Part shown: one piece after another, positions 1 to 50,196 of the stretch
Layout: every line of letters begins with the position of its first letter
How positions within the stretch are numbered: position 1 is the stretch's first letter
From: an uncultured Bdellovibrionales bacterium
Lineage (GTDB): Bacteria > Myxococcota > XYA12-FULL-58-9 > JASMKV01
Reading direction: 5' to 3'
Length of the DNA stretch: 50,196 nucleotides
NCBI GenBank assembly: GCA_964013445.1
Contig: CAXGWX010000003.1
Span: forward strand, 1-50,196
Notes under the pieces: model-generated
What the model saw: only the letters and a program-made list of their open reading frames with translations
What the model was told of the DNA's origin: nothing
Databases searched by the model: none
Position numbers and translations under genes: made by a program

Positions 1-1236
1 CTTTTTGCGCGGGAAACAGGCTATGATTTAGAAGAACTCGAACCCGAGTATCAGCTGGAAGCGGACCTTGGTATCGACACCGTAAAGCAGGCAGAGATCT
101 TTGCTTTATTGCGTGAAGAGTTCTCTATTCCCAGTGAAATCACTTTTGAGTTGTCGGAGGTACAGACCTTAAACGCGGTTGTTGCTTTCCTGGAAAACTC
201 TGGTGGTACGAGCGCTCAGGAACCGACAGCACCTAAGGAAAAAGAAAGTGTAGAGCCTACGCAAGAAGTGTCTCAGGCAGAGAGTGCAAGAGAAGGAGTT
301 GAGGTTCAGTCTGGCGATGCGAGCGGCTTGCTCAAGGAAATTCAAGAGATTTTTGCTGAACAGACTGGCTACGATGTTGAAGAGCTGGAACCTGACTATC
401 AGCTTGAGGCCGATCTGGGTATTGATACGGTAAAACAGGCTGAAATCTTTTCCCACATTCGTGAGCATTATGGCATTCCTGCGGATGTCACTTTTGAACT
501 CAGTGAGGTTCAGACACTTCATTTGGTGGCGAATTTTATCGGTCAACATCGAGGTGATGGGGAGCAGGTTCCGGTCGAGAAGGTTCCTCAAAGCAGTGTG
601 CTGCCAGAACCTGTAAACGAAGAAAAAGAGCCTACACCAGAAAAGTCATCAGCACTTGTCGCAGGTGAAGGACTTTTAGAGGAGATTCAAAAGCTTTTTG
701 CCGATGAGACCGGCTATGAACTTGAAGATCTGGAGCCCGAACATCAACTTGAGGCGGATTTAGGCATTGATACGGTTAAGCAAGCGGAAGTTTTTGGCAT
801 ATTGCGTCAGCGTTATGGTTTGGAGCAGGAAGAGGGTTTTGACTTAGCTTCGGTGCAAACAATCTCTGCAGTTCATGATTATCTTGTGAGCCGTATTTCA
901 GGCGCAAATAGAGCTGATGGCACCCGCGAGGAGAGCATTGAGGCCAGTCCATCAGCCGTAGAGAGTCCGGTTCGAGAAGAAGCAAGAGTCAGTTCAGCAC
1001 AGGCCGGTGACTTACTGGTTGAGATCACAACCATTTTCGCTGAGCAAACGGGCTACGATGTTGATGAACTCGAACCTGATTATGAGTTGGAAGCGGATTT
1101 GGGTATCGATACAGTTAAGCAGGCTGAGATTTTGAGCCTATTGCGTGAACGCTATGGCTTTGAACAGGATGAAAGTGTCGAGCTGGCAGATTTGCAAACC
1201 CTACATAGAGTTACAGACTATGTGGCCAAGCGCCAG
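1..1236 (+). repeat. Four tandem ACP-domain repeats separated by Glu/Ser/Pro-rich linkers
   Basis: (E/Q)TGY(D/E)xxxLEPxxxLEADLGIDTVKQAE recurs at about 13-99, 360-445, 705-790 and 1045-1130. Confidence 0.93.
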
Positions 1237-4200
1237 CAATCTCCCGAAGTAGAGGAGGAAGGGCAAAGTTTGCCGCAGAGCAGCGTCGAGCAGGAAGCAC
1301 CAAGAGCAGTCACGCAAGGAAGCATTAAGGCGGCGAAGGTCGAGTTAGAGGAATTGCCTTTGATCTTAGGTGCGGCGCGTAATTGCAGAGGGCGACGCGT
1401 CTTGCTAGTGTGCGCAGAAGGCGACACTCGTCAAATCACTCTGACACGAGCACTGGAAAGTCGTGGTGCGGATGTTCGGGTTTGTGATGATTTTCTTTCA
1501 CGCGCTCCTGCTGAATGGGAAAATGTGGTGGTTGACGCAACAGAACGTTGTGTCGATGACGTGTTTGTGCTTGTTCCCGAAAAGGATGAGTGGAGTGCGT
1601 CTAGTGTTAGTGCTCAAATCGAAGCGGTCTTCTTCTTGGCGCGGGCGCTGGCTCGTCGAGGAGATGACTTAGCGGACAAATCTTTTGCTGTTTTGGGGCG
1701 GTCTCGCGGTGTACTGTCTTCCGGGCCTCTTTCAGCTCAGGGGCTCTTTCTGAGTGGTGCATCAGGAATACTTAAGAGTATCGCTAAAGAGTGGCAGGCA
1801 AAGGTGTTGGTTTGTGATTTAGACTTCAGCTCTGCCATCGATGATGCTCTGGAGACAGGTCTCAACGAATGGCTTTCGGATGGTCCTATCGAAATAGGTT
1901 ATATCAAGGGGAAGCGTTATACGCTGAAAGATAGCCAAACCCTTTCCTTGAGTAAGGGAGCTCTAAAGAGTACTGACCTTGTTGTGGCCACGGGCGGAGC
2001 TCGAGGGGTTACTTTTAGTATACTGCATGATTTGGCGAAGCGTGGTTCTTTCCGACTTGTCGTTTTGGGCAGAACTCGTGCTATCGCTTTGAGCGAGAGC
2101 CCGCTGGCATCAATGGGCTTATCAGAACAAAAGGAACTTGCTCGTGCAAGTTTGCTTTCTGCGGGGGAAAAAGCAACGCCGGTAAATATTAGGCGATGGC
2201 TTGAAAAAGAAGAGCAGCGACTCGAGGTTTCGAAAAACTTAGATCTACTTCGAGGTTTGGGTTGCGAAGTTGAAACCGCAATATGTGATGTTTCTAAGCG
2301 TGGTGATGTTCAGGATACGGTATCGACTATTTCTAATCGCTATGGTCGTGTTGATTTACTCTTGCACGGTGCCGGCTTAGAGGAATCTAAATTTATTCAG
2401 GATAAGGACGACAGCGCTTTTGCTCGCGTGTTTGCTCCCAAAGCACAGGCGGCGCTTTTGCTATGGGAAGAATTACAGCCACGAAGAATGGTTTGTATGG
2501 GCTCGGTTGCAGGGCGTTACGGTAATGCGGCGCAAGCTGATTATGCGGCCGCCAATAATGTAATGTCCTCCTTGGCGGGAAGCGAAGAGAATAATGTGTT
2601 GAATATTGCCTGGACTGCTTGGGGTGGGGTGGGAATGGCTACACGTGGCTCTATCAAAAAAGTCCTCGAGGATGCGGGGGTTGAATTGTTGCCCCTGGAA
2701 ATAGGCTCAAGTATTGGTGCGGATTTGCTCGCGAGCGATGTTAAGGGCGAGGTTGTTGTTGCTGGAGAGCTTGGTTCTTTCGCACCTAGCGATGACGGCG
2801 GCGGCCAAAAAGGGTCGACCGGAGCTTCGGGCCAATTTTTTGAGCGCATTGGTGCGGAGGCAGGTAAAACCGTTTATTGCCGTCGCTTCGATGTTCATCA
2901 GGATCCTGGCTTAGATCACCACCGGATCAACGGAGTGCCTGTTTTGCCGGGAGTGCTTGGGATTGAATTGATGGTGCAGGCGGCCAGAGAACACTTTGGC
3001 CAGGACATCCCGGAATTGTCCGATATAAAGTTTAGTTCACCGTTAAAAATGTTTAGAGATGAGCCTGTAGATGTAGAGGTTGAGATTGCTTGGGAGGAGA
3101 GTCAGGTCGTGGCCCGTCTCATTTCTCTTTTTAAGGGGCCGAAGAAATTGCTGCGCAAAGAGCATTTTAGCGCACTTATTCATCTTGAAAGCACAAATGA
3201 CGAGCCAAGAGTGAAGCCATCATTCACGCAAAAGGAGTTTTCAGAAATCACGATTAAGCAAGCCTATGAGAGATATTTCCACGGGCCTCGCTTTAAGGTT
3301 ATGCAGGACCTTATCTCCTGGGATGGCAATGGATTGGTGAGCGCCTTGGCTCATGATCGACCGATTTGGATGCATAAGACCTCGCATACGGAATTCTCTT
3401 CTGCTCCTTTCATGCGTGAAGGTGCGTTCCAGACTGCCGGTCTGTGGGAAATGGTGCACTATGACCGTATGGCACTGCCCTTTGGAGTTAAGCGGGTTAT
3501 GTTTTTTCCTAATAACGCAGCGGAGGGCCCAGTTTACTCTTTCATCGCGAAGACAGGGGAAACGGAAAACGGGTTAATATTTGACTTGTGGTCAATCGAT
3601 GGAAGTGGACGAATTGTTGATTATATGGAGGGCTACGAGACAGTCAGGCTACGTGATTTTGCCGCCGCCGAATGTTTTGACCGACCGAGTCGGGAACCCG
3701 GGACCGATTTGCATGTCTGGCAAAGTATCCAAATTTCGGAAGCGCAAGAATTGCAGGAAAAAGGTGAAGACGAGTTGTCGAAGTTCCTTAGTTCAGGGGA
3801 AAGAGAAGTTTTTTCTGGTTTTACGAAGGACAAGCGTCGGGATGAGTGGTTGGCTGGGCGCATCGCATTAAAGCGTCTGCTTCGCGAAATATCCTTTAGC
3901 CAGAAGGGTGTTATTCTACCCTATACAGATATTGTGATTTATAACGATGCGGCTGGTACCCCTCATTTGGATGTTGTTGGCAGACCGGAACTAAATAGCG
4001 CAAGCGTCTCTATTTCTCATCGCATGGACATGGCAACAGCATCTTGTATTCTGGCGCCTGGACATAGGGTCGGCATCGATGTCGAGTTTATTGAAGAAAA
4101 GCAGAGCGCCTTTCTAAATACCTATTTTACCGCTGCAGAACAGGCTCTTTTCGACGAATCGGATAATTTGTCTTATCTTGTTAATGCATCCTGGGCGGTT

Positions 4201-4410
4201 AAGGAAGCATGTTTGAAAGCACTTGGCATTGGCGCTACAATAGATTTTAGACATATTGAGGTTCGACATCTGGGTGGTACTTGGTGGGTTGAATTTCATG
4301 GGGATGCCCGGGATAAGGCGGAGCGCCTTGGGGTGACAAAGGTAGACGCGTTGGTTGAGCAAAAAGATAATTATGTGATTGCACGTATTACACTGAACGT
4401 AAGTGAATAG
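1..4410 (+). CDS. Pfa-like iterative type I PKS/PUFA-synthase subunit, 5'-truncated: (>=4x ACP)-KR-DH(double hotdog)-4'-phosphopantetheinyl transferase
   Basis: Frame is open from base 1 (LFARETGYDLEELEPEYQLEADLGIDTVKQAE), so 109 is not the real start. Four ACP repeats; KR motifs VVATGGARGVT (~1981) and YGNAAQADYAAAN (~2520); DH motif DHHRINGVPVLPG (~2915) and FHGPRF; C-terminal Sfp-type motifs WLAGRIALK, SISH, GIDVE, WAVKEACLKALG. Confidence 0.9.
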   Translation, partial: LFARETGYDLEELEPEYQLEADLGIDTVKQAEIFALLREEFSIPSEITFELSEVQTLNAVVAFLENSGGTSAQEPTAPKEKESVEPTQEVSQAESAREGVEVQSGDASGLLKEIQEIFAEQTGYDVEELEPDYQLEADLGIDTVKQAEIFSHIREHYGIPADVTFELSEVQTLHLVANFIGQHRGDGEQVPVEKVPQSSVLPEPVNEEKEPTPEKSSALVAGEGLLEEIQKLFADETGYELEDLEPEHQLEADLGIDTVKQAEVFGILRQRYGLEQEEGFDLASVQTISAVHDYLVSRISGANRADGTREESIEASPSAVESPVREEARVSSAQAGDLLVEITTIFAEQTGYDVDELEPDYELEADLGIDTVKQAEILSLLRERYGFEQDESVELADLQTLHRVTDYVAKRQQSPEVEEEGQSLPQSSVEQEAPRAVTQGSIKAAKVELEELPLILGAARNCRGRRVLLVCAEGDTRQITLTRALESRGADVRVCDDFLSRAPAEWENVVVDATERCVDDVFVLVPEKDEWSASSVSAQIEAVFFLARALARRGDDLADKSFAVLGRSRGVLSSGPLSAQGLFLSGASGILKSIAKEWQAKVLVCDLDFSSAIDDALETGLNEWLSDGPIEIGYIKGKRYTLKDSQTLSLSKGALKSTDLVVATGGARGVTFSILHDLAKRGSFRLVVLGRTRAIALSESPLASMGLSEQKELARASLLSAGEKATPVNIRRWLEKEEQRLEVSKNLDLLRGLGCEVETAICDVSKRGDVQDTVSTISNRYGRVDLLLHGAGLEESKFIQDKDDSAFARVFAPKAQAALLLWEELQPRRMVCMGSVAGRYGNAAQADYAAANNVMSSLAGSEENNVLNIAWTAWGGVGMATRGSIKKVLEDAGVELLPLEIGSSIGADLLASDVKGEVVVAGELGSFAPSDDGGGQKGSTGASGQFFERIGAEAGKTVYCRRFDVHQDPGLDHHRINGVPVLPGVLGIELMVQAAREHFGQDIPELSDIKFSSPLKMFRDEPVDVEVEIAWEESQVVARLISLFKGPKKLLRKEHFSALIHLESTNDEPRVKPSFTQKEFSEITIKQAYERYFHGPRFKVMQDLISWDGNGLVSALAHDRPIWMHKTSHTEFSSAPFMREGAFQTAGLWEMVHYDRMALPFGVKRVMFFPNNAAEGPVYSFIAKTGETENGLIFDLWSIDGSGRIVDYMEGYETVRLRDFAAAECFDRPSREPGTDLHVWQSIQISEAQELQEKGEDELSKFLSSGEREVFSGFTKDKRRDEWLAGRIALKRLLREISFSQKGVILPYTDIVIYNDAAGTPHLDVVGRPELNSASVSISHRMDMATASCILAPGHRVGIDVEFIEEKQSAFLNTYFTAAEQALFDESDNLSYLVNASWAVKEACLKALGIGATIDFRHIEVRHLGGTWWVEFHGDARDKAERLGVTKVDALVEQKDNYVIARITLNVSE

Positions 4411-4452
4411 GCTGTTACTGAAAGATAGATGAAGTGAGAGTGGGTTAAAGCT

Positions 4453-5010
4453 ATGGCAATTGAAATGGAGTTGGCGGCACCATCCTTATTGATAGCGGTT
4501 CCGCAATTAGGAGACCCCAATTTTAAGAAAGGCGTCATTTTAGTTATCGATCATGGCGATGAAGGAACGATGGGGCTTCTTATCAACAGGTTTGTTGATC
4601 TTGATATCGGGGAATTCTTTGCCGGACACGATATTCATTTTGGCGGCGATCATGCGTTGCAGGTCTGCCAAGGAGGACCGGTAGAGCCAGAACGAGCATT
4701 TATCCTGCACAGCTCTTTGCATGAGGGGCCTGAAACGGAATCGGTTTTGGGTGATGTGCGTTTGAGTTATTCTCTAGAGTCATTGGAACTGCTTGCAGAG
4801 GACCCACCGGAACGTTTACGCTTTTATTTGGGCTATGCGGGATGGGGTCCAGGGCAGCTGGCAGAAGAAGTAACAAGTGGGGCATGGCTTGTTGCCGAGG
4901 CCAACGAAAATTTGCTTTTTGATACGCCTGTTGATGATATTTGGGAGCACGCCCTGAATGAACTCGGAATTGATCCTATGCAGTTGATGTTTAGTGGGTC
5001 GATTCACTAG
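4453..5010 (+). CDS. YqgE/AlgH family protein (DUF179)
   Basis: LLIAVPQLGDPNF, GGPVE, GYAGWGPGQLAEEV..GAW family motifs. Confidence 0.92.
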   Translation: MAIEMELAAPSLLIAVPQLGDPNFKKGVILVIDHGDEGTMGLLINRFVDLDIGEFFAGHDIHFGGDHALQVCQGGPVEPERAFILHSSLHEGPETESVLGDVRLSYSLESLELLAEDPPERLRFYLGYAGWGPGQLAEEVTSGAWLVAEANENLLFDTPVDDIWEHALNELGIDPMQLMFSGSIH

Positions 5011-5017
5011 TTGTGCG

Positions 5018-5404
5018 TTAGTTTTCAGGCTTTCCCCGATACCCGCCGATAGTTTTTTTGATTGGTTCTCTTCGTGTGACGACGGTGATATTCTGATTTT
5101 GTCGTTTCACAGCCATAACAATTTGCGAGTCCTTCTTGCCCCGAATTAAGAGAATGACTTCCGCAAGTCCAAGGCCTTTTGTTGTTTTTCCGTCAATTGA
5201 TTCGATAACGTCTCCTTTTAGAACTTTGGCCATTTCTGCAGGGCTGTTTTTGTGGACAAATTTTACAACCGGTTTGTTCCGATGTATTTCTATCTCAATG
5301 CCTACACCATAATACTTTTCAGGAAACGGTTGCACTTCCGTGGTCTCTGCGCAAGAGGAGAGCCAAAGCGCAGGTGTAAGAAGAATAGCCAGAAGCACTT
5401 TCAT
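5018..5404 (-). CDS. Small PDZ-domain lipoprotein (CtpA/Prc-like PDZ, no protease domain)
   Basis: Lipobox-like LSSC after a hydrophobic N-terminus; YYGVGIEI and SPAEMAKVLKGDVIESIDG PDZ signature; 4-bp overlap with the upstream aminotransferase. Confidence 0.8.
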   Translation of the reverse strand: MKVLLAILLTPALWLSSCAETTEVQPFPEKYYGVGIEIEIHRNKPVVKFVHKNSPAEMAKVLKGDVIESIDGKTTKGLGLAEVILLIRGKKDSQIVMAVKRQNQNITVVTRREPIKKTIGGYRGKPEN

Positions 5405-6582
5405 GTTTCAACACGCTTTAAAAGGAGTTGAATTCTGGAAACGGCTTCCTCAATATCTTTCTCCGAGGTGGCAAAGGACATTCTGATAAATCCGTTGGCG
5501 CCAAAGCCTTCTCCTGCAACGCAGGCGACCAGACCTTCTTCTAAAAAATGCTCACATAGTTTTAAGGTATTGCCGTATTGCTTACCCAGATAATGGCTAA
5601 AGTCAGGGAAGATATAAAATGCCCCTTGGGGTTTGACCGCTGCAATGCCGGGCAAATCGTTTAAGGCGGAATATATAAAGTCACGCCGTTTTGCGAAGTG
5701 CGCGTGCATTTCATCTACAGGAGCTTGAGAACCCAGGAGAGCCGCACCAGCAGCTGCTTGGGCTATCGAACAAATTCCAGAGGTCGAAGCTCCTTGAATT
5801 CTACTCATGGCTTCAACCAAATCAGCTGGGCCTATAAGAAAGCCAACCCGCCAACCTGTCATGGCATAGGTTTTAGAAACGCCGTTTATCAGCAGTGTGC
5901 GATGGCGCAGACTGGGGGCATCGTGAAACAAACACCTAAAGTCGCTGTCATAGATGAGTCCGTGATAGATATCGTCGGAAACGATATAACAATCAGGATA
6001 CTGCTCCAAAAGGACAGCAAGTTGCTGATAAAAGCTCGTCGGATAAACTGTTCCCGTCGGATTGTTTGGGCTATTAAGAAACAGTAATTTGGTTTTACTT
6101 GAGAGTGTCTTCTCAATGTCTTGAATATCCGGGATAAAGTTATTCTCTGCCGTGGATTCTACAATTTTTGTCTCAGCGTTTTGTAGATGAATCATATCAG
6201 GATAACTCACCCAATAGGGTGAGATAACCACAGCTTCGTCACCGGGTTCCAGAAGGGCGTGACACAAATTAAAAAGGGCGTGTTTGGCGCCAGCACAAAC
6301 CATGATCTGGTTTGTCTCGAAAGAGTGTCCATAAATTTCAGAAAAGAAGCTGCTGATTGCCTCTTTGAGCGCCGGTGTGCCACTGACTGGAGTATATTTG
6401 GTTTTGCCGGAATTGAGGGCTTCGCGGGCCGCTTCTTTGATATATTCGGGGGTGTCGAAATCAGGTTCACCGGCGGCCAGAGATATTACATCTTTACCGG
6501 AAGCTTTGAGCGCTTTTGCGCGCGCGGACATAGCCAACGTGGCAGATGGCTTTACTTTGCTCAGGCGATTGGCAATGTTCAT
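5401..6582 (-). CDS. aspC: PLP-dependent class I/II aminotransferase (aspartate aminotransferase-like)
   Basis: GEPDF, NSPNNPTG, SDDIY, SKTYAMTGWRVG (PLP lysine), IRMSFA. Confidence 0.88.
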   Translation of the reverse strand: MNIANRLSKVKPSATLAMSARAKALKASGKDVISLAAGEPDFDTPEYIKEAAREALNSGKTKYTPVSGTPALKEAISSFFSEIYGHSFETNQIMVCAGAKHALFNLCHALLEPGDEAVVISPYWVSYPDMIHLQNAETKIVESTAENNFIPDIQDIEKTLSSKTKLLFLNSPNNPTGTVYPTSFYQQLAVLLEQYPDCYIVSDDIYHGLIYDSDFRCLFHDAPSLRHRTLLINGVSKTYAMTGWRVGFLIGPADLVEAMSRIQGASTSGICSIAQAAAGAALLGSQAPVDEMHAHFAKRRDFIYSALNDLPGIAAVKPQGAFYIFPDFSHYLGKQYGNTLKLCEHFLEEGLVACVAGEGFGANGFIRMSFATSEKDIEEAVSRIQLLLKRVET

Positions 6583-7064
6583 GAGGAGTATTTGTCCTTA
6601 AGGGCTAATTCAACATGCGGTGGGACCAGTCCAGATAGATTGCCGTCGAACCTGGCAATCTCGCGCACCAGGTTGCTCGAGACGTAGAAGTGTTCTTCAC
6701 CAGTCATCATAAAAATTGTTTCGCAATCCCCATAAAGTCTTTTGTTCATATGAGCCATCTGAAATTCATATTCGAAATCAGAAATTGCCCTTAAGCCTCG
6801 GACCACCATGTGCGCTGCCTGGTCTTTGACAAAGTCCATAAGAAGTCCATCAAAAGCATCTACACTCACTCTGTCTCTATGTGCTTCCGGTATGCTTTGG
6901 GAAATGAGATCAATTCTCTCTTCAACACTAAAGAGGGAGGTTTTTTTCACGTTGTGCGCGATGGCAATAATCAATCGGTCAGCTATGTGCAGAGAGCGCT
7001 CAACCAGATTTAAATGTCCATTGGTTATAGGGTCAAAAGAACCGGGGTAAATGGCCAATCTCAT
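6579..7064 (-). CDS. coaD: Pantetheine-phosphate adenylyltransferase
   Basis: AIYPGSFDPITNGH, VRGLRAISDFEYEFQMA, VSSNLVRE. Confidence 0.97.
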   Translation of the reverse strand: MRLAIYPGSFDPITNGHLNLVERSLHIADRLIIAIAHNVKKTSLFSVEERIDLISQSIPEAHRDRVSVDAFDGLLMDFVKDQAAHMVVRGLRAISDFEYEFQMAHMNKRLYGDCETIFMMTGEEHFYVSSNLVREIARFDGNLSGLVPPHVELALKDKYSS

Positions 7065-7076
7065 GAGCGTCTCCTT

Positions 7077-7622
7077 CTAGCGCATAAAGAAACTTAACGC
7101 GGTATCGCCGAAGATGCGAGAATCTTTCTTCTCCAGACCAAAACACTGATTTTCAACGGTTTTTTTACTTGAATGCTCATAAATTAGGATACCTTCGGGA
7201 TTTAAGAGCGGGTTTTCTTTCAGCCAAAGAGAAACTTGCGTGGCTTGTTCACCCTCATAGGGTGGATCGACAAAGATAATATCAAAAGAAAGGGATTCGC
7301 GAGACAGGATCTTCAACGTTTTGACCGCCTCGTTGCTGTATAAAGTAAAGCTCGCATTGGGAACCAACTCTAGATTTTTTCTTAAAGCCCTCAGAGCGAC
7401 TTTGTCTTTTTCGACAAAACAACAATGTGCTGCATCTCGTGACAAGGCCTCAAGGCCGAGAGCACCGGTACCGGCGAAGAGGTCCAATATTTTTGCATGA
7501 GTGACTTGCGCACCGAGAATCGAGAAGAGGGATTCCCGGATTCGATCTGAAGTCGGACGGGTTCTGTTAGAGTTTGGCGTAGCCAAGCGATGTCCTTTTA
7601 ACTTACCTGAAATGATTCGCAC
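7077..7622 (-). CDS. rsmD: 16S rRNA (guanine(966)-N2)-methyltransferase
   Basis: MRIISG..KG, TRPTSDRIRESLF, LDLFAGTGALGLEALSR, DPPY; conserved rsmD-coaD order. Confidence 0.95.
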   Translation of the reverse strand: MRIISGKLKGHRLATPNSNRTRPTSDRIRESLFSILGAQVTHAKILDLFAGTGALGLEALSRDAAHCCFVEKDKVALRALRKNLELVPNASFTLYSNEAVKTLKILSRESLSFDIIFVDPPYEGEQATQVSLWLKENPLLNPEGILIYEHSSKKTVENQCFGLEKKDSRIFGDTALSFFMR

Positions 7623-7654
7623 ATGAATTGTTTAACGAAGGTTTGACTAAAGGT

Positions 7655-10600
7655 CTACTCGTTTTCATTGAGCTCTTCGAGTGCATTGTTCAGATGATTG
7701 GGGTTGACGTTTCCTTCAAATTCAAGAGTCGCGTCAAAATCGAGGGAAGTTTTGCTGGTTGCTGCAATATTGCCGAGCCCGTCTGTCTTAAGTCCAACAA
7801 TCATGCGAAAATCACTTCGATCATATGTGGCATTGCTAAGATGCAATTTGCCGAGTTCACTACGATGCTTGAGCTCATTGACATTTCCAGGCTCGAGTAG
7901 AGCCCCCTCCAGGCGGAGTGTACCAGCGGTTAAAAGGGAGTCTTCCAGATCTGCAAAATTGGCGGAAAAGTTGTCGAGATCAACAGCGACCCGGGTCCCT
8001 GGCTGGATAGTAATTTTTTTAGGCACGATTGAAGCGTCATCCGGATCAGTTGCCGGTGCAGAAGTTGTGATATGGCCAGAATCAAGCGTTCCCAAAACTT
8101 GAAAATCCCGGGCAGCAAATTGTACATTTTTTTCGGCATCCACACTGAAGTTCTCCAGCGACATTTCTATTTCTGCTTGCGGTGCTAAATCCAAAGCGAT
8201 TTCCGGCCCGATAATTCCAAAGGCCACATCATTGGCAATGGCGCGGCCCTGCATGGTGGCTTCGCCAGGCACCGTTGACTTGATGCTCCAGTTTTCGCCC
8301 TCAACGTTAATAAGTGCGGAACCAGAAACATCAACTTGCTGAAAATTAAGGACATAATTTGCGTTCTCAATATCGCCAGCAAGCGATTTGTCGATAATCG
8401 GTGGAGAAACAATCGATGCGGATAGCTCAGAGAACACAGAGTCCTCAATGTTCACACGACCCGTACTGTCCAGTTCCAGGTTTCCCTTAAGATGAGCATG
8501 ATGGACCGCGATAAGGGTTTGTGTGTCGTGGCTGTCTAAGACTGGTGGCGCAACAACGCCGGCAAACTCTCCCTCTATTTGTGGAAGTTTCAAATTAAAG
8601 GTGTCTTCTTCGCTGCCTCCTGTTTGAATAACTAAAGATGCATTTTGTACTCTTGCATTTTTGATATCGATTTTACCGCTTGGTACTTGGCCGCGAAGGT
8701 TCAAATCAGTGGTTGTTATATTGCTCAATTCCAATTCGATTGTGGGCGATGCCCCCGCCCGGCCGGCCTTGACCCTAATTTTAACATCGATGGTACTTTC
8801 CCCAAGATTGACACCCATTTCTTCTTTACCAAGTTGCAAGGAGGAGATGTTGGCTTTGCCCTCAATGGTGAAATCGTCGAGGTCGCCGTGGAGTGCAAGT
8901 TGGCTGTCTGGGGCAAACGAGATAAATTGCCCATCACCAAGGTTTAAGGTCGTTGGTTTTAATTCTGTATTTTCGACTGTGAGCTGGGCACTGGCGAGAT
9001 CAACGATTTGTGCAAGGTTGTTCGATGAACTTGTGCTGGTGCGTACGGATGAAGTTGTGTTGGCAGATGTACTCGATGCAGGAGTGCTACTTGCCCGATT
9101 GCTTGAAGCGCCCCCTTCTGGTGAACTGTTGCGTGACGGCAGCGAGCTGTCCACAAGATCCTGGGAGTTAATTTGTATCGGTTCACGAAGATCTGGGATT
9201 TGAGCACTGAGCAACTCAAGTAATTCTCCTTCATCGAGAGGAATTGTTTTTCTGCCGAAAACAGCACTTGTTAGCTCATCATTGACTCTGTCACGGATCA
9301 TATCTTTGATAAAGCTGTCGTCACTGTCGACATAATCAATGATATTCGCAATGCCTAATGCGCCGCTCATTTCCAGCTCATAGATCGGCTCCAGGTAGCC
9401 TTTACCAGTTTTCGGGTCTCTACGAATGACGAGTGATGAAATGGTGGCGGTTACATCCGCGCTGGTGGAAAGTGGTCCGTAACCGTATGCGGTTAAATCG
9501 ATGTCGAGTTTTAGAGCGGGGGATACATTGAGTCTTGAAACGTTTGGAGCGACTTTACCGTTGACCACATGCAATGCGGTGCTCATTTGTCCGGAAGGGA
9601 CAATAAGGTCAACTCTGGCGGTATAACCGACTTTATCGCTTCCCAAAATCCCTAAGTCTTCGAGGTGGGTATTGTTCTCGTTGGCGATGTTAAAGCTGGT
9701 TCTGTTTAATGGACATGTCAGCCTAATCTGAGCTTTTTCGAGTTCGGTGAAAATGTCCATAGGCTGAATTGCAAAATCAGGGAGATTGGTCGGAACATAG
9801 GACGTGGATAGTTCAGAAGTAGAGAGGTTTTCGGGACCAGGCATAAGTAGGCTATCATCGACAGGCAGCAGGGCCATCGTTCCTACTTCGGGAATTGGTT
9901 CATTGGGCAATTCTATTTCAGGTAGTGTCCCTGCATTGCCTGTGCCACGCTCGAAATCAGTTCGCAGAAATAGGCCTTTTAGATTGATGTCGACCTGGGA
10001 GTTTAGGGTGCCGTCGCCAAGAAGCTGTACGTCCATGAGGAGGGAGGTTTGCCCTGTTTCGGCATCAATATTTACCCGGGCGCCTTCCAGCCCAGGAATA
10101 TTTTCGATGTCGAGAAGAGCATCTGCTCCGAGTTTCAGTTCGAGGGTGGCGTCGATTGATGGTGAAGGATCACCTTCAGCCCAAGCCATGTTGTGAACTT
10201 TAAGTGTGCCTTGGGTTCCCGGTTTTAATTCAAGTCCAGGAACATCTTCAGCTTTAAAGCTCAAGGCGTCAAGGGTAACAGCAAATTCCGCATCACCTTC
10301 AAATTGAGGTTTTTGTCCCTCATTCAGGTTAAAGGTATCGAGTCGAAGTACACCATGAGTGTCAGTCGATAAGTCGAGCGCAAGCTTCGTTCGTTCCGGA
10401 TCTCCGTTGAAGGTGGCATCGTCAACATCGATTTGAAAGGTCCATGGATTATCATCATCAGCATCAAGGTTTAGCGAGCTTACGCCGCCTGAAGAATGTA
10501 AGCCAATGGCGCCAGAACCGCTAATAAGGGCTTCATTTAAGCTTAGGTTAAAATGGTCACTTTCAACGAGTTCAACCACACTTTCTTCATTGGCTCCGTT

Positions 10601-12112
10601 AGAAGAGATAAGCCGAGCGTTGAGGCCCTTGGTTGTTGCTTCAAAATCAAAGTCTCCACTCAGACTGTCAAAGTGAATGCTTCCTGTTAAATCGACGTTT
10701 TGAGAATCATGTGTACGGTCAATCTCACCAATCAGGAAATTGGCCGGGCTACCATCAGCACCGGTGACTTCAATGTCTGCACTTAGACCACGCATTTCCA
10801 CATTGGGCAAATTGAGGACCATATCAGGGTGAGCTTTAGAGTAATCTCTGCTGAAGTGTGCAAGTGGCCTTTGGCTGTCGTTTCCTTGTATTGCGAGGGA
10901 TTCCAGTTTCAATCGATGTCGTCGCTCAATGCCAGGGGTTTCCAGATAGATATTTTCCCCTCGGAGTTCAGTGATGGCGCAATCTATGTGTTTTGGTTTA
11001 GTTTTATCCAGACTACCGTCCGCATGGCGGCTGGAGCGAATATTTGCATCAACCCTGATGTGGCCGTTGCCTGCGCTGAGAATACTGTCTTTGGCTTCCA
11101 TGGTCATTTGGGAAATATTCCCATTAAGGGCAACATCTAGATTGTCAAAGCTTCCGCTGCCTTCGATCTGCGTGTCTGGAGCAATATGAAGTTCGAGCCC
11201 GTCACCAAAGCTCATAGGGCCGGTTTTTAGGCTGCCACTAAACCTGATTTGCGCTTCAGAAAAGCGCAGCATACCATCCAACGAATTGGTTGCAGCGCTG
11301 CTGCGAGTGGATGGGCGACTGGTTGTGGAGTCAGTTCTTGTGTTTATATGGGCACTGGGGTTGGTGCCGTCTGTGTTCGTTGAGATGGTTCGATTTGCAC
11401 TAACGCCTTCGTGAGGGGGAGGGATTGGTTTACCGTTGAGCAGGTTAGATACCGAAAGTGGCTCTATTAGAGGTTGGGCTTGTGGCATTTGCCCATGGGA
11501 GGCTAAGAGCGCGACAAAATCTTCGATGTTTTCTGGTATCTTATCTCTGCCTAGTACTTTTTCGGTGATATTGGGGTCTGGAAAGCAGGGCACATCAGCC
11601 TTCAGTTGCCCATCCTTGTCGATATAAATTTGTTCTGCATCCCAAATAAATGGACCATCCAGATCGGTGCGTTCGCCATCGGAGTTTTCAAAGAGAATGC
11701 GCGTGTTCTTGCGATCGATGTTACCGTTTTTGACGGCCAGTTGTACATTCACCCAGGTGTCCTCACGCACTGTTGTTGGCCCGATCTCGTGACCAGCATT
11801 TAAAGGTATGCGTACTTCGACTGAACCATTTTGCACCTGACCGACAGCGGAAGATGAATCGAGGATGACCCTTGGACTGCTAAGAGAGCCCTGTACATTC
11901 AAAAGGCCGGCGGCCACTCGTTCAACATTGGTTGTGGTGCCAGGGGTAACTGCATGGTTGGCTGTAGAGCCTGTTTCAAGAAGATCACTTGGAGCCGTAT
12001 TGGTGGATGGGCTGGCCGCTGTGGTGGACGCCGAGCTGTGTTCTCTGGTGGTGCTGGACGGATCACTGGATGGCAAGGGCTGTCCCGGTCGTCTGACGCC
12101 TAAATCACTCAT
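7655..12112 (-). CDS. Large hypothetical beta-strand-rich protein (~1485 aa) with two-fold internal duplication and Ser/Thr-rich linkers
   Basis: Long uninterrupted ORF. The start is placed at ATG 12112 (MSDLGVRR) because the extension to 12499 overlaps the divergent hydrolase gene. No family recognised. Confidence 0.8.
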   Translation of the reverse strand: MSDLGVRRPGQPLPSSDPSSTTREHSSASTTAASPSTNTAPSDLLETGSTANHAVTPGTTTNVERVAAGLLNVQGSLSSPRVILDSSSAVGQVQNGSVEVRIPLNAGHEIGPTTVREDTWVNVQLAVKNGNIDRKNTRILFENSDGERTDLDGPFIWDAEQIYIDKDGQLKADVPCFPDPNITEKVLGRDKIPENIEDFVALLASHGQMPQAQPLIEPLSVSNLLNGKPIPPPHEGVSANRTISTNTDGTNPSAHINTRTDSTTSRPSTRSSAATNSLDGMLRFSEAQIRFSGSLKTGPMSFGDGLELHIAPDTQIEGSGSFDNLDVALNGNISQMTMEAKDSILSAGNGHIRVDANIRSSRHADGSLDKTKPKHIDCAITELRGENIYLETPGIERRHRLKLESLAIQGNDSQRPLAHFSRDYSKAHPDMVLNLPNVEMRGLSADIEVTGADGSPANFLIGEIDRTHDSQNVDLTGSIHFDSLSGDFDFEATTKGLNARLISSNGANEESVVELVESDHFNLSLNEALISGSGAIGLHSSGGVSSLNLDADDDNPWTFQIDVDDATFNGDPERTKLALDLSTDTHGVLRLDTFNLNEGQKPQFEGDAEFAVTLDALSFKAEDVPGLELKPGTQGTLKVHNMAWAEGDPSPSIDATLELKLGADALLDIENIPGLEGARVNIDAETGQTSLLMDVQLLGDGTLNSQVDINLKGLFLRTDFERGTGNAGTLPEIELPNEPIPEVGTMALLPVDDSLLMPGPENLSTSELSTSYVPTNLPDFAIQPMDIFTELEKAQIRLTCPLNRTSFNIANENNTHLEDLGILGSDKVGYTARVDLIVPSGQMSTALHVVNGKVAPNVSRLNVSPALKLDIDLTAYGYGPLSTSADVTATISSLVIRRDPKTGKGYLEPIYELEMSGALGIANIIDYVDSDDSFIKDMIRDRVNDELTSAVFGRKTIPLDEGELLELLSAQIPDLREPIQINSQDLVDSSLPSRNSSPEGGASSNRASSTPASSTSANTTSSVRTSTSSSNNLAQIVDLASAQLTVENTELKPTTLNLGDGQFISFAPDSQLALHGDLDDFTIEGKANISSLQLGKEEMGVNLGESTIDVKIRVKAGRAGASPTIELELSNITTTDLNLRGQVPSGKIDIKNARVQNASLVIQTGGSEEDTFNLKLPQIEGEFAGVVAPPVLDSHDTQTLIAVHHAHLKGNLELDSTGRVNIEDSVFSELSASIVSPPIIDKSLAGDIENANYVLNFQQVDVSGSALINVEGENWSIKSTVPGEATMQGRAIANDVAFGIIGPEIALDLAPQAEIEMSLENFSVDAEKNVQFAARDFQVLGTLDSGHITTSAPATDPDDASIVPKKITIQPGTRVAVDLDNFSANFADLEDSLLTAGTLRLEGALLEPGNVNELKHRSELGKLHLSNATYDRSDFRMIVGLKTDGLGNIAATSKTSLDFDATLEFEGNVNPNHLNNALEELNENE

Positions 12113-12304
12113 GCTTGCGGTCCCCGTTTTCCTGTCCTTGGATACAACTATCCCAGTATCGATTATTGAATCTACACAGGTTATCGGGGCAAGGGTATGC
12201 TTGTTGCTAAAAAAACTTAAGATCCTGAAATCATAGGAAAAAAAAAGATCCTGCTCTCTTTGTATTTGACAAAAACCAGGCTTTAGGTTGTCCTCAAGGA
12301 AGTC

Positions 12305-13234
12305 ATGCAGAGTGTAGAGAAATATATTCAAGCCCCCGATGGCACTTCGATTTTTGTCAGCATTAAGGGCAGCGGGCCAGCGTTGGTTCTTTCTGACGGC
12401 TTGGGTTGTGATGGCTTTATTTGGCGTTATCTGGAGCCGATGTTGAGTGAGCATTTTCAGGTGATTCATTGGCATTATCCAGGCCATGGATTTTCGCAAA
12501 TGCCTTGTGATCAGAATAGGGTTGGCATTGAGGATCTTAGAGATGTTTTAAAAACAGTGCTTGATGAATTGGGAGTAGAGAAGGCGATTCTTTTTGGGCA
12601 TTCCTTAGGAGTTAATGTGAGTTTGGATTTTGCGTTGACTCATCCAGGCCACACTGACGGTTTGGTTTTATGTTGTGGCAGTTATGCTGATCCGATTGCA
12701 ACTTTTCATGACACTGAGCTGTCAGAATATATTTTTGAAGGTCTCAACTTTTTTACAAAACGTTACCCTGAGGTTAGCCGCGGTGTCTGGCGTGGTCTTC
12801 TCGGTTCTGGCCTGGGTTTTCAACTTGCAAAAATTTCAGAGATTAATGGTGAACTCTTGCGTCCCGCAGACATGAAACCCTACTTTGACCATTTGGCGAA
12901 AATGAATGTGGAGCTATATTTTCACATGGCGGGGCAGGCCAGAGGGCATACTACAGAAGGAAGGTTGGGCAATATTTCTGCTCCAGCATTAATCATCGCA
13001 GGAGAAAATGATACATTTACTCCCTGCTGGTTGTCCCAGAGAATGGAGCAGGGAATCCCGCAAGCGGAACTCTATATTGTTCCCGATGGCACCCATGTTG
13101 CGCCTTTGGAAGATCAAATGGGGGTAAATCGCAAGGTTCATGATTTTTTAGAAGGCAGCGGATTGCTGAATAAAATTACGAACAAAAAGCCAAGAAAGAA
13201 AACAAAAAAGAAAGCGATAAGGAAAACAGTATAA
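12305..13234 (+). CDS. Alpha/beta fold hydrolase
   Basis: GHGFS, nucleophile elbow GHSLG, GENDTFTP, GTH; Lys-rich C-terminal tail. Confidence 0.9.
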   Translation: MQSVEKYIQAPDGTSIFVSIKGSGPALVLSDGLGCDGFIWRYLEPMLSEHFQVIHWHYPGHGFSQMPCDQNRVGIEDLRDVLKTVLDELGVEKAILFGHSLGVNVSLDFALTHPGHTDGLVLCCGSYADPIATFHDTELSEYIFEGLNFFTKRYPEVSRGVWRGLLGSGLGFQLAKISEINGELLRPADMKPYFDHLAKMNVELYFHMAGQARGHTTEGRLGNISAPALIIAGENDTFTPCWLSQRMEQGIPQAELYIVPDGTHVAPLEDQMGVNRKVHDFLEGSGLLNKITNKKPRKKTKKKAIRKTV

Positions 13235-13620
13235 TGGGTTTGCGCGTGGAGATTTCTGTCGGCGAGTTAGTTGATAAGATTACAATTTTGGAAATCAAAT
13301 TAATGTTTATTGAAGATGATGCGAAACGGGAGAATATTAATAAAGAACTCAATACCCTTAACAGTTCTTTTGTTGAGGACGTTGGTGAGGGCGAAGAAAT
13401 CTTAGTTCTCAAAGAGAGTTTGAAGAAAGTCAATTTGGAACTCTGGCGAATTGAAGACGATATACGGGAATGTGAACGCCAGAGTAACTTTGGTGACGAT
13501 TTCATAAAGCTCGCGCGTGCCGTTTATCACACCAATGACAAGCGGGCAGCCTTAAAACGAGAAGTTAACGAGCTTGTTGGTTCAGAATTGGTGGAGGAAA
13601 AATCCTACGCCGCTTATTAA
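13234..13620 (+). CDS. DUF6165 family protein
   Basis: EISVGELVDKITILEIK, LWRIEDDIR, LARAVY..ND.RA.LK, EEKSY; TAATG overlap with the hydrolase. Confidence 0.8.
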   Translation: MGLRVEISVGELVDKITILEIKLMFIEDDAKRENINKELNTLNSSFVEDVGEGEEILVLKESLKKVNLELWRIEDDIRECERQSNFGDDFIKLARAVYHTNDKRAALKREVNELVGSELVEEKSYAAY

Positions 13621-13625
13621 AAGGC

Positions 13626-14120
13626 TTATTGAAGCACGGTTAGCACGGGTTTCAGAATCTGAACAACGCGTATCCTGATATCCACAAGCTTTGATAGTTC
13701 ACGGCGCTCGATGATGGCAATGGCGCCCCTTTGTTGGGAGACGAAGCTCCCTACATCATAGGCACGATGAATAACCTTCAACGGTAATCGTTCACCGGAA
13801 GCCATCAGCTTATGCCAGTGTGATTGAAGCTTGTCCGGGCCCATTTCCAGGACATCTCGATAAAATCGATAAGCGCTCTCTTTGACGACTGGGCGTAGAA
13901 CGGGAAAAATGCGTTGTCCATCAGGCCAATGTTCACTTTGCCCGGTGTAGATGTCACGCAGTGTTTGATAGTCGACCTCCGCAAGTTCTACTTGTGGGTT
14001 AACAATAGCTATAAGTTCAAGCCCTTCAGTGTTTGCTTTAGCACTCGTAGATATGAGGAGTGGCAGGGCAAGGAAGAGGTTAAAAAAGATTATCTTACGA
14101 AAAGTGGTGTGTTCTTGCAT
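13626..14120 (-). CDS. Small exported periplasmic-binding-protein-like (phosphate-ABC SBP-like) protein
   Basis: Signal peptide; IVNP..., LRDIYTG...WPDG, FV....GAIAI pattern; abuts the porin-like gene. Confidence 0.65.
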   Translation of the reverse strand: MQEHTTFRKIIFFNLFLALPLLISTSAKANTEGLELIAIVNPQVELAEVDYQTLRDIYTGQSEHWPDGQRIFPVLRPVVKESAYRFYRDVLEMGPDKLQSHWHKLMASGERLPLKVIHRAYDVGSFVSQQRGAIAIIERRELSKLVDIRIRVVQILKPVLTVLQ

Positions 14121-15428
14121 TTAGTTTAACTCCCAGAAATATGCAGCAGACATTATGTAGCTCGAATAGAGAACGGATTGATTGTTAAATTTTACCCGAT
14201 TACTGTCGTATTCTGCTTTGATTGCGATTGCTGGTATTGGCTTAAAAATCATCCCAAAAGAAAACTTCTCAAATTTCCCGTCCTGAGACCTACCGGCTTT
14301 CTCGTCGCCACCAAATTCCTTCGCAGCAATTGTTTCAGGGTTTTTGTAGTAGTCATAATTAATGTAAGGAGTAACAAACCCGAATTCTGTTTCCCAGGTA
14401 TAGGCAAGACGCATCAAATAGGAGCTGACCGTATAATTTGTTTGCAAGGGAATGCTGTCACTGGCGCTTGAGTCACCAGTAATGCCGTCGAGGCCAAAGC
14501 GTTGCAGCTGTGTGGGGTTGAGGTAGGTTGCTGCTTCAAGAGCTTGAATCTGTTCGATGTCACGTTCAGCTTTGTGGCTTGAACTCCAGTATTCAAGGTC
14601 GAGATTAAAGCCGAGGTGCGCAAGTCGCATATAGGAACCATAAACATTAAATTTATCTTTATCCATCCAGTTTTGTACGGGGCTGTTCTTGAGTTCACCA
14701 ATTTCAGTGCTTGGTGCCACCGCATTTCCATTGGAGGAGTAGTAGGAAGCGCCAAAGCGAAAGAAGTTGTTGTAGAGGTAATAGATGTCCGTTCCGAATG
14801 GAGTCTGGCTAGCGGCTCGTAGATCGTTGCCGGTTGTAAAGGCGTAGCGGAGTGTGTGACCCGAACCGCTAATACGGCCGTGCAGCATAAGGTTGGTGGT
14901 GGGAGAAATCATTGTATGATTTTCTCCCAGATACTCAGGAAGTTGAGCAGATAACCTGGTTGTTACGCTGTCGCGAACTTCATTGTAGAGTCCGAATGGT
15001 CGATAGAATTTCCCCAACCTTAGTTTAAGTGCTTCGCCGTTGAGGCCAATGTCCATCCAAGCGTTATTAAGCGCAACTCCGTCTTCGTCATTGATGTTTA
15101 AGTTTAGGAATCCGTTGAATAGATTGCCTTTCATGCTTTGCAGCATGAGATGGGCGTGCGGTATGTTATATTGATGAGCATCGCTGTCGTAGGTGGTCGA
15201 GCCTGCTTCGTTAATACCTTCCGGGTAGTCACTGGATTTTTGTAGATTTGTTTCAATGACCCCATAGACATGACTATGATTTTCTGGTCCAGAGAATTGG
15301 TTCAGGAGATATTGAAAGATGCCTGCATTTTCTGGGACCTGGGCACTTTGAGTTTGGGCAAAGCCATCTTGTGCCTGTAGCAAACAGAGCATGGTACAGG
15401 TTAGGGTTATCAAACGTAATTTTTGCAT
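14121..15428 (-). CDS. Putative outer-membrane porin / beta-barrel protein
   Basis: Signal peptide; LRLGKFYRPFGLYNE motif typical of phosphate-porin-like barrels; amphipathic aromatic-rich strands; AIKAEY and a terminal aromatic strand. Confidence 0.7.
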   Translation of the reverse strand: MQKLRLITLTCTMLCLLQAQDGFAQTQSAQVPENAGIFQYLLNQFSGPENHSHVYGVIETNLQKSSDYPEGINEAGSTTYDSDAHQYNIPHAHLMLQSMKGNLFNGFLNLNINDEDGVALNNAWMDIGLNGEALKLRLGKFYRPFGLYNEVRDSVTTRLSAQLPEYLGENHTMISPTTNLMLHGRISGSGHTLRYAFTTGNDLRAASQTPFGTDIYYLYNNFFRFGASYYSSNGNAVAPSTEIGELKNSPVQNWMDKDKFNVYGSYMRLAHLGFNLDLEYWSSSHKAERDIEQIQALEAATYLNPTQLQRFGLDGITGDSSASDSIPLQTNYTVSSYLMRLAYTWETEFGFVTPYINYDYYKNPETIAAKEFGGDEKAGRSQDGKFEKFSFGMIFKPIPAIAIKAEYDSNRVKFNNQSVLYSSYIMSAAYFWELN

Positions 15429-15607
15429 GCATTCTCCTGCTCGGGTGGAATACTCTTCAACACTGCTTCTTTTTTAAGAGTAGACGCACGAAACCCACTG
15501 GCTCCGCACTCTGCTCAGGCCAATTTTAAGCGGAAATGAAAATCAAGCAAAATTGCTGCAACTTTTATTCTGAGACTAGAAAGTGCCTATTTATTAGTGA
15601 GTTAGGG

Positions 15608-17734
15608 CTATTTGACTGGAGTGCCGGGGGCTGCCTGGCCGTCAGGCTGCACCAGAGTTAAGGTGTTATCGCCATTGGCCGCCAAGAGCATTCCCTGGCT
15701 TTCCACGCCCATGAGTTTTGCGGATGCAAGGTTCGTTACCACCACTACTGTCCTGCCGATAATATCTTCTGGACTGTAGCTCTCTTTAATTCCCGCAACA
15801 ATCTGGCGTGGTTTTTCTTCGCCCACATCAACTTGAAGTTTAAGGAGGCGATCACTTTTGGCAATGGGTTCTGCTTCCAGGACCTTCCCTGTTTTAAGTT
15901 CGACTTTTTGAAAATCACTGAATTGAATTTCGTTTTTAGAAGGGCTGCCGTTGGTTTTTCCGCCTTTGGAGCTTTTAACCTCTTGTTGCTCTGCAAATCT
16001 TTTCTGTGATGTTGTAATAAGTTTATCCATTGCTTTCTTTTCGATGCGCTCAAAGAGTCGCTTAAATTCACCGACAGGTCGCAACCGTTCTTGAAAAAGG
16101 GCTGTGCTGTCCATTTTGTCTATTTTAGAGTTTAAGATTGAGGCAGCATCGTCGGCAAATCGAGGAACAATAGGCCAGAGATACATTGCCAAGGCATGAC
16201 AAATATTCAAGGTCATGGTGATGGTTTCTTTAGCTTTCTCCGGATCGCTTTTGAGCTCATCCCATGGCTTTCGATTTTGCATGAATTCGTTGCCGATTTC
16301 CGCAATGTGGGTAATTTCTCGAAGAGCGAGAGAGAATTTTCTTTGCCGATAGAGACCCTCAACTTTTTTAGCGCTTTGTACCACTTGGCGGGCAATGGTT
16401 AAAAGCTCGTTAGTGCTTTCTCCCTCTTGTAGGGCATCTTCCGCCGCAAAAGGTAAATCTCCGAGCTTACCGTCAAGCTTAGAGAGAAGGAATTGTCCGG
16501 CCCGGCTGAATAGATTTGTGTGTTTGTTAACCAGATCACTGTTAATTTTTAAAACAAAATCCTCAACGCTTAAGTCCAGGTCATCGCTTTCGCCGTTGTC
16601 TTTGGAGGCGAAATAGTAACGCAACGCTTGTGGCTCAACATTTGCTGCAAAGTCTGCCGCAGAGATAAAGGTTCCTCGGCTCTTTGACATCTTTTTGCCG
16701 TCAACAGTAAGCATTCCATGGACATGGACATGCTTGGGGAGTGTGAATGTTGAGCTGTTTAGGACCGCTGGCCAAAAGAGAGTGTGAAAATAGATGATAT
16801 CTTTGCCGATAAAATGTTCAATAGTGGTATTTGGGTTTTTCCAGATATTTAAGAAGTCAGTATTGTTTGCTTCAGCCCATTCTTTGGTAGCGGCAATATA
16901 TCCTATGGGCGCATCAAGCCAAACATAGAAAAATTTATTTGGGTGTTCAGGTATTTCAAAGCCAAAATAGGGGCCGTCACGACTGATGCACCAGTCTTGA
17001 AGTCCGTCTTTGACCCAGCTTCGTACATAGTTGGCAACATCTTTTTGTAATGCGTCACCGTTTAACCACTCTTGTAGAAAGGCTGTGTTTTCTGCGGAGC
17101 TTAGTTTGAAAAATAAATGCTTCGAACTTCTGGTTTCAAGCTTTTTGCCGGGCTTTCCTTGCTGCGTGCAAGTGGCGCAAAAGGGGTCCTTGAGCTCGGT
17201 GGGACTATGGGTGCTTCCACACTGTTCACAAACATCTCCATATTGGTCCTCAGCATCGCATTTAGGACATGTTCCTTTGACGAAGCGATCGGGGAGAAAT
17301 CGTTCACAGCCATTACACCAGTTGCCATCTATTTCTTTTTCAAAAATATTACCGGAGTTTTTTAGCTCTGCAAAAATAGAATGAGTTAGCTCTTTGTTGG
17401 CCGGATTATGCGTTAATCCAAAGTGGTCGAAACGCACATCGAACTTTATAAAGTCCTCTTGATGCTCATCATGATATTTCTGCACAAGAGTTTCAGGCGG
17501 GATGCCTTGGCTTTGTGCATTGAGTTCGATGGGGGTACCGTGGCTATCGCTGGCGCAAATATATAAAGCATTTTCACCTAAGCGATTTAGAGCACGGGTA
17601 TACATATCCGCTTGGCAATATTCGAGCAAGTGACCAATGTGTAGGCTTCCATTGGCATAAGGAAGAGCAGCGGTAACGATGCGCGGTGGTGTCATTTCAG
17701 GTACCTCGTCTTTTGGAGTATTCTCATTATCCAA
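15608..17734 (-). CDS. metG: Methionine--tRNA ligase with C-terminal tRNA-binding domain
   Basis: ALPYANGSLHIGH (HIGH), Zn knuckles, YVWLDAPIGY, KMSKS, C-terminal Trbp111-like domain. TTG start; alternative ATG at 17695. Confidence 0.97.
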   Translation of the reverse strand: MDNENTPKDEVPEMTPPRIVTAALPYANGSLHIGHLLEYCQADMYTRALNRLGENALYICASDSHGTPIELNAQSQGIPPETLVQKYHDEHQEDFIKFDVRFDHFGLTHNPANKELTHSIFAELKNSGNIFEKEIDGNWCNGCERFLPDRFVKGTCPKCDAEDQYGDVCEQCGSTHSPTELKDPFCATCTQQGKPGKKLETRSSKHLFFKLSSAENTAFLQEWLNGDALQKDVANYVRSWVKDGLQDWCISRDGPYFGFEIPEHPNKFFYVWLDAPIGYIAATKEWAEANNTDFLNIWKNPNTTIEHFIGKDIIYFHTLFWPAVLNSSTFTLPKHVHVHGMLTVDGKKMSKSRGTFISAADFAANVEPQALRYYFASKDNGESDDLDLSVEDFVLKINSDLVNKHTNLFSRAGQFLLSKLDGKLGDLPFAAEDALQEGESTNELLTIARQVVQSAKKVEGLYRQRKFSLALREITHIAEIGNEFMQNRKPWDELKSDPEKAKETITMTLNICHALAMYLWPIVPRFADDAASILNSKIDKMDSTALFQERLRPVGEFKRLFERIEKKAMDKLITTSQKRFAEQQEVKSSKGGKTNGSPSKNEIQFSDFQKVELKTGKVLEAEPIAKSDRLLKLQVDVGEEKPRQIVAGIKESYSPEDIIGRTVVVVTNLASAKLMGVESQGMLLAANGDNTLTLVQPDGQAAPGTPVK

Positions 17735-17759
17735 TGATGGGCCGAGAGCAAAGGAGAAT

Positions 17760-18731
17760 TTACTTGTCTTTGCCCTTAAAACGTCTTCTTTTATTCCTAT
17801 ACTTGCCAGTCTTATTGCCGGTTTTGGAGTTTGAAGCGTCCTGTGCGACAGCTTGTTGTTTCGCTTGGTTGGTTTGTTTTATTTCGTCTTGAGAGAGAGA
17901 CTTTACGTCGGAGGCTGTAAAGCTTGCAAAGCTACCATTTCTCAGCTCAACTTTAACCTCTTGCTTGAAAATAGAGATATCAATGACTTTTCCCTGCCCT
18001 TCAGGGGTATGCACTTGTTTTCCTGTTTTCGGGAGATGTTTTTTTAGCTCTAGATAGGTGTCCTGCTCGTAGGATAAACAACAGCGCAAGCGCCCACACA
18101 CGCCGGAAAGCTTTTGTTGGTTGAGGGCAAGGTTTTGAGTCTTGGCAAGGCGTAGGGAAATGGGTTTGAAGGAGGGGAGCCAGGTTGAACAGCAGAGTTC
18201 TCGCCCACATATTCCCAGCCCACCTGTGTGCCGAGCGGCATCACGTACGCCAATTTGACGCATTTCAATGCGAGTATGAAATCGTTTTGCCAAATCCTTC
18301 ACCAATGCCCGAAAGTCGATACGGTTGGCGCTGGTAAAATAAAATATTGCCCGTTTCCCTGAATGGGAGAATTCGACATCAACGAGTTTCATATTCAACT
18401 TGTGTTCGGTGATAAGTTCTTTGCAATAGTGTTTGGCTTCTTGCTCCCTCTTGCTATGGCGCGTGATGGTGTCTTGGTCTTGGTCGTCGAGAAGCCTTAA
18501 GGTTTTGTATTTCGGCTCCAATTCGCTCTTAGGGATGTCGGTTGTCAGAACTGTAGCGAGCTCCTCACCTTTTTCAGTATCGACAATAATTTGCTGCTGT
18601 GGCCTTAACTCACTAATATCATTGCGTAGTTCATTTTTCTGCCCGGTTACTCGAAAGCGAACAATAACCCGCCCACTGCCCTGAGTGCTGGGCTCTGTCT
18701 CTTGATCGCTTGTTGATTTGGGCGAGTCCAT
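17760..18731 (-). CDS. ricT: PSP1-domain / RicT (YaaT) family protein
   Basis: RIDFRALVKDLA, RIEMRQIGVRD, GICGRELCC, SGVCGRLRCCLSYE; conserved holB-ricT-metG order. Confidence 0.9.
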   Translation of the reverse strand: MDSPKSTSDQETEPSTQGSGRVIVRFRVTGQKNELRNDISELRPQQQIIVDTEKGEELATVLTTDIPKSELEPKYKTLRLLDDQDQDTITRHSKREQEAKHYCKELITEHKLNMKLVDVEFSHSGKRAIFYFTSANRIDFRALVKDLAKRFHTRIEMRQIGVRDAARHTGGLGICGRELCCSTWLPSFKPISLRLAKTQNLALNQQKLSGVCGRLRCCLSYEQDTYLELKKHLPKTGKQVHTPEGQGKVIDISIFKQEVKVELRNGSFASFTASDVKSLSQDEIKQTNQAKQQAVAQDASNSKTGNKTGKYRNKRRRFKGKDK

Positions 18732-19699
18732 CACTGAGATTGTGCCGCAGAAATGTCCAAAAGTACACTTTCGAGCGCCATTGGACGGTTAAGAGCGATA
18801 TGTTTGTAAGCCCGGAGTTTTTGAATTTGTGAACAAAGTTTTTCAAGTGCTGCAGCTGATAGGTTAAATGGTGCGAGCAGTGGCTCGGCGTAAAGATTTT
18901 CTGACTGTGCACCAAAGCGTCTGGCCATTTCATCCCGAATCAAAATTTCGAGAAGATTTAAGGTCAGCAAAAACGTTTCACGAGATTTAGCAAGATCTGC
19001 AATGGTATGAAAAAGGTTTGAATTATTTGCCTGCAAGCAGCTTTTAAGTTGCGGAAAGACTGTAGCTATGCCCTGTTCTTTAAGGCTCTGAGCCTCGTCT
19101 TTGTGATTGCCTGAGAGTACGGCAATGAAGTCCTGAAGGTCATTGTTTAATTCGTTTTCGGCGCACCAGGCTTTGATTTCATCCCGACTTAAATCATTGA
19201 CATGAATACCTTGCGCACGTGAGCGGACAGTGATCAGCAATCTTCTGGGCTGTTTAATACAGAGAATAAAGTGAGTATTTGCAGGGGGCTCCTCAAGTGC
19301 TTTGAGCATGGCGTTTTGTGCGGACGCATTCATTGTATCCGCGCCAACAATCATAAATATCTTTCGTTCAGATTGAGTGGCGCTCAAGAAAAGCTTTTGT
19401 AAGGTCTGGCGAATCATATCGATGGTAATGACCCCTTTGTCATTGGGGACAACTTGAAAGAAGTCCGGGTGCCGGGCTTGGCTGAGATGGGTGCAGCTGG
19501 CACATTCTCCACAGTGATCGGCTCCATTCCGAGCATTGCAGAGAAGGCTTGCGGAAAACGTATGGGCAAGCTCAGTGTTGCTGCCCAGGTGCGGTCCGTG
19601 AAACAGGTAGGCCTGATGTAACCGCTCTTGTTCCAGGGAGCGGATAAGCGTCATTGTTGGCCTGGGAAACAAGTGTTGCAGCTCAGATAGATTAGCCAT
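18731..19699 (-). CDS. holB: DNA polymerase III subunit delta'
   Basis: HQAYLFHGP, CGECASC..HPDF, AQNAMLKALEEPP, TVRSR. Confidence 0.92.
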   Translation of the reverse strand: MANLSELQHLFPRPTMTLIRSLEQERLHQAYLFHGPHLGSNTELAHTFSASLLCNARNGADHCGECASCTHLSQARHPDFFQVVPNDKGVITIDMIRQTLQKLFLSATQSERKIFMIVGADTMNASAQNAMLKALEEPPANTHFILCIKQPRRLLITVRSRAQGIHVNDLSRDEIKAWCAENELNNDLQDFIAVLSGNHKDEAQSLKEQGIATVFPQLKSCLQANNSNLFHTIADLAKSRETFLLTLNLLEILIRDEMARRFGAQSENLYAEPLLAPFNLSAAALEKLCSQIQKLRAYKHIALNRPMALESVLLDISAAQSQ

Positions 19700-19756
19700 A
19701 ATCTTAATTACATCTTCAAAGTAAAAGTCTCAAACGGGAAAGTTACTTTTAATGCC

Positions 19757-20953
19757 ATGAAAATAACATTGGATCAAATGACCGTAAAACGCACCGCAAT
19801 GGCGCAGAGTCGTCGTCGGGATTGGTTTGCTGTGGATGAGCAAACCTGGTCAGATTGGCAATGGCAGCAGGCGAACAGGATACGTTCAGTCGAAGAGCTG
19901 GAAAAATATTTCCCACTCAGGGAAACGGAAAAGCAGGCCATTAAAGCGACGGCGGATACCTATAGAATGGCTATCACACCGTATTATTTGACCTTAATCG
20001 ACCCGGAGTGTGAGCACTGCCCAATACGTAAGCAGGCGATTCCAACAATGCAGGAAGAGGAAATTCGGAGCACCGATCTTGTGGACCCTTTGGCCGAAGA
20101 AAAGGACAGTCCGGTGCCAGGCATCACTCATCGTTATCCTGATCGTGTTCTTTTTTATACCACACATAACTGCCCAGTGTATTGTCGCCATTGCAATCGG
20201 CGCCGCAAAGTTTCTATGCCTGAAACAATGCCACCGCGGGATGTTTTGGAGCAGGGCGTGAGGTATATCGCGGAGAATCCTGAAGTGCGTGATGTTTTGG
20301 TGTCTGGAGGAGACCCTTTAACATTTTCCGACACTCGGTTGCAGGAATTATTGGCAAGTTTGTACGCCATTGAACATTTGGACATTATTCGTTTGGCTAC
20401 CAGGAATCCGGTTACCTTGCCGCAGCGGATCACTCCGAAGCTTGCTGAAATGCTCAAGCGTTTCGCGCCTATTTATGTGAGCACTCATTTCAATCATCCG
20501 CAGGAGTGTACAGAGGAAGCGGCGCAAGCGCTCGCACTCCTGGTGGACGCGGGATGTGTTGTAAATAATCAAATGGTCTTGCTCAAAGGTGTGAATGATG
20601 GGCCTGAAACGGTCTTGGCCCTTAACCGATGGCTTCTGCGCCATCGTTGTCAGCCCTATTACATCTTCCAGCTGGATAATGCAGAGGGCATCTCCCATTT
20701 CCGTACTCCTATCTCCAGTGGTGTTAAAATTATTGAATCACTCAGAGGGTGGACAAGTGGCATGGCGGTTCCCCATTATGTTGTCGATTTACCCGGTGGT
20801 GGCGGTAAGGTTTCGGTGCAGCCAAATTATTTTGTGGAGAAGAAAGAGCGAACCCATATCTTTCGTAATTACCGTGGCGAGGTTTTTGAATACGAAGAGG
20901 GCTCCTCATTGGAGCATGAGGCGAGCCATTCTTTGATGGCTTCGAAGGCCTGA
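19757..20953 (+). CDS. KamA family radical SAM lysine 2,3-aminomutase
   Basis: WSDWQWQ, THRYPDRVL, CPVYCRHC (CX3CX2C), SGGDPL, HFNHP, PGGGGK (PLP lysine). Start may be ATG 19799. Confidence 0.92.
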   Translation: MKITLDQMTVKRTAMAQSRRRDWFAVDEQTWSDWQWQQANRIRSVEELEKYFPLRETEKQAIKATADTYRMAITPYYLTLIDPECEHCPIRKQAIPTMQEEEIRSTDLVDPLAEEKDSPVPGITHRYPDRVLFYTTHNCPVYCRHCNRRRKVSMPETMPPRDVLEQGVRYIAENPEVRDVLVSGGDPLTFSDTRLQELLASLYAIEHLDIIRLATRNPVTLPQRITPKLAEMLKRFAPIYVSTHFNHPQECTEEAAQALALLVDAGCVVNNQMVLLKGVNDGPETVLALNRWLLRHRCQPYYIFQLDNAEGISHFRTPISSGVKIIESLRGWTSGMAVPHYVVDLPGGGGKVSVQPNYFVEKKERTHIFRNYRGEVFEYEEGSSLEHEASHSLMASKA

Positions 20954-21963
20954 GCTGTGTCGAGAGATGCAAGGTCAACCGTTGTGTTGCAGCCTTCATT
21001 GTAACCGTAGCGTTGGGGAGAGGTGGTCATAAAGATACCGAGGGTAGGTGTGCCTACTGCGACTGCAATGTGCATTGGTCCCGTGTCACAGGCAACCACA
21101 GCAGATGCTTGTTGCATGAGCATGGCAAGCTCTATGAGATTTGTTTCTGGTGCCAGGTTACAGCCTTCATTGGCTGCCTTAATATTTTTTGCCAGCCCGA
21201 TTTCAGTGGGGCCGTAAGTTAGCAGCGGGGTAAATCCCTTTGCCATCCCGAGCCGGGCAATCTCGGCGTAATTTTCTACACTTAAAGACTTTTCGCTGAG
21301 TCGGGCTCCACAATTAATAACAATATATTTAGTTGCTTTCATTTGCTCCAGTAAATCACTGAGCTGCGGATTTATTTTTTCCTGGGGTGCGAAAGTCAGG
21401 GAGGTTTGACGCTCTAGTTTGATGTTCGCGAGCGCATTGAGCAAGTCCAGGCGCATATCGATCTCGTGTTCCAAATCAGGGTTTAATGGGTGAGGGAACG
21501 AGTAGAGCCCTGCAAAGGGGCCGTGAGCAAATCCGAGCGTATGTTTCCCTCCTGAAAAGCGAGTGAGCAAGCTTTGGGTTGTTGAGGGATCTGTCGGGTT
21601 GCCTCCGTCGATGACAAGGTCAAAGCGATTTCGTCGCATTGTCAGAAGAGTTTGCAAGGGGCCACTGCTGCCAAACAATTCATTCTTACGAAAACACATT
21701 AGCTCGTCAATGCATGGATGGTCGCCCAATAGTTTCTCCGCTGCAGGTTGTGCAAGAAGGGTGATATGGCATTCTCCGAAGTGACTTTTAAGCGAATGCA
21801 ACATTGGGGTAAGCATAATAAGATTTCCCACCCTTTGATCGAGACGAATAATTAAAATTTTCGGTGAGACTCCAAGAGTCAGATCCTTTTGGGTTGAGCG
21901 CAAAAAGAATGCAAAGAGCTTGGTCAGATATAATCTGCCCCAGCGCTCGATTGCTTTAAACAT
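20869..21963 (-). CDS. Glycosyltransferase family 9 (ADP-heptose:LPS heptosyltransferase-like)
   Basis: ILIIRLDQRVGNLIMLTP, CDTGPMHIAVAVGTPTLGIF; ATG 21963 overlaps the pgsA stop. Confidence 0.9.
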   Translation of the reverse strand: MFKAIERWGRLYLTKLFAFFLRSTQKDLTLGVSPKILIIRLDQRVGNLIMLTPMLHSLKSHFGECHITLLAQPAAEKLLGDHPCIDELMCFRKNELFGSSGPLQTLLTMRRNRFDLVIDGGNPTDPSTTQSLLTRFSGGKHTLGFAHGPFAGLYSFPHPLNPDLEHEIDMRLDLLNALANIKLERQTSLTFAPQEKINPQLSDLLEQMKATKYIVINCGARLSEKSLSVENYAEIARLGMAKGFTPLLTYGPTEIGLAKNIKAANEGCNLAPETNLIELAMLMQQASAVVACDTGPMHIAVAVGTPTLGIFMTTSPQRYGYNEGCNTTVDLASLDTAQAFEAIKEWLASCSNEEPSSYSKTSPR

Positions 21964-22561
21964 TTTCTGATGCTTTTGTGGAATTGCGTTCGGAAAGCAA
22001 GCGCACAAGGGCCAGGGTGTATTGTGCGAAACTGGTCAGCGAAAATAGAATCGAAAAGCCGATGATCCATAAACCTAAAATATGAAAGCTCAAGGTAAAA
22101 CTTATAAAACCTAAATCAATATTATAGGGATAATGGGCTATAAGCATGACCATACCGATACAGGCAAAGATGGTTTTGACTTTTCCACCTTCGCCGGCAG
22201 AGATAACCAGGCCTTCGGCTGCTGCAATGCCTCGTAACCCGGTGACAGCCAATTCTCTGCTGAGTGCAAGCATGAAGAGCCAACCAGGGATTCGGTTAGG
22301 GGTAAACTGCATCAAGGCAACAAGGACCACAAGAAAATAAAGTTTATCCGTGAGCGGATCGAGAAATTTCCCAAAGGTTGTTACCAGATTGTGTTTGCGT
22401 GCGTAATAACCGTCAAGAATATCAGTAATCGCGCCTAAGGCGTAAATCAGCGCTGCCCAAAAACAAGTTTTTGGATTTTCGATGCCGGGCCAAATCAGCA
22501 GAAGGACGAGGGGAAGGACGGCCAAGCGCAAGAGCGTCAGAATGTTGGGCAGATTCCACAT
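21956..22561 (-). CDS. pgsA: CDP-diacylglycerol--glycerol-3-phosphate 3-phosphatidyltransferase
   Basis: WNLPNILTLLR, TDILDGYYARK...T.FGKFLDPLTDK CDP-alcohol phosphotransferase motif. Confidence 0.93.
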   Translation of the reverse strand: MWNLPNILTLLRLAVLPLVLLLIWPGIENPKTCFWAALIYALGAITDILDGYYARKHNLVTTFGKFLDPLTDKLYFLVVLVALMQFTPNRIPGWLFMLALSRELAVTGLRGIAAAEGLVISAGEGGKVKTIFACIGMVMLIAHYPYNIDLGFISFTLSFHILGLWIIGFSILFSLTSFAQYTLALVRLLSERNSTKASENV

Positions 22562-22627
22562 GATTGAGATCTTTAGTGTGCTTTTGCCCACTAAGCAAGT
22601 TTGTTGGGAGCTTCTTTGCCGCGCTCC

Positions 22628-23224
22628 CTATTCGCTTTGTTCTTGTTTGAGATAATGAAGGTAGAGGCTGAGAACACGTTTTACATAGTTCAGGGTTTCT
22701 GGAAATGGTGGAATCCCATAAGCGTCCTTGATTTGATGGGGGCCTGCATTGTAGGCCGCCAGGCTTGCCATTAGATTCCCGTCAAAGCGATTCAGAAGAA
22801 TGCGCAGATAGCGCGAGCCGGCAAAAATATTTTGTACCGGATCAAAAGGGTCCTTAAGCCCAACTTCTTTAGCGGTTGCAGGAATAATTTGCATCAGGCC
22901 TTGGGCGCCGGCTTTGGATACAGCTTTGGGGTTAAAGGCGGACTCCCGAGCGATGACCGCCTTAATCAGGGCAGCAGGGAGGCTGTAGTGAGCGGCCGCA
23001 CTGGCAATCAGTGCATCATAGCGTTTATTTTGGATCGTGCTAAAGCCTGGCCCCTGTGGCCCAATAGGCACCATTTTGAAGCGCTCGTCCCTGGGATTAT
23101 TGGAGAAGTGGGTATTTCCCTCGCTGTCTTTGTATTGGTAAAGATCTGCCTTGGCAAACCTGGTTGTGGGCAGCAAGATGCCAAGAAGCAGGCTAAGTAG
23201 GAGGATTTTCTGGCTTTTGCTCAT
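22628..23224 (-). CDS. Lytic transglycosylase (SLT domain) with N-terminal DUF4124-like domain
   Basis: Signal peptide; YQYKDSEGNTHFSN; AVIARESAFNPKAVSKAGAQGLMQ; AAYNAGP; ETLNYV. Confidence 0.92.
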   Translation of the reverse strand: MSKSQKILLLSLLLGILLPTTRFAKADLYQYKDSEGNTHFSNNPRDERFKMVPIGPQGPGFSTIQNKRYDALIASAAAHYSLPAALIKAVIARESAFNPKAVSKAGAQGLMQIIPATAKEVGLKDPFDPVQNIFAGSRYLRILLNRFDGNLMASLAAYNAGPHQIKDAYGIPPFPETLNYVKRVLSLYLHYLKQEQSE

Positions 23225-23529
23225 CGAAGAACCCGAGTGTACTTAGCTTTCCTGTGAAATACCAGTACTCTCCTGTGGCGATCGTCGATCTTGGTGACGT
23301 TGCATAGGCAACGCTTGGCTGGACTGCTCCTGGAATTTTGAGTACCAGGGCACTAAACGCTTAAGATGCTGATTTATTTGCACTTTTATCGTTCATCCAT
23401 AATAGAGGGAAGATTTATTTTGAGGCTTTGGCCATCTGACGTTGCCAGCTCTTATCCCCACTCTTATCGGGCTGAAGCAATTGTTTGTATTTATTATCAT
23501 TTTTCTCGGTGAGCTGGCGGTTTTGTGGG

Positions 23530-23558
23530 TTGACAGGCCAGGGCTAGTTTCGTAAACA
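23530..23558 (+). promoter_or_regulatory. Candidate sigma70 promoter of rplM-rpsI
   Basis: TTGACA (23530-23535), 17-bp spacer, TAAACA (23553-23558), 45 bp upstream of the rplM ATG. The -10 match is imperfect. Confidence 0.5.
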
Positions 23559-23603
23559 GCCCCCTGTTTTTGACTTGGAATAGTTAGAGAAAGAGGCTCA
23601 GGA

Positions 23604-24038
23604 ATGAAAACCTATAGTCCAAAATTATCGGATATAAGTCGTCAGTGGCACGTGGTTGACGCTGATGGAAAAGTCCTGGGTCGCATTGCCACAGAAATCG
23701 CGACTATTTTACGGGGCAAAAATAAGCCAATCTACTCCCCCCACATGGATACGGGTGATTTCGTTGTTGTTGTTAATTCGGACAAAGTTCGTTTAACAGG
23801 CAAAAAAGAAGACGAAAAAATGTATCACCACCATACCGGCTGGGTAGGTGGAATCGTTTCTCGCAGCGCTAAGGATATGCGAGAGAAGGATTCGACAGCG
23901 ATGGTAAAGCTCGCGGTTAAAGGTATGTTACCGCGCGGTCCGCTTGGACGCACCATGCTTTCTAAATTAAAAGTGTATGCAGGGGCCGAGCATCCCCATG
24001 ATGCACAGAAACCTCAACCGCTTGAACTTGCAGGGTAA
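23604..24038 (+). CDS. rplM: 50S ribosomal protein L13
   Basis: [45 protein letters not shown]. Confidence 0.99.
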
Positions 24039-24043
24039 GAATT

Positions 24044-24442
24044 ATGGCAGCAACACAAGAACGTTGGTACGGCACCGGTCGTCGTAAAGAAGCAACAGCA
24101 CGGGTATGGCTTATGCCCGGCGATGGAAAAATTACTGTCAATAAGCGCAGCGTCGACGATTATTTCGGGCGCGAAACATCGAAGATGATCTTAAAGCAGC
24201 CTTTGGAGCTCGTTGAAGAGCTTGGCAAGCTGGATATATTGGTTAATGTACGTGGTGGCGGACTTTCAGGACAGGCTGGAGCCATTCGACATGGTATTTC
24301 CCGGGCCTTAACTGTGATGCAAGCGGACTACCGCGGCACCTTAAAGAAGGTTGGATTTCTTACACGTGATTCACGTAAAGTTGAACGTAAGAAATACGGT
24401 CAGCCGAAAGCACGTAAGAAGTTTCAGTTCTCAAAGCGTTAG
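24044..24442 (+). CDS. rpsI: 30S ribosomal protein S9
   Basis: [36 protein letters not shown]. Confidence 0.99.
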
Positions 24443-24458
24443 AAACTTTTTCAATTCG

Positions 24459-24490
24459 AAAAGAAGCCGCCTTATGGGCGGCTTTTTTTT
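24459..24490. terminator. Rho-independent terminator, probably bidirectional, between convergent rpsI and sctV
   Basis: AAGCCGCC (24464-24471) pairs with GGCGGCTT (24477-24484); T run after the stem and A-rich run before it. Confidence 0.85.
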
Positions 24491-24494
24491 GTCT

Positions 24495-26636
24495 TTATTC
24501 AAGACTAATGCGGGCGATTGGCTGGATGTTCATATCAGGTGAAAGTTCCTGATAGGATAATACTGCCAGATGTGGAAATTCCAATTCCACAAGCTTGCGA
24601 AAGTAACGTCGGATTTCCATGGTCGTTAAAATAACCGGATTCTGGGCGGTCGGTGGCAGGTTACCAACTTCATTACGTACTGCAGTGAGAATTTCCTGAG
24701 TAATCTCCGGTTCCAGTGCCAAGTAGGAACCACTTTGGGTGTGTTGAATCGAGGAGCGTACGGTTTCTTCGATCTGCGGATCGAGAAGGTAAACAACGAG
24801 TGTGTTACCGCCTCGGGTGTATTTGTGTGAGATATAACGCTTGAGTGCATTGCGTACATATTCTGTCAGCATGACAGTATCGTTCTCAACCTGACCCCAT
24901 TCCGCTAATGCTTGCAAAATTGAACGCAAGTCACGAATAGAAATTTCCTCTTCAACAAGTCGCCGCAAAATATCAGTGAGCTGAAAGGGTGATACGGCTT
25001 TAGGCACAACTTCTTTTACAAGAGCGGGAAAAGCTTGTTCGAGTTGTTCCAGCATATTTTGAACTTCCTGAATGCCCACGAATTCAGCGGAATTTTTTCG
25101 AAGTACACTCGAAAGATGCAGCACCATATAGCCGGATGCATCCCAAGTGGTCAGACCTGCTTGCTCTGCGACATCAGAATACTGTGCCGGAATCCAAGCG
25201 CACTCAGAGCCGTTGGCTGGATTGACCGCTTCCTCGCCTTTAATGTTGAGTAGGGTTAGGCGATCGACGGTGTCGTTAACCAGAACTTTATCAAGGGCCA
25301 CGTTACCTGAGACAAGAGGAATTTCATTGATCATAATGATATAAGTACCGTCCGGGAGGTCGGTTTCATTTCCACGGACCCGAATGCCTGGAAACTTAAC
25401 TCCCAGCTCGTAGAAGAGACCGTCACGCATCATGGGGATCATTTCACCGAGAAATTTGTTTTCACCTTCCGCGTCCTCAACTAAAGGAATCAGATTGGCG
25501 GCAACTTCCAACGCAATTGGAGTAACAACAGGCAGCATTTGCTGCGCTTGTCCTTCTTGTTTCTTTGCAGCTTCAATCTGTTTTTGTTTTGTCTCTTCAC
25601 CCATGGCCTGAATTTCGTTAGCGGGTAAATCTTCTGCCCCGCCGGTACGGCTTCGCATGAGGGCATAGGCCATGCCTCCAACAATACTGGCCATGATAAA
25701 AAATGGGATGGTCGGTAAACCGGGTACCAAACCAATACCACAGAGCATACCCCCGGCGATGGCAAAGGCTTTTGGCTGGGCCAACACCTGTTGGGAAATG
25801 TCTTCACCAAGATTTGTTTCTTCTTCTTCGTTGGAGACGCGGGTAACGATCAGACCTGCGGTCATAGAACTTAAGAGAGCGGGAATCTGCGAGACCAAGC
25901 CGTCACCGATGGTAAGAATTCCATAGCGTTCAATCGCTTCCATGGCTGACATATCCATCATGGTGAGACCGATAATAATTCCGGCCAAAAGGTTGATTGA
26001 GGTAATGATCAGTCCGGCAATCGCATCTCCTTTAACGAACTTCATCGCACCGTCCATAGAGCCGAAAAGCTGCGATTCTCGTTGCAGGTCCGAGCGGCGT
26101 TTTCTGGCTTCGTCCAGATCAAAGGCACCGGCTCGTAAATCCGCATCGATAGACATCTGTTTTCCTGGCATGGCGTCGAGAGTAAAGCGAGCCGCAACTT
26201 CAGCAACACGCTCCGAACCTTTGGCGATGACAAGGAATTGGATAATGGTCAAAATCAAAAAGATAACCGCGCCGACAACAAAATTGCCGCGAACGACAAA
26301 GCTACCAAATGCATCGATGACTTCCCCAGCATCGGCTTGTAGAAGAATAAGTCTTGTGGTCGAGACATTCAGCGCCAGTCGATAGAGGGTGGTGATGAGA
26401 ATGATGGTTGGATAGGCTGCGAGTTTTAGGGCCCCTGAAATATAAATGGCGATCATCATCATGGAAACGGCGATGGTGATGTTGAGCACCAGCAACAAAT
26501 CCATAATGGGCGTGGGCAGCGGTATGATCATCATACCAACCACACCGACAACTAATCCGGCGAGAAGGATATCCGCATATCGCTTCGAAAGATCGCTAAA
26601 TTGGCCGCTGGCAAGGGCGTTAAATAGGCTATTCAT
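24495..26636 (-). CDS. sctV: Type III secretion export gate (FHIPEP family, SctV/LcrD type)
   Basis: RVAEVAARFTLDAMPGKQMSIDADL, GSMDGAMKFVKGDAIAG, TIGDGLVSQIP, VLSYQEL. The GIQEVQ and EEISIRDLRSIL segments and the VVTPIALEV...MRDGLFYELGV segment look more like injectisome/myxobacterial SctV than FlhA; that distinction is by eye. Confidence 0.88.
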   Translation of the reverse strand: MNSLFNALASGQFSDLSKRYADILLAGLVVGVVGMMIIPLPTPIMDLLLVLNITIAVSMMMIAIYISGALKLAAYPTIILITTLYRLALNVSTTRLILLQADAGEVIDAFGSFVVRGNFVVGAVIFLILTIIQFLVIAKGSERVAEVAARFTLDAMPGKQMSIDADLRAGAFDLDEARKRRSDLQRESQLFGSMDGAMKFVKGDAIAGLIITSINLLAGIIIGLTMMDMSAMEAIERYGILTIGDGLVSQIPALLSSMTAGLIVTRVSNEEEETNLGEDISQQVLAQPKAFAIAGGMLCGIGLVPGLPTIPFFIMASIVGGMAYALMRSRTGGAEDLPANEIQAMGEETKQKQIEAAKKQEGQAQQMLPVVTPIALEVAANLIPLVEDAEGENKFLGEMIPMMRDGLFYELGVKFPGIRVRGNETDLPDGTYIIMINEIPLVSGNVALDKVLVNDTVDRLTLLNIKGEEAVNPANGSECAWIPAQYSDVAEQAGLTTWDASGYMVLHLSSVLRKNSAEFVGIQEVQNMLEQLEQAFPALVKEVVPKAVSPFQLTDILRRLVEEEISIRDLRSILQALAEWGQVENDTVMLTEYVRNALKRYISHKYTRGGNTLVVYLLDPQIEETVRSSIQHTQSGSYLALEPEITQEILTAVRNEVGNLPPTAQNPVILTTMEIRRYFRKLVELEFPHLAVLSYQELSPDMNIQPIARISLE

Positions 26637-26905
26637 AAACAGGCTCTTTATAGGCTCTTTTCTACGTTTGCCTTCTGATACTCCCCAGCCAAGGGGTGGG
26701 AGTCAAGGAAAGTGTCGAAATTAAAGTCAGAACTTGACACTTCTTTGTTCGTTTTTTGGAGCCGATTTCGGGTACTTTCGAGGCCTTGCCCAATCTGAAT
26801 TTCTTGCTTGCTTCTGGGCCTCATGTTAGCAAACATGGGTATGGGGGGATTTCGCGCCGATGGGCGTGATTGGTTCCCAGATAAGATTGTGATACGGGGT
26901 AAAGT

Positions 26906-27670
26906 ATGAAGATTCGTTACGCCGGTTCTACCCACGTTGGTATGAAGCGTACGCATAATGAAGATAACTTTTTTCTTCTGGCTGAAGAAAATGTTTATGT
27001 TGTTGCTGACGGCATGGGGGGGCACGCATCTGGAGAAGTGGCTTCGCAAATTGCGGTCGAGACTTTAGCAAACTTCTTCATTGATACAACCCGCGATCAA
27101 GAAATTACCTGGCCCTATAAGGAAAACAAGGAAAAACTCTACGAAGAAAATAGAGTTCTAAACGCCATTAAACTGGCGAATAGACGTATTTTCGAATTAG
27201 CCCAGGGGGATGCGAAATATCGTGGTATGGGAACGACGGTGATTTCTCTGGTATGTGGTGCGAGCGGGGCTTATTTGGCTCATGTGGGGGATTCGAGAGG
27301 TTATGTGATCTCGAATAACGCCATCTCCCAAGTGACTGAAGACCATTCACTCCTCAATGATTATTTAAAAGTGCATCCTTTGACGCCGGAGGAAATTGAA
27401 AACTTCCCCCATAAGAATGTTATTGTTCGGGCTTTGGGGATGAAGGACACGGTTGAGGTGGATTTGAACCGTCTCTATCCGCGCAATGGTGATATATACT
27501 TGCTTTGCTCCGACGGCCTTTCCGGGATGATTACGGACGATGAAATCCTCGAAGCGGTGCTCGAACATAAGGACGATCTTGAAAAAGCTTGTCAAAGCCT
27601 GATTGGCCGGGCAAATGCGAATGGGGGTACGGATAATGTGACCGTTGTCCTTGTTGCATTTTCCGAATAG
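26906..27670 (+). CDS. PP2C-type Ser/Thr protein phosphatase (Stp1/PrpC family)
   Basis: GMKRTHNED, VADGMGGH, GMGTT, HVGDSR, LLCSDGL, GGTDNVT. Confidence 0.95.
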   Translation: MKIRYAGSTHVGMKRTHNEDNFFLLAEENVYVVADGMGGHASGEVASQIAVETLANFFIDTTRDQEITWPYKENKEKLYEENRVLNAIKLANRRIFELAQGDAKYRGMGTTVISLVCGASGAYLAHVGDSRGYVISNNAISQVTEDHSLLNDYLKVHPLTPEEIENFPHKNVIVRALGMKDTVEVDLNRLYPRNGDIYLLCSDGLSGMITDDEILEAVLEHKDDLEKACQSLIGRANANGGTDNVTVVLVAFSE

Positions 27671-27782
27671 TTACAGTGGCTTGCGATTTTTCTCGAAAAA
27701 GATCGAATCTTTTTACGAAAATATGCATCTAAAGGGTTGCCAAGCAGCTGAAAATGTACAGATTAAGCTGGACTGGATGTAA

Positions 27783-28631
27783 ATGATGACCAACGCATTG
27801 ACCATAAGTAGCGGCATCGATCGCTATATGGCTGAAATTAAAGCCTTTCCTCGTTTAAATGCGGAAGAGGAACTTGCTTTGGCCAAGGCCTATCGAGCAA
27901 ATGGGGATTTGGAAGCGGCCCATCGTCTGGTTACCGCCAATCTGCGCTTTGTTGTAAAGATTGCCCACGAGTACAGAGCATACGGATTTCGCCTCCTGGA
28001 TTTGGTTCAGGAAGGGAATTTGGGATTGATGACGGCGGTCAAAAAGTTTGATCCGGAACGGGGGGTCAAACTCATTTCCTATGCGGTTTGGTGGATTCGG
28101 GCTCATATCCAAAGTTTCATTATGCGCTCCTGGTCTTTGGTAAAAATTGGTACCACCCAAGCGCAACGCAAACTCTTTTTTAAGCTTCGCTCGGAAGGTG
28201 AAAAGGTGCGGCGTAAGCTTAGGGAGCTGAATGCGGATACGACTGCCGGCTTGGCTGAACATTTTGCGGTGGAAGAAGAGGAAGTCGTTGAAATGACTCA
28301 GCGTTTGAGCAGTCGGGATATGTCCCTGGATGCGACTTTGCAGGCGGATTCGAATGACCATTTTGTCGATCATCTGCGGGCAGAGGAGAGTTCACCGGAA
28401 GAAAACGCCCAGCGCACCCAGGCTCGTGATATGATAAGTACGGCAGTTGAATCAATTCGCGAGCAACTCAATGAGAAAGAAACCCATATTCTCGAACATC
28501 GTCTTCTGAGTCATCAGCCCGCTTCTCTGCAGGCTATCGGTGACCATTTCTCCTTGTCCCGGGAACGGGTTAGGCAGCTCGAAGCCCGTGTGCTTAAGAG
28601 ATTGGCAGAGCACGTTCCGGAACGTCCTTAG
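27783..28631 (+). CDS. RNA polymerase sigma factor, RpoH/sigma32 family
   Basis: LVTANLRFVVKIA, DLVQEGNLGLM, SYAVWWIRA, RpoH-box-like QRKLFFKLR, SRERVRQLE. Confidence 0.92.
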   Translation: MMTNALTISSGIDRYMAEIKAFPRLNAEEELALAKAYRANGDLEAAHRLVTANLRFVVKIAHEYRAYGFRLLDLVQEGNLGLMTAVKKFDPERGVKLISYAVWWIRAHIQSFIMRSWSLVKIGTTQAQRKLFFKLRSEGEKVRRKLRELNADTTAGLAEHFAVEEEEVVEMTQRLSSRDMSLDATLQADSNDHFVDHLRAEESSPEENAQRTQARDMISTAVESIREQLNEKETHILEHRLLSHQPASLQAIGDHFSLSRERVRQLEARVLKRLAEHVPERP

Positions 28632-28728
28632 AGTACATTTCTTGCAGAATTAGCGAAATTTATAAACAAACTTGTACTCACGAGCCTAGGCGTCGTATGA
28701 TCTGATAGAGTTCTCCTGGGAGTAATCT

Positions 28729-31107
28729 ATGGCTGTTTCGCAATCCACACTTGGCCCGATTATACGTGTGCGCCGCATTGATGGCTTGCGTGCTGCCCTT
28801 TTGGGTTTGAAGGGAAGGGCGACCCCTGGACCCGGTGAGGCGCTGTGGCTGATCCCATGTCGCCAAGTCCATAGTTTTGGACTTAGTTATCCTATGGACA
28901 TCATTCATTTGGATCAACACGGGGTGGCGGTTTCAATCCAAACATTACAGCCTTGGCGTCTCGGTCGATATATTGATGAGGCGGAAAGTGTGCTGGAGAT
29001 GCGCCGTGGGGAGGCCCGACGTTTAGGTATCGAAAAAGGGGTTAAGCCAAATCTCATCTTGGTCAAGGGCGATAGTGAAAATCTTTCGCAGAGACCTTGG
29101 GCGGTTATCAAAATTCCAGGTTTGCGCGAGCTACGTGAACTCTATACCAGTTCGCTGGTGCGTAATACGGTGATGTTACTTACCCTGGATGAGTTGCCAC
29201 CCATGGGAACCACAATCGATATGGAGTTTCAGGTCGAAGTTGTTCGGGATGGGTTTAAGTTGCAAGGGGAAATACGACAGGTTTTTAGCAAAGAAGGAGC
29301 AATGCACCAAGCCATTGTGGAAATGCCGCCGCTACCGGAGGAGGTTCGCTTACACATCTTTTCACTTATCGATCCTGTTCTTGGTGAAGAATTAGATGAG
29401 GCTCATTTGTATGGTGATAAAGGGGTGCAGGCCACTTTTCTTGCCAGGCGTAAAGGGGCGGAAGCTTTTATTTCGGCTATGGGGCAGACCCTTAAAGGCA
29501 AGGGTGAGGGTGCAGGGGCTGGTCAGGGCGAACAAAGTGGAGCTGTCCTTGAGAAGGCTGGCGGCTCGGGCACGGCCCTCAAAGGGGTGGTTGCAAAAGG
29601 CGAGGGTACGTTGGATGCGGAGGCCTTACTTGCCAGTGAGGATTTTCAAGAGACAATTTCGGAAGAGGATTATAGAGGCGGTCAGGATGGAGGCTCGACA
29701 GTTCAAAAAGCGCGACCTCATACGGATGCAGAGTCTAAAGATGAGAGAGCAGCCGAGGATGAGGTTCCTGCCAACACTGGAGCAGGTGCGACTCATCCAG
29801 CCACGACAGATGGAGCGGGAGGCGGTGTCGGTGGAGCTGGCTCCGGCGCTGGTCAAAACATTGATGGAGCTGCAGGTGAAGGTGGCGGCACAGGCGACGG
29901 CACAGGCGACGGCAGTGGCGACGGCACAGGCGACGGCAGTGGCGACGGCACAGGGGCAGGCAGTGGCAGTGGCAGTGGCAGTGGTGCGGGCGAAGGCATT
30001 GCTGCAGGTGGCAGTGGTGCTGGAAAAACTCTTCCCGGGACTTCGCAGGAAAAAGAGGAGGTGCGACCTTCAGGAGTGGCCGCGGCAAGAAATACGAATG
30101 CGCCCGAAGCGGTACAAGAAGCAAGTGGTAGCGGTAGAGGGAGCTCTCCTGTGGGAGTACGTGAAGGCGGCAGAGCCGGTTCTGGCGGCGGGGATCTTCC
30201 AGGCCAGGATGATGGTGTTCAGTGGGGTCAAGGCGCCGATGGATTGCGGCGGGCTCAGGCACGAGAAGAGGATCGGCTGCGTGCGGAAGAGGCGAGAGAG
30301 GAAGCAAATTCAGGTTTTGAACCAATCTCCCGGGATGCTTCTCGCAAAGACAGGGCTTCTGGACATGGAGCTACAGGGGGGACCGCAGGTGACTCGGCAG
30401 GCACTGGCGGCGGCTCAGGCGACGCAGCGCAGGAGCCAATTTTTGCACCGGAGGAAAACAGTTTTGGTGACGGTGGCGGTTTAGGACTCGGGCTTGGTGA
30501 AGAAGGTGCGGAGGGCGGTGGTGCCGCTGCGAGCGCTTCAATGTCAAAAGCTGCTGATGGTGGAGCAACCATGCCAAAGGGCAGCAGCGATTTAGCCGTT
30601 GGCGACTCGAAACTTGGGCAGGGTGATGATTTTTGGCAAACGGAACAAGGGATGGATTCTCTACGCAATCGTATCCAACGATTGGGCCGTTTTAGAAAAG
30701 CCTGGGAGTCTTTAGAGAAACGCAAAGTTCTGGTTGCTGATTCCGATATGGAAGTTAGGGAATATTTCAAAACAATTTTTGAACGGGCAGGGTTTGAAGT
30801 GGAGATTGCGGTCAATGGTGATGAGGCGCTGCAACTCTATTTTATGCACGACATTAAGCTGCTTGTTATAGATTTTCATTTAGAACGTAAAGATGGAATT
30901 GAAGTCGCGCGGGAGGCGCTTGAAGTTGCACGTGTGCCCACAATCTTTATGTCAAAGATGACCCATGATGAAAAAATAGTGGCGGACCTCAAGCGCTATG
31001 GTGTTGACTGGATCTTAAAGAAGCCGTTTTCTAATGAAACGATTAAGCCTGTTTTAAAAGAGGCTATTGGCGCGGCTTTGTTGCAAGATAGTGAAGATGA
31101 AAAATAA
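28729..31107 (+). CDS. Multidomain protein: DUF192 + PilZ-like + Gly/Ala/Asp-rich linker + C-terminal receiver (REC) domain
   Basis: N-terminal GL.GR..PGEALWLIPCRQVHSFGL.YPMDIIHLD...SVLEM (DUF192-like); LRELY...PPMGT.I..EF....F.LQGEI (PilZ-like); C-terminal VLVADSD...AVNGDEAL...LLVIDFHL..DG....IFMS...LKKPF (REC). Confidence 0.78.
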   Translation: MAVSQSTLGPIIRVRRIDGLRAALLGLKGRATPGPGEALWLIPCRQVHSFGLSYPMDIIHLDQHGVAVSIQTLQPWRLGRYIDEAESVLEMRRGEARRLGIEKGVKPNLILVKGDSENLSQRPWAVIKIPGLRELRELYTSSLVRNTVMLLTLDELPPMGTTIDMEFQVEVVRDGFKLQGEIRQVFSKEGAMHQAIVEMPPLPEEVRLHIFSLIDPVLGEELDEAHLYGDKGVQATFLARRKGAEAFISAMGQTLKGKGEGAGAGQGEQSGAVLEKAGGSGTALKGVVAKGEGTLDAEALLASEDFQETISEEDYRGGQDGGSTVQKARPHTDAESKDERAAEDEVPANTGAGATHPATTDGAGGGVGGAGSGAGQNIDGAAGEGGGTGDGTGDGSGDGTGDGSGDGTGAGSGSGSGSGAGEGIAAGGSGAGKTLPGTSQEKEEVRPSGVAAARNTNAPEAVQEASGSGRGSSPVGVREGGRAGSGGGDLPGQDDGVQWGQGADGLRRAQAREEDRLRAEEAREEANSGFEPISRDASRKDRASGHGATGGTAGDSAGTGGGSGDAAQEPIFAPEENSFGDGGGLGLGLGEEGAEGGGAAASASMSKAADGGATMPKGSSDLAVGDSKLGQGDDFWQTEQGMDSLRNRIQRLGRFRKAWESLEKRKVLVADSDMEVREYFKTIFERAGFEVEIAVNGDEALQLYFMHDIKLLVIDFHLERKDGIEVAREALEVARVPTIFMSKMTHDEKIVADLKRYGVDWILKKPFSNETIKPVLKEAIGAALLQDSEDEK
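29887..29982 (+). repeat. In-frame minisatellite: six 12-bp units plus four 6-bp units
   Basis: GGC(ACA/AGT)GGCGAC x5, one degenerate unit (together 29887-29958), then GGCAGT x4 (29959-29982); encodes GTGD/GSGD and GS repeats. Confidence 0.92.
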
Positions 31108-31133
31108 CAACCCTGAATTAAAGTAATCCATTT

Positions 31134-32753
31134 ATGAGTGTCCTTCTTCGCAGTCGAAAAGCGGTTCCACAAAAGGCCAAAGGAGCAGACCTACAGCATG
31201 GTGGCTCTGGAGGAGCTGCGCTTGCGGGGGCCGTGGATGGAGTCGACCTCAAGCCAAGGTACAGCGCCGACCCGGCAGCGGATTTGATGCCGGCAGCAGC
31301 ATTTTTGGGACACGAAGTTGATTACGTTGCAATCCTTGAAAAATTTCCTGACAGCCCCTTTGATCCTGCGAAGCGCAAGAAGCTGGGTAAGCTTATGGGG
31401 ATTTTTGCCATGGATTATCAAAGTGCGCGCTCGGAAGAGAGGGCATTTTTAAAGAATCTTCTTGAAGCAAGAAATGCCAAAGAAGGCTATGCGGCAAATT
31501 GTTCATTACATTGGTGCGGAGTGTCTCATGCGATTCGCCGAACTCTAGCCTTGGCTGTAGCCCAGTCACGCTTTTCACGCGGTCCGATTGATGGGTTCTT
31601 GGGAGCGGTGCAGGCGCGCCATGCGGCTCTATGCCTTGAACTTTTAGGACCAAAGAGTCGGGAGCGGATTTGGGATTGCCTGACCAAAGCCGGCACACAC
31701 AGCTCGGGCAAAAGTTATCGAAAAGCCGATCCGCTAATCGAGCGAGCCTTGATTCTTAAAGCCTTAGCTGCACGACGGGATCGACTTGGTCCATGGTCAG
31801 CAGATGGCCCAGAGGCTATTTCTGAAATTGAACTTTTTGCGAAAAGTATTCGAGGTTGTTCCCGGGATATTTTGGCCCACAGAACGACACTCTTACGACC
31901 AGAGGAGATTCAGGGTAAGCAAGGAGCTTTACATAAAAAGGACGGAAATATTTTGGGTCATTTCGCAGACCTTGCCCGCGCAGACATTGATCCGGTTTTT
32001 GCGTGGTCAAAGCAGCGCAATCCCTGGAAAAAAGGAAATGTAAAAAACGATATTGAAGAGAGCCAGGAGCAATTACCTGAGTTGGATCGAAACCCACTCT
32101 TGCAGCGAACACGCCTGCATCAGGCTTTGGCTTTGGCAGAAACAGGGCAGGCGGGTGATTTTGATAAGCGCTGGGGTCAAGCTTTGCATGATTTTATTGC
32201 AGGCCAAGATCTGAGTGCACGAAAGCAAGAGCGTAAAGATAAAGCGCTCGAGTATATGGAGAAACACGGCTTTGATATTTTTTCCCGCGAAGATCTTGAA
32301 GCTATTCGAAGTGATGCACAAGGTATCTATAAATATCAGGCTGACCGGGCTTTTGGTTCGTTGATTGCGAGTTTTACTGGGGCCACCTATGTTCGAAAAA
32401 TAATCTCTGATCAATTAAATGCCGGGCAAAACCCTATAGCTCAGATCGAACAAGCACTGGGCAAAGGGTTTTCACTGCCTCTCATTTTTTGCGAAATGAA
32501 GTTTGGGCTTTATAAATCGACTGCTGCGGTGCAGAATATTCAAGGGGCCGAGTACAACCAGCTGCATCTCTATGGCAGTAGCTCAATTCAGTGTGATCTG
32601 CTTCCGACGCCTTACTTGCTCGCAAAAGTAATGCCTGAAATCTTTGGCCGGGATGCGCGTCTGGACCATTACTTAATGCCCCTTGGCTTGGACCTTTTGA
32701 TGCCACCATTTGGTATTGAAATGAAATCTTTGGGAGTTGTGGATCACCTATGA
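31134..32753 (+). CDS. Hypothetical protein (539 aa)
   Basis: Long ORF co-oriented in the cluster; ATGA overlap with the next gene; no confident family. Confidence 0.75.
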   Translation: MSVLLRSRKAVPQKAKGADLQHGGSGGAALAGAVDGVDLKPRYSADPAADLMPAAAFLGHEVDYVAILEKFPDSPFDPAKRKKLGKLMGIFAMDYQSARSEERAFLKNLLEARNAKEGYAANCSLHWCGVSHAIRRTLALAVAQSRFSRGPIDGFLGAVQARHAALCLELLGPKSRERIWDCLTKAGTHSSGKSYRKADPLIERALILKALAARRDRLGPWSADGPEAISEIELFAKSIRGCSRDILAHRTTLLRPEEIQGKQGALHKKDGNILGHFADLARADIDPVFAWSKQRNPWKKGNVKNDIEESQEQLPELDRNPLLQRTRLHQALALAETGQAGDFDKRWGQALHDFIAGQDLSARKQERKDKALEYMEKHGFDIFSREDLEAIRSDAQGIYKYQADRAFGSLIASFTGATYVRKIISDQLNAGQNPIAQIEQALGKGFSLPLIFCEMKFGLYKSTAAVQNIQGAEYNQLHLYGSSSIQCDLLPTPYLLAKVMPEIFGRDARLDHYLMPLGLDLLMPPFGIEMKSLGVVDHL

Positions 32754-33187
32754 GCGCTCATTTGGAATATCTTTCTCAGGGCTTGATAGATAAGGGGAAG
32801 CTGCGTGAGGAGCTGCAAATTTGTGTACGGGGAGTGGTCGAGCATTGGTATAGTCAGAAGGTGAATGTTCAAAAGGTAGAAATGATGGCCGAGTACTTGG
32901 CCCGTTTAGGTCGCTACCTTGAAGCAGAATCTCTAAATCGTGATGCGCTTAGTAAAGAAGTACAAAAAATTTATAACCATCAAGATGTTATTCTTCTCGT
33001 TGAGAGTGCTTTGCCTGAGACAGCGGGGAAGCTGGAGATAAATGCTTTAGCAGTGCATCTGATGGATATCGTCGAATACTTAAGTTTAAAGACCTATGTG
33101 CCCGTATTGCCGGAGATGTTAGCTCGCTCGGAGCGGAGCGCTAAGGCTGCAAGAAGCGTTGGCTTGGCCCAGCATTTACGCGGTTAA
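32750..33187 (+). CDS. Hypothetical helical protein (145 aa)
   Basis: ATGA-coupled to the upstream gene; fills the gap up to the truA stop; amphipathic helical pattern. Confidence 0.7.
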   Translation: MSAHLEYLSQGLIDKGKLREELQICVRGVVEHWYSQKVNVQKVEMMAEYLARLGRYLEAESLNRDALSKEVQKIYNHQDVILLVESALPETAGKLEINALAVHLMDIVEYLSLKTYVPVLPEMLARSERSAKAARSVGLAQHLRG

Positions 33188-33967
33188 TTCAGGAGTCTCC
33201 GGATAAAATACGCGGATGAGGGTGAGTCCATGGGGTGGGGCGGTCATGCCAGCCTGTGAGCGGTCCCGGCAGCGTAAAAGAGATTCGAAGCTCGCAGGTT
33301 CTCTCTTTCCCTGCCCAACTTCGACCAATGTTCCGGCAAGAATTCTGCACATGTGTCGGCAATAGGCATTGGCATGAAAGGAGATCTGAATTTCTTTTCC
33401 CCAAGTTGCAGGTTGCTCCTGGATATCAATTTCTATCATTCTTCGAATGGCGTGATCCGCATCGCAATGTACGGAGCGAAAGCTTTCAAAATCCTGTTCA
33501 CCTAAGAGATATTGCGCAGCATTTCTCATTGCAGGAACATCAAGTTCCATACGTAAGTGCCACGCTCGATCGAGAAGGAAGGGAAGAGGATGTTTGGCGA
33601 GGTACACTCTATATTTGTAAATCTTCGTTAGGGAGTGATGGCGTGCACTGAAGTCCAGAGCTTTTTCTTCGGCATGCTGGACCACGATGTCATCAGGGAG
33701 ATAGGCGTTGATGCCGGTGGTCAAACGATAAGGACTTATTGAACTATGGGTCTTAAAGTTACAGACTTGGCCGATAGCATGCACACCCCGATCTGTCCGT
33801 CCAGCAACTTGAAGTTTTATATCCTCATGGCAAATCTTGCCTATGGCTTGTTTAAGCTCTCCTTCTATGGTGGGACCTTGAAGCTGGGATTGCCAGCCTA
33901 AATAGGGCCCCCCTTGATAGGATACGGTGAGACAAATATTACGCAGAGCAGTCGAAGGTGTGGACAT
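33176..33967 (-). CDS. truA: tRNA pseudouridine(38-40) synthase
   Basis: AGRTDRGVHAIGQV, FSARH, DFESFR, MCRILAGTL, TAPPHGLTL. Confidence 0.95.
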   Translation of the reverse strand: MSTPSTALRNICLTVSYQGGPYLGWQSQLQGPTIEGELKQAIGKICHEDIKLQVAGRTDRGVHAIGQVCNFKTHSSISPYRLTTGINAYLPDDIVVQHAEEKALDFSARHHSLTKIYKYRVYLAKHPLPFLLDRAWHLRMELDVPAMRNAAQYLLGEQDFESFRSVHCDADHAIRRMIEIDIQEQPATWGKEIQISFHANAYCRHMCRILAGTLVEVGQGKREPASFESLLRCRDRSQAGMTAPPHGLTLIRVFYPETPELTA

Positions 33968-33978
33968 TGGATTTGGTG

Positions 33979-34773
33979 TTAGAACAATTCAATAGCTAAG
34001 CCGAAATTAATTTGCTGGGCAGACATATTGAAGCGCTTTTTTTTGCCAAAATGATCCGCATAGGTTTGGCTCCATTCGGCATAAAGATAGGAGTCATAGA
34101 TGTCGTTTGTCGCTCTGCCTTTGGCTGCTGCATTGGGTTCAATCCAACCCAGAGCCATCGCCAGACCGGCTGTAAGCTGATAACCGGCAGTCGCTCCCCG
34201 CCCCTCTTCACCATTAATTTTAGATATTTTACTGCCGCCGTAATTACTCCAAAAAAAGTACTGTAGAGAACCTTTACCGTAGGGCACGAAGGGAAAGTTA
34301 AATAAGCGTTTTAAAATATCCAATCGGTAAACCAGACCTAAGCCGACGGGCATGATATTCAAAGTGGTGCTGTCATTACCGCTGGAAGATGTGGCGATGT
34401 TTGTTGCGTCACATGCGATGACTTCGCTTTCATTGCTCTCACTATAGCAGACGCGACTTTTTCCATTGGCCTTCCACGAGCCGATTTGAGTGCTGATTCC
34501 AAGTAAGCCAAAGGCATCAAAGAAATACCAGTCCCAGCCAATGGCTGCCATATAGGGCTCGGTTGCCTTACCACCGTAGAAAACATCATAGTAGTCTTGA
34601 ATGTTCGTGTCCGTAGATACGGTGGGGCTGTATTCGCCAAAGTGAATATAAATATTATGTTCGGGAATTTCAGCGCGCTCCTCGTAGCCAATGCCTTGCG
34701 CATGTGTACTGCCGCCCGAGAGCAGCAGGGCAACGCCAAAGAGGAGAGATGGAATCAGTTGCTGTTTAATCAT
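33979..34773 (-). CDS. MXAN_2562-like outer-membrane beta-barrel protein
   Basis: Signal peptide; G.YSP, YRLD....P.VPYGK, G.G.T.G, terminal GLAIELF beta-signal; paired with a MYXO-CTERM protein. Confidence 0.7.
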   Translation of the reverse strand: MIKQQLIPSLLFGVALLLSGGSTHAQGIGYEERAEIPEHNIYIHFGEYSPTVSTDTNIQDYYDVFYGGKATEPYMAAIGWDWYFFDAFGLLGISTQIGSWKANGKSRVCYSESNESEVIACDATNIATSSSGNDSTTLNIMPVGLGLVYRLDILKRLFNFPFVPYGKGSLQYFFWSNYGGSKISKINGEEGRGATAGYQLTAGLAMALGWIEPNAAAKGRATNDIYDSYLYAEWSQTYADHFGKKKRFNMSAQQINFGLAIELF

Positions 34774-35852
34774 CCTCTTCTCCTGTAGCGTCTAAGCAGA
34801 CCAAGGGCCAAGAACCCCAGCCAGGTTAAGATATTGGTTGCCGGCAAGGCGCCGCAGTATCCGGTCTTAAGCTCTCCAGGGTAGCATTCGAGAAAGTCGC
34901 ATTCTTCTTGAGGGGTCGCGGATACGATTGAGGAAGGAGCGCCACGATTTCCTAAGTTATCAATGGCGAAAGCGCAGAGGTCATAACTTGTGCCGTTTTC
35001 CGCACTGAGTTCAGAGCTTGCGGTGGTTTCGGTGAGAGCTGAAATAAGCGTAACGGTGACTTCAGCGGAGTTCCAATCGGTGCAGGTTTCCGTCGTGGTG
35101 GTTTCTTCCTCCTCGCTTTCCTCGTCACTCTCTGCAGAAACTCTGCTCCAAATTTCCCACTGTCCGATTGTTTCGCTTGTTGAGGAGTCATCCATTTCTA
35201 AGTCAACTCCAATACGTCCATCGAGGGCCGTAAGGGTCGGAGTTTTGGGGGCAGCAGGAATAGATGTATCGACCTTAAATTGGGCGTAACCATGAGGCTC
35301 CGATGAGCTCACCTTGTTGTCGACGGCGGTCAGGCCACCAAGGTCCACCCCAAAACAAAGACGGTATACGGTTTCGTTGATGGCGGTTTCGCCACAAGCA
35401 TCGTCTTGCTCCAAGATGTCGGTCGTATCAAACGTAATGGCGGTACTAAGATCGGACGGAAAATCAAAGGTCAAATTACTGACCAAGGGATCGGTGGCGG
35501 TGAGTTCTTCCTGTGCGACAAGCTCGGGCACTTGATCAAATGTGCATGAGCCGGTCCCTTTTTGTAGCCAGATATAAAGTTGTGAGCCACTTGTTATGGT
35601 GACCGTGCTTGATGCGTAGGTTAGCTCAAGCTCAATGCTGCGTGCGGTGGTCGGGTCGTCCACCTCGGAGCAGGCATCCGCGTTCAGTGGTTTACAGGTG
35701 CTTGTGGTAGGTTCACAGTCGAGGTTGCCGTCATAGGTTGTTGGCGACGTCCAGGTGATTGTGAAATCGCCCGCACTGTAAGCATCTGTTTCAGTTTGCC
35801 CTACCACAGCGTTGGTGAGGGAGGCGATGAGTAAGAGTTGTAACATGGTCAC
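34770..35852 (-). CDS. MXAN_2561-like exported protein with fibronectin-III-like region and MYXO-CTERM-type sorting tail
   Basis: Signal peptide; P.AP...DG.I, AIDNLGN...S....TPQ...DF.E.Y; C-terminus GYC + hydrophobic helix + RRYRRRG. Confidence 0.72.
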   Translation of the reverse strand: MTMLQLLLIASLTNAVVGQTETDAYSAGDFTITWTSPTTYDGNLDCEPTTSTCKPLNADACSEVDDPTTARSIELELTYASSTVTITSGSQLYIWLQKGTGSCTFDQVPELVAQEELTATDPLVSNLTFDFPSDLSTAITFDTTDILEQDDACGETAINETVYRLCFGVDLGGLTAVDNKVSSSEPHGYAQFKVDTSIPAAPKTPTLTALDGRIGVDLEMDDSSTSETIGQWEIWSRVSAESDEESEEEETTTTETCTDWNSAEVTVTLISALTETTASSELSAENGTSYDLCAFAIDNLGNRGAPSSIVSATPQEECDFLECYPGELKTGYCGALPATNILTWLGFLALGLLRRYRRRG

Positions 35853-35913
35853 TAAACTAATGGCCTTTGCTTGGTGTGGTCAAGCCCAGGTAAAGAAAGT
35901 TTTTTCTGCTCAT

Positions 35914-36936
35914 CTAGTTGAGATGGTCGCGAATAAGCAGCTCAGCGATTTGAATGGCATTTGTTGCCGCGCCCTTGCGTAAATTATCTGCAACGCACCA
36001 AAAGCTCAGGCCGTTGTCGACAGAATTATCTTGCCGTATCCGTCCCAAATAGGTGGCATCGTTGCCTTCTGCGCTTAGAGCTGTAGGGAAGGAGTTGCTT
36101 TCTGGATCATCGATAACCAGGACGCCAGGTGCTTTGGTTAAGGCTTCCTGAGCCTGCGTTACACTTATGGGCTTTTCGAATTCTGCGCTAATGGATTCGG
36201 AATGACCATTGAAAATGGGAACGCGTACGCAGGTCGGACAGACACCCAAGTCTGGCAGATGCATGATCTTGCGCGTCTCATAGATCATCTTTTCTTCTTC
36301 TTTGGTAAAACCGCTTTCCATAAAGGTATCAATTTGTGGAATGCAGTTAAAGGCTATACGCGAGGCAAAGACATCACAGACGACGTCCCGTTGGTTGAAG
36401 AGGTCAGTGACTTGCGTGCTCAACTCCTCCATACCGTTACGGCCCGCACCACTGACTGCCTGATAGGTAGAGACTACCACGCGGCGTAGGCCTGCTTGAG
36501 CATGCAGTGGGGCCAAGGCCACCACCATTTGAATGGTGGAGCAGTTCGGGTTGGCAATAATTCCCTTGGTTTTATAGCTGCCGAGATCTTCCGGATTGAC
36601 CTCTGGAACAATCAAGGGCACGTCCGGGTCCATCCGCCATTTCGAGCTGTTATCGATAACCACCGCCCCTTGGGAGGTGGCAATCGGCGCCCATTCTTCA
36701 CTGACGCTGCCGCCGGCAGACATCAGGGCTATATCTACATGAGCAAAATGATCCATGGCGATGGCCTGAACCTTGTGCATTTTGCCGCGAAATTCGATTT
36801 CTTCCCCCGCACTTCGTTCGGAGGCCAGCAGTACCAATTCTTCGATAGGGAAATTGCGCTCCTCTAGACTGGCAATCATTTCTCGTCCAACCAGTCCGGT
36901 GGCGCCGACAACAGCGACTCGATAGGATTTATCCAT
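35914..36936 (-). CDS. asd: Aspartate-semialdehyde dehydrogenase
   Basis: VAVVGATGLVG, IDNSSKWRM, NPNCSTIQ, STYQAVSGAG, DNLRKGAATNA. Confidence 0.97.
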   Translation of the reverse strand: MDKSYRVAVVGATGLVGREMIASLEERNFPIEELVLLASERSAGEEIEFRGKMHKVQAIAMDHFAHVDIALMSAGGSVSEEWAPIATSQGAVVIDNSSKWRMDPDVPLIVPEVNPEDLGSYKTKGIIANPNCSTIQMVVALAPLHAQAGLRRVVVSTYQAVSGAGRNGMEELSTQVTDLFNQRDVVCDVFASRIAFNCIPQIDTFMESGFTKEEEKMIYETRKIMHLPDLGVCPTCVRVPIFNGHSESISAEFEKPISVTQAQEALTKAPGVLVIDDPESNSFPTALSAEGNDATYLGRIRQDNSVDNGLSFWCVADNLRKGAATNAIQIAELLIRDHLN

Positions 36937-37054
36937 AAAATTCAACCTTCACTATGGGTTATCCACTAAACAAGTGGAAAACTTTGCGGAATTAGTCAAG
37001 GTATTTTTGCGATAAAGCTTGATTCATGAGGCATTTTAGGATGTAAGTCGGTGC

Positions 37055-37273
37055 ATGGCGAACACATCCTATCTCACCGATGGAACCGAAGAGCCCATTG
37101 AGCAATGGTTGCGTAAGACCGTACGTGTGCGGAAGCATCCCGAATGGGGCAATGCTCGGGTTTTGCGCTGGTATCCGGCTGCCGGCTCCACCCCACAAAG
37201 ATTGCGGATTTTGGCGGAAAACAACCCGGCGCCACAGATTGTTTCGATTTTAGAAGTTGAAGTTCTCTCCTAG
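37055..37273 (+). CDS. Small hypothetical protein, possible SH3/Tudor-like fold
   Basis: ATG-started 72-aa ORF filling the intergenic space; VR..KHPEWG..RV pattern. Confidence 0.5.
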   Translation: MANTSYLTDGTEEPIEQWLRKTVRVRKHPEWGNARVLRWYPAAGSTPQRLRILAENNPAPQIVSILEVEVLS

Positions 37274-37382
37274 GGCAGCATTTTCTCCCCTAAATTCATG
37301 TACAAAACGTCCTACCTTGTCGATATTCTTTAAGTTTTTGCGTTGCCGTGCCTGCTTTCATGGGCTATACCGCTGCACAGAT

Positions 37383-39746
37383 ATGAAGGATAGATTGTAT
37401 ATGGCAGGGCGTCTTTTCGGGCTTGGTTTATGTCTTTTACTGGCCACCGGCTGCAAAGATAAGAGCTTGGCGGATGTGATTTGTGAACCGGGGGCAACAA
37501 AGTGTGTCGATGGCAATCGATTTTTGTGTAATGCCTTTGGTACCGGTTGGAGCCTGAGCCCTTGCGAGGAGACGGAAACCTGCGTGCCGGAGGCCGCCTG
37601 CGCTGACGATCCGGAAAATTGTGCCGGGGAATGCAAACTTGTAATTTGCGAGCCAAATAAGCGCTATTGTGCCAGTGATAACATCTCGGTTTTACAGTGT
37701 GATGAGACCGGTACATCCAATCTTGCCTGCGGTTCCTGTGCGGTGCCACCGATCAATGGTCTTTGCTACGATGGGGAGTGTGTGGCCCTGTGTCCAGGCG
37801 AGCAAAAAAGTTATTTAGGCTGTGAGTATTATGCGGCGGATTTAGACAATGCCTATGTGGCCCAGTGTCAATCTGATGGGGTCGGTGGTGTGATTGCCTG
37901 TGATGCGGCCGCATCACAATTTGCCATTGTTTTGTCCAATCCGGATGCGGATGACTCAGGGATTTCAGCTTTTGTTACCATTACGAAGGGGGCTTTGACC
38001 GGCACTGCCTATAATGAATCCAACACCTGCGTTGGGGAGCCTGAGGTGCATGAAAACTTCGTAGCCGCCCATATTATTCCGCCACAGGGTATTATCACTG
38101 CAAAATTACCTGCCGGCAGCATCAATGGTACGGTCTTTGGCGAATTGGGTTACCGTATTGCATCGAATATTCCGATTACGGCCTATCAATTTAATCCACT
38201 TGCTAACGAGGGAACAAATTTGCGTTACCAAAGTCATTTTGGTGGGGCGGTGACATGCACTACGGATGCGGATTGTGAGGCGGACAACGATTACACCTGC
38301 CTTGAGGTTAGTGGTGACAAATTTTGTGCGAAATACAATGGAGTTTTCTCCAATGATGCGTCCTTGTTGATGCCTACCAATACGGCGGGAACCCACTATC
38401 TTGTTATGAATCGGCAGCAGACCTTTGATTCGCTCAAGGGCTATATCACTATTCTTGGGCTTGAGGATGAGCCAGCGGAAGTTACGATAACAACAACAGC
38501 GCCGATTCTTGCCGGGACCAATGAAGCATTGTTGCCTGCCCGTAACGCGGGGGATGAGTTTACGGTAGAAATATCCAAGTATGAGCTTTTAAATTTGGAA
38601 AGTAATGCGGTTGGCTCTGACTTTACGGGCACGGAGATTAAATCAACCAGGCCGGTGATTGTCTTTTCCGGTTCGGAGGCCACCAACGCGCCTTATACCT
38701 CAAGCTGCAACCTGGAAACGAATTCTTGTGATTATGGAGATGCGGTTTGTGATGCCACAACCCATACCTGTGACCCACAAACGACCGTTTGTGATCTTGG
38801 GATGGGCAAGTGTTTGCAGCTTTGTGATACGGTTGCGGGAACCTGCGAGCTTGATCCAGAGCAGAGCTGCACCCAGGACGCGGACTGTTTTACCGCCTGC
38901 ACCCAAGATTCAGACTGCGCCAAGGGATGTGAGACAAACAGTGATTGCTCTCCGAGTTGCTCTTCCGATGCGGATTGTCAGGGGTTCGTAACCTGCTGCG
39001 CTGATCATATTGAGCAACAAATGTTTCCAATTTCTGCCTGGGGCGCAGAATATTTAGGCGTGCGCTCCTATCCACGAGGCAATGAGAAAGATGTTTGGCG
39101 GGTTTTGGCGGCGGAAAACAATACGGTGGTCAATATCGTTCCCACGGATGTGGCAACTATTCCTGTGCTGAATAAGGGAGACTGGTTTGAGTTTGAAACC
39201 AGTGAAGACTTCTTTATCGATTCGCTCTCCCGTTGTGATTTGACGACAAATACATGTTCATACGATAGCTCGGTAAGCTGTGTTTGTGGAGATGGTGATG
39301 CGGAGGATTGCACGCCTGATCAGAAGTGCTCCGGATTGACAAAACCAATTCTGCTGGGACAGTTTTTGGCAGCGGAACATGCACCTAATCCAGGCCATCA
39401 AGCCGGAGATGCGGATATTGGGGATCCGGCTTTTATTCTGGCGGCACCCATTCGGCAGTTCAGGAAAGATTATGTTTTCCTCGCGCCGGACAAATATGAA
39501 GTCGATTATATCTCAGTTGCGGCGCCAGAATCGGCAACTTTGACCCTCGATAATTCGGTGGTGGATGCGGCCAACATTTTGAATTTAACGAACGATATTC
39601 CGGGCACCAGCTGGAAGGCTTGGCGTTTGCCGATTGCTGACGGTTACCATTCTCTGGTTTGTTCTGAGCCCTGTTCCTTAATGGTACATGGCTACGACCA
39701 ATATGTGAGTTATGGCTACCCTGGAGGGCTAAATCTTGAAGATTAA
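37383..39746 (+). CDS. Cys-rich lipoprotein with IgGFc-binding-protein N-terminal-type domain
   Basis: Lipobox LATGC; SYLGCEYYA.DLDN, AYQFNPL, SNDASLLMP, DHIEQQMFP..WG, GDP, SYGYPGG. Start is ATG 37383 or 37401. Confidence 0.85.
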   Translation: MKDRLYMAGRLFGLGLCLLLATGCKDKSLADVICEPGATKCVDGNRFLCNAFGTGWSLSPCEETETCVPEAACADDPENCAGECKLVICEPNKRYCASDNISVLQCDETGTSNLACGSCAVPPINGLCYDGECVALCPGEQKSYLGCEYYAADLDNAYVAQCQSDGVGGVIACDAAASQFAIVLSNPDADDSGISAFVTITKGALTGTAYNESNTCVGEPEVHENFVAAHIIPPQGIITAKLPAGSINGTVFGELGYRIASNIPITAYQFNPLANEGTNLRYQSHFGGAVTCTTDADCEADNDYTCLEVSGDKFCAKYNGVFSNDASLLMPTNTAGTHYLVMNRQQTFDSLKGYITILGLEDEPAEVTITTTAPILAGTNEALLPARNAGDEFTVEISKYELLNLESNAVGSDFTGTEIKSTRPVIVFSGSEATNAPYTSSCNLETNSCDYGDAVCDATTHTCDPQTTVCDLGMGKCLQLCDTVAGTCELDPEQSCTQDADCFTACTQDSDCAKGCETNSDCSPSCSSDADCQGFVTCCADHIEQQMFPISAWGAEYLGVRSYPRGNEKDVWRVLAAENNTVVNIVPTDVATIPVLNKGDWFEFETSEDFFIDSLSRCDLTTNTCSYDSSVSCVCGDGDAEDCTPDQKCSGLTKPILLGQFLAAEHAPNPGHQAGDADIGDPAFILAAPIRQFRKDYVFLAPDKYEVDYISVAAPESATLTLDNSVVDAANILNLTNDIPGTSWKAWRLPIADGYHSLVCSEPCSLMVHGYDQYVSYGYPGGLNLED

Positions 39747-39838
39747 AGGCTTTTCATGGTTGGGGAAAGTGGCCTGTTTTTTGGAAAATGAGCACTAAAG
39801 TGTTAGATATATTTTGATTTTTGGAGGGGAATCACAGA

Positions 39839-41323
39839 ATGACGCGTGACATGGCATGGAAACCTATGCGTAAGCGTTCGGGCCGATGGCGTGATGGGCG
39901 ATTGGTATTATTGCTCATTCTCGTTGCCGTTAACGTTGGCGTCGTTTTCTATCATGGCAACCCCTGGGAAGAGTTACAAAAGGAAAAGGAACCCAAAAAG
40001 TCTGCACTTGTCGTTGAGTCTGAGCAAACTAAGCAAAGAGAAGAGCCGGCTGAAGTAGAAAAGAGCCCGCTGGAAAAGCCAGCGCTTCCATCCATCGAGC
40101 AAGTGCCCGAGGTGCCCGAGCTGGCCTTAGAGGCGGTTGAAGAAGTTAAGGAAGAGGACGGAGAACCAGCATTTAACCTGCAGCCGCGCTTGGGGTTACG
40201 GATGCCCGGTAGAATACAGCGGGTGAGTGCGAATCGCTTAAAAGCTGGGGAGACCGTTTCCGAAGCCCTTTACAGGCAAGGTGTGGGACAGGTGACCATT
40301 AATGGTCTGCTCGATTCGTTGCGCACTTTAGTCGACTTTAAGCGACTGCGAGCAGGCACAAAATTAAAAGCCCGCTTTGATGCAAAAGACCAGTTGGTTT
40401 CTTTTGAGTTGCGCCCCGATTTATTGAAGCACTACCGCGCAGATTTTGGTGAGCAGGGCTGGGCTTCCGAACGTATTGAGGTTCCCGTAACACCGGTTGT
40501 TACAGAGGTTAGTGGTCGCGTTTCATCTTCACTTTGGGCAGCGCTGGCGGAGCTGGGCGAGGACCCAAGATTGATTGTTGATGTGGTTGATATTTTTGCT
40601 TGGGATATCGACTTTTATTCGGAAGTTTATGCGGGCGACTCTTTTAGTCTGATTGTTGAAAAGCGCTATGTTGAAGACCGATTTCTTGATTACGGAAATA
40701 TTCTGGCGGCGGAATTTATTTCGAACGATAGTGCGCATCGGGCTTTCTATTATGAAATCGAAGAAGGAAAGCCCGGCTATTATGATGAGGAGGGGCACTC
40801 CTTGCGTAAACAACTGCTCAAGACCCCTCTTAAGTATGCGCGGGTGAGTTCTTCTTTTGGGCTGCGCAAACATCCGGTTCTTGGATATACGAAAAAGCAT
40901 AACGGTATTGATTTTCTCGCACCTGAAGGGACGGCAATTTGGGCTTCCGGCGATGGTCGTGTGTTTCGTGCTGGCATGTATGGAGGCTGTGGCAATATGG
41001 TTGAAATACGGCATGCGAATGGTTGGATTTCTCAGTACTGCCATTTATCGAAAATTCAGGTTAGAGTTGGTCAGCGTGTGAACCAAAAAGATGTCATTGG
41101 TTTGGTTGGCTCAACTGGAATGGCCACCGGGCCCCACCTGCACTATGGACTTAAACGGCACGGCTATTTTGTGAATCCGGCAGAGCAGAAGTTTGAGCGA
41201 CTTGAATCTTTGTCTGGCGCAGCTTTTGAAAGTTATAAGAAGACTGTTGCCGCAACCATTTCCCGTCTCGATGATATACGTTACGCGGCAGATAAGCCCA
41301 AAACTGTTGGTGAAGAGGGGTAA
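39839..41323 (+). CDS. M23 family peptidoglycan DD-metalloendopeptidase (MepM/Csd3-like)
   Basis: N-terminal TM; FAWDIDF; SS.FG.R.HP, HNGIDF (HxxxD), YCHLS, TGPHLHY (HxH); GGAGG SD before ATG 39839. Confidence 0.92.
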   Translation: MTRDMAWKPMRKRSGRWRDGRLVLLLILVAVNVGVVFYHGNPWEELQKEKEPKKSALVVESEQTKQREEPAEVEKSPLEKPALPSIEQVPEVPELALEAVEEVKEEDGEPAFNLQPRLGLRMPGRIQRVSANRLKAGETVSEALYRQGVGQVTINGLLDSLRTLVDFKRLRAGTKLKARFDAKDQLVSFELRPDLLKHYRADFGEQGWASERIEVPVTPVVTEVSGRVSSSLWAALAELGEDPRLIVDVVDIFAWDIDFYSEVYAGDSFSLIVEKRYVEDRFLDYGNILAAEFISNDSAHRAFYYEIEEGKPGYYDEEGHSLRKQLLKTPLKYARVSSSFGLRKHPVLGYTKKHNGIDFLAPEGTAIWASGDGRVFRAGMYGGCGNMVEIRHANGWISQYCHLSKIQVRVGQRVNQKDVIGLVGSTGMATGPHLHYGLKRHGYFVNPAEQKFERLESLSGAAFESYKKTVAATISRLDDIRYAADKPKTVGEEG

Positions 41324-41326
41324 TTG

Positions 41327-43087
41327 ATGCGGCGTTTGCTTTGCGGTTGGTTTTCTGCCTGCCTGATCCTTTTTTCTACGGCCCAGGTTCAGGCTTTGAA
41401 ACTGCCCAAAAATGCGGATGAGATTGATATCGAGAAGGTCATTTCGCAAATGAGCTTGCGCGAAAAGGTTGGCCAACTTCTTTTGATTGGTTTTCCAGGG
41501 ACCCGTGTTACTTCGCATATGCGCTCCTGGATCAATGATCGCAAGGTCGGTGGCGTTGTACTCTTTAGTCGTAATCTGGTGGATTTCGAACAGACCGCCC
41601 GCTTTACCCGAGATCTGCAGGATTTGACCCGCGGACATATTCCGCTCTTTCTTGCTTTGGATCAGGAAGGTGGCAATGTTGTTAGAGTCAAAGAGGGAAC
41701 CATTTTGCTGCCGAGTAATATGGCTCTTGGGGCAACCCGTTCATCGACTCTTTCCTATGTCGCTGGCCAGGCTTTGGCGGTTGATTTACGTCTCATGGGT
41801 TTTAATATGAATTTGGCTCCAGTTTTGGATGTTAATTCAAATCCTAAGAATCCAGTCATTGGCATTCGTTCCTATGGCGAAAAGGCAGATCTCGTGGCGA
41901 ACTTAGGGTCCTGGTATGTGCGCGGTCAGCAGGAGATGGGTGTGGCTGCGGTGGCAAAACATTTTCCTGGCCACGGCGATACCCACAGCGATTCGCATTT
42001 TTCAATGCCATCTATTGATGCTGATCGAGCAAGGTTGAGCAAGGTTGAGCTTAAGCCTTTTAAGCGAGCTGTTGAAAGTGGGCTCGATGCAATCATGACA
42101 GCACATATTGCTTTGCCTCGAATTTCAGAGGAGCCTGATTTACCGGCCACTTTATCAAAAAATATTATCGACGGCCTCTTGCGTAAGCAGCTTGGTTACG
42201 ATGGTTTGGTGTTGACCGATGGTTTAGAGATGCAGGCCATTGTTCAGAGCTATGGAAGTGGCACGGCTGCGGTCATGGCAATTCAGGCGGGCGCAGATAT
42301 GCCCATGATTTTATGGACCGCAGACAAGCAGCGCGAAGTTTATTCCGGAATTATTCAGGCGGTTAAGGATGGAAGAATTTCGCAGAAGAGATTGGACCAA
42401 TCGGTACGTCGGATATTGGAGGCAAAGTTTCGCCGCCGCCTCTTTCATCGCGAAGTTGAACCATTAAAGAGTGTGCTGAAAAAAAGAAACCGCAATGAGG
42501 TGCACGCGCAGGTGGCTCAGCGTATTGCCCGCGAAGCGGTGACCTTGGTGCGCAACCGTGGTGAATTTTTACCTCTGAGCAGTGAAGATAAGCGTAAGAT
42601 GCTTGTTGTTGCACCACGCGGTGCTTTTGCGAAGGCTATGGCGAAGCGGCCCAATACAAAGGTGATTGCTCTGCCATACTCCATGAGCAGGCGCCGACGG
42701 GCCAAGGCTTTGCGCGATGTGAGTGAGGCTTTGCGGAAGGCGGATGCCTGGATTATTGCCGCATCAAATCGCTATCATATTGCTATTGGGCAGAAAGCCG
42801 CCAAGGCATTTCCGAATAAGCCCTTTGCATTCTTAAGTTTTGCATCGCCCTACTTTTTAAATTATTTACCGAACGCTTCGGCGTATGTTTGTACCTACAG
42901 TTATTTGAAAGACGCTCAGAAGGCGGCGGCGGCGGCGGTTCTGGGAGAGTATACAATGTCCGGCAAGTTACCGGTCACAATACCGGGGATGTATTCTTAC
43001 GATCATCGTATTGAACAGTCGCGCGATTTGCAGCCCCGCGCAAAACTCAATATTGAAGAAGAAATTCCACCCGCGTCGACACTCTAA
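41327..43087 (+). CDS. nagZ: Beta-N-acetylhexosaminidase (GH3, NagZ-like, two-domain, exported)
   Basis: DQEGG.V.R, APVLDV, KHFPGHGDTHSDSH (Asp-His dyad), TDGLEM; signal peptide. Confidence 0.88.
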   Translation: MRRLLCGWFSACLILFSTAQVQALKLPKNADEIDIEKVISQMSLREKVGQLLLIGFPGTRVTSHMRSWINDRKVGGVVLFSRNLVDFEQTARFTRDLQDLTRGHIPLFLALDQEGGNVVRVKEGTILLPSNMALGATRSSTLSYVAGQALAVDLRLMGFNMNLAPVLDVNSNPKNPVIGIRSYGEKADLVANLGSWYVRGQQEMGVAAVAKHFPGHGDTHSDSHFSMPSIDADRARLSKVELKPFKRAVESGLDAIMTAHIALPRISEEPDLPATLSKNIIDGLLRKQLGYDGLVLTDGLEMQAIVQSYGSGTAAVMAIQAGADMPMILWTADKQREVYSGIIQAVKDGRISQKRLDQSVRRILEAKFRRRLFHREVEPLKSVLKKRNRNEVHAQVAQRIAREAVTLVRNRGEFLPLSSEDKRKMLVVAPRGAFAKAMAKRPNTKVIALPYSMSRRRRAKALRDVSEALRKADAWIIAASNRYHIAIGQKAAKAFPNKPFAFLSFASPYFLNYLPNASAYVCTYSYLKDAQKAAAAAVLGEYTMSGKLPVTIPGMYSYDHRIEQSRDLQPRAKLNIEEEIPPASTL

Positions 43088-43098
43088 TTGGTAGGCCC

Positions 43099-44196
43099 TT
43101 GCGAACGTACGACCGTTATTTGCTGCGTGAGATTTTATTACCGCTTTTTGTTGGTCTGGGCCTCTTCTTTGTTGTGGTCGCCTTTGGGCAAGTATTAAAA
43201 ATATCTGACTCCTTAACTGGGCTTGGGGTGAGCGGTGGTCGTGTTTTTGAAGCGCTGATCTATTCTTTTCCGCCCTTAATGGGACTTCTCTTGCCGGTGA
43301 GCGCGCTCTTTGCGACTCTTTTAGGGGTAGGTCGCTTTGCTTCCGATCGAGAGGTGATTGGTTTTGCTTCTTTGGGAGTAAGTCCCTACCGCCTTTTTAA
43401 AGTTCCATTTCTTTTAGGCACATCTATTTCACTCATTTCTTGCTGGGCCATGGTTCAAGGTGAGCCATGGGGCATTCGCGGTTTGCGAAATTTGATGGCC
43501 TTTAGTGCCCAGGAGGCACTGGCTGGCGGAGTGCGTCCCGGTGAGTTTCATGAATGGGTATATGGCTTTACGTTTCGGGCAGAAGAAAAAGACGGTGATA
43601 ACTTAAAGGGGGTTTTGCTGGCGGACAGGCGGGATGCGGAAAAACCTATTGTTATTTCATCGGCCAGGGGGCGCATTCTTGGTGGCAAGAACGCGCAGGA
43701 CCTTATTTTCGATTTGCAAGACGGAACGATGTTACTTACGGATTCGGAAAAGTTGGCATCGCGCAAAATTTCCTTTGCTCAAGGGCAATACCGATTAAAT
43801 GTTGGCTCTCTGGTTGGTAACAAGGCAAGGACACTGCGAAAAATTCAGGAGAAAACATTAGGTGAACTTTGGGAGTTGTCGCTGCACGCACCGAAAGAAA
43901 AACACAGGCGCCAGGCGATTATTCTTTTGCATCGCAAATTTGCTCTGCCTTTGGCTGCTCTGATTTTTTCACTTCTTGCGGTGCCTTTGGCTTGCACGGC
44001 GCGCGGTGGTTCGAGGGCGAGAGGATTTCTATACTCGACCGCAATTGTTGGCGGGTACTATTATTTAGGAAGGGCAGTGGAGTTGTCGGCGCGGGCAGGC
44101 AACTTTGATCCAATACTCGCAGCCTGGCTTCCGGATCTTGTAGGTTTGGTGATGGCCGCAATCATGATTGTGCGCTTTAAAAGGACTTGGATCTAG
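43099..44196 (+). CDS. lptF: LPS export ABC transporter permease LptF (LptF/LptG family)
   Basis: YDRYLLREILLP, GRFASDRE...F..G, LAVPLA, AAWLPD; 3+3 TM layout around a periplasmic domain. Confidence 0.85.
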   Translation: MRTYDRYLLREILLPLFVGLGLFFVVVAFGQVLKISDSLTGLGVSGGRVFEALIYSFPPLMGLLLPVSALFATLLGVGRFASDREVIGFASLGVSPYRLFKVPFLLGTSISLISCWAMVQGEPWGIRGLRNLMAFSAQEALAGGVRPGEFHEWVYGFTFRAEEKDGDNLKGVLLADRRDAEKPIVISSARGRILGGKNAQDLIFDLQDGTMLLTDSEKLASRKISFAQGQYRLNVGSLVGNKARTLRKIQEKTLGELWELSLHAPKEKHRRQAIILLHRKFALPLAALIFSLLAVPLACTARGGSRARGFLYSTAIVGGYYYLGRAVELSARAGNFDPILAAWLPDLVGLVMAAIMIVRFKRTWI

Positions 44197-44198
44197 TC

Positions 44199-45278
44199 AT
44201 GCGCTTAGCTCGATATTTTGCAAAATACTATCTGATGGCGATTTCTTTGACTTGGTTTGCCTTGGTGGTGCTGGTTGTGGCTGCAATGCTTATCGAAAAA
44301 GCTGGGCAGTTGACCAAGCAGCCGGAAGCAGTCACCACTGCGCTGAAGTTAGCGCTCCTGAATGCACTGCCTTTTGGTTATCAGATGCTGCCTCTGGCTT
44401 GTTTTTTTGCACTTATTATTGTGGGCACATTTATGGCGCGCCGTGGCGAATGGTTGGCGGCGGAAGCGGGCGGCGTTAAGGGCATGGGACGCTGGGGCGG
44501 TTTGGCCTTTGTCACTTTGTGTTGTTCCTTTGGGGCTTACGCTGCGGGCGAAACAATCTTACCTATGGCTCTACATAAGATTGAGCACATTCAGCGCCAC
44601 GAATTAAAACGGGTCGATGCATTGACTCGATTTTATGAGCGCAGAAACCATTGGTATAAGGACGCAGACCATTATCTCTTTTTGCCGACTTTTGACCGCA
44701 AGAAAAAAGAATTTTACGAGCCTGTCATTTATAAAGCGGATGAGGGCAAGTTGAGCGAGATTTATGAAGGCCGTATCTTAAGAGAAAGTGCAGAGGGGTG
44801 GTTTCTTGTTGATGCACTTGTTTGGTCCGTGAACAGCCCGAAAGTAAAGCAGGTGGAGCGTTTGCAGGTCCACTTAAATGTTAGTGCAGGCAATTTGATG
44901 GATGTTACCGGTGACCCGAGGCAGATGACCCACAGTGAAATTCAGAGACTTATTGAGGATAGGGAAAAGGCTGGTTTTGATACGGCAATACACATTTTGG
45001 AGAAGGAGCAAAGGATTGGTTACCCTTTGGCGGCCCTGGCGCTTTTCTTTCTTATGTTGCCCTGGGCATTGCAGCCCGCTTTACGTCGCTCGATGGCAGT
45101 GAATTTAGGTGTGGGGGTTGTGATTATCAGTGTGCTTTTATCCCTGAGCCATTTTGTGCGCATGCTTGCGCTGGGGCAAAAGATTCCTGTTGCCTTGGGG
45201 GGATGGGGCCTAACACTCGTGTGTCTGGTTTTTATGCCTCTGTCTTATTTTCTCTATAGGCGGCGCTACTTAGTCTAG
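44199..45278 (+). CDS. lptG: LPS export ABC transporter permease LptG (LptF/LptG family)
   Basis: LARYF, MARRGEWLA.EAGG, second tandem paralog following lptF. Confidence 0.82.
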   Translation: MRLARYFAKYYLMAISLTWFALVVLVVAAMLIEKAGQLTKQPEAVTTALKLALLNALPFGYQMLPLACFFALIIVGTFMARRGEWLAAEAGGVKGMGRWGGLAFVTLCCSFGAYAAGETILPMALHKIEHIQRHELKRVDALTRFYERRNHWYKDADHYLFLPTFDRKKKEFYEPVIYKADEGKLSEIYEGRILRESAEGWFLVDALVWSVNSPKVKQVERLQVHLNVSAGNLMDVTGDPRQMTHSEIQRLIEDREKAGFDTAIHILEKEQRIGYPLAALALFFLMLPWALQPALRRSMAVNLGVGVVIISVLLSLSHFVRMLALGQKIPVALGGWGLTLVCLVFMPLSYFLYRRRYLV

Positions 45279-46271
45279 ACTGGCGAGTTTTGTGACTAAG
45301 TCCACAACCCGATTAGAGTAGCCCCATTCGTTGTCATACCAGGAAACAACCCGCGCAAAGCCGTCGCCCTGTGCCTGTGTAAGTAAGGAATCAAAAATCG
45401 ACGAATGTGGATTGCCGACAATATCACTGGACACTAAGGGGATCTCTGAGAATTGTAGAATGCCTTGTAGTTTCTCATTAGCGGCACTTTGCACAGCAGC
45501 ATTGATTTCTTCAGCAGAAGGTTGAGCTTTGAGTCGCACGACCAAATCAACGATAGAACCATCGGAGACAGGGACCCGCACCGCCATACCGTCGAGGCGC
45601 CCTTCAAGATGAGGAAGTATTTTGCCGACAGCCTTTGCTGCGCCGGTTGTGGTTGGAATAATGTTTTCCGCCGCTGCCCTCGAGCGACGAAAATCCTTAT
45701 GGGGTACATCCGCCAAGCGCTGGTCATTGGTAAAGGCGTGCACCGTTGTCATGACACCGTCATCAATGCCAAAGGCCTCGTCAAGAACATAGGCGATGGG
45801 GGCCAAGCAGTTTGTGGTGCAGGAGGCATTCGAGACGATTCGGTGCGAGGCAAGAAGTTGATCATCGTTCACCCCCATAACGATCATGGCGTCAATTTCA
45901 TCTTTGGGTGGAACGGTTAAAATGACCCTTTTGGCTCCAGCTTGGAGGTGTTTTTCGAGAGTTTCTTTGTCGCGAAAAATCCCCGTTGATTCAATCACCA
46001 CATCAACGTTCAAATCGCCCCATTTGAGGGCAGCCGGGTCCTTTTCATTGGTAATGTTAACGTGTTCTCCGGCAACGATGAGTCCGGTGTTGTCGTAATC
46101 CACATCTTTGCGAAATACACCCATCACCGTGTCGTACTGCAAAAGGTAGGCGAGGGTTTTATTGTCGAAGAGATCGTTGATGCCAACGACTTCAATGTTT
46201 TCGTTGCCGCTTAGAACACGAAAGACTGATCGACCAATTCGGCCAAAGCCATTGATTGCTACTCGAATCAT
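45270..46271 (-). CDS. gap: Type I glyceraldehyde-3-phosphate dehydrogenase (intact active site)
   Basis: INGFGRIGR, SNASCTTNC, TTVHA, IIPTTTGAA, GMAVRVP, WYDNEWGYS. Confidence 0.96.
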   Translation of the reverse strand: MIRVAINGFGRIGRSVFRVLSGNENIEVVGINDLFDNKTLAYLLQYDTVMGVFRKDVDYDNTGLIVAGEHVNITNEKDPAALKWGDLNVDVVIESTGIFRDKETLEKHLQAGAKRVILTVPPKDEIDAMIVMGVNDDQLLASHRIVSNASCTTNCLAPIAYVLDEAFGIDDGVMTTVHAFTNDQRLADVPHKDFRRSRAAAENIIPTTTGAAKAVGKILPHLEGRLDGMAVRVPVSDGSIVDLVVRLKAQPSAEEINAAVQSAANEKLQGILQFSEIPLVSSDIVGNPHSSIFDSLLTQAQGDGFARVVSWYDNEWGYSNRVVDLVTKLASLD

Positions 46272-47281
46272 GTGGTGAGCCCCTTTTGTTCCAGGTGCTC
46301 CATGACTTCGACGACGCGGTGCGCATAACCCCAGCCGTTGTCGTACCAGGCAATCATTTTCACGAGATTGTCTCCCATGGTGCTGGTGGCCAGGGAGTCG
46401 AAGACCGACGAGTGTGGGCTTTGCTTCACATCCGAGGATACAATGGGGTCGTCAACATATTCGATGAGATCTTTAAAGTCGGATTCCGCAGCGCTTTCCA
46501 CCGCAGCGTTGATGCTCTCGGCAGTGATGGGCTGTTTGGTGTGGGCTACCATGTCGAGAAGAGAGCCGTTGATCACTGGGACATTCAAGGTCATGGCGCT
46601 TACTTTGCCTTCTAATTGCGGCAATACATCCATGAGTATGTGGGCGGTGGATGTTTGGCTTGGAATAATATTTTCCGAGGCTGCCCGTGAGCGGCGCATT
46701 TCGTAGGAAGGGACATCTGAGAGGCTTTGGTCATTGGTGTAAGCATGTACGGAGGTGACGTGAAGCCGTTCAATGCCGAAGGCCTGATCAATAACTTTAG
46801 CGATGGGGGTGGCACAGTGTGCGGTGATGGATGCATTGGATATAATTTTATGCTCCGCTCCGAGTTGGTCCTCATTGACGCCCATGACCACCGTGATGTC
46901 CGCTTTGTCGGTCGGTGCAACGCAGAGAATGAGTCGCTTGGCCCCTGCATCAATATGCTTACTCAGGGTGGCATATGACATGTGTTTGCGGGTGGCTTCA
47001 ATAACGATGTCCACATTATGCTCGCGCCAATCCACATCACCAGGCTCTTTGCCATAGAGCATGGTGGTGGCTTTACCACGGGCAAAGAGTTGGTCGTTGG
47101 CGATGCTCACCTTGTGTGGGAAGCGGCCAAGAATCGTGTCGTAGCTGAGTAGATAGGCGAGATTTTCGTGGTCGGCGATATCGCTGATTGCAACCACATC
47201 GATATCGTCACGGCCGTGCAGAATTCGAAAAATCGAACGCCCAAGACGACCAAAGCCCATGATGCCAACGCGTAAGGTCAT
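46268..47281 (-). CDS. GAPDH-family paralog lacking the catalytic cysteine (probable pseudoenzyme)
   Basis: Full-length GAPDH fold (GFGRLGR, MGVN, VHAYT, RRSRAA.ENIIP, VSSD, WYDN) but SNASITAHC replaces SNASCTTNC. Confidence 0.88.
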   Translation of the reverse strand: MTLRVGIMGFGRLGRSIFRILHGRDDIDVVAISDIADHENLAYLLSYDTILGRFPHKVSIANDQLFARGKATTMLYGKEPGDVDWREHNVDIVIEATRKHMSYATLSKHIDAGAKRLILCVAPTDKADITVVMGVNEDQLGAEHKIISNASITAHCATPIAKVIDQAFGIERLHVTSVHAYTNDQSLSDVPSYEMRRSRAASENIIPSQTSTAHILMDVLPQLEGKVSAMTLNVPVINGSLLDMVAHTKQPITAESINAAVESAAESDFKDLIEYVDDPIVSSDVKQSPHSSVFDSLATSTMGDNLVKMIAWYDNGWGYAHRVVEVMEHLEQKGLTT

Positions 47282-47333
47282 GGCTTTTATTGTCTACCGA
47301 ATAGATACGGGAAGCAAGGACTAAGCTTGAGCT

Positions 47334-48740
47334 TTATTTCGGAGCGATCATCTCCTCGGGCCGAACCGCTGCATGAAATTGCTCCGCATCGAGAAGGCCA
47401 AGTTCTGTGACTGATTCTTCGAGTGTGATGCCTTTTTCGTGGGCATTTTTTGCCACCTTTGCCGCATTGTCGTAACCGATAACCGGATTTAAGGCGGTAA
47501 CAAGCATCAGAGAATTTTTTAAGTGATTGGCAATATTTGTTGCGTTCGGTTCGATGCCGAGCACACAGTTTTGGGTGAAGGATATGGAAGCGTCAGCCAG
47601 GAGACGGGCCGAGTTCAATAGATTGAAAATCAGCACCGGCTTATAAACATTGAGCTCAAAATTTCCGGAAGCTGCCGCAAAACCAATTGCCGCATCGTTA
47701 CCCATAACCTGCACGCAAACCATGGTCATGGCTTCGGCTTGGGTCGGGTTAACTTTGCCAGGCATAATCGACGAGCCGGGTTCGTTGGCGGGCAGATTTA
47801 ATTCGCCAACACCACAGCGGGGACCGGAGCCGAGCCATCGAATGTCATTGGCAATTTTCATCAAAGACGCGGCCAGTGTTTTTAAAGCACCGCTGGCAAT
47901 GACCATGGCCTCATGGCCGGCGAGAGCGGCGAATTTATTTGGTGCGGTGATAAAGGCACGGCCCGTAAGTTTGGCAATATGCTCTGCAACTTTAGTGGCA
48001 AACTCTGGATGGGTATTGAGCCCGGTGCCGACAGCGGTTCCTCCCTGCGCCAGCTCACACAATGGTGGCAATGCCTTGTTAAGGGCGTTGATGCCATAAT
48101 CAAGTTGGGCCACATAGCCGGAAAATTCCTGACCTAAGGTCAGAGGGGTGGCATCCATTAAATGGGTGCGGCCAATCTTAACGATGTCTTTAAAGCCTTT
48201 GGCTTTATCGTTTAAGGCGTTACGGATTTCCATGAGTGCAGGAATAAGATTGCCTTCAAGACTTTCGACCGCCGCAACATGCATCACGGTTGGAAACACA
48301 TCATTCGAACTTTGTGACATATTCACATGGTCGTTAGGGTGGACAGGACTTTTTGAGCCAAGTTCTCCGCCTAAAATTTCAATGGCGCGGTTGGCGATGA
48401 CTTCATTGGAGTTCATATTGCTTTGGGTGCCGCTGCCGGTTTGCCAAACAACGAGTGGGAAATGGTCATCGAGTTTGCCTTCGATGACTTCGTCCGCAGC
48501 TTGCACAATTGCATCGGCCAGGTTTTTGTCGAGTTTGCCTAAGTCGAGATTGGCTAAGGCCGCAGCTTTTTTCACCACACCTAAGGCGCGGATGACTTCA
48601 CGGGGGAAGTGGTCATGACCAATCTTGAAATTGTGTAATGAGCGCTGGGTTTGCGCCCCCCAATAACGGTCAGCGGGAACCTCAAGGGTACCCATGGTAT
48701 CTTTTTCTAAACGGACATTTTTTGTATTTGTTTCACTCAT
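47334..48740 (-). CDS. fumC: Class II fumarate hydratase
   Basis: [44 protein letters not shown]. Confidence 0.97.
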
Positions 48741-48908
48741 GGGCAGGGGACTTTAGTGCTAAAAAGCCATCCGTTCAAGCTTTCTAAACCCCTTATAATA
48801 AAAGTTTTTTCGATATATGTCCTTTTGCTCGGATTTTCCCTATGGTGACTTGAATAGGTGCTGGACTGGTGCGTCTAAGCAAGAGTGATTTATCTTAAGG
48901 AGGAATCC

Positions 48909-49667
48909 ATGTGGAATAGAATGCCTTTTCGTTTATCCTGGCTTTTGTGTTTTGTGCTGCTTGGGGCTTGCGGTGATGTCACCAAGAGCAATGGAGAATT
49001 TAATCGGGTCAGTTATTCGCTTTATACGACCTATCTCGTCGATGAATCGAGTCTAACGGACGTCTCTTTATTGATCGGCTACGATCAACGCATCAACACA
49101 TCGCTGACAGTCTCGGGTGCTTCGGAGACCGAAGAACCTTTTAAGCTCTTGCATAAGATTTCGCCCGATGCGTCCATCAATGTTTTTGAGGATGGTTTTG
49201 ATGTGCCGGATATGACTTTAAAGGTCACGAGCCCTGGTGAGTATACTTTAGAAACCACCAAGGGTGACGATGTTTTTGATCGCATCAAGCTCAACTTTGA
49301 TGTGCCTGCTTCTTTGGACCCGATTGTTTGGGTAAGGGCAGAAGGGGCAGAGGAATTCACCAAGAGTGGATCGAATACGGATGTGAGTGTTGAAGTTGGT
49401 GACCAGGTGACTTTCTTACCCGTACCGGTGGATGCAAGTGGCGAGCGTTTGCTCGGGGATTTGGAAACAGAAATTTCTCTCGACAACCCTGGCTTGGCGG
49501 TTGCAGTGGAAAACGTGCACGGTGTTTATGAACAACGGGTCTGGTCGAGTTCGATGCCTGTTTCGTTGATTTTTGTTGAGGAAGGCACTCTTGTGGTGAC
49601 CTTAAAAGATGTGGTCAACAATGTTGAAACGAATGTAAACTTTACGGTGAGCGTACCAGCGTCTTAA
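48909..49667 (+). CDS. Hypothetical lipoprotein (beta-rich, possibly Ig-like)
   Basis: AAGGAGG SD before ATG 48909; lipobox LLGAC. Confidence 0.75.
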   Translation: MWNRMPFRLSWLLCFVLLGACGDVTKSNGEFNRVSYSLYTTYLVDESSLTDVSLLIGYDQRINTSLTVSGASETEEPFKLLHKISPDASINVFEDGFDVPDMTLKVTSPGEYTLETTKGDDVFDRIKLNFDVPASLDPIVWVRAEGAEEFTKSGSNTDVSVEVGDQVTFLPVPVDASGERLLGDLETEISLDNPGLAVAVENVHGVYEQRVWSSSMPVSLIFVEEGTLVVTLKDVVNNVETNVNFTVSVPAS

Positions 49668-49670
49668 AAT

Positions 49671-50195
49671 CTAAGGGCGCAGTTGCGGCGGCGGTGGTCC
49701 TTTGCCAACGAGAAAATCCGCCAGGTTGGTAAAGAATTTTGTGTGTTCGTAGGTGCTTGAAGTGTAGGGTTTAAAGACCCCTATTTGATCGAGGTGGTCC
49801 GCCTCCAGTGTTCCAAGATAGGTTCCCCATTTGCTCGAGCTTAAGGGCACCATGCCATCATTATCGCCTTCAAGCAGATAGATGCCAATATAGGTGGGCC
49901 AGAGGGTTGGGGTGAGGATGTCGGTGGTTTTCCAGTTCACAAAAGGGGAGAGCTGAGTGCGTGCGCCTATAGAATAGTATTTGACCCTTGGGTCATTTGG
50001 GTTGGCTGGATTAAATTCTTCGCGCATATAGGCGGCGCTGAGCATTTCGAGTTGACCGAATAGATTAGACGCTTGGTCACGGGTATAGCCTACCAAGGTA
50101 TCCATACCACCGGTTAAAAATCTTTCCAGCGCGTCCGGCATGAGAGCGGCGGAGGCATCAATAAGCATGGAGCCTCGATGCGGCGTGGTCAGGGT
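49671..50195 (-). CDS. Lipase/esterase (alpha/beta hydrolase), 5'-truncated by the window edge
   Basis: Frame stays open to the window end and reads TLTTPHRGS upstream of the listed Met; NDGMVP.SS..WG and ADHLDQIG (catalytic Asp and His of family I lipases). Confidence 0.85.
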   Translation of the reverse strand, partial: TLTTPHRGSMLIDASAALMPDALERFLTGGMDTLVGYTRDQASNLFGQLEMLSAAYMREEFNPANPNDPRVKYYSIGARTQLSPFVNWKTTDILTPTLWPTYIGIYLLEGDNDGMVPLSSSKWGTYLGTLEADHLDQIGVFKPYTSSTYEHTKFFTNLADFLVGKGPPPPQLRP

Positions 50196-50196
50196 A

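What the first reader, a model, noticed from the sequence alone, without database searches (positions are those of the whole stretch)
1..1236. All four ACP domains carry threonine at the phosphopantetheine attachment site (LGIDTVKQAE)
Seen: each visible ACP has D-T where carrier proteins have D-S, with Thr codons ACC (79-81), ACG (427-429), ACG (772-774) and ACA (1111-1113). Three different codons argue against a sequencing error or one recently copied mutation, and for selection on Thr. Established: PfaA-type ACPs read LGIDSIKRVE, and the Ser is the invariant 4'-phosphopantetheine acceptor. Inference: either these are Thr-linked holo-ACPs (a non-canonical modification), or they are non-acylated structural repeats with a Ser ACP further upstream. 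I recall the GIDTVKQAE motif from other uncharacterised bacterial PKSs, so it may mark a widespread but unstudied family.
Basis: partly seen in the sequence, partly recalled or inferred. Interest (0 to 1): 0.85.

Follow-up and report, generated by a model that had tools for sequence, protein, structure and literature searches.

The report
Carrier domains with threonine attachment site
A giant lipid/polyketide-building enzyme carries threonine where all studied acyl carrier domains have the cofactor-bearing serine, and the same swap marks a large, unstudied enzyme family found in many bacterial and some archaeal groups.

Summary
The gene continues upstream on another contig. The whole protein is KS-ACP-AT-KS-ACP4-KR-DH-PPTase, and the fifth, N-terminal ACP is also D-T, so no Ser-ACP lies upstream.

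Thr aligns with the phosphopantetheinyl Ser of solved ACPs and opens helix II in a confident model. The motif defines a very large family that matches the uncharacterised "Type R secondary lipid synthases" of 2011. In three samples of relatives the site is Thr in 94-99% of domains. Every intact exception is Ser, and these arose at least five times inside Thr clades. A related Sfp-type PPTase is fused or lies just downstream in 44 of 50 loci. This genome holds only AcpP and AcpS besides.

Best reading (about 0.7): the Thr carries 4'-phosphopantetheine, installed by the dedicated PPTase. This is inferred, not shown. E. coli ACP S36T is reported as unmodifiable, and I found no open-access paper describing a Thr acceptor. 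It is a new variant of a known kind, of high interest, and testable by mass spectrometry.

The parts
1..4410 (+). 3' half (1469 codons plus stop) of one megasynthase gene. The 5' half is on contig C5 (L001:14897-19999). The full protein is KS-ACP-AT-KS-ACP4-KR-DH-PPTase, about 3180 aa.
   Evidence: ORF list and translation. The last 60 nt of C5 overlap the first 60 nt of the window with 1 mismatch. The two fragments tile an intact 3183-codon same-genus ORF end to end.
1..210 (+). Tandem ACP 1, cut at its 5' end by the contig edge. D-T site, Thr codon ACC 79-81.
   Evidence: (PP-binding 26.1 bits).
313..558 (+). Tandem ACP 2. D-T site, Thr codon ACG 427-429.
   Evidence: 35.4 bits; aligned to solved ACPs; model pLDDT 90.3; helix II starts at the Thr.
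658..903 (+). Tandem ACP 3. D-T site, Thr codon ACG 772-774.
   Evidence: (27.5 bits).
997..1242 (+). Tandem ACP 4. D-T site, Thr codon ACA 1111-1113.
   Evidence: (33.5 bits).
1984..2625 (+). Ketoreductase domain (aa 662-875), with GGARGVT and YAAAN motifs.
   Evidence: Pfam KR 94 bits; motifs located.
2860..3657 (+). PKS-type dehydratase domain (aa 954-1219), with the HxxxGxxxxP motif.
   Evidence: Pfam PKS_DH_N and PS-DH; motif located.
3676..4407 (+). C-terminal fused Sfp-type 4'-phosphopantetheinyl transferase (aa 1226-1469). It has two AcpS-like halves and the GIDVE and WAVKEACLKALG motifs.
   Evidence: Pfam ACPS 59 bits. Both halves align to solved AcpS and to the fungal FAS PPT domain. 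Invariant residues in 40 relatives. Predicted docking of ACP 2.

Best explanation
The four repeats, and a fifth upstream, are genuine acyl carrier domains of an iterative PUFA-synthase-like megasynthase (KS-ACP-AT-KS-ACP4-KR-DH-PPTase). In them, the threonine at the start of helix II takes the place of the canonical serine as the acceptor of 4'-phosphopantetheine. The cofactor is installed by the enzyme's own C-terminal Sfp-type PPTase; in most relatives this is instead a separate PPTase of the same clade encoded just downstream. The resulting Thr-O-phosphopantetheine thiol then carries malonyl and growing acyl chains between the KS, KR and DH domains, as in PfaA.

Shown here: the sequence, its homology, the fold, the family-wide conservation and the PPTase linkage. 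Inferred: that Thr is actually modified.

Why Thr is kept is speculative. It may insulate the synthase from the housekeeping AcpS or from phosphodiesterases, or give a phosphodiester less prone to beta-elimination.
For: 1. Position. Thr aligns with the Ppant Ser of solved ACPs. It is the first residue of helix II in a model of pLDDT 90.3. The best PDB fold matches are all ACPs, with TM 0.72-0.83 for the ten best matches.

2. Only hydroxyl residues occur at the site.
- 976 domains in 223 proteins: 967 T, 6 S, 3 gaps.
- A KR-DH-seeded search that used no ACP words: 119 of 120 listed hits are Thr-only and 1 is all-Ser.
- 235 domains in 79 species-representative loci: 226 T, 3 S, 6 gaps.
- An exhaustive KS2-seeded HMMER sample: of 150 representatives, 134 have ACPs, giving 355 T, 18 S, 1 P (in a degenerate motif) and 4 gaps.

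3. Ser-only proteins (6 rows) need at least 5 changes on a KS2 tree, each nested among Thr-only kin. Mixed proteins also exist: P0276 is S-T-S, P0024 and P0034 are S+5T, and L006, L013 and L016 have an N-terminal S with T tandem copies. Ser and Thr therefore substitute for each other, and nothing else does.

4. DLG[IV]DTVKQAE is the best conserved stretch of the domain across phyla.

5. No other carrier is available. The full gene has only D-T ACPs. The genome (92% complete) holds only AcpP in addition, and only two PPTases: the fused one and a 140-aa AcpS.

6. PPTase linkage. Of 50 loci with at least 7 kb visible downstream, 19 have the PPTase fused, 25 have a same-clade PPTase separate within 10 kb, and 6 show none. 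The catalytic residues are invariant in 40 sequences: GxDxE, WxxKExxK and SxSH (the His is near-invariant).

7. All catalytic motifs of KS1, AT (GHSLG, HAFH), KS2 (Cys, His, His), KR and DH are present. In other phyla a dedicated multidomain acetyl-CoA carboxylase sits in the operon, which implies malonyl thioester chemistry.

8. Complex prediction (PPTase + CoA + Mg + ACP 2) returned 'supports binding'. The score was 0.71 and the best of 3 controls 0.01. The mark was reached by 58 of 80 solved complexes and 2 of 110 mismatched pairs. The runs agree in at least 94% of contacts, and the partner pLDDT is at least 84. ACP Thr39 touches the invariant Glu177. Like complexes are solved (e.g. AcpS-ACP 4dxe), so this shows likeness to them and nothing about the chemistry.
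Against: - No direct evidence of modification exists.
- A Ser-to-Thr change in E. coli ACP (S36T) is reported as unable to receive 4'-PP and as non-functional (PMC3340395, passages read). Thr is therefore a poor acceptor for at least AcpS.
- The PPTase clade shows no obvious active-site departure from the canonical motifs that would signal adaptation to Thr.
- 6 of 50 loci show no PPTase within 10 kb.
- The docking pass may come from memory of solved complexes.
- No product of any family member is known, so activity of the synthase itself is inferred from conservation.
Confidence: 0.7

Rival explanations
1. The D-T repeats are unmodified, ACP-shaped structural or docking modules. Acyl intermediates are carried in trans by the housekeeping Ser-ACP (AcpP) or by an unassembled carrier.
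For: E. coli ACP S36T is not modified (PMC3340395). AcpP and AcpS are present in the genome. The genome is only 92% complete, in 384 contigs.
Against: A purely structural repeat gives no reason for the attachment motif to be the most conserved part of the domain, nor for the site to admit only Thr or Ser in about 1,500 domains. A dedicated Sfp-type PPTase, fused or adjacent in 44 of 50 loci, would have no substrate. No Ser-ACP lies in the gene or next to it.
Confidence: 0.12
2. The Thr hydroxyl bears something other than phosphopantetheine. It might be acylated directly as an oxoester, or carry another phosphodiester-linked group. The family would then use a different tethering chemistry.
For: Nothing here excludes another group chemically. 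Strict retention of Thr over Ser hints at a requirement beyond a bare hydroxyl.
Against: The tight linkage is to a PPTase with intact CoA/Mg motifs. KS, AT, KR and DH are canonical thioester-handling domains. Natural all-Ser variants are nested in Thr clades.
Confidence: 0.05
3. The gene in this genome is a decaying relic or an assembly artefact, and the Thr sites are meaningless.
For: The gene is split over two contigs, and the break lies inside the tandem repeats.
Against: Both fragments are open and tile an intact same-genus orthologue. 20 of 21 same-genus or same-order genomes carry it. Independent runs show the same codons. All catalytic motifs are intact.
Confidence: 0.01

Closest known systems
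'Type R' secondary lipid synthase of Shulse & Allen 2011 (PMC3098273; sections 7 and 8 read)
   Same: It is a single pfaA-like gene with KS-MAT-CLF-ACP(3-6)-KR and an associated PPTase. It is scattered over Acidobacteria, Elusimicrobia and Chloroflexi, and an ACC gene sits in the cluster in Koribacter. My relatives include Roseiflexus sp., Elusimicrobiales and Acidobacteriaceae proteins with the same layout and D-T ACPs.
   Different: That paper does not mention the Thr: 'threonine' occurs 0 times in the main text, and its supplements could not be seen. In this gene the PPTase is fused, an extra ACP sits between KS1 and AT, a DH domain is present, and the second KS keeps its Cys. The product is unknown.
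PfaA of bacterial PUFA synthases (NCBIfam TIGR02813)
   Same: KS-AT-tandem ACPs-KR-DH order. It is the best NCBIfam match for both fragments.
   Different: The scores are 307 and 632 bits against a cut-off of 1010. There is a second KS in the same chain and a fused PPTase. No PfaD was found in the genome (92% complete), and only two further KS-like frames were found. The attachment residue is Thr, whereas PfaA ACPs carry Ser (recalled, not tested here).
Enediyne polyketide synthase PKSE (SgcE / CalE8 type); recalled from the literature, no call
   Same: An iterative KS-AT-ACP-KR-DH enzyme with a C-terminal integrated PPTase that self-activates. It has no ER, so its products are polyenes.
   Different: PKSE has one Ser-ACP and one KS. 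No sequence comparison was made here.
Canonical acyl carrier protein / PP-binding domain (PF00550)
   Same: The fold, the helix II position of the site, the flanking Asp, and a Pfam score above the cut-off.
   Different: Thr stands in place of the serine. The scores are lower: 26-35 bits against 62 bits for the genome's AcpP.
Sfp-type (group II) PPTases
   Same: A pseudo-dimer of about 240 aa made of two AcpS-like halves, with GxDxE and WxxKExxK motifs.
   Different: It is fused to, or encoded beside, a synthase whose only carrier domains bear Thr. Its specificity is untested.

Membership tests
Acyl carrier protein / PP-binding domain (PF00550) | Profile match above the curated cut-off | tested here: met
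   90 bits against 20.8, four stretches. The fifth copy scores 29 bits.
Acyl carrier protein / PP-binding domain (PF00550) | Helical-bundle ACP fold with the attachment residue at the N-terminus of helix II | tested here: met
   AlphaFold model pLDDT 90.3; helix II spans residues 39-53 and starts at Thr39. The Foldseek top hits are all ACPs, with TM 0.72-0.83 for the ten best matches.
Acyl carrier protein / PP-binding domain (PF00550) | Serine in the D-S-[LIV] motif as the phosphopantetheine acceptor | tested here: not met
   Thr in 5 of 5 copies. Thr aligns to the Ser of solved ACPs.
Acyl carrier protein / PP-binding domain (PF00550) | Covalent 4'-phosphopantetheine on the protein | not testable with these tools
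   Needs mass spectrometry.
PfaA, PUFA synthase subunit A (TIGR02813) | Score above the NCBIfam cut-off of 1010 bits | tested here: not met
   307 bits (P0001) and 632 bits (P0002). The gene is split over two contigs, and even the sum is below the cut-off.
PfaA, PUFA synthase subunit A (TIGR02813) | Partner subunits PfaC / PfaD in the genome | tested here: not met
   The PfaD family TIGR02814 was not found in the 92%-complete genome. The only KS domains outside the gene are two frames of about 400 aa with weak matches.
Type R secondary lipid synthase (Shulse & Allen 2011) | Single pfaA homologue KS-MAT-CLF-ACP(3-6)-KR with an associated PPTase | tested here: met
   KS, AT, second KS, 4 tandem ACPs, KR and a PPTase, here fused. 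Relatives have the PPTase downstream.
Type R secondary lipid synthase (Shulse & Allen 2011) | Homology to the named reference genes (Koribacter, Solibacter, Elusimicrobium minutum, Roseiflexus castenholzii) | tested here: inconclusive
   The reference proteins themselves were not retrieved. A Roseiflexus sp. protein (P0198), an Elusimicrobiales MAG protein (P0050) and Acidobacteriaceae loci are relatives with D-T ACPs.
Sfp-type PPTase | Two ACPS-like halves; Mg/CoA-binding GxDxE; WxxKE(A/S)xxK | tested here: met
   invariant G133, D135, E137, W173, K176, E177 and K181 in 40 sequences.
Sfp-type PPTase | Transfers Ppant from CoA to a carrier protein | not testable with these tools
   Only a predicted docking is available: score 0.71 against a best control of 0.01.

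The most novel reading that the evidence does not exclude
O-(4'-phosphopantetheinyl)-threonine is the native prosthetic linkage of a whole family of megasynthases. That family comprises over 3,000 protein clusters at 90% identity and at least 548 matching stretches in the species-representative genomes, with named hits from about a dozen bacterial phyla and three archaeal groups (Thermoplasmatota, Heimdallarchaeota, a Methanobacteriota MAG). The linkage would be installed by a dedicated PPTase clade that accepts Thr. The Ser-to-Thr switch would act as an orthogonality device, keeping the secondary lipid synthase out of reach of the housekeeping AcpS and holo-ACP hydrolases.
Probability: 0.6. 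Interest if true: 0.88.

Novelty: new variant of a known kind. Interest (0 to 1): 0.8.

Why it matters
The serine acceptor of phosphopantetheine is treated as invariant in FAS, PKS and NRPS enzymology. It is built into motif definitions and into active-site checks in annotation. Here a large, phylogenetically broad family carries Thr there under strong selection.

If the Thr is modified, three things follow:
- It is a previously undescribed form of an essential post-translational modification.
- It defines PPTases with a new acceptor specificity, which could serve as orthogonal tagging or activation pairs.
- The carrier domains of these synthases risk being scored low, missed, or read as lacking the serine acceptor.

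It also flags an abundant, uncharacterised lipid or polyene pathway. That pathway is conserved in 20 of 21 genomes of this organism's genus and order that were searched, and in many environmental lineages.

Tried and rejected
Literature. Six full-text searches found no paper describing the motif or a Thr acceptor:
- 4 terms, 0 papers;
- motif strings, 0 papers;
- 152 papers, 20 listed, none on Thr judged from titles and abstracts;
- Thr-phosphopantetheinylation phrases, 0 papers; all 22 papers found carried only the term S36T;
- 14 papers, none relevant;
- 5 papers, none relevant.

Two searches for later work on the family found nothing beyond the 2011 paper. Subscription journals and all supplements were not searchable. 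The preprint 10.1101/2025.01.28.635281 and JACS Au 2026 PMC13291983 were checked by term search only and say nothing on Thr.

Other steps that led nowhere:
- The search of earlier findings was not open.
- RNA evidence: no RNA holder was listed, so nothing can be said on expression.
- My first PPTase HMM was contaminated by two over-long hits and called all 79 loci 'fused'. I discarded it and rebuilt it from 56 clean domains.
- The first tree run timed out, so the tree is FastTree only, with SH-like supports.
- I looked for a Thr-specific signature by comparing the PPTase of the all-Ser protein P0129 with 55 others. Four positions differ, but n=1, and the Gly concerned is, from recall, also conserved in Sfp. 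No conclusion was drawn.
- Own-locus neighbours give no pathway clue. They are housekeeping genes: mreBCD, PBP2 and rodA upstream; AlgH, PDZ, an aminotransferase, a CoaD-like gene and RsmD downstream.
The nearest named hits are an uncultured Bdellovibrionales MAG (67%) and Myxococcota MAGs.

Full report
**The observation**

The window starts at a contig end (G000:C3:1), and its frame 1 is open from base 1 to 4410. The first 414 residues hold four repeats that Pfam recognises as PP-binding domains (90 bits against a cut-off of 20.8, four stretches). Each reads ...LEADLGIDTVKQAE..., and the Thr codons are ACC 79-81, ACG 427-429, ACG 772-774 and ACA 1111-1113, exactly as reported.

In phmmer alignments to solved structures, the Thr falls on the phosphopantetheinyl serine of the PigH ACP doublet, Aquifex ACP and Helicobacter ACP. 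An AlphaFold model of repeat 2 (mean pLDDT 90.3) places Thr39 as the first residue of helix II. The best Foldseek PDB hits are all ACPs (TM 0.72-0.83 for the ten best matches).

Contigs from three other public runs in three studies cover the four codons, and no difference is listed at any of those positions. One of those runs may be the source sample.

**The whole gene**

- The window's copy is the 3' half. The last 60 nt of contig C5 overlap the first 60 nt of the window with one mismatch. Three runs show that same variant at position 55, with contigs running on past the window start.
- The C5 fragment (P0002, 1701 aa) encodes KS, an ACP (again LGIDTVKQAE, codon ACG), AT, and a second KS that keeps its Cys and both His residues.
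- After the ACPs, the window fragment (P0001) continues with KR, a PKS-type DH and a C-terminal PPTase.
- A same-genus genome holds an intact 3183-codon ORF with 1+4 D-T ACPs. The two fragments tile it end to end, so no ACP was lost in the assembly gap and no Ser-ACP lies upstream.
- All expected catalytic motifs are present.
- The genome is 92% complete. It contains only one other carrier protein (AcpP, DSL motif) and one other PPTase (a 140-aa AcpS). No PfaD was found.
- The flanking genes are housekeeping genes.

**A family trait**

- A word-seeded search with the ACP region found 3025 proteins of 2572-5000 aa at E<=1e-3. All 120 listed hits carry 3-8 tandem LG[IV]DTVKQ[AV]E motifs. That search is biased towards the motif, so I repeated it with the KR-DH region only. 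Of its 120 listed hits, 119 are Thr-only and one (P0129) has Ser in all four ACPs.
- HMM extraction over all 223 proteins then held gave 976 domains: 967 T, 6 S and 3 gaps.
In the 79 loci kept there were 235 domains: 226 T, 3 S and 6 gaps.
- An exhaustive phmmer run with the second-KS region against 1.84 billion representatives gave 522 proteins at E<=1e-30. Of the 150 best, 134 have detectable ACPs: 355 T, 18 S, 1 P (in a degenerate motif) and 4 gaps. By protein, 126 are Thr-only, 6 are Ser-only and 2 are other.
- All four Thr codons are used, and 29 of 65 multi-copy loci use more than one. Every Thr codon is one step from a Ser codon, so Thr is held by selection.
- On a FastTree of the KS2 region, the six Ser-only proteins need at least five changes, each nested in a well-supported Thr clade. 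Mixed proteins also exist.
- Apart from that one degenerate motif, nothing but Thr or Ser was seen at the site.

**Distribution**

Named hits include:
- Desulfoluna butyratoxydans, Persicimonas caeni, Amycolatopsis mongoliensis, Actinoplanes sp. KI2 and Roseiflexus sp.;
- MAGs of Myxococcota, Bdellovibrionales, Acidobacteriota, Chloroflexota, Actinomycetota, Spirochaetota, Elusimicrobiota and Calditrichaeota;
- archaeal MAGs of Thermoplasmatota, Heimdallarchaeota and Methanobacteriota.

In this organism's lineage, 20 of 21 same-genus or same-order genomes searched carry the gene. The one without a match is 81% complete. Among more distant same-phylum genomes, 7 of 19 carry it.

**The PPTase**

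- Its two halves each align to AcpS, and the second also aligns to the fungal FAS PPT domain.
- In 40 fused or stand-alone relatives the residues R54, P96, G133, D135, E137, E155, W173, K176, E177, K181 and G186 are invariant. These include the canonical GxDxE and WxxKExxK motifs.
- Of 50 loci with at least 7 kb visible downstream of the last ACP, 19 have the PPTase fused, 25 have a same-clade PPTase separate within 10 kb and 6 show none. Over all 79 loci the counts are 27, 27 and 25, but many of the 25 with none seen are short or truncated contigs.
- In several phyla the operon reads acyl-CoA dehydrogenase, synthase, multidomain acetyl-CoA carboxylase, PPTase. This matches the ACC gene noted for Koribacter in the 2011 description.
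- Complex prediction on PPTase + CoA + Mg + ACP 2 returned 'supports binding'. The score was 0.71 against a best control of 0.01, a mark reached by 58 of 80 solved complexes and 2 of 110 mismatched pairs. The runs agree in at least 94% of contacts, and the partner pLDDT is at least 84. ACP Thr39 lies against Glu177. Like complexes have been solved, so this shows likeness only.

**Interpretation**

The most economical reading is that these are working carrier domains whose Thr receives phosphopantetheine from the dedicated PPTase. The arguments are:
- the exact homologous position;
- only Thr or Ser at the site, apart from one degenerate motif;
- repeated natural Thr-to-Ser switches, and proteins that mix the two;
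- peak conservation of the attachment motif;
- the absence of any other carrier for an otherwise intact thioester-handling synthase;
- a fused PPTase that has no other plausible substrate in this genome.

Against it:
- Nothing here shows the modification.
- E. coli ACP S36T is described as unable to receive 4'-PP (PMC3340395, passages read).
- The PPTase shows no visible adaptation to Thr.

I put this reading at about 0.7. The rivals are unmodified structural repeats (about 0.12), another modification (about 0.05) and an artefact (about 0.01). Why Thr is preferred over Ser, when Ser is evidently tolerated, is open. Insulation from AcpS or hydrolases, and resistance of the Thr phosphodiester to beta-elimination, are untested speculations.

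**Comparison with what is known**

- The architecture and distribution match the uncharacterised 'Type R secondary lipid synthase' (PMC3098273; sections 7 and 8 read). That paper does not mention threonine.
- The gene is not a PfaA by NCBIfam (307 and 632 bits against a cut-off of 1010), and it lacks PfaD.
- From recall only, it shares the fused PPTase and the lack of an ER domain with enediyne PKSE. This hints at a polyene or polyunsaturated product.
- Six literature searches found no description of a Thr acceptor or of this motif. Subscription journals and supplements were out of reach, so prior description cannot be excluded.

**Verdict**

This is a real, strongly selected, family-wide replacement of the 'invariant' carrier serine by threonine, in a widespread and unstudied megasynthase family. 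It is a new variant of a known kind, of high interest, and directly testable by mass spectrometry.

Noticed in passing
window 1-60 and L001 (G000:C5) 19940-19999: The assembly breaks inside the tandem ACP repeats. The C5 end and the C3 start overlap by 60 nt with one mismatch (window position 55, C/T). Three other runs carry the T variant, and their contigs run past the window start.
   Followed up: yes
L001:16454-16699 (P0002 aa 520-601): An extra D-T ACP is inserted between the first KS and the AT. This placement is seen in the PPTase-fused subfamily. In L006, L013 and L016 this N-terminal ACP has Ser while the tandem ones have Thr.
   Followed up: partly
P0129, P0226, P0300, P0343, P0296, P0353 (relatives): Rare Ser-only members, in most of which every detected ACP (2-5 copies) has switched together. 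P0129 and P0226 are sisters, and the others are nested singly in Thr clades. The PPTase of P0129 differs from 55 others at four otherwise conserved positions, including an otherwise invariant Gly.
   Followed up: partly
L043, L072, L073, L061, L039, L055: A conserved operon in Acidobacteriota, Chloroflexota, Actinomycetota, Spirochaetota and Calditrichaeota: an acyl-CoA dehydrogenase-like gene, the D-T synthase, an acetyl-CoA carboxylase (mostly a ~1900-aa multidomain protein, BC-BCCP-central-CT; separate CT and BC genes in L055), then the PPTase. A GNAT acetyltransferase lies directly downstream in L011, L017 and L065.
   Followed up: partly
L008, L009, L018, L019, L027, L040, L077; P0024, P0073, P0183, P0209: Archaeal MAGs (Thermoplasmatota, Heimdallarchaeota, Methanobacteriota) carry full-length members with D-T ACPs and a fused PPTase. 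An ACC carboxyltransferase, BioY and a biotin carboxylase lie nearby in L008 and L027.
   Followed up: no
P0012, P0136, P0169, P0170, P0223: The precomputed Pfam lists for some members lack PF00550 although D-T ACPs are present (P0136 was checked). The window's ACPs score 26-35 bits against 62 for AcpP. Automated annotation may therefore miss these carrier domains, and sources mostly name the proteins 'SDR family oxidoreductase'.
   Followed up: partly
P0081: A full-length member is labelled Acer saccharum (sugar maple) by its source. This is most likely bacterial contamination of a plant assembly.
   Followed up: no
window 7655-12499 (-): A 1614-aa ORF with no Pfam match at E<=1e-4.
   Followed up: no
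window 6579-7622 (-): A cytidylyltransferase-like 161-aa gene (the size of CoaD, phosphopantetheine adenylyltransferase) sits next to an RsmD-like methyltransferase, 2-3 kb downstream of the synthase. This is probably an ordinary housekeeping pair and not linked to the synthase.
   Followed up: no
window 45270-47281 (-): Two adjacent GAPDH paralogues.
   Followed up: no

Follow-up and report, generated by a model that had tools for sequence, protein, structure and literature searches.

A GAPDH paralog lacking the catalytic cysteine that overlaps a canonical gap gene: a candidate non-catalytic partner subunit in uncultured bacteria

The gap pair and its surroundings

The window analyzed in this study, meaning the whole stretch of 50,196 nucleotides from an uncultured Bdellovibrionales bacterium, carries two adjacent GAPDH genes, here called X (upstream) and C (downstream). 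An earlier note on this DNA had described them as gap paralogs joined by an ATGA overlap, with fumC directly upstream and neither pgk nor tpi adjoining the pair, and this description was borne out: both are minus-strand open reading frames, the overlap is present, and fumC scores well above the cutoff of the class II fumarase model (Table 1). The codons reported for Ile and Asn in X were likewise read at their positions, the former (ATC) being two base changes away from Cys (TGC), and the reading frame of X is intact, with neither a frameshift nor a premature stop.

Table 1. Coordinates of the features discussed in the text
Feature	Position	Strand	Details
X, upstream GAPDH-like gene, P0001, 337 aa	46268..47281	minus	stop codon at 46268-46270
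C, downstream canonical type I GAPDH gene, P0002, 333 aa	45270..46271	minus	TIGR01534 434.9 bits
ATGA stop/start overlap of X with C	46268..46271	minus	X stop TGA 46270-46268, C ATG 46271-46269
AAGGGG, putative Shine-Dalgarno-like run in the 3′ end of X	46280..46285	minus	8 nt ahead of C ATG; read from the sequence
ATC codon, Ile152 of P0001, site of the nucleophile Cys149	46826..46828	minus	codon read
AAT codon, Asn233 of P0001, site of Arg231	46583..46585	minus	codon read
S-loop coding stretch, P0001 residues 182-204	46670..46738	minus	coordinates computed from gene start
fumC, class II fumarase gene	47334..48740	minus	TIGR00979 786 bits, cutoff 664.75; 52 nt upstream of X
Sigma-70-like promoter match upstream of fumC, the sole one of the region	48795..48823	minus	match to consensus only
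Marine metatranscriptome contig, 164 nt, bridging the X/C junction	46205..46365	.	zero differences across the stretch

Since no terminator-like site was found between fumC and X, both genes are probably part of one transcript. In the promoter consensus scan, sigma-70-like matches were rarer in the region than in shuffles. In a genome of the same genus (G001) fumC is likewise located upstream of X, and the gene downstream of C in the window is convergent and lptG-like. The single metatranscriptome contig spanning the junction provides a weak hint at a bicistronic X/C RNA, weak because DNA can occur in a metatranscriptome library.

X and C align over 328 residues with no gap, at 49% identity, and both contain the domains Gp_dh_N and Gp_dh_C (for X, PF00044 with 97.6 bits and PF02800 with 165.3 bits). 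C is canonical, as had been claimed, with the motifs SNASCTTNC, TTTGAAKA, GMAVRVP, and WYDNEWGY and a score above the TIGR01534 equivalog cutoff of 367.2 bits; X reaches 331.0 bits and thus stays under this cutoff. The motifs quoted earlier for X (SNASITAHC, AMTLNVP, and IIPSQTST) are all found in P0001, where Cys149 is replaced by Ile, Arg231 by Asn, Gly209 by Ser (IIPSQTSTAH), Glu314 by Gly, and Asn6 by Met. In GAPDH, Arg231 belongs to the Ps phosphate site and Thr208-Gly209 to the Pi site. Also as described, X retains His176 (in SVHAYT), the GxGxxG motif (GFGRLGR), the acidic residue Asp32 (ISD), and the S-loop, which is a subunit interface in GAPDH; Asn313 (YDN) is kept as well. As the nucleophile and the substrate-phosphate arginine are both gone, X cannot, judged by these residues, perform the covalent (thioester) GAPDH reaction, in agreement with what had been proposed. 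The retained NAD motifs suggest that it may nevertheless bind NAD(H).

No NCBIfam model of a GAPDH-related enzyme reaches its cutoff on X. This applies to the Epd models TIGR01532 (294.1 bits, cutoff 530.55) and NF010058 (290.0 bits, cutoff 539), with Cys149 missing from X, as well as to the ArsJ-associated GAPDH model NF033735 (282.4 bits, cutoff 450), with no arsJ gene nearby. The monomer model of X has a pLDDT of 91.4 and a TM-score of 0.93 to 1gd1; in this model, which comprises X alone, with no partner model as control, the S-loop is of low confidence. None of the matches listed in PDB sequence and fold searches is a solved X-type structure, and the matches listed for X in the ESM Atlas and the PDB were ordinary GAPDH or E4PDH only.

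Occurrence, descent and selection of the X family

The earlier note had proposed to look for adjacent gap-gap pairs and to tabulate residues 149 and 231. Such pairs recur: of 80 genome loci with X, 77 have a canonical gap as the next gene downstream on that strand, with the other three cut by contig ends, and all metagenome loci inspected (23/23) show it as well. Wherever the contig extended far enough, in about 110 loci, no X was found to lack a canonical gap immediately downstream. Among relatives of the window genome the pair is present in 10 of 40, each time with X first, and in another class adjacent pairs occur in 23 of 61 sampled genomes (22 of 60 minus the unpublished genome G047). With over 100 independent loci showing it, the arrangement is more than chance. 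The stop codon of X overlaps the start codon of its partner in 59 of 69 callable pairs, by 4 nt in 38 cases, by 1 nt in 20 and by 10 nt in one, which fits co-translation of the two proteins. The other neighbors of the pair vary; recurring glycolytic genes in 48 loci were PFK (9), glycerate kinase (5), and PGK together with iPGM (3). The distance matrices of X and its partner correlate with r = 0.81, a value reached in none of 999 permutations, and the pair is therefore inherited as a unit.

In this genome, which is 92% complete, no housekeeping GAPDH other than C was found. A third gap gene, located on contig C349, is ArsJ-linked (NF033735, 471.8 bits; ArsJ, 490.7 bits). Similarly, the two genes of the pair are the only GAPDH matches in the genomes G041 and G043, and the same is true of 17 of the 23 genomes with a pair in the other class.

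The earlier note had treated X and C as a single odd pair. X is instead a member of an old and large family whose lineages differ in having kept or lost the cysteine. Against 105 canonical GAPDHs, the X clade is monophyletic with 99% branch support (FastTree, 195 rows), and it was recovered under a mixture model with an SH-aLRT value of 99 (92 rows). Its hosts are Acidobacteriota, Myxococcota, Desulfobacteria-type bacteria, Eiseniibacteriota, Planctomycetota, and other MAGs, and the mean column identity is 63% in an alignment of 68 X sequences. Cys149, His176, and Arg231 are present in all 105 canonical GAPDHs. In the X family, 54 of 90 proteins have Cys149, and the phosphate-site residues are mostly missing (Arg231 in 7/90, Gly209 in 2/90). 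His176 (89/90), Ser148 and Thr150 (88/90 each), Asp32 (85/90), Asn313 (82/90), and the GxGxxG motif are retained, Thr179 and Thr208 of the pocket are also still conserved, and a set of substitutions is specific to the family, namely Met6 (74/90), Ala95 (90/90), His152 (66/90), Asn231 (72/90), and Gly314 (78/90). The S-loop is the most conserved block of X and shares the signature QRLADVP..ENIIP with the partner, from which unpaired GAPDHs differ.

The trees require 9-11 changes between Cys and non-Cys states, at least five of which are forced by well-supported branches. Cys149 was lost repeatedly within the X clade, and the family can do without this nucleophile. Two database relatives of P0001 are 88% (P0004) and 83% (P0005) identical, and its nearest 77 database clusters, down to 57% identity, are all full length and Cys-less. 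A seven-member subclade possesses both Cys149 and Arg231; as it is nested in the X tree and not basal, a simple order of stepwise decay is not supported. A special clade of partner proteins was not retained either, monophyly of the partners being unsupported with three changes needed relative to unpaired GAPDHs.

Purifying selection on X is about as strong as on its partner. Across the 181 pairwise comparisons whose dS stays below 1, X has a median dN/dS of 0.27, as against 0.24 for its partner, and the median dN ratio X/C is 1.2. Values for X range from 0.05 to 0.59, and from 0.21 to 0.51 in all 12 comparisons where both X proteins are Cys-less. The estimate specific to the window consists of a fragment from the same-genus genome G001 (119 codons, 92% identical, dN 0.037, dS 1.59) and of variants in marine populations of this organism, which are synonymous and non-synonymous, respectively, in 14 and 1 cases for X, 9 and 1 for C, and 11 and 0 for fumC, with no indels. 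When metagenomes were scanned for sequences close enough to P0001 for a full-length dN/dS estimate, the best identity was 58%.

A putative non-catalytic partner and its alternatives

Given that the two-gene unit recurs in many uncultured bacteria, X is better viewed as a non-catalytic partner than as a decaying gene, and we consider it probable that X is a non-catalytic subunit acting together with C, most likely in a mixed X/C tetramer. According to this explanation, X would be a folded GAPDH paralog with an NAD pocket and no thioester chemistry, made together with C from overlapping, translationally coupled genes in presumably about equal amounts. It would then enter a tetramer with C, in which its conserved S-loop would pack on the partner and border the cofactor site of the latter, and it may exert a regulatory effect on C. 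As regards the earlier interpretation as a stoichiometrically co-translated subunit of a heterotetramer, its view of X as a selected pseudoenzyme coupled to a canonical gap stands, and co-translation fits the overlaps; the tetramer itself is put forward here as the probable outcome.

The sequences were also compared for signs of association. Identity of X to its own partner shows no excess over identity to foreign partners: over the entire protein, the S-loop, and three further segments the two differ by no more than 0.002, and the observed values were reached 202-1345 times in 2000 permutations. This speaks against gene conversion and gives no positive sign of co-adaptation. A search for homologs within longer proteins returned 43 matches, including three double-GAPDH proteins with X first and C second (P0317, P0318, and P0319). 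Each of them is one sequence on one contig without the X-type WYDN motif, and the linkers of P0317 and P0318 resemble a frameshifted C-terminus of X. By their sequences all three look like frameshift artefacts, and they were rejected as X-C fusions.

One alternative is that X forms a separate homo-oligomer with a non-GAPDH role outside the GAPDH tetramer, for instance as NAD(H)-binding sensor or regulator or as moonlighting binder, and shares the operon for co-regulation only. In favor of this explanation are the missing covariation with its own partner, the retention of the NAD motifs next to a vanished catalytic site, and the family's own conserved substitutions around the pocket, and a trypanosomatid study offers the precedent of a non-enzymatic GAPDH-like protein (PMC4106842). 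Nevertheless, the invariable presence of a canonical gap immediately downstream and a stop/start overlap closer than co-regulation requires both speak against it, and the best-conserved block of X is precisely the S-loop with the partner's signature. All in all, we regard a separate role as rather unlikely.

It is also conceivable that X is still an enzyme, namely an NAD(P)-dependent dehydrogenase or reductase with a different substrate or with a mechanism that does not need the Cys149 thioester. The conserved pocket residues (His176, Ser148, Thr150, Thr179, and Thr208), the family-specific Asn231, His152, and Gly314, and the presence of Cys149 in more than half of the family, including the subclade with Arg231, would be in line with this, and the X-specific substitutions together with the retained pocket could serve a new ligand or a new reaction. 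However, position 149 is occupied, besides Cys, by I, V, S, N, P, G, A, or M, which is chemically inconsistent, Cys153 is kept in just 48 of 90 proteins with many members being Cys-less at both places, no GAPDH-related NCBIfam model is reached at cutoff, and selection is equally strong in the Cys-less lineages. For X of the window an enzymatic role is improbable. As 54 of the 90 proteins keep Cys149 along with His176, catalysis may persist in some members, and it is not established that the entire family is dead.

Recent inactivation followed by neutral decay and loss, named in the earlier note as the outcome that would speak against its interpretation, has nothing in its favor except the missing catalytic residues and next to no probability left: it is refuted by the selection data, with dN/dS far below 1 and X present in relatives, and also conflicts with the intact frame, the population variants, the full-length Cys-less clusters, and the spread over several phyla.

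Coming back to X as a subunit acting with C, a bolder version can be tentatively formulated, which we rate as possible but doubtful. The housekeeping GAPDH of several phyla could be an obligate X2C2 heterotetramer with two of four sites permanently dead, in which the S-loop of X would complete the cofactor pocket of C and the NAD pocket of X would act as allosteric NAD(H) sensor. Half-of-the-sites behavior and negative cooperativity have long been debated for homotetrameric GAPDH. An obligate X2C2 enzyme would represent a natural, hard-wired case of both, and the family, whose members grade from Cys/Arg-bearing ones to others that are fully dead, would show an enzyme becoming a pseudoenzyme.

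Few enzymes have been studied as much as GAPDH, which in bacteria is regarded as a homotetramer. If X is a subunit, the main glycolytic/gluconeogenic GAPDH of many environmental bacteria, including many Acidobacteriota, Myxococcota, Desulfobacteria-type bacteria, and others, would be a two-gene heteromer with a dead partner, and a natural system for investigating GAPDH cooperativity and half-of-sites reactivity would be available. Present annotation would then be misleading, with GAPDH counted twice in metabolic reconstructions; public labels on X read ‘GAPDH (phosphorylating)’, ‘type I GAPDH’, or ‘aldehyde dehydrogenase’. Even if X acts alone, it represents a large and strongly selected family for which NCBIfam and Pfam hold no curated model beyond the generic domains. 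In full-text searches covering the main text of openly accessible articles, no description of a bacterial GAPDH pseudoenzyme or partner was found.

Comparison with known systems

With type I GAPDH (GapA; TIGR01534; 1gd1) X shares the two domains, the length, and the fold, but differs by the replacement of Cys149, Arg231, Gly209, and Glu314, by a score under the equivalog cutoff, and by always being the upstream member of a pair whose second gene is canonical. Chloroplast A2B2 GAPDH, a GapA/GapB heterotetramer represented by the PDB entries 2pkq and 7q53, is to our knowledge the only well-known natural GAPDH heterotetramer. It would resemble an X/C heteromer, should this exist, in that two GAPDH paralogs form one enzyme. 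However, plant GapA and GapB are both catalytic and GapB carries a regulatory C-terminal extension, whereas X lacks the catalytic residues as well as an extension (337 vs. 333 aa).

Pseudomonas PyrC′ is an inactive dihydroorotase-like subunit of ATCase whose gene overlaps pyrB, and X and C show a similar overlapping-gene arrangement. Among GAPDH homologs, the trypanosomatid TbGAPDHL has Pro in place of the nucleophilic Cys and keeps a cofactor-like pocket; it is reported to be a eukaryotic paraflagellar-rod component with far lower conservation than the active isoforms (PMC4106842). X is similar in the replaced Cys and the kept pocket, whereas TbGAPDHL is unpaired with an active copy and X is a bacterial protein, coupled in an operon and conserved to the same degree as its partner. 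For the deoxyhypusine synthase and the AdoMetDC prozyme of trypanosomatids, a dead paralog is described as activator subunit (PMC3663545; PMC5201418). In these systems, and likewise with PyrC′, a selected dead paralog is needed by the active one in a hetero-oligomer; for X, both complex and effect would have to be assumed by analogy, and the enzyme families concerned are others than GAPDH. Of the hallmarks of a prozyme, X nonetheless shows the loss of essential residues, purifying selection, and constant co-occurrence with its active paralog, to which the one RNA-library contig adds a weak hint of joint expression. If X indeed acts in this way, it would be a widespread bacterial addition to the few well-documented dead-paralog subunits.

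Sequence and setting of the gene pair

The layout given in the earlier note, with fumC, the GAPDH-like gene X and the canonical gap gene C following each other on the minus strand, X and C overlapping by ATGA and neither pgk nor tpi adjoining the pair in the window, could be reproduced (see table). Both proteins contain the two Pfam GAPDH domains and align without gaps over 328 residues with 49% identity. C passed the NCBIfam type I GAPDH equivalog model (TIGR01534, 434.9 bits, cutoff 367.2), in accordance with its previous description as canonical copy. X missed this cutoff (331.0 bits) as well as that of every other NCBIfam model; an identity as Epd or as ArsJ-type GAPDH was ruled out by model scores below cutoff. 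The exchanges of Cys149 to Ile and Arg231 to Asn, the motif IIPSQTST in place of IIPTTTGA and the kept motifs, all noticed before, were found in every detail checked; in addition, X contains MGFGR instead of NGFGR and YDNGWGY instead of YDNEWGY. Besides the S-loop and the GxGxxG motif, it retains His176, Asn313 and the acidic residue that follows the second strand. Since the equivalog cutoff is missed and Cys149, Arg231 and Gly209 are absent, X, judged by its sequence, is functionally not a type I GAPDH.

Coordinates of the described features, in the window unless another contig is named
Feature	Position	Strand	Remark
ORF, 260 aa	48885-49667	+	Divergent from fumC
fumC	47334-48740	-	TIGR00979, 786 bits (cutoff 664.75)
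X (P0001), GAPDH-like, 337 aa	46268-47281	-	52 nt downstream of fumC
Ile codon ATC in X, at the place of nucleophile Cys149	46826-46828	-	
Asn codon AAT in X, at the place of Arg231	46583-46585	-	
C (P0002), gap, 333 aa	45270-46271	-	ATGA overlap with X
lptG-like gene	44187-45278	+	Convergent, downstream of C
Overlapping ArsJ-type GAPDH and arsJ genes	C349 (L003) 38-1327, 1270-2277	-	2.7-kb contig

The 3′ ends of the lptG-like gene and gap share 9 nt (45270-45278), and no terminator-like site was found between the two genes. The 260-aa ORF has an N-terminal hydrophobic stretch and is without NCBIfam model match at E ≤ 1e-10.

Three GAPDH-type genes are present in the genome to which the window belongs (3.6 Mb, 92% complete): besides X and C, contig C349 carries one. 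This third gene is of the ArsJ-associated type (NF033735, 471.8 bits, cutoff 450) and lies beside arsJ for organoarsenical efflux (NF033734, 490.7 bits, cutoff 400), the two forming an arsenate-resistance pair. As this third copy is ArsJ-associated, C is the only housekeeping GAPDH found in this genome. In line with this, the X/C pair provides the sole two GAPDH matches in genomes G041 and G043, and likewise in 17 of 23 genomes with the pair in the class sample of G041. The occurrence of the sequence in marine metagenome runs from several studies shows the organism to be marine. One 164-nt contig from a metatranscriptome library is identical to 46205-46365 and spans the X/C junction, a weak hint at co-transcription.

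Pairing and distribution of X

A genome scan with one genome per species yielded at least 598 matching stretches, the best 80 of which, all MAG records by title, were analyzed. In 77 of these 80 loci a canonical gap follows 3′ of X on the same strand, and the remaining three (L034, L102, L105) are interrupted by a contig end. Only one of the 77 pairs, in an Acidobacteriota MAG (L055, 7021-9631), has its canonical partner split across three frames, which is either a broken gene or an assembly error. An X-type gene was present in 23 of 80 loci from a metagenome scan, each with a canonical ORF that ends roughly 1 kb downstream. Adjacent pairs were found in 10 of 40 relatives of the window genome, there with X first, and in 23 of 61 sampled genomes of the class of G041 (22 of 60 without the unpublished G047); a genome of the same genus as the window (G001) contains both genes on contig ends. 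Among the 69 pairs callable from start to stop, the stop of X and the start of C overlap in 59 (4 nt in 38, 1 nt in 20, 10 nt in one) and are separated by 0-19 nt in nine and by 157 nt in one, counts which depend on the rule by which starts were assigned. The other neighbours vary, with glycolytic genes being recurrent (48 loci; PFK 9, glycerate kinase 5, PGK plus iPGM 3, pyruvate kinase 1). Pairwise distances of X proteins and partners correlate with r 0.81, a value reached by 0 of 999 permutations, and X diverged about 1.33 times as much as its partner. The pair is thus inherited as a unit.

According to NCBI labels, the best 80 X loci belong to Acidobacteriota (51), Desulfobacteria (6) and, with one to four loci each, Eiseniibacteriota, Myxococcota, Planctomycetota, Acidimicrobiia, Krumholzibacteriota, Bdellovibrionota and 'Gammaproteobacteria', with eight lacking a phylum label. 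A tree built from 195 GAPDH sequences separates 90 X-type rows from 105 canonical rows with 99% branch support, and a quick tree of 92 rows under a site-mixture model gave the identical split (SH-aLRT 99). The latter did not recover the partners as one clade against unpaired GAPDHs, three changes being needed. Public records name X proteins GAPDH, 'GAPDH NAD-binding domain-containing protein' or 'aldehyde dehydrogenase', and neither a bacterial GAPDH-like pseudoenzyme nor an X/C gene pair was found described in full-text searches of the main texts of open-access papers. X is a member of a widespread, overlooked two-gene GAPDH module; the earlier interpretation, which is partly supported, is hereby widened from one pair to an X family.

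In many metagenome proteins 640-920 aa long (among them P0320, P0328-P0330 and P0337-P0342, one cluster having 29 members), GAPDH is joined with phosphoglycerate kinase in a single polypeptide; these look like natural fusions. Another protein of 2089 aa (P0123) contains four separate GAPDH-like stretches and also four active-site-like motifs, in which SNASCTTNC and SAASCTTNA alternate.

Residue conservation and selection

The proposed tabulation of positions 149 and 231 in adjacent pairs showed the former to be variable and Arg231 to be mostly lost. Cys149 is kept in 54 of 90 X proteins (otherwise I 10, S 8, N 5, V 5, P 3, G 2, A 2, M 1), Arg231 in seven, Gly209 in two and Cys153 in 48. His176 (89), Ser148 and Thr150 (88 each), Asp32 (85), Thr179 and Asn313 (82 each) and Thr208 (74) are retained by most, and residues specific to X are Met6 (74), Ala95 (90), Ala151 (68), His152 (66), Asn231 (72) and Gly314 (78). 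All 105 canonical proteins possess Cys149, His176 and Arg231. With a mean column identity of 63% in an alignment of 68 X sequences, the nucleophile is therefore roughly as conserved as the average X column. Among the best 120 database matches of X, position 149 is I in 61, C in 27, V in 20, N in 6, G in 3, M in 2 and A in 1, Arg231 is replaced throughout (N 69, K 49, S 2) and Gly stands at the place of Glu314 in all; the 77 nearest matches, down to 57% identity, all lack Cys149. Switches between Cys and non-Cys number 9 on the FastTree and 11 on the IQ-TREE tree, at least five of them forced by well-supported branches. These data indicate that Cys149 was lost repeatedly in the X family while the constraint on the protein remained unchanged.

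A well-supported subclade of seven X proteins (L011, L041, L042, L051, L069, L074, L085) retains both Cys149 and Arg231. It bears the X signature (ETNA for TTGA, WFDN[SG]WGY), is nested rather than basal in the tree, and its members may still be active.

X had a median dN/dS of 0.27 (range 0.05-0.59) and its partner one of 0.24 (Nei-Gojobori, 181 non-independent comparisons with dS <1, ratio possibly inflated by high GC), with a median dN ratio X/C of 1.2; where both X proteins lack Cys (12 comparisons), values of 0.21-0.51 were obtained. The window X and a 119-codon fragment from G001 are 92% identical (dN 0.037, dS 1.59; fumC 0.024 and 1.32). Contigs of three marine metagenome runs contain 14 synonymous variants and one non-synonymous variant (K333E) in X; the corresponding counts are 9 and 1 for C and 11 and 0 for fumC. 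No indel occurs over the region. Due to the low dN/dS, the mostly synonymous variants and the lack of indels, neutral decay, for which the earlier note had suggested looking at dN/dS and at relatives, where X is indeed present, can practically be dismissed.

Proposed assembly with the canonical GAPDH, and known systems

No 20-residue block of X varies less than the S-loop (mean entropy 0.77). Its consensus (HAYTNqQRLADVP..d.RrgRAAaENIIP) agrees with that of the partner (QRLADVPH..RRSRAA.eNIIP), as the likeness noted in the window had implied, and differs from that of unpaired GAPDHs (rilDlphkD.RRaRAA). In GAPDH tetramers the subunits contact each other through this loop, which also lies next to the NAD of the neighbouring subunit. 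A confident AlphaFold2 model of X (pLDDT 91.4, pTM 0.89) superposes on 1gd1 with a TM of 0.93, with pLDDT <50 for S-loop residues 182-186 and 190-203 in the monomer, which we read as a loop that would be ordered in the oligomer only.

X is a folded GAPDH paralog incapable of thioester formation, and selection retains it with a strength equal to that on the real enzyme. It is always the leading gene of a pair, mostly overlapping, in which the cell's GAPDH comes second, and its strongest constraint falls on the S-loop, an interface element of tetramers. The simplest explanation is that X is probably a non-catalytic subunit, produced in concert with C and joining it in one oligomer, as the earlier note had proposed. 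Of the co-translated dead subunit proposed earlier, catalytic loss, selection and conserved coupling are supported, whereas the oligomer gained no support from fusions or co-adaptation: natural X-C fusion proteins appear to be artefacts, and an identity-based test for co-adaptation of X with its own partner was flat. That X is instead an independent protein which binds NAD(H) and serves some other function is unlikely though conceivable, and a changed enzyme is quite improbable.

With chloroplast A2B2 GAPDH, both subunits of which are active, the X/C pair shares only the possession of two paralogs. Among dead-paralog subunits, PyrC' of Pseudomonas is an example. A GAPDH pseudoenzyme (Cys to Pro) exists in trypanosomatids as a component of the paraflagellar rod and is reported to be unpaired and poorly conserved (PMC4106842). 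Nearest to X in presumed working mode are dead-paralog subunits such as the trypanosomatid DHS and AdoMetDC prozymes (PMC3663545; PMC5201418).
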